The notes beneath the pieces are model-generated. The model was given only the letters and a program-made list of their open reading frames with translations. It did no database searches and was not told the origin of the DNA. A DNA stretch of 32,000 nucleotides from Desulfotalea psychrophila LSv54 (GTDB lineage Bacteria > Desulfobacterota > Desulfobulbia > Desulfobulbales > Desulfocapsaceae), in contig NC_006138.1 of NCBI RefSeq assembly GCF_000025945.1, positions 2,160,001-2,192,000 on the forward strand, given 5' to 3'. The position numbers and the translations under genes were made by a program. Positions 1 through 32,000 of the stretch are shown here, piece by piece (the first letter of the stretch is position 1; each line of letters begins with the position of its first letter).

Positions 1-100
1 ACGGAGAAAGAACAGCAGTGAAGCGGAGCGGAATGGCGGGTACGAGATGTTAGATGGCTAGCAGTGAAACGGCGGATGCCAGAAAAAGCAGAGCTACTGA
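1..100 (+). repeat. Purine-rich mosaic dispersed repeat, copy truncated by the window edge
   Basis: Bases 1-39 (acggagaaagaacagcagtgaagcggagcggaatggcgg) are near-identical to 7917-7955. They are followed by tacgagatg and gcagtgaaacgg words seen at other loci. Confidence 0.7.
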
Positions 101-237
101 CCTTCCACTCGTCAGCCAGGTCTCCCTACAGCTCTTAATTTATTTTGCAAACAGGTTCACAGGTTTTATGGGCTGTGTGGCAAGCAGCATTTTCTTAGAA
201 AAGCACAGCCTAACCTCTCCCTCGCCAACAGCAGGTA

Positions 238-400
238 AAAGATACGAGATAGCGAGATGCTAGATACGAGAAAGTGCATAAAAGCCTAACGAAAAGAACC
301 ATTTGGAGTTGCCGTAGGATGGGCAACAGTGACGCGGATCGGAATGGTGGCAGTGAAGCGGAGCGAAATGGCGAAGCGGGAGCGTTGCCCATCACAGCTT
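238..400 (+). repeat. Mosaic repeat (gatacgagatgctagatacgagaaag words) followed by stem-flanked minisatellite copy 1 (313-400)
   Basis: The gatacgagat/gctagatacgagaaag words (238-274) recur at 7846-7880 and 7960-7990, and inverted at 11984-12012. The 313-400 segment parallels 1065-1175. GATGGGCA (318-325) and TGCCCATC (386-393) form an 8-nt inverted repeat enclosing about 24-nt cagtgaNgcggaNcgNaatggNgg units. Confidence 0.7.
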
Positions 401-512
401 GCCCTTCACAAAATATTTTCCTTTGACGTTTCAATACCCCGAACAAAATCGAGACGGTTTTTGTTGCCAATCGGGTTTTGAAATTGTCTCGTTCCGAACA
501 CGATGCGAAACA

Positions 513-662
513 GGAGTTTACGCTTACCCGGAGTCTACGCTTACCCGGAGTCTACGCTTACCTGGAGTCTACCTTTGGTCGCTTTGACGGAGTCTCGTTG
601 CACTTGCTTTGACGAAGTCTCCCTTTGGTCGCTTTGACGGAGTCTCCCGTTGGTCGCTTACC
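513..662 (+). repeat. Compound tandem array: 3 x 17 nt then 4 x about 25 nt, every unit starting GGAGTCT/GGAGTTT/GAAGTCT
   Basis: Units counted directly: 513-529, 530-546 and 547-563 (ggagtYtacgcttaccY); then 564-588, 589-613, 614-638 and 639-662 (ggagtct...ggtcgctttgac type). Confidence 0.9.
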
Positions 663-1064
663 TTTTTACGCCGATGGTACTGCATGGGGGGGGCGAAGAG
701 TAGGTCGCCGCCGAATTATATCCAAAGCCCCAAGTTGATTAATTTCAGCTTGGTTTTTTTTTGCCCTCAGGGATGAGGGGACGCAAGCGATGCCATGGAT
801 GGCAGAGAGCTGTGATCTTAATTTTCCCTACCCGCTAATTTAATTATCTGTACAGTGCTACTCTTTTTATAGATTGTATGCCGCGGTGGTAGGGATGCCA
901 AAGAGCGGCGATGTCCTTTCCCAAACAAGCACACCTCCACCCAACCTCCCCTAAATAAGCGCACCCCCTCTCATTCTCCCCCTCGTCAAGGTGGAGAGGC
1001 GTTCTAAGCACCTGCCAGCTCTAGCACATTCTCGATTTCCTAAAAATAAAATAATTTGAGCTAT

Positions 1065-1175
1065 CGTAGGATGGGCAGCAGTGAAGCGTAGCGGAATGGC
1101 GGCAGTGAAGCGTAGCGGAATGGCGGCAGTGAAACGGCGAAGCGGAGCGTGCCCATCACAGCCTGCCCTTTACCA
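1065..1175 (+). repeat. Stem-flanked minisatellite copy 2 (24-nt unit cagtgaagcgtagcggaatggcgg, 2 perfect units plus a degenerate third)
   Basis: Perfect 24-nt units lie at 1079-1102 and 1103-1126, with a degenerate unit from 1127. They are flanked by GATGGGCA (1070-1077) and TGCCCATC (1150-1157). The tail cacagcctgcccttt matches 394-408. Confidence 0.85.
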
Positions 1176-1505
1176 CATGCCCTCTTGTGCTTTTGACGCG
1201 CTCATGCCCCTGACATTTCTTCTTTTGTCCGATATCCTACCAACAGGAGATGAACATTTTTTTGGTGTATGGTTTCCTTATCCGAAGAACTCAAAAATAT
1301 CTAGAGTAGTGTCGGGATAGATCTGGATCGCTTTAAGGGTCGCGACACTTGGTAATTTCCTATGCTCAGACCTTTCATAATCGATAAACAGGGCATTATC
1401 AGAAATATCGAAGTATATCATGATTATATTCAACGACTTCATCCAACAGAAATAATAGCAATTTTATAATCGTTATAATAATAACCCTATCGAGATAGTT
1501 TACCC

Positions 1506-2114
1506 ATGAAAAAAGTCCTTATTAATTTTGCCCACCCGGCTAGAGCACGTTCAAAAATCAACAGCGCTCTTCGTGCTGCTGTTGAGGATCTTGAAGGTGT
1601 TACCTTTAATGATCTTTATGCAACTTATCCTGATTTTTTAATCGATGTAAAGAGGGAACAGCGACTCTGTGAAGAGCACGATATTCTTATTTTTCAGCAT
1701 CCATTTTATTGGTATTCAACTCCGGCAATTATGAAGGAATGGCTTGACGTGGTGTTAGAGAATGGCTGGGCCTATGGCTCACAGGGAAAAGCACTCAAGG
1801 GGAAGATATTCCTGCAGGCTATTACAGCAGGCGGTGACAACAACACCTATCAAAAGGGTGCTTATAACCAATTCACCATTCGAGAACTTATCTCACCTTA
1901 TCTTGCTATGGCAAAGCTCTGCAAAATGGAGTGGCTTCCTCCATTTGTTGTGCTTGGTATTCATAGAGGGACGCCTGATGAAAAAATTCAGGCTTATGCA
2001 GAAGAATACCGTCGTACTGTTATAGCTTTACGAGACGGCACCCTGGACATTGTGCAAGCCAGGCAAGGTCAATATATCAACAGCGACCTCAACTCGATAA
2101 CCAGGAGGCAATAA
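1506..2114 (+). CDS. kefF: KefF/KefG-type NAD(P)H quinone oxidoreductase, ancillary subunit of a glutathione-gated K+ efflux system
   Basis: 202-aa ORF. It aligns by eye with E. coli KefF/KefG (YAHP..., LYxxYPDFxIDxxxEQ, FQHPxxWYSxPxxxKxWxDxV, GWAYG). It sits immediately upstream of the kefC-like gene, with its stop 1 nt before that gene's start. F versus G paralogy is not resolvable here. Confidence 0.85.
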
Positions 2115-2115
2115 A

Positions 2116-4002
2116 TTGGAACATTTCCTACTTCAGCTCTTTATTTTCCTAGCTGCAGCTTCTATTGCCGTTCCTATCGCAAAGAAACTCGGCTTAGGCT
2201 CAGTACTTGGATATCTTATAGCGGGCATCATCATCGGTCCTTTCGGCCTCTCTCTTATAGGTGACATTGAAGAGGTGATGCATTTTACTGAGTTCGGTGT
2301 AGTCATGATGCTTTTTCTGGTCGGCCTTGAACTTAAACCCTCACTACTCTGGCAGATGCGTATTCCTATATTAGGAATGGGAGGTGCACAGGTTGTACTG
2401 TCAAGTCTTGCCATCGGTGGCGTAGCGCTATTTTTTCTGCCATGGCAGCAGGCAGTAGCTATCGGTCTTATTCTTTCCCTCTCCTCTACAGCTATAGTTT
2501 TGCAAACATTACGGGAGAAGGGGCTGATGAATACCTCTCCTGGAAAATCTATCTTTTCGGTACTTTTATTTCAGGACCTGGCAGTCATCCCTATGCTTGC
2601 CGCTCTACCGCTTCTGGCAACAGTCACCATCCATGATAATAAGCACCATGCTTCAGCGCTTTTTAACATTAATTTACTGCCGGGATATCTGCAAATTTCG
2701 GCTACGCTACTTGCAATTCTATCTATTTTCTTTCTTGGTAAATTTGCCAGCAGGCCAATATTCAGGACCATTGCAGCTACGCGAGTTCGAGAAGTTTTTG
2801 TTGCCGCCGCTCTCGCCCTTGTTGTTGGCATCTCCTTACTTATGACAGTAGTTGGCCTCTCTCCAGCCCTTGGAACCTTCCTCGCCGGTGTTGTCCTGGC
2901 AGACAGCGAATACCGACATGAACTTGAAAGTGATTTAGAGCCATTTAAAGGACTATTGCTTGGAATATTTTTTATATCAATAGGTTCCAGTCTTAATTTC
3001 ACCCTGATCGGGGAAAATATTCTTTTGATCGCCCTGCTTACAATCGGACTGATCAGTTTGAAATGGTTTGTGCTTGTTGGCACCGGTTTCATCTTCAAAA
3101 TGGCCAAAAAGGAACGTTCATTCTTTGGTATTGCCTTAGCCCAGGGCGGTGAATTTGCCTTTGTTCTATTTCAATTTACCAAAATCAACGGTGTATTGCC
3201 CACTCAGACCATAGATCCCCTTATTTCTGCCGTTGCAATTTCAATGTTTCTTGCCCCCTTGCTTCTTCTCGCCCACGATAAATTTGTGTCAAGTAATCAG
3301 AGAGAAGAGGCCCAGCGTGACACAGATACGATTGACCATAGTGGTCAGAAGGTTATTCTGGCCGGTTTTGGTCGTCTTGGCACTGATCTTGGTCGTTTTC
3401 TTATTTCTGCTGGTGTTAAACCTGTCATTCTTGATCATGATGCGGCTAATGTGGATGTTCTTAGAAAGTTTGGTTTTGAGGTGTATTATGGAGACATTAC
3501 CCGTTTGGATCTGCTTGAAGCAGCGGGAGCCGCTGAAGCGGAACTCTTGATAATCACCATAGGTGATATAAACAAATCTAGAAATTTGATCGAGTTGGTA
3601 GCAAAACACTACCCACATCTTAAAATAGCAGTCAATGCTTCAGATCGGTCCTCAGCTTACGAACTCATGGATCTCGGAATTACTCAAATAAGAAGGGAAA
3701 CATTTGGCAGTGCTCTGGCTCTTGGTCAAGATTCCTTGGAAATGCTTGGCTTTGACCCCTATGATACACATAAACTAATGCGTATTTTTAAGAAGAATGA
3801 TGAGGTGACAATGCCTGAATTATATAAAACACATCGTGAAGATCAGAACCAATATATATCTATGTATCAGAAACAGAATGAAGATCTTGAAGAGTTAATG
3901 ACACTTGATCTGGACAACGACATGGAGGGATTCGACAAGGCCTGGACTAGCGGAAATCCGCAAGAGTATATTCCTTCCGCAGAGCAGAAAAAACAGCTAT
4001 AG
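2116..4002 (+). CDS. kefC: Glutathione-regulated K+/H+ antiporter, KefB/KefC family (Na/H-exchanger membrane domain plus TrkA-N/KTN domain)
   Basis: 628-aa ORF with a TTG start at 2116, preceded by AGGAGG (2104-2109). The N-terminal half is polytopic and hydrophobic. It has a Rossmann motif ILAGFGRLG and a KTN-like C-terminal domain. Gene order kefF-kefC matches the known operon. B versus C is not resolvable. Confidence 0.9.
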
Positions 4003-4004
4003 GC

Positions 4005-4103
4005 TATTAGCTGTCAGGAACAGCAACTACATTTACCACAGAGATACGGAGAACACAGAGAAAGAGTGAGGGAATGACGGCTACGAGAAAGAGCAAGGAC
4101 AGC
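4005..4103 (+). repeat. Purine-rich mosaic dispersed repeat
   Basis: It contains agctgtcag (4009-4017), atttaccacagagatacggagaacacagagaaag (from 4031) and ctacgagaaagagcaagg. The same words occur at 7746-8070. Confidence 0.75.
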
Positions 4104-4340
4104 TATATATTAACTGTAGTAGAACTTGCCATTTCGCTAAGGCTTCACTGCTAGAGCTGTCTTTTCTCCTTCTGACCATTTTTTGCAGTAGCCTTGTTTT
4201 CTGAATTTTATCCCGTATGCTTAATGATATAAATTATATTCAGTTTCTGGAGAATAATTTATTAGGCAACTTCTTGAGAAGTGAAGTGAGGGTAGCATCC
4301 CTTTTTCTAAATCAAATTTTTCTTATGGAGAGACTTAAGC

Positions 4341-5084
4341 ATGAGCGAATATGTCATCGGAGGATGGACTCAAAATTTGACAGTAGAACCACCGGTAACC
4401 TTTTCTTATAGTATATATGGAATGATCACCAACTTTATTGCCTTGACGTCAGGCACGCCGGATTACCCTGGCTGGAGTGTTGCTGCGACGCCTGCTCCCA
4501 AGGTGTCTGGCAAAGTGCTTTGGGCATATGGTGGGCTGGGCGGCACGCCGACGGGAACTCCCTTTAATCAAACTGATATTGAGGCGATTATTTCTGCCAC
4601 AACATCTCAGGATTGGGCGGGAGTTGATGTTGATAACGAAAGCGAAATGAACATCGATAATGTAATTAATATGATGTCCAGTTTGAAAAAGAGCGACAGA
4701 GAGACCAGTTACACCTTTATTGCCGGTTGGGACTACAACCATCCTGAGTCTGAGCCGGGGGCAACGATAAATAGGGAGGTTAAGGCAATAGCGGATTCAG
4801 GTGCCTGTGATCGTTTCTGCCTCATGTGTTATGGCGATGCTATGTGGCCTTTGAGTGATATTACGGCAAACGTCGGTCCTGCAATTGACCGAACCATTGC
4901 CCATGCCGGAGACCCGAAAAAGGTGATTCTCGCCTTGACTCCTGCTGGCCTAAATTCCGAGAACCTTGCCTATTTTCTTGATCAGGTAACGAGTAAGGGT
5001 ATTGGAGGACTTTTTATCTGGGAATTCTCAACACTTCAGGCAGCTGACCTGCAAACCATTCAGGATGCACTGGCTATTTCCTGA
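4341..5084 (+). CDS. Small GH18-like (chitinase/hevamine-type TIM-barrel) protein, function unknown
   Basis: 247-aa ORF with GGAGAG 8-13 nt upstream of the ATG. The motif AGVDVDNE fits the GH18 DxxDxDxE catalytic signature, and C-terminal GGLFIWEFS resembles the GH18 GGxMxWe strand. There is no obvious signal peptide. Confidence 0.5.
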   Translation: MSEYVIGGWTQNLTVEPPVTFSYSIYGMITNFIALTSGTPDYPGWSVAATPAPKVSGKVLWAYGGLGGTPTGTPFNQTDIEAIISATTSQDWAGVDVDNESEMNIDNVINMMSSLKKSDRETSYTFIAGWDYNHPESEPGATINREVKAIADSGACDRFCLMCYGDAMWPLSDITANVGPAIDRTIAHAGDPKKVILALTPAGLNSENLAYFLDQVTSKGIGGLFIWEFSTLQAADLQTIQDALAIS

Positions 5085-5114
5085 TCTTCTTCCTCTAACA
5101 ATTCCGCCTTCTCT

Positions 5115-5157
5115 CCCTGCCTGAACCACCAGGGAGGGTTTCTTACCTCAGGCAGGG
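5115..5157. terminator. Hairpin between convergent genes (possible bidirectional terminator)
   Basis: CCCTGCCTGA (5115-5124) pairs perfectly with TCAGGCAGGG (5148-5157) around a 23-nt loop. It lies between the + strand stop at 5084 and the - strand stop at 5172. There is no clear U-tract on either strand. Confidence 0.45.
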
Positions 5158-5171
5158 TCTATACCACATTC

Positions 5172-6686
5172 CTATCCCATGTTCATAGTACCGTCCCAGG
5201 TATCTACCTTGGCCGTTGTCTTGGCCTTGGAGAACCAGGTACTTGTCACCGTTTTCTGTTCTGTATAAAAGCGGAAACCATCCTGGCCCATGGTGTGAAG
5301 ATCACCATAGAATGATTTCTTCTGACCGGTGAAGCCAAAAATACCCACAGGCACAGGAATACCCACATTGATTCCCACCATACCGCCATCGGTCTGGGCC
5401 ACAAAGTTTCTGGCATGAAAGCCACTCTCGGTATAAATTACCGAACCATTGGCATATGGATTGGCATTCATAAGGGCAATGCCCTCAGCAAAATCTTTTA
5501 CCCGTTTTACTGAAAGAACGGGGCCAAAAATTTCTTCGCTGCCAATACTCATTTCAGGGGTCACATTGTCAAAGATGGTAGGCCCTATAAAATAGCCATT
5601 TTCGCATCCTGCAGCCACTACAGGTCTGCGACCATCAAGGACAAGATCAGCACCCTCTGTAATTCCCCTTGCAATCCAGTCAAGAATACTTTTTTTATGA
5701 CCTGCATTGACTATTGGGCCCATCCCTGTTTCAGGAAGCCATGCCTTACCCATGGTCAGTTTTTTGGCGTGGTAGGTAATACGCTCAACCAGCTTATCGG
5801 CAATGCTTTCTTGAACAACGATGACAGGAAGAGCCATACAACGGGCACCTGCGCAGCCGCAGAAGGCATTGATGATTCCCTGGGCAGTACGCTCAAGGTT
5901 ACAATCCTCAAGAACAAGAGCATGGTTTTTGGCGGCACAGAGGGCCTGAACGCGTTTACCGTTAGCAGTCGCTGTTTCATAGATATGCCGGCCCACAGTT
6001 GTCGAACCCACAAAAGAGACGCCCTTAATCTCTGGATGACGTAGTAAAATTTCAGCCTCGGTTCGGTTGGCTGTAACCAGATTGAGCACCCCAGGTGGAA
6101 GCCCTGCCTCCTGCCAAAGTTCCATAAGCCGCATAGCGGTACGGGGCACATAACTTGCGGCCTTTAAAACCATGGTGTTGCCTGTGACCATACAGATAGG
6201 TGCCATCCAACCATGGGGAATCATGGCAGGGAAATTCCACGGAACAATACCTGCAAAGACACCCAGAGGACGCATCTGTTGAACAGTATCATAACCATTA
6301 CTCACATTAAAAAGAGAAGGCCCCTTCATAAGATGAGGCGCACCACAGGCAAATTCTATTACCTCATTTACCTTCAGGACATCGCCCATACTCTCTGCTC
6401 TGTTTTTGCCCTGCTCCCGACACAAGATATCGGTAAGCTCTTCGAGGTGTTGATCAACCAGCATCTTCATCCGAAAGAAAATCTGCACCCTCTTTCCCAC
6501 AGGTGTTGCAGCCCATCCAGGATAGGCGGCAGCCGCTGAAGCAATGGCCTCTTCCACCTCTTCTGCCGTACAATGAGCAACCTGGGCCGTCACCTCACCT
6601 GTTGAAGGATTATAAAGATCGGCATAGGAAGTTGTTTTAGATCTGCGCCACTGATTATCCACCCAGTACTGTAATTTTTCTGCCAT
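5172..6686 (-). CDS. mmsA: CoA-acylating methylmalonate-semialdehyde dehydrogenase (aldehyde dehydrogenase superfamily)
   Basis: 504-aa ORF with an SD-like GGAGAGAGAG upstream. ALDH motifs are present: VGSTTVG, the catalytic Cys context CGCAGARCMA (MmsA-type AGxRCMA) and EEIFGPV. The N-terminal region is typical of MmsA/IolA. Confidence 0.85.
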   Translation of the reverse strand: MAEKLQYWVDNQWRRSKTTSYADLYNPSTGEVTAQVAHCTAEEVEEAIASAAAAYPGWAATPVGKRVQIFFRMKMLVDQHLEELTDILCREQGKNRAESMGDVLKVNEVIEFACGAPHLMKGPSLFNVSNGYDTVQQMRPLGVFAGIVPWNFPAMIPHGWMAPICMVTGNTMVLKAASYVPRTAMRLMELWQEAGLPPGVLNLVTANRTEAEILLRHPEIKGVSFVGSTTVGRHIYETATANGKRVQALCAAKNHALVLEDCNLERTAQGIINAFCGCAGARCMALPVIVVQESIADKLVERITYHAKKLTMGKAWLPETGMGPIVNAGHKKSILDWIARGITEGADLVLDGRRPVVAAGCENGYFIGPTIFDNVTPEMSIGSEEIFGPVLSVKRVKDFAEGIALMNANPYANGSVIYTESGFHARNFVAQTDGGMVGINVGIPVPVGIFGFTGQKKSFYGDLHTMGQDGFRFYTEQKTVTSTWFSKAKTTAKVDTWDGTMNMG

Positions 6687-6790
6687 GGTCTCTCTCTCCT
6701 ATAGGTATGATTTAAAAGTTTTCGAATAAATTTTCCGAGAAACATTCATAATAGCCTTATTGTTCTGTCAGGATCAGACAGGTTGGCCTC

Positions 6791-7606
6791 TTACTCCTTT
6801 TGCAGTGCTGAAGCCAAATAAGAGAAGACGGAAGGATCTTCCCCATTATCATTGATGGGTACAAGAGCTGCCTTTCTGCTCAAGCGCAGAAGGCCTGCCC
6901 CAACATCTTCAACATCTTCAAGCATTGCTATAGCCGCTCCAGCAGGATCACCTGCCTTCATGGCCCTATAAATTTTTTTATGGGCCATAATGACATTGCC
7001 GGCAAATTCGCGATCAACATTTATAATGGCCTTAATTTGAGAGAGCAGATCTTCCACAAAGCTGAGAGTAAAGGCGATGAGGGGGTTACCGGATGCCTTG
7101 CCTATCTCTTTATGAAAGAGAACCGCGTAATCATCTACCTCATTAAAATCACCTTTCTTAAAGGCCTTTTCACTGGCCATATTAAGCCCTTTAAGGCGGG
7201 CAAGAAGTTCTGCTGTTATATTCTCTGCTGCGGCCCTTGCCGCAAGAGGTTCCAGGGCAATACGCATTTCAGAGAGATGTTCCGGCGAGAGTTGCTGGAA
7301 GCAAAAGAAGTTAAAGAGGAGGTCATGGGCCATCTTTTCAGAAACCCGACAAATATAAACACCGCCTCCTGGCCCCTTCTTCCTTGTGACCAGACCCATA
7401 TATTCCAGAGCATTAATGGTTTCCCGCAGGGTTTGTTTGCTTACTTCAAAAAGCTCGGAAAGATCTTTTTCAGAGCCAAGAAAAGTTCCCGGTTGAAGAT
7501 CACCCTTTAAGATACCCCTGCGAATTTGCCGGATGATTTTATCCGTTGATTTTTCACTTTTTACTGAAGAAAGGCCATCAATCCCTGAACTCATCATTAT
7601 CACCAT
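6791..7606 (-). CDS. GntR-family transcriptional regulator (FadR/FCD subfamily)
   Basis: N-terminal winged-HTH: GSEKDLSELFEVSKQTLRETINALEYMGLVTRKKGPGGGVYI. The C-terminal domain is helical and FCD-like. The start is ambiguous: 7606, or 7597/7594, which are better spaced from AAGGA. Confidence 0.85.
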   Translation of the reverse strand: MVIMMSSGIDGLSSVKSEKSTDKIIRQIRRGILKGDLQPGTFLGSEKDLSELFEVSKQTLRETINALEYMGLVTRKKGPGGGVYICRVSEKMAHDLLFNFFCFQQLSPEHLSEMRIALEPLAARAAAENITAELLARLKGLNMASEKAFKKGDFNEVDDYAVLFHKEIGKASGNPLIAFTLSFVEDLLSQIKAIINVDREFAGNVIMAHKKIYRAMKAGDPAGAAIAMLEDVEDVGAGLLRLSRKAALVPINDNGEDPSVFSYLASALQKE

Positions 7607-7745
7607 CCTTATAAATCTGTTCTTTTTACACCACCTTATAGGTAGATAGTATAATAAGCCTAGCAGGCATATCAGCCACTGTCAATAATTTATCATAATA
7701 TATTAATATTATGGTTTTGGGATTGGCCCAGGCAGAGAGAAAAGC

Positions 7746-8070
7746 AGCTGTCAGTTTTTAGCTATCAGTTGTCAGAAACTGCATTTACCACAGAGGACAC
7801 AGAGGACACGGAGAAAGGAAAGTAAAAAAAGATGCGAGAAAAAACAGATGCTAGATACGAGATGGTGAGATACTAGAAAGAGCAAGGAAAAGATATTTAC
7901 CACGGCTACAGAGGACACGGAGAAAAAACAGCAGTGAAGCGGAGCGGAATGGTGGGGGGAAGATACGAGATGCGAGATACTAGAAAGGGCCGGGGAAAGA
8001 CATTTACCACAGAGATCACGGAGAGCACAGAGCGCACAGAGGATTGAGAAAAATAAGCTGTCAGAAAAGC
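7746..8070 (+). repeat. Largest copy of the purine-rich mosaic dispersed repeat (multiple reiterated words)
   Basis: agctgtcag occurs at 7746 and 8056. atttaccac(a/g)g occurs at 7783, 7895 and 8002, each followed by agaggacacggagaa-type words. cagtgaagcggagcggaatgg is at 7931-7951, and gatgctagatacgagatg/gatacgagatgcgagatactagaaag words are present. The ORF 7906-8145(-) lies wholly inside it and is judged spurious. Confidence 0.85.
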
Positions 8071-8262
8071 ACCTGTAGCGACCCCATCATTTTTTAAGGG
8101 AAATTCCAACAGTGACAAGTTGTTGAGGGAATATACGTTAGGCATAATTTGATATTGGCCATTGTTTTATGTGGTTAGCTGCTGTATACCTTGATGAATA
8201 GAAGTAGTTGATATTTCAGTGAAAACACCAATCACCACTGTTAGATTTTTGAGAGGAAATTT

Positions 8263-9429
8263 ATGGAAAACTTAAAACAACTTTTGAGCTCGCAAAGTAG
8301 GCAAAATTGGCTTTTTGGGGCAGGTATAAGTTACGGTTCGAAAATACCCTTAATGTATCCTCTAACAGATCGTGTTGAGAAAATTGTTGAAGATATCGCA
8401 GGTGACGAGGAAAAAGCAATATTGGCATCATTAAAAGCAGATCTCAACGATGACTGCCATGTAGAGCATTATCTGAGTCATTTGGGAGACCTGCTGGCTA
8501 TTGCCGAACGCTCCAAGGATAAGATTGCACATATTGGTGGAAATTGCTATTCGGTAGAACATCTCAATAAACTGTATTTAGAAATTATCAAAGCCATTGG
8601 TGGAATCGTCAGATATGGGTATGTTGCCGCAAATGCTGAGCGTGGTCTAGAGGAAGAAATTGGTACAGCTGAAGGACCTATTGTCGAAATAAAACCACAT
8701 TATGAATTTGTTGAAGCACTATTGCTGAGCCAGTCTAACCTTGAGCGCCGTTCAAAAACAACATTCTTTACCACTAATTATGATACATTGCTCGAAGATG
8801 CTTTAGCTCTACATAAAAAGGCTGTATGTGATGGTTTTTCAGGTGGAGCGGTAGGTTTTTGGAATGCGGAAAAAGAGTTTTCTGATATCTCAATAGATTC
8901 TAACACCTACCAATTATATAAATTGCATGGATCAATAGATTGGCATCGAGATGAGAGTTTCGGTCTAGTACGTGCACGGTATGGGACAAAGTATTTGTCA
9001 AATCTTGCAAATATTATGATTTATCCTCAAGCGACAAAGTATGTAGAAACTCAAAAAGACCCCTTTGCCAATCTATTCATGGGATTAAGAAAGACCCTGA
9101 TGAACAAGCAGCAAAATACACTACTTACTTGTGGTTACAGTTTCGGCGATGACCACATCAATGCCGAAATAGAAAGCGCATTGAAAAGTGAAGGGAACCA
9201 GACGACTGTTATCGCTTTTATTCAAGAGGCACCTAAGGATGGCATCGTAATCAATAAGACATTAGATGGTTGGTTGAACTGTCCTAAAATAGGTAAAAAG
9301 GTTTATGTAGCTGGTGAATCCGGTATTTATCATGCTTCGACAACGCCGTCAGCTGAAACTGATACATCCAAATATAATTGGTGGCGTTTTGATGTTCTGA
9401 CTCAGTTTATTAAGACAGGGGAAGTATAA
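8263..9429 (+). CDS. SIR2-like NADase (SIR2_2 defence-type sirtuin family), first gene of a SIR2-HerA pair
   Basis: 388-aa ORF with GAGAGGA upstream of the ATG. Ordered motifs are LFGAGIS (G19-S23), FFTTNYD (N172 at nt 8776-8778) and YKLHGS (H222 at nt 8926-8928), as in bacterial SIR2_2 domains. Its stop overlaps the next start (TAATG at 9427-9431). Confidence 0.8.
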   Translation: MENLKQLLSSQSRQNWLFGAGISYGSKIPLMYPLTDRVEKIVEDIAGDEEKAILASLKADLNDDCHVEHYLSHLGDLLAIAERSKDKIAHIGGNCYSVEHLNKLYLEIIKAIGGIVRYGYVAANAERGLEEEIGTAEGPIVEIKPHYEFVEALLLSQSNLERRSKTTFFTTNYDTLLEDALALHKKAVCDGFSGGAVGFWNAEKEFSDISIDSNTYQLYKLHGSIDWHRDESFGLVRARYGTKYLSNLANIMIYPQATKYVETQKDPFANLFMGLRKTLMNKQQNTLLTCGYSFGDDHINAEIESALKSEGNQTTVIAFIQEAPKDGIVINKTLDGWLNCPKIGKKVYVAGESGIYHASTTPSAETDTSKYNWWRFDVLTQFIKTGEV

Positions 9430-11270
9430 TGAGTGATATTTTTCAGGTGAGACAGGAATTAAAGATTGGAAAAATCATCGAGGTGTCTGGCAATAATTTA
9501 CGTATAGAAATTGATGATAGTCTTAACGAGTTAATACGTATAGTTGATGGTCAGGTTTATCCTGTAGGTCAAATGGGCAGTATTATTAAAGTTCATTTTG
9601 GTAGGAAACTATTGTTTGCTTTTGTTCGATCGCTTAAGATGAGATCAGAATTGATTGCTGATGACAATAATCAGCCAATTAATGCCGCAGATGATGCCCG
9701 TATTTTAGAAGCAGATTTGTTTGGCCAAGGAACGTGGTCTGCTAGTAATTTACGTCTAGAATTCTCCCGTGGTGTAGAAACCTACCCTTTACCTTTACAA
9801 TGTGCTTATACTTGTCTTAACGATGAGTTGGAAGCAGTTTATAAAGCTGCAGAGTCAAACGCTCAAGATGAAGCCATTAGCCCAATGGTTCCAATTGGAA
9901 AATATATCGGGGGTAATAATGCTGTTTGCAGAGCAAATATAGATAAATTGTTTGGACATCATTTTGCAATTTTGGGTTCTACAGGATCTGGTAAATCAGC
10001 TACTGTTGCATCTATTTTACATTCTGTTTTAGACCACAGGCCTAATGATATCGTGCTAAAACCTAGAATTGTTATGATTGATCCTCATGGCGAATATGCT
10101 AGTGCTTTTGGTGGAAGAGCAAAAGTATATCGAGCATATAATGATTCATCTATTGCAAATAATGATGCAGAGATATTGAAATTACCCTATTGGCTTATGT
10201 CCAGTGATGAATTGAGATCTTTAATCATCGGGAAAACTGAGCACGAAGCCACATCTCAGAATAATATTGTCTATGAAGCAATTGCTTATTCTAGATTATT
10301 GGAAGCTAGTCTAATTCAAGATGTGGGCGCTGAACCAAATGGTGGATATGAAGCTGGTCGGGTTATTGGTATCACTGAAGAACAAGTTTTAAATTTTGAT
10401 AGAGATAAGCCAGTTCCATTTAAATTAGCTCAGTTCGTAAAACACATAGATAAGGTACAAGGACGTAAGGCTGGGAAACAGGATAACTTGGCTGCATCTT
10501 CAGGTCGCGACAAAGTTGAAAACATACTTAAGAAACTTAAAGTCCTTCGTTCGAATCCTCAACTAAATTTCTTGTTGGAGGAATATGATGAGAATGCTTC
10601 CCCTAAATTACAGGAAATATTAGCACAGTTCGTAGGTGAAGCAGGCGGAAAAGACATACGTATAATTGACATTTCTGGTCTTCCAAATGAAGTTGCCGGT
10701 CCTTTAACAGCATTGATCTCACGCCTTTTGTTTCAATATAAGCTTTGGCAAACAAGAGAAGAGAGAGAAAAAGATCCTATGTTGTTTGTATGCGAAGAAG
10801 CCCATCGTTATGTGCCTAATCATGGTGAGGCTCAATATAAGGAGGCTCAAGATGCAATTCGACGTATTGCCAAGGAAGGTCGTAAATATGGATTGGGTTT
10901 AGGGCTAATATCTCAAAGGCCTTCTGATGTAGAAAGCACCGTTCTTTCACAGTGTAACTCTTGGATTGTTCTTAGATTGTCTAATTCTAGTGACCAAGAG
11001 CATGTATCAAAGTTCTTACCAGATAGTTTAAATGGTTTAACCAAAATGCTATCCGCTCTTACAAGGCGTGAAGCGATTTTTGTAGGTGAGGCAGCGGCAC
11101 TTCCCAGTAGAATTCGGATTCGAAAATTATCGCCAGAGCAATTACCTGATTCTAACGATATAAAATTTGCCCAAGGCTGGTCTAATGATGCGATCAATGA
11201 TGCCGATCTGAAGGCCATTGTAAATCGTTGGAGCAATACAGAAGATCATCAAGCGCAAGCAGATAGTTAA
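9429..11270 (+). CDS. herA: HerA-like (DUF87/FtsK-HerA superfamily) P-loop ATPase, second gene of a SIR2-HerA pair
   Basis: 613-aa ORF. The N-terminal region (KIGKIIEVSGNNLRIEI...GSIIKV) looks like a HerA barrel. Walker A GSTGSGKS lies at aa 183-190 (nt 9975-9998), and the Walker B strand MLFVCEEAH at aa 451-459. ISQRPSD and SWIVLRL sensor-like motifs are typical of HerA/DUF87. It is translationally coupled to the SIR2 gene. Confidence 0.85.
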   Translation: MSDIFQVRQELKIGKIIEVSGNNLRIEIDDSLNELIRIVDGQVYPVGQMGSIIKVHFGRKLLFAFVRSLKMRSELIADDNNQPINAADDARILEADLFGQGTWSASNLRLEFSRGVETYPLPLQCAYTCLNDELEAVYKAAESNAQDEAISPMVPIGKYIGGNNAVCRANIDKLFGHHFAILGSTGSGKSATVASILHSVLDHRPNDIVLKPRIVMIDPHGEYASAFGGRAKVYRAYNDSSIANNDAEILKLPYWLMSSDELRSLIIGKTEHEATSQNNIVYEAIAYSRLLEASLIQDVGAEPNGGYEAGRVIGITEEQVLNFDRDKPVPFKLAQFVKHIDKVQGRKAGKQDNLAASSGRDKVENILKKLKVLRSNPQLNFLLEEYDENASPKLQEILAQFVGEAGGKDIRIIDISGLPNEVAGPLTALISRLLFQYKLWQTREEREKDPMLFVCEEAHRYVPNHGEAQYKEAQDAIRRIAKEGRKYGLGLGLISQRPSDVESTVLSQCNSWIVLRLSNSSDQEHVSKFLPDSLNGLTKMLSALTRREAIFVGEAAALPSRIRIRKLSPEQLPDSNDIKFAQGWSNDAINDADLKAIVNRWSNTEDHQAQADS

Positions 11271-11352
11271 TGACTGCCACCAAATATTAATACGTAAAAC
11301 AATCTTTCGCTAACTTATTTACTGAAATAGGTGGCCTTGTTGCATAAATCAT

Positions 11353-11376
11353 GAGGGAAGAAAATCATCTTCCCTC
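11353..11376 (+). terminator. Perfect 9-bp hairpin downstream of herA (candidate operon terminator)
   Basis: GAGGGAAGA (11353-11361), loop aaatca, then TCTTCCCTC (11368-11376). It lies 83 nt after the herA stop. It is not followed by a U-tract, so intrinsic-terminator status is uncertain. Confidence 0.4.
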
Positions 11377-11918
11377 TACTCCATTCCATCTTAGCAAACA
11401 GCCTCTCGAACAGGCATTTCTAAAGCGCTAATCTTGTTCAAAGCTTTAATCACAACGGACTTACCTGCTTGACCGTTGATGATATCCTGTTCCTTTCAAT
11501 TCACCTTAACTGTTTGGGCACGCCTGCTAACAGGTGTATCAAGAGCCCAGGGATCGATGACATCAGGTCAAAAATTGAATTTAGAAAACCTTCAGCAGCT
11601 CTGAGAAAAAGACCGTAAATGGTTCCATCAAACAAATCATGCATCATCAGTGTGCTTGTGGCTACGATCACGCTGTCCTGATGTACCAACTTTCAATCGC
11701 TTTCTTGTCCACCCAAAACGTCAACGCCGTTGCTTTAGCGCTCTGTTGTATTCAGGCCAATTTGTGCAACAAGGCCAAAATAGGTTAGAAAAACATTGAT
11801 GGTTATCTCGAGATATTCGGTTTGAAAAATATTTAATAAATCATTGCACTGGGCCAAGCACTCGTCATGCTCTCAATTTACCGCAAAGTACGGTGCTAAC
11901 ACTCCACTGCTTCCTGTT

Positions 11919-12012
11919 GTTTCTGATAGCTGATAACTGACAGCTTAAAGCTACCCTCTCTCTCAGCTGTAGGCCCTGTTTTTTCTAGCATCTAGCATCT
12001 CGTATCTTTCCC
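11919..12012 (-). repeat. Mosaic dispersed repeat, inverted orientation
   Basis: The reverse complement of 11919-11945 is agctgtcagttatcagctatcagaaac, which matches 7746-7779. The reverse complement of 11984-12012 is gggaaagatacgagatgctagatgctaga, which matches the gatacgagatgctaga words. Confidence 0.75.
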
Positions 12013-12021
12013 TTGTCTCTT

Positions 12022-12102
12022 CAGTGGAATAGATGATATTATGGCCCTGTAAGGATGGACCTTGTATTCCACATTAAGTCTTAGATATGGTAATAAGAGG
12101 AG
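12022..12102 (+). repeat. Conserved element of about 80 nt, copy A (cagtgRaa...tatggccctgtaaggat...ttagata...ataagagga)
   Basis: It aligns without gaps to 13924-14003 at roughly three quarters identity by eye, including the identical 18-mer ttatggccctgtaaggat. Confidence 0.75.
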
Positions 12103-12173
12103 TTGGAAGGCTGACACCTGGGAAGGTCAATGATTAACCTTATATTACTTTTAAATTTATGGAGAACAATAAT

Positions 12174-12881
12174 ATGAAAACAATTGGAATGTTAGGTGGG
12201 ATGAGCTGGGAATCCACCGCCAGCTATTATAAGGCAATTAATGAGGGCGTTAAGGCTGAGCTTGGCGGTTTGCACTCCGCAAAAATCTGTCTGTACAGCG
12301 TAAATTTCGACGAAATTGAAAAGCTCCAGCATGAGGGTAACTGGCAGGAAACGGCAGTGATCCTAGCCAATGCAGCTCAATTGGTTGAGGCCGGCGGTGC
12401 CGATTTTTTACTGATCTGTACCAATACCATGCATAAGGTGGCTCCAGAAATTGAGGCGGAAATTTCCATTCCCCTTCTCCACATTGCCGATGCTACTGCC
12501 AATAAATTGCTAGCCGATGGCATTAAAAAGGTGGGCTTGCTTGGTACCCGCTTTACCATGGAAGAGGATTTCTATAAGAGTCGTCTCGTCGATAAATTTG
12601 GTATTGAGGTGGTTGTTCCTGACACCGATGACCGGACTATTGTTCACAACATAATTTATGATGAGCTGTGTCGAGGCATTATCAATCCTCAGTCGAGAGA
12701 GCAGTATATAAGTATCGTAAGTGGATTGCATGAACAGGGTGCTGAGGCCGTAATCTTAGGCTGTACTGAAATAGCCCTGCTTATCCAACAGGTACACACC
12801 CCCGTACCACTGTATGATACGACCGAAATTCATGCTGCTCAGGCTGTTCAATTGGCAATATCTGCTGAGATGGTGGTATAA
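12174..12881 (+). CDS. ygeA: Aspartate/glutamate racemase family protein (YgeA-like broad-specificity amino-acid racemase)
   Basis: Strong similarity by eye to E. coli YgeA along the whole length (MKTIGxLGGMSWEST, LHSA, CTNTMHKVA, LHIADAT, LLGTRxTME, GCTEI). I prefer the ATG at 12174 (GGAGA 8 nt upstream) over the ORF-track start at 12159. Confidence 0.9.
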   Translation: MKTIGMLGGMSWESTASYYKAINEGVKAELGGLHSAKICLYSVNFDEIEKLQHEGNWQETAVILANAAQLVEAGGADFLLICTNTMHKVAPEIEAEISIPLLHIADATANKLLADGIKKVGLLGTRFTMEEDFYKSRLVDKFGIEVVVPDTDDRTIVHNIIYDELCRGIINPQSREQYISIVSGLHEQGAEAVILGCTEIALLIQQVHTPVPLYDTTEIHAAQAVQLAISAEMVV

Positions 12882-13165
12882 TAATTACATTCAGTCGACC
12901 CCCGTTTGCAATTGGGGCCCTCTGCTCTCCTCATCAAGTGGAGGATGGTGCCGAAACTGGGCGAATGGATCGATTTCCTACCCTTTGGCAATCTGTTCTT
13001 GTCTTACAGGCTTTTCGCACTATATTACAGTGAGTAAAAACTGGTCGGTAAGATTGTAGGTAATCTGGAGCATGTGGCAGGCATTCGGAGAGCACTTTTT
13101 ATTGAATGACGCCCATTTTCTGGATAATAATTTGTTATAAAATAAATCTCAACAAGGAGTAACCC

Positions 13166-13270
13166 ATGGCTAAAGGTCAAGATTCCAAAAAGAGCGTAAA
13201 AAAAGTGTCCGAAAAAACATTGAAAGAAAAGCGCAAAGAGAAAAAAGAAAAGAAAGCCAATAAAAACTAA
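13166..13270 (+). CDS. 34-aa lysine-rich micro-protein (MAKGQDSKKSVKKVSEKTLKEKRKEKKEKKANKN), function unknown
   Basis: It is not in the ORF track because it is under 60 aa. A canonical AAGGAG (13154-13159) lies 6 nt upstream of the ATG (13166), and the stop is TAA at 13268-13270. It sits in an otherwise gene-free region. Confidence 0.45.
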   Translation: MAKGQDSKKSVKKVSEKTLKEKRKEKKEKKANKN

Positions 13271-13879
13271 TTTGATATTATCAACCGATGAGAGCTACCA
13301 GAACCTGTCTTTGCCACAAATTCTGGAGAAGAGCCAAGAAGAAGAATGAAAGCACTATAAAATTTATAACCAATCATTCGAGGGTGACGGTATACCGCCG
13401 CATCTCAATTCAACCGTTATGCATGTTTTATCTCATTGATGGGTATGCTATTTAAAATAGCGGATATTTTATCGGTTAATTGGCTCTTTGTTTCTTTAAC
13501 CAATTCTAAGGTTACCGTGGTGATTTTTATGCTTGAATAGTGGTAGCTCATTTGCCGTTAGCGAGCTGAAAGCATCCTGCTCACTAGGTTAAATTGTTAT
13601 TGTTGATGTATAACAAAGCAATCAAGGTGATACCTTATATTCGGCAGTTTTGCTACGGAGTTCGGTGCGCTTTATTGGTTTACCGTTACCCCCCACTTCC
13701 ACTCGTTAAGGTGGGGGGTGCTAGGGTCTCAGAAGACCTATTGTAGATAGCTGATCTGCAGGATGTTCATAAGGAGTTCCACAAGGACCATGGAGAAGTA
13801 GCAATACCTCCCCGGGTCAGAGTAGAGGTGGCTGAATCAGCTTTTCCTTGATTTTACCAAGTGAGCTTCTGCTTTCTCC

Positions 13880-14003
13880 TGTTGCTGACAGCTGTCCTTT
13901 CTCTCATCAAATTTTCCACAGTTCAGTGAAACAGATGCTCTTATGGCCCTGTAAGGATTGGTCTTATGTTCCGTGTTACGCTTTAGATACGGGGATAAGA
14001 GGA
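13880..14003 (+). repeat. Repeat composite: ctgacagctgtc module (13885-13896) plus the roughly 80-nt conserved element, copy B (13924-14003)
   Basis: The module order is the same as at 11919-12102: an inverted agctgtcag word followed by the cagtgaaa...tatggccctgtaaggat...ataagagga element. Confidence 0.7.
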
Positions 14004-14583
14004 AGAAAGATGGCTTATTAGGTCTCTGCTGGGTTCCTCGATATCCGCAGTGAAAGATTTAATCCCGGAGACAATAGCCAAACTACCGCCAAAGAAGGTT
14101 AAAAGTATTGCTCTGTGATGATCGCCATCATCCTCAGCTGAAGATCAACGAAGATACATTTTTGTTGGTAGCACTCCCCATCTTCTTCTACCTATTTCTT
14201 CTCTTTTTAAGAATATTTAAAATTGTTGGAGGTCGGCTTATATTGGTTTCCGCTCTGCTTATTTCAACAATACCTGATCTGGGGATGAGAGAAGGATAGC
14301 TGCCCCGCTGAGTGTCTCCCTCTCTTTACATTTGTATAACCCCTTCCCGCTGATGTATAACGATCTTTAGAGGTTATTGTTTGAGAGGCCCTGCTTTTCG
14401 GTCTTTTCCTCTTTTATGCAAGGTGATGAGGTGTGAGAGGTCCTCTCTTATCGTCATGGCTTTGGCCATATTTTCCATAAGATAAAATAAAAGGGGCCCA
14501 ATGAGAGATCTTCTCTATCAGGGCCGGGGAATTGGCGGACCAGGGGCATCGCCCTAGCCCTCGCCTTTTTACTTGCCGAAGAA

Positions 14584-15084
14584 TTGGTTAAGCCAATCGG
14601 GGTCTCCACTCAGTTTGTCATTCTTGATGGCATTGTCTGGAACCTGCTTGATGAGAGGGTGGTGGTGGAGAATAGTGCACACAAAAGCGGCTACTCAAGT
14701 CCCAACGCCTATCTCAATAAGAGTGGCGGAAAGTATGCAAAAAATATCGTCCATCCCCTCAACTATAGCTTTGTTTTTGTGTTGGCAATGATTGTAGGCG
14801 CTTTTGTTGCCCGGAAAATGCAACATAGAGAGGAGAAAGCAAAAATAATAACCGTCCCAACAGTTTGTCTGCGAAGATTTGGCAGTTCTTCGCCTAAAAG
14901 ATATCTGGTAACCTTTCTGGGAGGTCTCTTCGTCCTCTTTGGCTCACGTCTTGCAGGTGGCTGTACCAGTGGTCATATGATGAGTGGTATGATGCAGACC
15001 TCTCTTAGTGGCTATCTCTTTGCTCTGGGTGCCTTTGCCGTGGCCATCCCCATGGCCATTCTTATCTATGGAAGGGAGGAGTAA
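14584..15084 (+). CDS. YeeE/YedE-family sulfur-compound transporter component (Sulf_transp/DUF395), N-terminal half-protein; 5-prime end uncertain
   Basis: Hydrophobic ORF with the family signature GGCTSGH. The track start is a TTG. The frame is open back to 14491, and an out-of-frame ATG at 14501 suggests a frameshifted or misassembled true start (see findings). Confidence 0.7.
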   Translation: MVKPIGVSTQFVILDGIVWNLLDERVVVENSAHKSGYSSPNAYLNKSGGKYAKNIVHPLNYSFVFVLAMIVGAFVARKMQHREEKAKIITVPTVCLRRFGSSSPKRYLVTFLGGLFVLFGSRLAGGCTSGHMMSGMMQTSLSGYLFALGAFAVAIPMAILIYGREE

Positions 15085-15085
15085 T

Positions 15086-15652
15086 ATGTCTATTGTCCTT
15101 GCGATTGTCTTAGGCTTGTTCTTTGGCTTTGTCCTGCAAAAGATAGGTGCGGCAGATCCACAAATTATCATTGATATGTTACGCCTTAAAAACCTTCACC
15201 TAATGAAGGCCATTCTCCTTGCCATTGGCCTCAGTAGTTTAGCCTTATTTTCTTTGCTTAATCTTGGCTTTATCGACATGGGAAATCTAAGTGTAAAGGC
15301 CTCTTATGTAGGGGTAATTGTTGGTGGTGCCATTATGGGCTTGGGTTGGGCCATTTCTGGATTTTGTCCAGGAACGGGTCTTGCCGCCCTTGGCACTGGC
15401 CGCAAAGATGCCCTGTTTTTTGTTTTAGGCGGCCTCGTTGGCGCTCAGCTTTTCACCCTTGTTTACGCGGCACTAAAAGGCACTTTTTTATTTAAAAGTT
15501 TAGGTGGCAAAATGACCTTGGCTGCAACGGGTAATAACGCCTTACAAACATTCTTTCCATCAATTTCAGCCGTTCTTGTTGCCGGGGCTATTGCCATTAT
15601 TCTTATACTGATTGCCTGGAAACTGCCAGAAAAGCAGGGGGATAATTTTTAG
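15086..15652 (+). CDS. YeeE/YedE-family sulfur-compound transporter component, second half-protein
   Basis: An ATG at 15086 lies 1 nt after the upstream stop and is preceded by GGAGGAG. The protein is polytopic with the GFCPGTG signature typical of the second Sulf_transp repeat. The track start at 15008 overlaps the upstream gene and is rejected. Confidence 0.75.
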   Translation: MSIVLAIVLGLFFGFVLQKIGAADPQIIIDMLRLKNLHLMKAILLAIGLSSLALFSLLNLGFIDMGNLSVKASYVGVIVGGAIMGLGWAISGFCPGTGLAALGTGRKDALFFVLGGLVGAQLFTLVYAALKGTFLFKSLGGKMTLAATGNNALQTFFPSISAVLVAGAIAIILILIAWKLPEKQGDNF

Positions 15653-15785
15653 CATCTTTCTATGGCTCGTAACTCTCATTGTCATAGGAGATGCTTTTTG
15701 CTATGGTCAGCTCTGCCCAAAAGGTCAGTGCTTTAGTTGAGATAGGACCAGGCCGCATCACCCATAACCCATAAAATGGTGCCCC

Positions 15786-16349
15786 ATGTACGAACACGAT
15801 TTAAGTCTTGTAATTGATGAGGATCATCCCGCCTACAGGTGGGCTAAAAAACAGTCAGACTCAGTCTCTGCCCTAGGTCACATCGGCACCCATATTGATT
15901 GTTACCAACATGTTCCCGAAAAAAATGACTACCAGGTAGAGACCGTGGTTTTGGACTGTTCTGAGAGAATGCCCTTGCCAGCAGAGATAGAGGGTCTGGA
16001 CTTATCAGGGAAGGCCCTTGTTTTGTTCAGCGGCAACCTGGAAAAAAATGGTTACGGTTCACCGGAATATGGCGCCGAGAAGACGATTTTGCCAAGTGCT
16101 GTTCTTGATCTCATTCTGACAAAATCGCCAGCATTTATCCTTATAGATAGCTATGGCATCGGTGCTCACGGTGAAGAGCATATCTCCTTTGATAAGAGAT
16201 GTGAGGCAGAGAAATGTTTTGTTATTGAAAACGTTTTATTAACTGCTAGCATAGTCTTCTCTCTTACTCGCCTGAAAATACAATTTAACAGGGCGTTTGC
16301 AGCTACGGCAATACCATGTAAGCTGAGGGCCAGTACAGCATATCTCTAA
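15786..16349 (+). CDS. Putative cyclase-family protein (kynurenine-formamidase-like metal hydrolase fold)
   Basis: 187-aa ORF. The motif GHIGTHIDCYQH fits the HxGTHxDxPxH signature of the cyclase/KynB family. It is shorter than typical members. Confidence 0.5.
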   Translation: MYEHDLSLVIDEDHPAYRWAKKQSDSVSALGHIGTHIDCYQHVPEKNDYQVETVVLDCSERMPLPAEIEGLDLSGKALVLFSGNLEKNGYGSPEYGAEKTILPSAVLDLILTKSPAFILIDSYGIGAHGEEHISFDKRCEAEKCFVIENVLLTASIVFSLTRLKIQFNRAFAATAIPCKLRASTAYL

Positions 16350-16586
16350 GCTGACAAAATCAATATTTACTCTAGCTGAAGGTGGTCGACAGTTCTCCCC
16401 TAGACCCTCTCTTAAGAATATTCTGTTTTTTCTTTAAGATTTTACTTGGCAGTAATCCAGCTGCAAAACCTCACCTCTTAGCAAGGAAGATGGCTACCCC
16501 CGCATTAAAAGGTCTGTATAGGTGAGACCGATGTCCGGAAGACTTTTTCTCTGTGCTTTACTGTTGAAATTATAGCCGTTTTTTAG

Positions 16587-16616
16587 TTGTACTAGTCATC
16601 ATCCTTGCAGTATAAG
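16587..16616 (+). promoter_or_regulatory. Conserved sigma70-like promoter box upstream of hybrid kinase 1 (TTGTAC-N18-TATAAG)
   Basis: The sequence ttgtactagtcatcatccttgcagtataag is conserved nearly base for base at 19960-19989 and 23345-23374, while the surrounding intergenic DNA has diverged. A T-tract lies immediately upstream. Confidence 0.55.
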
Positions 16617-16752
16617 TTTGTCCTACAGGGGTAGTTCTACTGTCCCAATCATGGTCTGGATGAAAGGGTCCTCCTCGTTTAAGAGAGGCCATGACATCAG
16701 TTGTTCTTTCAGCATATCTATATAGTTTTTTTAAGTTGTGAAGAGTTTAAAA

Positions 16753-19700
16753 ATGAATTTTTTTTTAAGAAGTATCCTCCACTTTTTCTATCCTTGCCTG
16801 CTCATTGCCCTCTTGTGGGCGACGCCATCATTTGCCGCTGAAATCCAAAAAGAGCCAGATAGCCGTCAGGTTCTTATCGTTCAATCCGGTTATGAAGGTT
16901 ATCCATGGACAGATTCGCAAAATAAGGGCATTCAAGATGTTTTTTCTGCTGCCCCCCAACCAACCGATTTCTTTTTTGAGTATATTGACACCAAAAGAAA
17001 TCACGGCAAAGCCTATTTAAAAAATTTACAAAAATTCTGGGAAATTAAATATCGTAACCAGCAAATTGATCTTATTATTACCTGCGATAATCAGGCCTAT
17101 GAATTTATCATTAAAAATAGAATCTCTCTATTTCAAAATATCCCTCTGGTCTTTGCCGGGATGAATAAATTTAAGCCCGCTATGTTGAGGGGAAAGAGGC
17201 TGGTCACGGGGGTCACCGAAGAAAACGATCTTGAGGCAACCATTGACATTGCCCTTCGTCTTCATCCAAAGACTAAAAAGCTTGTCTTTATCATCCCTGG
17301 TGCTCAGCCGTATCGTTTGCAGTGGTTTAAAGATCTTCCCGTTCGCTATAGAGAAGAGGTAGAACAGATAATTATCACGGCAAGAGAGCTGGATGAAATT
17401 GATCGAGAGCTTGACAGTCTTGGCCCAAACTTGGTCGCCATTCTTCTCAACAGTGTCGTTGTCAGAGACGGCATTTATATGTCCTTTGAAAAATTTGTTA
17501 TCCATCTGGCAACAAATAGGCCATTTCCCCTCTATACACTCTGGGATAATACCCTAGGCCAGGGTATTGTTGGTGGTAAGTTAATAAGAGGAGAGTTACA
17601 GGGACGTAAGGCGGCTGAACTGGCATTGAAGATTTTACGGGGCATCCCTGTCGCGGAATTGCCCATTCTTGAGAAAATTCCAAATCAGTATATGTTTGAT
17701 TGGCACCAATTACAGAGATTTAACATTGATATAAGTGATCTGCCTGCGGAGGCAGTTGTCGTTAATAGACCTATCTCCTTTTATGCTCAAAATAAGCGAT
17801 TGGTGCAGGTGACCCTGAGCGGCATTTTTCTTCTCCTCCTTTTGGTTATTTCCCTTGCCACAGCGGTTATTAATCTGAAAAAAGCGCAGAAGAAGGTGTT
17901 TCTCTCCGATGATATATTGGAACAGATGCCTGAAGCCATCGTTCTTACAGGTATGGATGGAAATATTGAAAAGTGGCTTGGCAGGGCAGAGGAGATCTTT
18001 GGTTACTCTGAGAGTGACTGCCTTGGTCGTGCCCTGGCCTTTAATCAGTCCTCGGAACTTAATATAACGGAGCAGATAGAGGCAGGTATTGAGAAGAGTA
18101 GTAGGTTTCTGGGTGAGATAGCCTGTCTGAGAAAGGATGGTACCTCAGTTCCCATTGAGGTAACGTCTACAAGGGCTTTTTCCAGATCTGGAATAGCGGT
18201 GGGTACCATTAGTATCCTTCAGGATATCAGCGAACGAAGAGAGGCTAAGGAGTCCCTACGGGCAAGTGAGGACCGGTTTAGAAAGATGATAGCAAAATCA
18301 CCGATGCCCACCATGCTCACCAATCAAAACTATGACATTGCTTTTGTTAACGATAAATTCACAGAACTCTTTGGCTACAGACTAGAAGATATAGAAACAG
18401 GAAGAAAATGGTGGAAGAGCGCCTATCCAGATGCAAATTATCGAAGACGTGCTGAGGAAGGTTGGCGGGTTGCCATAAAAAAAATGCTTGCCGGTGATGC
18501 AGATATGGCAAGGCAGGAGTGGGATCTGACCGTAAAGGATGGTAGTGTACGTAGATGTGAATTTTATATGGTGCCCATAGAGGATTTATCACTGGTCATT
18601 GTCAATGATATTTCTCAACGCGTACGTGAGGCCAGTGAGAAAAATAAACTTGAATTACGCCTGCGGCAAGCGCAGAAGATGGAGGCTATTGGTGCTCTGG
18701 CCGGGGGCATTGCCCATGATTTTAATAATATTCTGGCTGTAATTCTTGGTTATGCAGAGCTTGCCAAAGATGAAATCCCGGCAAACTCGATAATAGGTGA
18801 AGATCTGGATCAGGTTATTGAGGGGGGTAATCGGGCTAAAGAGTTGGTAAAACAAATTCTTGCCTTTAGTCGTCAGGAGAAGGTGAAGCGTCTCCCCTTG
18901 CAGGTTCAGGTGCTTCTGAAAGAGACAATGAGAATGCTCAGGCCCTCCCTCCCCTCTACCATAGAGATCCAGACGGAAATAGATCCCCTATGTGGCTTTG
19001 TCCTGGCCGATCCAACTCAAGTGCATCAAATTATAATGAATCTCTGCACCAATGCCAACCATGCCATGGAAAAATCGGGGGGGAGGCTTGATATTGAGCT
19101 GAAGAGAATCTCTGTTGATGAGGGAAACAGGCATAAATACTCATCTCTTGTGCCGGGTGATTATGTTGTCTTGGTTGTCGCCGATACAGGGGAGGGCATA
19201 GCCCCCCATAATATTGGTAAAATATTTGAGCCATATTTTACCACTAAAGAGATTGGTAAGGGTACGGGAATGGGGCTTGCCACCATTCATGGGATTATCC
19301 GTGAGTATGGCGGGATAATAGATGTTGCAAGTGATCCTGAGCACGGATCTGTCTTTAGTGTGTTTTTTCCAGTAATTACTACAGAGAAAGTAGTTGCTGA
19401 TACTGTTGCTCAGGATTCTCCTCAGGACAGGGGCAGGATACTTCTGGTGGATGATGAAAAGCTACTGCTTACGGTGATCCAAAAGGTTTTGGCACGACTT
19501 GACTATAGGGTAACGACAAAAAGCAGCAGCTTGGAGGCATTGACCATCTTTAAAGAGAGTCCGGATGCATTCGATGCGATTATTACCGATCAAACCATGC
19601 CTGACATGGTCGGCTCAGATCTCGCTCAGGAAATTTTAAAAATCAGAGCTGATATTCCCATCATTCTCTGTACAGGATACAGTGATCAATTTGATGCGGA

Positions 19701-19797
19701 CCGGGTTCACTCTCTTGGCATTAGGGAGTTTGCCCTTAAGCCCCTAACCAAGGGCACCCTGGCCCATTTACTCTCCAGAGTGCTCGGCGATTATTAG
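16753..19797 (+). CDS. Hybrid sensor histidine kinase/response regulator, paralog 1 (periplasmic solute-binding-like domain, TM, 2 PAS, HisKA, HATPase_c, REC)
   Basis: I prefer the ATG at 16753 (MNFF..., conserved in all three paralogs) over the GTG at 16738. The N-terminus has a signal/TM segment followed by VLIVQSGYEGYPWTD, resembling the ABC_sub_bind-type periplasmic domain. A second TM (IFLLLLLVISLATAV) is followed by two PAS-like segments. The H-box is GGIAHDFNNIL, with an N-box NLCTNANHAM and a G-box DTGEGI...GKGTGMGL. The REC domain has LLVDDE and ITDQTMPDM. Confidence 0.9.
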   Translation: MNFFLRSILHFFYPCLLIALLWATPSFAAEIQKEPDSRQVLIVQSGYEGYPWTDSQNKGIQDVFSAAPQPTDFFFEYIDTKRNHGKAYLKNLQKFWEIKYRNQQIDLIITCDNQAYEFIIKNRISLFQNIPLVFAGMNKFKPAMLRGKRLVTGVTEENDLEATIDIALRLHPKTKKLVFIIPGAQPYRLQWFKDLPVRYREEVEQIIITARELDEIDRELDSLGPNLVAILLNSVVVRDGIYMSFEKFVIHLATNRPFPLYTLWDNTLGQGIVGGKLIRGELQGRKAAELALKILRGIPVAELPILEKIPNQYMFDWHQLQRFNIDISDLPAEAVVVNRPISFYAQNKRLVQVTLSGIFLLLLLVISLATAVINLKKAQKKVFLSDDILEQMPEAIVLTGMDGNIEKWLGRAEEIFGYSESDCLGRALAFNQSSELNITEQIEAGIEKSSRFLGEIACLRKDGTSVPIEVTSTRAFSRSGIAVGTISILQDISERREAKESLRASEDRFRKMIAKSPMPTMLTNQNYDIAFVNDKFTELFGYRLEDIETGRKWWKSAYPDANYRRRAEEGWRVAIKKMLAGDADMARQEWDLTVKDGSVRRCEFYMVPIEDLSLVIVNDISQRVREASEKNKLELRLRQAQKMEAIGALAGGIAHDFNNILAVILGYAELAKDEIPANSIIGEDLDQVIEGGNRAKELVKQILAFSRQEKVKRLPLQVQVLLKETMRMLRPSLPSTIEIQTEIDPLCGFVLADPTQVHQIIMNLCTNANHAMEKSGGRLDIELKRISVDEGNRHKYSSLVPGDYVVLVVADTGEGIAPHNIGKIFEPYFTTKEIGKGTGMGLATIHGIIREYGGIIDVASDPEHGSVFSVFFPVITTEKVVADTVAQDSPQDRGRILLVDDEKLLLTVIQKVLARLDYRVTTKSSSLEALTIFKESPDAFDAIITDQTMPDMVGSDLAQEILKIRADIPIILCTGYSDQFDADRVHSLGIREFALKPLTKGTLAHLLSRVLGDY

Positions 19798-19959
19798 GGA
19801 TGGATCATCGCTAATAATTTGTTTTTATAAAAATGGTCAATGTGATTATATCCAACCTGTATTAAGGGCTTGGTGAAATTTAGAGGCTAAAAAGAAGATT
19901 CCTGCCCTCTCTCGACTTTGCCTAGCTCTTACTTGCCGCTTGCGCTGGCGGGCTTTTTA

Positions 19960-19989
19960 TTGTACTAGTCGTATTCTTTGCAGTATAAG
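19960..19989 (+). promoter_or_regulatory. Conserved sigma70-like promoter box upstream of hybrid kinase 2 (TTGTAC-N18-TATAAG)
   Basis: The sequence is ttgtactagtcgtattctttgcagtataag. It has the same spacing and the same cttgcag/tttgcag block before the -10 as at 16587 and 23345. Confidence 0.55.
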
Positions 19990-20129
19990 TTGATGAAATG
20001 AATTTTCTGGATTGTCTCCGTATTAGTTAGAATAGGATTTTTAGGACTTTTCTTGGGAAAGGCTCTAAATTCTGTTTAAAGTCAGTTGCAGGCTTAACGT
20101 ATATTTTTTAAGTTGTGAGGCATTTGGGA

Positions 20130-23100
20130 ATGAATTTTATCTCAAGATGTGTTTTTAAAAATAAGTTTCCTTTTTTTCATCTGTGCCTGCTTATAGCCTT
20201 TTTCCTGCCCAGCCTGCCTCTTCTATCCGCGTTCCCACAAAAAGAGGTACATAATCGACAAATCCTCATTATTCAAGCTGGTTATGAAGGTTATCCCTGG
20301 ACAGATTCGCAACATAAGGGGATTCAAGATGTTTTCTCCTCTGTCCCGGAGCCGACCGATTTGTTCTTTGAATATATCGATAGCAAACGAAATCATGGGG
20401 TCACCTATTTTAAGAATCTGCAAAAATTCTGGGAAATCAAATACAGCAATCAGCACATCGACCTGATTATTACCTGCGATAATCAGGCATATGAATTTTT
20501 TTTGAAAAACAGAAGCGCTCTGTTTCAGGATACCCCTCTGGTTTTTGCTGGGGTAAACAGGTTCGATTCCGCCAGCTTGAAGGGGAAGAAGCTGATCACT
20601 GGTATAGTGGAAGAAAACGATCTTGAGGCAACCGTTGAAATTGCCCTTCATCTTCATCCAAGAACAAAAAAGATTGTCTTCATTATCCCCGGTGCTCAGT
20701 CGTATCGTTTGCAGTGGGTTAAAGATCTTCCTGCTCGGTATAGAGAAGAGGTAGAACAGGTTATTCTCACCGTAAAAGAACTGGGTGAAATCGACCGAGA
20801 GCTTGATGCTCTTGGGCCAGATATTATCGCCATTCTCCTCCACAATGTTGTTAGTAGAGACGGTATCTATATGCCAGTTCAAAAATTTGTTGTCCATCTG
20901 GCAGAGAATAGACCCTTTCCCATCTATGCACTTTGGGATAGCACCCTGGGCCGGGGCATTGTTGGCGGTAAATTGGTCAATGGAGAGTTGCAGGGGCGTG
21001 AGGTGGCCAAGTTGGCATTAAAGATTTTACGTGGAACCTCTGTTAGTGAACTGCCCGTCATTGAGATTCCAAATCAGTATATGTTCGACTGGCAACAGCT
21101 GCAGAGATTCAACGTCGACCTCAGTGACCTGCCTGCGGAGGCAGTTGTCATTAATAGGCCTATCTCCTTTTATGTTCAAAATAAGCGACTGGTGCAGATG
21201 ACCCTTAGCGGTATTTCTCTTCTCCTCCTTTTGGTTATTTTCCTTACCACAGCCCTTATTTATCTGAAAAAAGCGCAGAATAAGGTGCTTCTCTCCGATG
21301 AGATACTGGAACAGATGCCCGAGGCCATTGTCCTTACAGATTTGGATGGAAATATTGAAAAGTGGCTTGGCAGGGCAGAGGAGATCTTTGGCTACTCTGA
21401 GAGTGAATGCCTTGGTCGTGTACTTGCCTTTAATCAGCCCTTGGAACTCAACATAACGGAGCAGATAGAGGCGGGTCTTAAAGAGAAAGGCAGGTTTCTG
21501 GGTGAGATATCCTGTCTGAGAAAGGATGGCAGAGCTGTTCCCATTGAGGTAACGGCCACAAGAGTTTTTTCCAGATCTGGAATAGTGGTGGGCACCATCA
21601 GTATCCTCCAGGATATCACTGAACGAAGGCGGGCCAAGGAGTTCCTGCGGGTAAGTGAGGTCAGGTTTAGAAAGATGGTTGCAAAATCACCCATGCCTAC
21701 TATCTTAACCGATCAAAATCAGGACCTCATCTTTGTCAACGATAAGTTTACAGAACTCTTTGGCTACAGGCTAGAAGATATCGACACAGAGAAAAAATGG
21801 TGGGAGAGTGCCTATCCAGATGCAAATTATCGTAAAATGGTTAAAAATATCTGGCGGATCGCCATCAAGAGGGCAGTTGCTGATGATAGGGATATAGAGG
21901 TGCAGGAGTGGGATCTCACCACAAGGGATGGCAGGGTAAGCAGATGTGAATTTTATATGGTGCCCATAGAAGAACAATCTTTGATTGTTATCAATGATAT
22001 ATCCCAACGCATACGCGATGCCAGTGAAAAAAATAAACTTGAAATGCAGTTGCAACAGGCCCAGAAGATGGAGGCCATTGGTACCCTGGCCGGGGGCATT
22101 GCCCATGATTTCAATAATATTCTGGCTGTAATCCTTGGTTATGCAGAGCTTGCCAAGGATGAGGTCCCGGCAAACTCGGTTATAGAGAAAGATCTGGATC
22201 AGGTTATTGTGGGGGGTAATCGGGCTAAAGAGTTGGTAAAACAAATTCTTGCCTTTAGTCGCCAAGAGAAGGTGGAACGTCTGCCCATGAAGGTGCAGGT
22301 CCTTCTTAAAGAGGCAATGAGAATGCTCAGACCTTCCCTCCCCTCTACCATAGAGATTCAGACGGAAATTGATCCTCTCTGTGGTTTTATTCTGGCCGAC
22401 CCAACCCAGGTGCATCAAATTATAATGAATCTCTGCACCAATGCCAACCACGCCATGGATAAATCGGGGGGGAGACTTCATATTGAGCTGAAGAGAATCT
22501 CTATTGACGAGGAAAATGAGCATTCATCTCTTCGATCGGGTGATTATGTTGTCCTGGTTGTAGCCGATACAGGGAAGGGAATAGCCCCCGATAATATTGG
22601 CAAAATATTTGAGCCATATTTTACCACTAAAGAGATAGGTAAGGGCACGGGCATGGGGCTTGCCACCATCCATGGGATTATCCGTGAGTATGGCGGGAGA
22701 ATAGATGTTGTTAGTGTTCCTGGGCACGGCGCTGCTTTTAGTGTGTATTTCCCAGTGATTACTGCAGTTGAAACAACTGAAAATGCGGTGATTAAGGAAA
22801 CGCCCCAGGGCAGTGGACGAATACTGTTGATAGACGACGAAGAGTTACTGCTTACGGTGGGCAAAAAGGTTCTGGAACGACTTGGTTATAGGGTAACAAC
22901 AAAGAGCAGCAGCCTGGAGGCCTTGGCCATCTTCAAAGAGAGGCCGGATGCATTCGATGCGATTATTACCGATCAAACCATGCCGGATATGTTTGGTTCA
23001 GATCTAGCCCAGGAAATTTTAAAAATTAGAGCCGATATTCCCATTATTCTCTGTACAGGATACAGTGATCAATTTGATACCGATATGGCTCATTCTCTTG

Positions 23101-23186
23101 GCATTAGAGAATTTGTCCTTAAGCCTCTGACTAAGGTCACCCTCGCTAATCTTCTTTCCGGGGTTCTAGGTGGTCAGCAGGAATGA
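20130..23186 (+). CDS. Hybrid sensor histidine kinase/response regulator, paralog 2
   Basis: It has the same domain order and motifs as paralog 1. I prefer the ATG at 20130 (MNFIS...) over the GTG at 20115. Its C-terminal half is nearly identical to paralog 3. Confidence 0.9.
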   Translation: MNFISRCVFKNKFPFFHLCLLIAFFLPSLPLLSAFPQKEVHNRQILIIQAGYEGYPWTDSQHKGIQDVFSSVPEPTDLFFEYIDSKRNHGVTYFKNLQKFWEIKYSNQHIDLIITCDNQAYEFFLKNRSALFQDTPLVFAGVNRFDSASLKGKKLITGIVEENDLEATVEIALHLHPRTKKIVFIIPGAQSYRLQWVKDLPARYREEVEQVILTVKELGEIDRELDALGPDIIAILLHNVVSRDGIYMPVQKFVVHLAENRPFPIYALWDSTLGRGIVGGKLVNGELQGREVAKLALKILRGTSVSELPVIEIPNQYMFDWQQLQRFNVDLSDLPAEAVVINRPISFYVQNKRLVQMTLSGISLLLLLVIFLTTALIYLKKAQNKVLLSDEILEQMPEAIVLTDLDGNIEKWLGRAEEIFGYSESECLGRVLAFNQPLELNITEQIEAGLKEKGRFLGEISCLRKDGRAVPIEVTATRVFSRSGIVVGTISILQDITERRRAKEFLRVSEVRFRKMVAKSPMPTILTDQNQDLIFVNDKFTELFGYRLEDIDTEKKWWESAYPDANYRKMVKNIWRIAIKRAVADDRDIEVQEWDLTTRDGRVSRCEFYMVPIEEQSLIVINDISQRIRDASEKNKLEMQLQQAQKMEAIGTLAGGIAHDFNNILAVILGYAELAKDEVPANSVIEKDLDQVIVGGNRAKELVKQILAFSRQEKVERLPMKVQVLLKEAMRMLRPSLPSTIEIQTEIDPLCGFILADPTQVHQIIMNLCTNANHAMDKSGGRLHIELKRISIDEENEHSSLRSGDYVVLVVADTGKGIAPDNIGKIFEPYFTTKEIGKGTGMGLATIHGIIREYGGRIDVVSVPGHGAAFSVYFPVITAVETTENAVIKETPQGSGRILLIDDEELLLTVGKKVLERLGYRVTTKSSSLEALAIFKERPDAFDAIITDQTMPDMFGSDLAQEILKIRADIPIILCTGYSDQFDTDMAHSLGIREFVLKPLTKVTLANLLSGVLGGQQE

Positions 23187-23344
23187 GCTGGCTCTAGCCT
23201 GAACTTGTGGAAACTAAGGAGTGAATAGTATAATGCCGTGTGATCTGTTCTGCAACCAACTGTCCGGCATGAAATGAGCACCAAATTAAAATTTCCCCCT
23301 CTATCTGCCTCTTCCTTACTATTTATAGTTACAGCCTTTTTTTC

Positions 23345-23374
23345 TTGTATTAATTAGCTATCTTGCAGTATAAG
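23345..23374 (+). promoter_or_regulatory. Conserved sigma70-like promoter box upstream of hybrid kinase 3 (TTGTAT-N18-TATAAG)
   Basis: The sequence is ttgtattaattagctatcttgcagtataag, with the same architecture as the other two boxes. Confidence 0.5.
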
Positions 23375-23537
23375 TGTGTTCTTTTTAAAGGTTGCTACTT
23401 CAAAAACATGGTTTCATACCCGCCTCAATCCCTATTAATTTAAAAGATGTTCCCCTGAAATAAATCTTGGCTTTTTTGTGTTGGTAACTCTTATCTTAAC
23501 ATATTTGTGTAGTTTTTGAGTTGTAAGGAATTTAAAA

Positions 23538-26500
23538 ATGAATTTTGTATTAAGATCTCTTTTGAAAAGTAACTTTCCATTGTTCTACTGTTGTCTGCTG
23601 TCAGTTCTTCTCTTGTCTGTCCTGCCACTTTTTGCCGAGTCTCCGCAAAAAGAGCTGCATAGCCGTCAGGTTCTTATTATTCAATCCGGTTATGAAGGTT
23701 ATCTATGGACAGAATCACTGAATAGGGGGATTCAGGATGTTTTTTCCTCTGCCCCGGAAGCAACCAATTTTTTCTTTGAGTATATTGATACTAAACGAAA
23801 TCATGGTGGCACTTATTTTGCTGATTTACGAAATTTTTGGGAAATTAAATATCGTAATCAGCAGATTGACCTTATTATCACCTGTGATACCCCAGCATAT
23901 GAACTTCTTCTGAAAAACAGAAGCTCTCTGTTTAAAGATATTCCTTTGGTTTTTACCGGGGTGAACAGGTTTAATCCCACCAGCTTGAAGGGAAAGAAAC
24001 TGATCACCGGTATAGTAGAAGAAAACGATTTTAAGGCAACCGTTGACATTGCCCTACAGCTTCATCCAAAGATAAAAAAGCTTGTCTTCATTATTCCCGG
24101 TGCTCAGTCGTATCGTTTGCAGTGGGTTAAAGATCTTCCTGCTCGGTATCGAGAAGAGGTAGAACAGGTTATTATCACCGGAAAAGAGCTGGGTGAAATT
24201 GATAGAGAGTTTGATGCTCTCGGGCCAAATATCATCGCCATTCTCCTTAGCAGTGTTGTTCCCATAGACGGTATTTATATACCATATCAACAGCTTGTTC
24301 CCCATTTGGCAAAGAATAGACCATTTCCTTTCTACACACTCTGGGACAGTACCCTAGGCCAAGGCATTGTTGGTGGCAAGTTGATCAGTGGAGAGTGGCA
24401 GGGGCGTGAGGCGGCCAAGCTGGCATTAAAAATTTTACAAGGCACCCCCGTTAGCGAATTGCCCGTTATTGAAAGAGGTTCAAATCGGTATATGTTCGAT
24501 TGGCAACAGTTACAGCGATTCAACATTGACCTCAGTGATCTGCCTGCGGAGGCAGTTGTCATCAACAGACCTATCTCTTTTTATGCTCAAAATAAGCGAC
24601 TGGTGCAGATGACCCTTACCTGTATCTTCATCCTTGTCATACTGGTTATTTCCCTTGCCACAGCCCTTATTCGTCTGAAAAAAGTGGAGAGTAAGGTGCT
24701 TCTCTCCGATGAGATATTGGAACAGATGCCCGAAGCCATTGTTCTTATAGGTATGGATGGAAATATTGAAAAGTGGCTTGGCAGGGCAGAGGATATCTTC
24801 GGCTATTCAGAGAGTGAGTGCCTCGGTCGTCCGTTTGCCTTCGACCAGTCCTTCGAAGTTAGAACGGCTATAACGGGACAAATAGAGAAAGCTATAGAAA
24901 AGAAAGGTAGCTTTGTGGGTGAAACATCCTGTCTGAGAAAGGATGGCTCCTTAGTTCCCATTGAGGTGACGTCCACAAGAGCTTTTTCCAGATCTGGAAT
25001 AGCGATGGGTACCATCAGTATTCTCCAGGATATCACTGAACGAAGGCAGGCTAAGGAGTCCCTACGGGCAAGTGAGAGCCGGTTTAGAAAGATGGTCGCA
25101 AAATCACCCATGCCTACCATGATAAATGGTCAAAACCAGGAGATAGTCTTTGTTAACGATAAGCTCACAGAACTCTTTGGCTACAGGCTAGAAGATATCG
25201 ACACAGAGAAAAAATGGTGGGAGAGCGCCTATCCAGATGCAAATTATCGTAAAAGAGTTAAAAATACCTGGGATTTAGCCATAAAAAGGGCAATTGTTGA
25301 TGATAGGGATATAGAGGTGCAGGAGTGGGACCTCACTACAAGGGATGGTAGTGTGCACAGATGTGAATTTTATATGGTGCCGATTGAGGAGTTGTCACTG
25401 GTCATTGTCAATGATATTTCCCCACGTGTACGTGAGGCCAGTGAGAAAAGCAGGCTTGAATTGCAGTTACAGCAGGCCCAGAAGATGGAGGCTATTGGTA
25501 CCCTGGCCGGAGGCATTGCCCATGATTTCAATAATATTCTGGCCGTCATCCTTGGTTATGCAGAGCTTGCCAAGGATGAGGCCCCGGCAAACTCGGTTAT
25601 AGAGAAAGATCTGGATCAGGTTATTGTAGGGGGCAATCGGGCTAAAGAGTTGGTTAAACAAATTCTTGCCTTTAGTCGTCAGGAGAAGGTGGAACGTCTG
25701 CCCATGAAGGTGCAGGTCCTTCTTAAAGAGACAATGCGAATGCTCAGACCTTCCCTCCCCTCTACCATAGAGATTCAGACGGAAATCGATCCTCTCTGTG
25801 GTTTTATTTTGGCCGACCCAACCCAGGTGCATCAAATTATAATGAATATCTGCACCAATGCCAACCACGCCATGGATAAATCGGGGGGGAGACTTAATAT
25901 TGAGCTGAAGAGAATCTCTATTGACGAGGAAAATGAGCATTCATCTCTTCGATCGGGTGATTATGTTGTTCTGGTTGTAGCCGATACAGGGGAGGGCATA
26001 GCTCCCAATAATATTGGCAAAATATTTGAGCCATATTTTACCACTAAAGAGATAGGTAAGGGCACGGGCATGGGGCTTGCCACCATCCATGGGATTATCC
26101 GTGAGTATGGCGGCAGAATAGATGTTGTTAGTGTTCTTGGTCACGGCTCTGCTTTTAGTGTGTATTTCCCAGTGATTACTGCAGTTGAAACAATTGAGAA
26201 TACGGTGCTTGAGGAAACGCCCCAGGGGAGGGGTCGAATACTTTTGGTAGACGACGAAGAGTTACTGCTTACGGTGGGCAAAAAGGTTCTGGAACGACTT
26301 GGTTATAGGGTAACAACAAAGAGCAGTAGCCTGGAGGCCTTGGCCATCTTCAAAGAGAGGCCGAATGCATTCGATGCGATTATTACCGATCAAACCATGC
26401 CGGATATGGTTGGTTCAGATCTAGCTCAGGAAATTTTAAAAATTAGAGCCGATATTCCCATTATTCTCTGTACAGGATACAGTGATCAATTTGATACCGA

Positions 26501-26594
26501 TATGGCTCATTCTCTTGGCATTAGGGAGTTTGCTCTTAAGCCCCTGACCAAGGCCACCCTGGCTAATCTTCTCTCTGGAGTGCTCAACGCTTAG
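23538..26594 (+). CDS. Hybrid sensor histidine kinase/response regulator, paralog 3
   Basis: 1018-aa ORF starting MNFVL..., with the same domain order and motifs as paralogs 1 and 2. Confidence 0.9.
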   Translation: MNFVLRSLLKSNFPLFYCCLLSVLLLSVLPLFAESPQKELHSRQVLIIQSGYEGYLWTESLNRGIQDVFSSAPEATNFFFEYIDTKRNHGGTYFADLRNFWEIKYRNQQIDLIITCDTPAYELLLKNRSSLFKDIPLVFTGVNRFNPTSLKGKKLITGIVEENDFKATVDIALQLHPKIKKLVFIIPGAQSYRLQWVKDLPARYREEVEQVIITGKELGEIDREFDALGPNIIAILLSSVVPIDGIYIPYQQLVPHLAKNRPFPFYTLWDSTLGQGIVGGKLISGEWQGREAAKLALKILQGTPVSELPVIERGSNRYMFDWQQLQRFNIDLSDLPAEAVVINRPISFYAQNKRLVQMTLTCIFILVILVISLATALIRLKKVESKVLLSDEILEQMPEAIVLIGMDGNIEKWLGRAEDIFGYSESECLGRPFAFDQSFEVRTAITGQIEKAIEKKGSFVGETSCLRKDGSLVPIEVTSTRAFSRSGIAMGTISILQDITERRQAKESLRASESRFRKMVAKSPMPTMINGQNQEIVFVNDKLTELFGYRLEDIDTEKKWWESAYPDANYRKRVKNTWDLAIKRAIVDDRDIEVQEWDLTTRDGSVHRCEFYMVPIEELSLVIVNDISPRVREASEKSRLELQLQQAQKMEAIGTLAGGIAHDFNNILAVILGYAELAKDEAPANSVIEKDLDQVIVGGNRAKELVKQILAFSRQEKVERLPMKVQVLLKETMRMLRPSLPSTIEIQTEIDPLCGFILADPTQVHQIIMNICTNANHAMDKSGGRLNIELKRISIDEENEHSSLRSGDYVVLVVADTGEGIAPNNIGKIFEPYFTTKEIGKGTGMGLATIHGIIREYGGRIDVVSVLGHGSAFSVYFPVITAVETIENTVLEETPQGRGRILLVDDEELLLTVGKKVLERLGYRVTTKSSSLEALAIFKERPNAFDAIITDQTMPDMVGSDLAQEILKIRADIPIILCTGYSDQFDTDMAHSLGIREFALKPLTKATLANLLSGVLNA

Positions 26595-26635
26595 CTGCAA
26601 TGAGCTGGCTCTAGCCTGAACTTGTGGCAATTCAG

Positions 26636-26670
26636 GGGTGAGTCTTTTAACAAGAGACTCACCCTCTTTT
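26636..26670 (+). terminator. Rho-independent terminator between convergent kinase 3 and miaB
   Basis: GGGTGAGTCT (26636-26645), a 9-nt loop, then AGACTCACCC (26655-26664), followed by tctttt (26665-26670). This is a perfect 10-bp stem plus a U-rich tail on the + strand. Confidence 0.75.
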
Positions 26671-26683
26671 AATGCAGTGGAAG

Positions 26684-28027
26684 CTATTCTTCTACGATGC
26701 TACCGCGCAGGGAGTGCTGGCCTGCGGCTGTGACATGGGCCATCAGGAAATCCCCTGGCTTTTTATTGGTAAGACCAATGGCATGAACTATGTGGTTGGT
26801 GCCCATGCGTCCCTTGATTTCGCCATCACGGAGCTCTTCGATCAGTACCTCCTGGGTGGTGCCGATGTACTCTTGATTACGTTCCAGACCAATTTCATCC
26901 TGACGGGCTTGAAAGCGGGCAAGGCGGGCAGACTTGACTGACTCGTCTACCTTGTTGGTGAGCTCATTGGCCTTGGTTCCTGGGCGATCGGAATACTTAA
27001 AGGAGAAGGAGCCATGGTAGCGTACTGTTTCAAGCATCTTCATGGTCTCTTCAAATTCTTCGTCGGTCTCACCTGGAAAGCCGACAATGATATCGGTGGT
27101 AATGGCAATCTCTGGGCAGTTTTCGCGAAGCTGTGTCACAAGATCCAGATAGCTCTCCACCGTATACTTTCGCCCCATCTCTTTTAAAACCTTATTGGAT
27201 CCAGCCTGTACCGGTAGATGAAACTGGGGACAGAGGACATCAAGATCCTTAAAGCACTGCATGAGATCATTGGAGAGATCTTTGGGGTTTGAGGTGGTAA
27301 AACGAAGGCGTTTTAAGCCCTCAACGGCAGCTACCTGACGAAGCAGATCTGAGAAGGTGGCTGGGGTGTCGTCTTCGGTTACCGTGTTGGTTTGGGCATA
27401 GGAGTTTACATTCTGGCCAAGGAGGGTGATTTCCTTGATGCCGCTCTTCACCAGAACTGTTATCTCTTCAACGATATCTTTTATACTACGGGAAACTTCT
27501 CGGCCACGGGTGTAGGGGACAACACAGTAGGTGCAGAAATTATTGCAGCCCTGCATAATGGTAACGAATTTGCGAAATTCGCCCTCATGCTCTTTACCCG
27601 TGGTCTCAGGAATAAATTGAGGGATGACATATTTGTCATCGAGGTTAGTGGCAGTAATGGGGCCCTCTGTGCGTGATCTTTCCAATAGCTCATTAATAGC
27701 ATAAATATACTGGGTACCGATAACCAAATCTACATGGGGCATCTTCGCCTGAATTTGCTTTCCCTCTTGCTGAGCGACACAACCGGCAACGCAGATCTGC
27801 ATACGAGGATTGATCTTTTTATTGCGACGGAGTTCTCCCAGTTTACTCATGACCTTTTGTTCGGCCTTAGCCCGGATAGAACAGGTGTTAAGTAGAACCA
27901 AATCTGCCCCGCCAATTTCCGAGGTTTCTACATACCCGTTATTATTCAAAATTTGAGCAATGATTTCAGAATCACGCAGGTTCATCTGACAACCGTATGT
28001 TTTTATAAAAAATGATCTTTGTTCCAT
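26684..28027 (-). CDS. miaB: tRNA-2-methylthio-N6-dimethylallyladenosine synthase (radical-SAM methylthiotransferase)
   Basis: 447-aa ORF. It has the UPF0004 N-terminal domain (FIKTYGCQMN ... LNTCSIR ... VAGCVAQ), the radical-SAM cluster motif CNNFCTYCVVPYTRG and a C-terminal TRAM-like region. Confidence 0.9.
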   Translation of the reverse strand: MEQRSFFIKTYGCQMNLRDSEIIAQILNNNGYVETSEIGGADLVLLNTCSIRAKAEQKVMSKLGELRRNKKINPRMQICVAGCVAQQEGKQIQAKMPHVDLVIGTQYIYAINELLERSRTEGPITATNLDDKYVIPQFIPETTGKEHEGEFRKFVTIMQGCNNFCTYCVVPYTRGREVSRSIKDIVEEITVLVKSGIKEITLLGQNVNSYAQTNTVTEDDTPATFSDLLRQVAAVEGLKRLRFTTSNPKDLSNDLMQCFKDLDVLCPQFHLPVQAGSNKVLKEMGRKYTVESYLDLVTQLRENCPEIAITTDIIVGFPGETDEEFEETMKMLETVRYHGSFSFKYSDRPGTKANELTNKVDESVKSARLARFQARQDEIGLERNQEYIGTTQEVLIEELRDGEIKGRMGTNHIVHAIGLTNKKPGDFLMAHVTAAGQHSLRGSIVEE

Positions 28028-28050
28028 AATATATGACCTGACTAGCGGGT

Positions 28051-28284
28051 TTAATTTTCTTTTGTGAAGTGTGAAAGCAGAGGATTGAGCCTTGGGGCAA
28101 GTTCGGTGAGTATGGCGAAGACGTCGGCTCGTAACTCTTCCGGATATCGAAGTCGAACAATACCAGCCTTCCCATCTTCACTAGAAAGAACAGCAAGGTT
28201 GTCATAGCCCTCTAATATAAATTTGAGAAAATGAAATTGAGAAGGGGTTATACGCAGGTAGGTACTTTCTAGATTTGTGTTCAT
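28051..28284 (-). CDS. Small conserved hypothetical protein, DUF4911-like
   Basis: 77-aa ORF lying between purB and miaB on the same strand. The segment FLKFILEGYDNLAVLSS...GIVRL resembles DUF4911 proteins as I recall them. This needs an HMM check. Confidence 0.5.
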   Translation of the reverse strand: MNTNLESTYLRITPSQFHFLKFILEGYDNLAVLSSEDGKAGIVRLRYPEELRADVFAILTELAPRLNPLLSHFTKEN

Positions 28285-28424
28285 TTCCTTGTCTGTTTCC
28301 AGTACTGCCTTGGCAGTGTTGGTTATAAATGGGTGGCTTAAATGCCAATTTTTTCAAACCACCCTAAGCTAAATGCCTGTATAAGTGCTTATGCTCTCCC
28401 TTCGATATGGAGGGAGAGTAGGGC

Positions 28425-29873
28425 CTATACGGAGAGAGAGCTATCTATTTCGCCCATATACTCACTGTTCTTTTGTAAGAGGGGATTGATAACTTCAGTC
28501 AGGTAATCCGTTGTTTGTGCCGAGGCACGACCGGTAAACTGTGTATAGTCAGTAATCATTGCCAAAAGACTGTCAAGATCAAAGGGAATGCGATCATCTT
28601 CAGCCAGGCGGTTGAGGAGATCATTATCCAGACCCTCTTCCTTTACGACCTTGCCGGCTGCCAAAGAGTGTTCTTTGATAAGTTCATGCATGTCTTGACG
28701 ATTTTCACCCTTCTCCACGGCTTCCATTAAAATTTTCTCGGTGGACATAAAGGGTAGTTCGGCTCGAAGATGTTTTTCGATCTGTTTTGGAAAAACAACC
28801 ATATCAGAGCTGATATTAATAAAGAGCTTGAGTATGGCATCGGTTAAGAGAAAGCATTGAGGAATATCCATGCGACGAATAGCGGAATCATCAAGGGTAC
28901 GTTCAAACCACTGATTGGCATAGGTGGCTGCAAAATTTTGTGGCAGATTCATCAGCTTACGGGCAAGTCCTGTCATACGCTCGGAACGCATGGGGTTTCT
29001 CTTGTAGGCCATGGCTGAAGATCCGGTCTGGTTCTTGGCAAAGGGCTCTTCCTGTACCTTTAAATTTGACAGTAGACGGAGGTCTACGGCAAATTTATGG
29101 GCGGTTGAACCGATTCCTGCCAGGGTCTCTGCCAGTTTCATATCATGCTTTCTGGTGTATGTTTGGCCGGTTACATCAAAGGTAGAGGAAAAGCCGAGTT
29201 TCTTTGCCACTAACTCGTCAAGGGCACGTACCTTGGCGTGATCTCCCTTAAAGAGGTCAAGGAAGGTCGCCTGGGTACCAACGGTTCCCTTGGCTCCACG
29301 GGCCTTGATGTTGTCGAGCAAGAAATCAAGGTAGTTTAGATCCATCACCAGGTCTTGAAGAATCAGGGTATTTCTTTTGCCCACTGTGGTAGGTTGAGCA
29401 GGCTGGTAGTGAGTGAAGCCCAAGGTTGCCAGATCTTTATGCTCGTCGCAAAATTCTGCCATATTGCTGATAACCTGAAGAAGGGCTTTTTTGGCGAGGA
29501 GCAGGCCCTCGCGCTGAACAATAAGATCGGTATTACAGACAACAAACTGCGAGGTTGCACCCAGGTGAATGATGCCCGCCGCGGTGGGGCACTTGAGGCC
29601 ATATTCATAGACATGGGCCATAACATCATGGCGAATTTCTTTTTCTTTTTGAGCGGCAATATCGTAGTCAATATTGTTCACATTTGCCTTGAGCTCGGCA
29701 ATCATTTCCGGAGTAACGATATCGGTGAGGCCAAGTTCGTATTGAGCCTCGGCAAGAGCGACCCAACATTTTCTCCAGGTAGTAAATTTCTTTTCCGCTG
29801 AAAAAAGGTACTGCATTTCAGGGCTGGTATATCGACTCACCAGGGGCTCTTGGTATGTTGTTGTCTGTGACAT
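28425..29873 (-). CDS. purB: Adenylosuccinate lyase
   Basis: Fumarate-lyase superfamily signature GSSAMAYKRNP, with PurB-type N-terminus PLVSRYTSPEM. I prefer the ATG at 29873 (MSQTT..., GGAGAAAATC upstream) over the longer track ORF that starts at 29921. Confidence 0.9.
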   Translation of the reverse strand: MSQTTTYQEPLVSRYTSPEMQYLFSAEKKFTTWRKCWVALAEAQYELGLTDIVTPEMIAELKANVNNIDYDIAAQKEKEIRHDVMAHVYEYGLKCPTAAGIIHLGATSQFVVCNTDLIVQREGLLLAKKALLQVISNMAEFCDEHKDLATLGFTHYQPAQPTTVGKRNTLILQDLVMDLNYLDFLLDNIKARGAKGTVGTQATFLDLFKGDHAKVRALDELVAKKLGFSSTFDVTGQTYTRKHDMKLAETLAGIGSTAHKFAVDLRLLSNLKVQEEPFAKNQTGSSAMAYKRNPMRSERMTGLARKLMNLPQNFAATYANQWFERTLDDSAIRRMDIPQCFLLTDAILKLFINISSDMVVFPKQIEKHLRAELPFMSTEKILMEAVEKGENRQDMHELIKEHSLAAGKVVKEEGLDNDLLNRLAEDDRIPFDLDSLLAMITDYTQFTGRASAQTTDYLTEVINPLLQKNSEYMGEIDSSLSV

Positions 29874-30051
29874 GATTTTCTCCGAGAATAATTTCAATAT
29901 GTTCAATAGAAAAGGGGACACCGTTTTTGCGAAACACCTTATAGCATTTTTTTACTGAAAGTGCAGTGACCTTATTGGAGCTTTTTTTAAGAATCCCTGT
30001 CTAAAAAAAAAATTGCCCTTCTGAGCAAAACAGAGCGAATCACATTAATTG

Positions 30052-31710
30052 TTATAAGATATCGAGGATACGAGCCTGCCAGCTGACCCTCTCTTTAAAA
30101 CGATTAATGGTAGGAGTAAAAATTATTTTCACCGTTGAGCCGGCAATGACGTTCCGTCCCTTTTCACCAAGGTTAAAGCCGATGGCCTTTATATTGTCGC
30201 CGTATTTCCCTCTGATTGTCAGCTGCAGATGCTCTTTACTCTGACCTACGGGTCTTGCTGCGACGATAAGGGCGTGGGCATCATAAAATGTTGGTTGAGG
30301 ATTTCCTGGACCGAATGGTTCCATTTTTTGGTAGAGGGCTAAGCTGTCCGGGTTGAAAACCTGCTCAACGGAGGCGTCAAGCTCATATCTGCTTTCCTGC
30401 TTAATCTCCTTCACCTCTGCCCTCTGTAGATTCTCTACAAATGCCGACCTGAAGGCGGCAAAATTGAGCGGGGACATGCTCATGCCGGCGGCCATTTTAT
30501 GACCACCAAATTTTTTTAACAGAAAAGAGGTCTCGGTTATTACATCGAGAATATTAATTTCCTCGATGGAGCGGGCTGAACCCTTAAGGTCGCCATCCGC
30601 AGCCCGAGAAAAAACTATTGCCGGTAGATGAAAACGATCCACCAGCCTGGATGCCAGTATCCCTAAAATTCCTTCAAAAAAGTCACCCTCAACAATAATG
30701 CAAGCATCTGCCTTGATCGTCTCTATATGGAGAAGTGTCTCTATCTCAGCCATATTTTCTTTACAGAGTAACTTCCTGTCGTTGTTGAGCTTGGTCAGCG
30801 TTTTGGCAATTTTATAGGCCGGTTCTGCCTCTTTACTTGTCAATAACTCTACAACTTGATGGGCCACACCATACCTGCCCGCGGCATTGACCTTGGGTGC
30901 CAGATTAAAGCCGATATCATCTGAGGTTACCGAGCCATCGGCAATGTCAGATGACTCTAGCAATGCCTGTAGGCCAATAAATTCTGTGCGGGCAAATGAC
31001 TCTACCCCGGCCTTAACCAGGAGCCGATTTACAGGGGTGAGGGGGACAACATCGGCCAGGGTGCCAAAGGCGACAAAGCCGAGAAAGGATTTTAAATTTG
31101 GCGTAGATTGGCTGTATTTGCCATTCAGCTCACCTGAGACAAGGGCATTGCGAACACCTGCAACCAGATAGAAGGCAACCCCAACCCCTGCCAGAGATGT
31201 CCCATAAAAGGGGCATTTTTCGTTACTGGGATTTAATACTGTACAGTTGGGAACTCTTTTGGGTAGTTGGTGGTGATCGGTGACAATTACTCTGCCGCCC
31301 CTCTTCTTTATGGCCTCTATTTCAGTAGCGTTAGAGATACCGCAATCTACGGTAATGAGAAGAAAGTGCTCCTCCGCCCAAGGAAGATTTTGAAAATAGG
31401 TAAGGTTTAGACCGTAGCCCTCGGTAAGCCTACTGGGGATATGCCAGTAGACCTTAACGTCTATCCTCTCAAAAAAATTTACCAGAATCGAGGTCCCCGT
31501 CGTGCCATCGACATCATAGTCACCCCAGATAAGAATGGGCAGACCTTCATCTATGGCCCGGAGAACTTCTGCCACGGCCTCCTTCATGCCCAGCATGGTA
31601 AAAGGGTGTGGCAGAGAGGAGAGCCGGGGGGAGAGAAATTCTTCTATTGCCTGCGCCTCTTGGTATCCTCGCAGAGAGAGGATCTGTTCGATTGGATTTT
31701 TTCTGGACAC
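30052..31710 (-). CDS. recJ: Single-stranded-DNA-specific exonuclease RecJ
   Basis: 552-aa ORF with DHH-family motifs GDYDVDGTTG, TVDCGIS and VTDHHQ, a DHHA1 region (GGHKMAAG) and a C-terminal OB-like region. The GTG start at 31710 is preceded by AGGAGA, which overlaps the miaA stop. Confidence 0.9.
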   Translation of the reverse strand: MSRKNPIEQILSLRGYQEAQAIEEFLSPRLSSLPHPFTMLGMKEAVAEVLRAIDEGLPILIWGDYDVDGTTGTSILVNFFERIDVKVYWHIPSRLTEGYGLNLTYFQNLPWAEEHFLLITVDCGISNATEIEAIKKRGGRVIVTDHHQLPKRVPNCTVLNPSNEKCPFYGTSLAGVGVAFYLVAGVRNALVSGELNGKYSQSTPNLKSFLGFVAFGTLADVVPLTPVNRLLVKAGVESFARTEFIGLQALLESSDIADGSVTSDDIGFNLAPKVNAAGRYGVAHQVVELLTSKEAEPAYKIAKTLTKLNNDRKLLCKENMAEIETLLHIETIKADACIIVEGDFFEGILGILASRLVDRFHLPAIVFSRAADGDLKGSARSIEEINILDVITETSFLLKKFGGHKMAAGMSMSPLNFAAFRSAFVENLQRAEVKEIKQESRYELDASVEQVFNPDSLALYQKMEPFGPGNPQPTFYDAHALIVAARPVGQSKEHLQLTIRGKYGDNIKAIGFNLGEKGRNVIAGSTVKIIFTPTINRFKERVSWQARILDIL

Positions 31711-31719
31711 CGCGTTCTC

Positions 31720-32000
31720 CTAGAGATTTTTACTTAACTGGTCTTCAAGCCACTGCCCTACCCTATCTACAATTTCAGCTTTACTCTCTTTTTGATACCA
31801 GTGTAGATCTTCATCTTTATTAAACCAGGTGTACTGTCGCTTTGCGTATCTTCTTGTGTCCCGAGCCAGGAGGGTCTTCATCTCTTCAAATTCCCAGTCA
31901 CCAAAGATAAAATTAGCCATATGCTTATATCCAATGGAACCCATGGATCTGAGTTCCCGGGAGTAACCCATATCAAGAAGTCCTCTTACCTCTTCTTCTA
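31720..32000 (-). CDS. miaA: tRNA dimethylallyltransferase, C-terminal part (gene continues beyond the window)
   Basis: The frame is open to the window edge (..EEEVRGLLDMGYSREL..). The motifs SIGYKHM and TRRYAKRQYTWF are characteristic of the MiaA C-terminus. Confidence 0.8.
   Translation of the reverse strand, partial: EEEVRGLLDMGYSRELRSMGSIGYKHMANFIFGDWEFEEMKTLLARDTRRYAKRQYTWFNKDEDLHWYQKESKAEIVDRVGQWLEDQLSKNL

What the first reader, a model, noticed from the sequence alone, without database searches (positions are those of the whole stretch)
8263..11270. SIR2-like NADase plus HerA-like ATPase: a two-gene anti-phage (NAD+ depletion) cassette
Seen in sequence: a 388-aa protein carries the ordered GAGIS / TTNYD / KLHGS signature of bacterial SIR2_2 domains. 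Its stop overlaps (TAATG) the start of a 613-aa protein that has a HerA-type N-terminal barrel region, Walker A GSTGSGKS and Walker B-like LFVCEEAH. Established knowledge: this gene order and these sizes match the SIR2-HerA defence system, in which a HerA hexamer scaffolds SIR2 subunits and phage infection triggers NAD+ hydrolysis and abortive infection. Neither neighbour (GntR/mmsA upstream, racemase downstream) has any functional link to the pair, so it looks like an accessory insertion. The family is already described. What would be new is an uncharacterised instance in this (probably anaerobic, sulfur-cycling) lineage and whatever triggers it.
Basis: partly seen in the sequence, partly recalled or inferred. 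Interest (0 to 1): 0.8.

Follow-up and report, generated by a model that had tools for sequence, protein, structure and literature searches.

The report
SIR2-HerA anti-phage cassette, horizontally acquired
Two overlapping genes in the cold-loving sulfate reducer Desulfotalea psychrophila are an intact copy of the known SIR2-HerA anti-phage system, which kills infected cells by destroying NAD+; the pair was imported from marine Gammaproteobacteria, so this is a well-supported but ordinary new instance.

Summary

Both proteins match SIR2-HerA defence profiles over their full length (PADLOC SIR2 2e-120, HerA 4.9e-150; Pfam SIR2_2 and DUF87). N172/D174/H222 and K189 align with the mutationally tested catalytic residues of the Paenibacillus system. 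AlphaFold models find SIR2-HerA complex subunits as their best PDB matches.

The genome is Desulfotalea psychrophila LSv54, but the closest relatives (80-89% aa, 78% nt) are Gammaproteobacteria. Similarity stops at the cassette edges. Cassette GC is about 0.39 in every host, although flank GC ranges from 0.35 to 0.65. dN/dS is 0.03-0.07. Five GntR-anchored relatives lack the pair.

So this is a horizontally acquired, selectively maintained two-gene defence module. It belongs to a clade that is catalogued but, as far as I could find, untested, and it is only about 20-30% identical to the solved systems.

Local peculiarities are a 7-codon N-terminal deletion in SIR2, a decayed IS5-family element 62 nt downstream, and host intergenic repeats flanking the cassette in inverted orientation.

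Verdict: a new member of a known kind, with modest interest (0.25).

The parts
8245..8262 (+). Retained ribosome-binding region of the imported cassette (TTTTTGAGAGGAAATTT before the ATG).
   Evidence: It aligns with ATTGA(A)GAGAAACTT upstream of the ATG in the gammaproteobacterial loci L005, L012, L013, L004 and L010. Further upstream the window shares nothing with them, although L005, L012 and L013 share about 70 nt with each other.
8263..9429 (+). SIR2-family NADase effector gene, 388 aa. It has the Rossmann motif GAGIS (19-23) and catalytic N172/D174 (TTNYD) and H222 (KLHGS). There is no zinc-binding CxxC module.
   Evidence: Pfam SIR2_2 3.2e-24. PADLOC SIR2 PDLC04088 2e-120, profile positions 14-387 of 390. 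PDB phmmer hit 8w9l 9.2e-18, with N172/D174/H222 aligned to N163/D165/H212 (PMC11472057). AF2 pLDDT 81, pTM 0.81. Foldseek 8wld 3.5e-16, TM 0.65-0.75. It departs from only 4 of the columns that are at least 90% conserved. No CxxC motif.
8263..8270 (+). Scar of a 21-nt in-frame deletion, ATG GAA|AAC. Relatives read ATGGAA-GAATTTGATAAYAGAT-TGGAAAAC. The deletion lies between two TGGAA direct repeats and removes ancestral residues 2-8 (EEFDNRL), including a nearly invariant Phe.
   Evidence: DNA alignment A2. Close homologs are 396 aa against 388 aa here. The window has gaps at the M and F columns, which are 98% conserved.
9429..11270 (+). HerA-family ATPase gene, 613 aa. It has an N-terminal beta-barrel (about residues 12-128) and a RecA-like core with Walker A GSTGSGKS (K189), Walker B LFVCEEAH (E456/E457) and SQRPSD. 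The helical insert spans about 260-400. The C-terminal tail diverges after NRW.
   Evidence: Pfam DUF87 1.5e-29. PADLOC HerA PDLC04105 4.9e-150, profile positions 1-573 of 576. PDB hit 8wiv 1.9e-70 over residues 12-273 and 363-603. AF2 pLDDT 72, with residues 12-128 all beta. Foldseek 8wld_L 3e-30. Only 2 conservative departures at conserved columns. C-terminal tail.
8245..11231 (+). Extent of the horizontally acquired segment, meaning the stretch with DNA similarity to gammaproteobacterial SIR2-HerA cassettes.
   Evidence: blastn gives 77-79% identity over 8264-11231 to L001-L006 and nothing in the flanks. The RBS extends this to about 8245. GC is 0.387 and GC3 0.25-0.32, against 0.44-0.45 and 0.39-0.47 in neighbouring genes.

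Best explanation
This is a functional two-gene SIR2-HerA abortive-infection defence system that Desulfotalea psychrophila acquired by horizontal transfer.

Shown here: an operon of a SIR2_2 protein and a HerA ATPase with translationally coupled (overlapping) genes, intact catalytic and nucleotide-binding residues, strict SIR2-then-HerA pairing in all relatives, strong purifying selection, foreign composition, and patchy distribution.

Inferred from characterised homologues (Paenibacillus, E. coli Nezha, S. aureus, V. cholerae, E. coli type III): HerA forms a hexameric ring whose N-terminal barrels dock an oligomer of SIR2. SIR2 alone is auto-inhibited, and complex formation makes it NADase-competent. 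Physiological ATP bound to HerA keeps the NADase, and any DNA-directed activity, silent. Phage infection lifts the block, either through an ATP drop, through end-exposed DNA, or through a phage protein such as an SSB. SIR2 (N172/D174/H222) then hydrolyses NAD+ to ADP-ribose and nicotinamide. The infected cell stops growing and phage replication aborts.

The trigger for this clade is unknown.
For: - Family membership by sequence: (full-length PADLOC SIR2 2e-120, HerA 4.9e-150).
- Membership by solved relatives. Catalytic N/D/H and the Walker A Lys align with residues whose mutation abolishes defence in Paenibacillus (PMC11472057), S. aureus (PMC11514289) and V. cholerae (PMC11559045).
- Membership by fold.
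- Operon coupling.
- Pairing: HerA lies immediately downstream of SIR2 in all 13 related loci that carry SIR2.
- Selection: dN/dS 0.03-0.07 for both genes. Only 4 (SIR2) and 2 (HerA) departures at columns that are at least 90% conserved.
- Accessory and mobile nature: the nearest relatives are Gammaproteobacteria. Homology is confined to the cassette. Cassette GC is 0.39-0.40 in hosts whose flanks range from 0.35 to 0.65. The pair is absent next to GntR in five relatives. More distant relatives (40%/52% identity) sit in a P4-like satellite defence hotspot in E. coli and on IMG/VR viral contigs.
- NAD+ depletion and abortive infection for SIR2-HerA: bioRxiv 10.1101/2021.12.14.472415. ATP gating and phage SSB triggers: PMC13434337.
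Against: - No experiment exists for this protein pair or, as far as the held literature shows, for its clade.
- It is only about 20% (SIR2) and 19-30% (HerA) identical to the solved systems, and it scores far below the NCBIfam anti-phage equivalog cut-offs (58.9 vs 500; 292.6 vs 850). Details such as stoichiometry, nuclease or nickase activity and trigger may therefore differ.
- HerA lacks most of the roughly 120-residue C-terminal arm that stabilises the Paenibacillus HerA spiral (PMC11472057).
- The D. psychrophila SIR2 has lost 7 N-terminal residues, including a nearly invariant Phe, and does not share the roughly 70 nt of upstream sequence that L005/L012/L013 share with each other.
- No convincing sigma-70-like promoter was found just upstream.
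- There are no other defence genes in the window.
Confidence: 0.85

Rival explanations
1. It is a SIR2-HerA system, but wired like the E. coli 'type III' subtype rather than Nezha. In that model the system is quiescent until a phage protein such as an SSB remodels the complex. A HerA-associated nickase then makes DNA ends, these ends drive ATP consumption, and only then is the NADase released. This is a mechanistic variant of the best explanation, not an exclusive alternative.
For: Sir2-HerA subtypes that are 13-22% identical to each other differ in trigger and catalytic repertoire (PMC13434337). This clade is equally distant from Nezha (19-21% identity). It also lacks the Paenibacillus C-terminal arm.
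Against: No sequence of types I-III was available for comparison. The best sequence and fold matches are to the Paenibacillus system, for which NADase, nuclease, ATPase and helicase activities were reported on complex formation.
Confidence: 0.25
2. It is a decaying or silent relic. The cassette was imported without its own promoter, and SIR2 then suffered an N-terminal deletion, so the pair no longer defends.
For: There is a 21-nt deletion removing residues 2-8, including a Phe that is 98% conserved. The upstream sequence shared by the gammaproteobacterial copies is missing. No promoter-like site lies within about 600 nt upstream on the + strand. A degenerate IS element sits next door.
Against: Both ORFs (388 and 613 codons) are uninterrupted, although their AT-rich sequence would accumulate stop codons quickly. 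The deletion is in frame and keeps the RBS and the ATG. Every catalytic or nucleotide-binding motif and nearly every conserved column is intact. The simple promoter scan is not informative for this organism.
Confidence: 0.1
3. It has a housekeeping role: an NAD-dependent protein deacylase (the name NCBI gives the SIR2 protein) working with a HerA DNA-repair helicase.
For: NCBI names the protein 'SIR2 family NAD-dependent protein deacylase'. HerA was first known from archaeal HerA-NurA end resection. Weak NCBIfam hits to helicase_HerA were found (127.8 bits).
Against: Only SIR2_2 (PF13289) is hit, not the canonical sirtuin family, and there is no Cys4 zinc module. No NurA, Mre11 or Rad50 genes are nearby. 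The helicase_HerA score is far below its cut-off of 970. The best structural neighbours are all defence complexes. The foreign, patchy and mobile distribution is not that of a housekeeping gene.
Confidence: 0.03

Closest known systems
Paenibacillus sp. 453MF SIR2-HerA (original Gao et al. 2020 system; PDB 8W9L, 8WIV, 8WLD; PMC11472057)
   Same: It has the same gene order and the same two-domain logic, and it is the best PDB match for both proteins by sequence (9.2e-18 and 1.9e-70) and by fold. The catalytic N-x-D...H residues have the same spacing (N163/D165/H212 against N172/D174/H222). The Walker A sequence GSTGSGKS is identical. The HerA N-terminal barrel aligns from residue 12.
   Different: Identity is only about 21% (SIR2) and 28-30% (HerA) in structure-based alignment. 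HerA here is 613 aa against 696 aa and lacks most of the C-terminal arm (aa 576-696) that stabilises the split-spiral hexamer. The HerA residues reported to bind SIR2 (F39, Y60) are not conserved (I38 and R59 here, read from the alignment). Scores fall below the NCBIfam equivalog cut-offs.
E. coli Nezha (Sir2-HerA cluster 1; PDB 8J4U, 8SU9 and others) and V. cholerae classical-biotype Nezha (PMC11559045)
   Same: These are SIR2 plus HerA two-gene abortive-infection systems. The model matches their folds (SIR2 TM about 0.6; HerA E about 1e-20). Mutations of the active-site Asn and His abolish defence.
   Different: They are more distant than the Paenibacillus system (SIR2 3.4e-09, HerA 1.8e-31 by sequence; 19-22% identity). 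The Asn-His spacing differs: 59 residues in V. cholerae against 50 here.
E. coli Sir2-HerA types I-III (PMC13434337, 2026)
   Same: That paper shows that Sir2-HerA is a family of diverged subtypes with different spectra and triggers. The clade studied here is another such subtype.
   Different: No mapping is possible because no sequences were available. Only 1 of 5426 complete E. coli genomes has any DNA similarity to the window cassette. That one genome carries a 40%/52%-identical pair in a P4-like satellite hotspot.
DUF4297-HerA defence system (PDB 8XAU, 8ZIQ, 9C1M)
   Same: Its HerA is almost as similar to this HerA as the Paenibacillus one is (about 1e-60 to 1e-66).
   Different: The effector partner there is a DUF4297 nuclease. 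Here it is a SIR2 NADase.
Other SIR2 NADase defence effectors (ThsA of Thoeris, DSR2, SIR2-pAgo/SPARSA)
   Same: They share the SIR2 catalytic fold and NAD+ depletion as the outcome. They appear as the next tier of fold matches (about 5e-07).
   Different: They use different sensor or partner modules (SLOG, a tail-tube-binding C-terminal domain, pAgo) and have no HerA.

Membership tests
SIR2-HerA anti-phage defence system | A protein with a SIR2_2-type (PF13289) domain. | tested here: met
   Pfam SIR2_2 3.2e-24, 86.1 bits against a cut-off of 24.5. PADLOC SIR2 PDLC04088 2e-120, full length.
SIR2-HerA anti-phage defence system | Conserved NADase catalytic Asn(/Asp) and His. | tested here: met
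   N172/D174/H222 align with N163/D165/H212 of PaSIR2 (PMC11472057). They are invariant in 45 homologs. Their spatial proximity in the model was not measured.
SIR2-HerA anti-phage defence system | A HerA/DUF87 ATPase with an N-terminal beta-barrel and Walker A and B motifs. | tested here: met
   DUF87 1.5e-29. PADLOC HerA PDLC04105 4.9e-150. Alignment to PaHerA from residue 12. K189 and E456/E457 are invariant. Residues 12-128 are all beta in the model.
SIR2-HerA anti-phage defence system | The two genes are adjacent and co-oriented in one operon, and this pairing is conserved in relatives. | tested here: met
   One-base overlap TAATG. HerA lies directly downstream of SIR2 in all 13 related loci that carry SIR2.
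SIR2-HerA anti-phage defence system | Fold of both subunits like that of solved SIR2-HerA complexes. | tested here: met
   For SIR2, the top 38 PDB hits are all SIR2 of SIR2-HerA complexes. For HerA, the top hits are 8wld/8wiv at E 3e-30. The HerA model is only moderate (pLDDT 72).
SIR2-HerA anti-phage defence system | Accessory, horizontally mobile distribution. | tested here: met
SIR2-HerA anti-phage defence system | SIR2 and HerA assemble into one complex. | not testable with these tools
   No multimer prediction is available. The interface residues known from PaHerA are not conserved, which is expected for co-evolving partners.
SIR2-HerA anti-phage defence system | Protection against phage, with NAD+ depletion on infection. 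| not testable with these tools
   This needs an experiment. No paper on this instance was found.
NCBIfam equivalogs SIR2_antiphage (NF042942) and HerA_antiphage_2 (NF042944) | Score at or above the curated equivalog cut-off. | tested here: not met
   58.9 bits against 500, and 292.6 bits against 850. The pair is therefore not an ortholog of the curated reference systems but belongs to a different subfamily.
E. coli Sir2-HerA subtypes (Nezha, types I-III; PMC13434337) | At least 70% Sir2 identity to a cluster representative (the paper's CD-HIT criterion). | tested here: inconclusive
   The pair is not Nezha: about 20% identity to 8J4U chains. Sequences for types I-III are not held. The nearest E. 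coli pair found is 40%/52% identical.
Canonical sirtuin protein deacylase (the NCBI product name) | Pfam SIR2 (PF02146) domain with a Cys4 zinc-binding module. | tested here: not met
   Only SIR2_2 is hit. The protein has five Cys residues and no CxxC motif.
HerA-NurA DNA end-resection machinery | An adjacent NurA nuclease (with or without Mre11/Rad50), and a score above the helicase_HerA equivalog cut-off. | tested here: not met
   The neighbours are GntR, an aldehyde dehydrogenase and a racemase. NF040819 scores 127.8 against 970.

The most novel reading that the evidence does not exclude
The low-GC clade to which this pair belongs (SIR2 about 396 aa plus HerA about 607 aa) spreads as a bare two-gene cassette across Gammaproteobacteria, Bacteroidota and now Desulfobulbales. 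It may be a functionally distinct Sir2-HerA subtype with its own trigger and gating, for example a phage-protein-triggered, nickase-coupled mechanism like E. coli type III, or one that works without the C-terminal HerA arm. The D. psychrophila copy would then be a naturally cold-adapted, N-terminally shortened variant of that subtype.
Probability: 0.3. Interest if true: 0.45.

Novelty: new member of a known kind. Interest (0 to 1): 0.25.

Why it matters
- It adds a defence system to a model psychrophilic sulfate reducer, a lineage whose phage biology is almost unexplored.
- It documents a clean case of inter-phylum transfer of a minimal defence cassette. The boundaries sit at the RBS and at the last codons of herA, and the cassette keeps about 39% GC in hosts from 35% to 65% GC.
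- The clade is abundant in marine and enteric bacteria but appears untested. A representative would therefore be a reasonable candidate for the current effort to split Sir2-HerA into functional subtypes.
- None of this changes what is known about how SIR2-HerA works.

Tried and rejected
- The exact-protein look-up of the window SIR2 found no record. The organism was identified through homolog names instead.
- The genome-contig scan returned only 6 loci and did not return the source genome itself.
- Mapping to E. coli types I-III failed. The paper has no held supplements and its text gives no accessions (some searches were malformed queries).
- A clean 'empty site' (GntR next to the racemase) was not found. 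The region upstream of GntR differs in every relative, so the result is absence of the pair rather than a precise empty junction.
- I considered that the inverted repeats on both sides (7746-7986 and 11923-12022) might be terminal repeats of a transposon carrying the cassette. I rejected this as the main reading for two reasons. The same modules occur in other intergenic regions of the window. They are also absent from the gammaproteobacterial loci, whose homology stops at the cassette.
- I considered that the IS remnant might have delivered the cassette. This is unlikely, because the remnant has its own inverted repeats and its own target-site duplication entirely downstream of herA.
- Rfam and the tRNA scan found nothing. 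The promoter and terminator scan gave counts no higher than shuffled sequence.
- Plasmid and phage collections hold no close relative: 39% identity at best on plasmids, and only the core domain in phages. The IS remnant has no DNA match in PLSDB.
- No other defence gene is present in the window.
Full report
**1. Observation**

The SIR2 stop and the HerA start share one base (…GTATAATGAGT…).

GAGIS (residue 19), TTNYD (170; N172), KLHGS (220; H222), GSTGSGKS (183; K189) and LFVCEEAH (452) are all present.

The neighbours are an aldehyde dehydrogenase and a GntR/FCD regulator on the opposite strand, and an Asp/Glu racemase 889 nt downstream. None of the other ORFs I scanned against PADLOC, which were most of the window's larger ones, matches a PADLOC defence model. 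The pair is therefore an isolated insertion in a metabolic neighbourhood and not part of a defence island.

**2. What the proteins are**

*Profile matches.* Pfam gives SIR2_2 (3.2e-24) for the first protein and DUF87/'Helicase HerA central domain' (1.5e-29) for the second. PADLOC models match both proteins end to end: SIR2 PDLC04088 at 2e-120 (profile 14-387/390) and HerA PDLC04105 at 4.9e-150 (profile 1-573/576). NCBIfam's anti-phage equivalogs are hit but far below their cut-offs (58.9 vs 500; 292.6 vs 850). The pair therefore belongs to the SIR2-HerA family, but not to the orthologous groups built around the reference systems.

*Solved structures.* The best match for both proteins is the Paenibacillus sp. 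453MF system: 8W9L at 9.2e-18 and 8WIV at 1.9e-70 (PDB codes assigned in PMC11472057). Next for HerA come the HerA proteins of DUF4297-HerA systems. After those come E. coli Nezha (8J4U/8SU9) and S. aureus (8YHO/8YHX).

*Catalytic residues.* In the alignment, N172, D174 and H222 fall on N163, D165 and H212 of PaSIR2, the putative catalytic residues of that study. K189 falls in the identical Walker A motif that contains K173, whose mutation abolishes defence. Equivalent Asn and His residues are essential in S. aureus (H287) and V. cholerae (N168, H227).

*Structure models.* An AlphaFold2 model of SIR2 (pLDDT 81, pTM 0.81) finds only SIR2 subunits of the three solved SIR2-HerA complexes as its best 38 PDB matches (E down to 3.5e-16, TM 0.6-0.75). 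ThsA and DSR2 follow. A moderate HerA model (pLDDT 72; residues 12-128 all beta, consistent with the barrel) finds PaHerA first (3e-30), then DUF4297-associated HerAs, then Nezha HerA.

*Not a canonical sirtuin.* The protein has no CxxC zinc module and no hit to the canonical sirtuin Pfam family. The NCBI name 'NAD-dependent protein deacylase' is therefore a generic label.

**3. Where it comes from**

The exact proteins are annotated in Desulfotalea psychrophila (LSv54; 3.52-Mb contig). This species belongs to the Desulfobulbales, phylum Thermodesulfobacteriota.

The next-closest SIR2 (80-88%) and HerA (81-89%) sequences are, where named, from Gammaproteobacteria. They include Oceanimonas, Pseudoalteromonas, Vibrio, Shewanella, Aeromonas, Serratia, Proteus, Providencia, Pantoea and Marinomonas. 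Bacteroidota appear further out.

DNA identity to six such loci is 77-79% and runs from 8264 to 11231 only.

In those genomes the pair (SIR2 396 aa, HerA about 607 aa, 4-nt overlap) sits in unrelated contexts:
- beside a methyltransferase and ResIII pair and two large unknown proteins;
- after mukFEB;
- between a LacI-regulated sugar operon and a beta-lactamase gene in Serratia.

Cassette GC is 0.39-0.40 in all hosts, although flanking GC ranges from 0.35 (Pseudoalteromonas) to 0.65 (Serratia). In the window it is 0.387 against about 0.45, with GC3 of 0.25-0.32 against 0.39-0.47.

dN/dS against four relatives is 0.03-0.07 for both genes, with dS saturated.

Five contigs carrying GntR orthologs (57-74% identity) keep GntR, (Fe-ADH) and the aldehyde dehydrogenase. 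Each has different genes on the other side of GntR, and none has SIR2, HerA or the racemase.

More distant relatives (40%/52% identity) lie between the psu/ogr genes and the integrase of a P4-like satellite next to tRNA-Thr in E. coli 65COLEC, a typical satellite defence hotspot. Others lie on three IMG/VR viral contigs.

In every one of the 13 related loci that carry SIR2, HerA follows immediately.

Together these results show a self-contained, horizontally mobile, selectively maintained two-gene module.

**4. Local peculiarities**

(a) *N-terminal deletion in SIR2.* The homologs read …GAGAAACTT ATG GAA GAA TTT GAT AAY AGA TTG GAA AAC TTA…. The window reads …GAGGAAATTT ATG GAA AAC TTA…. This is a 21-nt in-frame deletion between two TGGAA repeats. 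It keeps the RBS and the ATG but removes residues 2-8, including a Phe conserved in 98% of relatives. Apart from that, SIR2 departs from conserved columns only at K346 (usually R) and V378 (usually G). HerA departs only at A191 and S240.

(b) *Missing flanking sequence.* About 70 nt upstream and about 80 nt downstream (with a hairpin) are shared by the Pseudoalteromonas, Oceanimonas and Serratia copies. Neither stretch is present in the window. The HerA C-terminal tail also diverges after NRW.

(c) *IS remnant.* A 446-bp element begins 62 nt downstream of herA. It is bounded by 18-nt inverted repeats (11332-11349 and 11760-11777) and by an AAATAGG(T) direct repeat. Its minus strand encodes a frameshifted IS5-family transposase N-terminus. 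The repaired translation scores 35.9 bits (E 1.1e-8) on PF13737, above that family's cut-off.

(d) *Inverted host repeats.* The left flank (7746-8050) holds about three roughly 105-nt periodic copies of a mosaic of short repeat modules. The right flank (11923-12056) holds one copy in inverted orientation. The same modules occur in other intergenic regions of the window and are absent from the GntR-anchored relatives L008 and L009. I therefore read them as a host intergenic repeat family. They are possibly recombination substrates, but not the ends of a cassette-specific element.

**5. Mechanism**

*Shown:* gene content, motifs, coupling, selection and mobility.

*Inferred from characterised systems:*
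- SIR2 alone is inactive or auto-inhibited.
- Binding to the HerA hexamer through the N-terminal barrels activates the NADase (PMC11472057; PMC11514289).
- ATP at physiological concentration inhibits the complex.
- Infection relieves this, passively through ATP loss in Nezha, or through phage SSB/gp5.9-triggered nicking and ATP consumption in E. coli type III.
- NAD+ is cleaved to ADPR and nicotinamide, and infection aborts.

Which trigger logic applies here cannot be decided from sequence. The clade is about as far from each characterised system as those systems are from each other.

**6. Comparison and novelty**

The pair passes every sequence and structure membership criterion for SIR2-HerA that could be tested. 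It fails only the equivalog cut-offs of the curated reference subfamilies.

It differs from its closest solved relative in three ways. HerA lacks most of the C-terminal arm. The SIR2-contact residues are not conserved. Identity is low (about 21% for SIR2, 28-30% for HerA).

The subfamily already has dedicated PADLOC models. No paper in the held library discusses the D. psychrophila genes, and I found no experiment on this clade.

I classify it as a new member of a known kind. I give 0.25.

Noticed in passing
window 7746-8050 (+) and 11923-12056 (inverted); also 1-400, 1076-1123, 4025-4099, 13922-13958: A mosaic of short intergenic repeat modules: GATACGAGATGCKAGATRCTAGAAA, AGCTGTCAGTTWTYAGCTATCAG, TTTACCACAGAGGACACRGAG and CAGTGAAGCGKAGCGGAATGG. 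The left flank of the cassette holds about three copies with a roughly 105-nt period. The right flank holds one copy in inverted orientation, so the cassette is bracketed by inverted repeats. The same modules occur in other intergenic regions of the window and are absent from the GntR-anchored relatives L008 and L009. They look like a host-specific REP/MITE-like family.
   Followed up: partly
window 11325-11785 (transposase remnant on the - strand): A decayed IS5-family (IS903-like) element of about 446 bp lies 62 nt downstream of herA. It has 18-nt inverted repeats (TGGCCTTGTTGCAYAAAT) at 11332-11349 and 11760-11777, and a flanking direct repeat AAATAGG(T) that is a likely target-site duplication. 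Inside is a frameshifted DDE_Tnp_1_5 N-terminus; the repaired translation scores 35.9 bits, E 1.1e-8.
   Followed up: yes
window 16738-19797, 20115-23186, 23538-26594 (+): Three tandem paralogous hybrid sensor kinases of about 1020 aa. All three have the same architecture: an ABC_sub_bind-like periplasmic domain, PAS domains, HisKA, HATPase_c and a receiver domain.
   Followed up: no
window 4341-5084 (+): A 247-aa ORF with no Pfam hit (E<=1e-4) and no PADLOC hit. It lies between the Kef-type Na_H_Exchanger/TrkA_N gene and the aldehyde dehydrogenase.
   Followed up: no
window 14584-15084 and 15008-15652 (+): Two overlapping ORFs each match a different part of the Sulf_transp (YeeE/YedE-like) profile: positions 225-306 and 10-150 of 310. 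They may be a two-part transporter gene pair or a frameshifted or rearranged gene.
   Followed up: no
window 513-659 and 1074-1133: Tandem repeats with periods of 17, 25 and 24 nt (GGAGTCTACGCTTACCC; GGCGGCAGTGAAGCGTAGCGGAAT) lie in a roughly 1.5-kb stretch with no ORF of at least 100 aa at the start of the window. They are related to the repeat modules that flank the cassette.
   Followed up: no
L007 (E. coli 65COLEC, NZ_CP070914.1 3654770-3657825): A SIR2 (385 aa) plus 'ATP-binding protein' (632 aa) pair is 40%/52% identical to the window pair. It sits between psu/ogr-delta and the integrase of a P4-like satellite integrated next to tRNA-Thr, a satellite defence hotspot. It was the only hit among 5426 complete E. 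coli genomes.
   Followed up: partly
L005 9910-9979 and 12991-13070; L012 and L013 equivalents: The gammaproteobacterial copies of the cassette share about 70 nt upstream of SIR2 and about 80 nt downstream of HerA, including a hairpin (GCAAAGC…GCTTTGC). These are possibly the native promoter and terminator of the mobile unit. Neither stretch is present in the window.
   Followed up: partly
window 5172-7606 compared with L008, L009, L019, L021: In four of the five relatives, an Fe-dependent alcohol dehydrogenase gene lies between GntR and the aldehyde dehydrogenase. In D. psychrophila the two are directly adjacent, so the ADH gene is missing.
   Followed up: no
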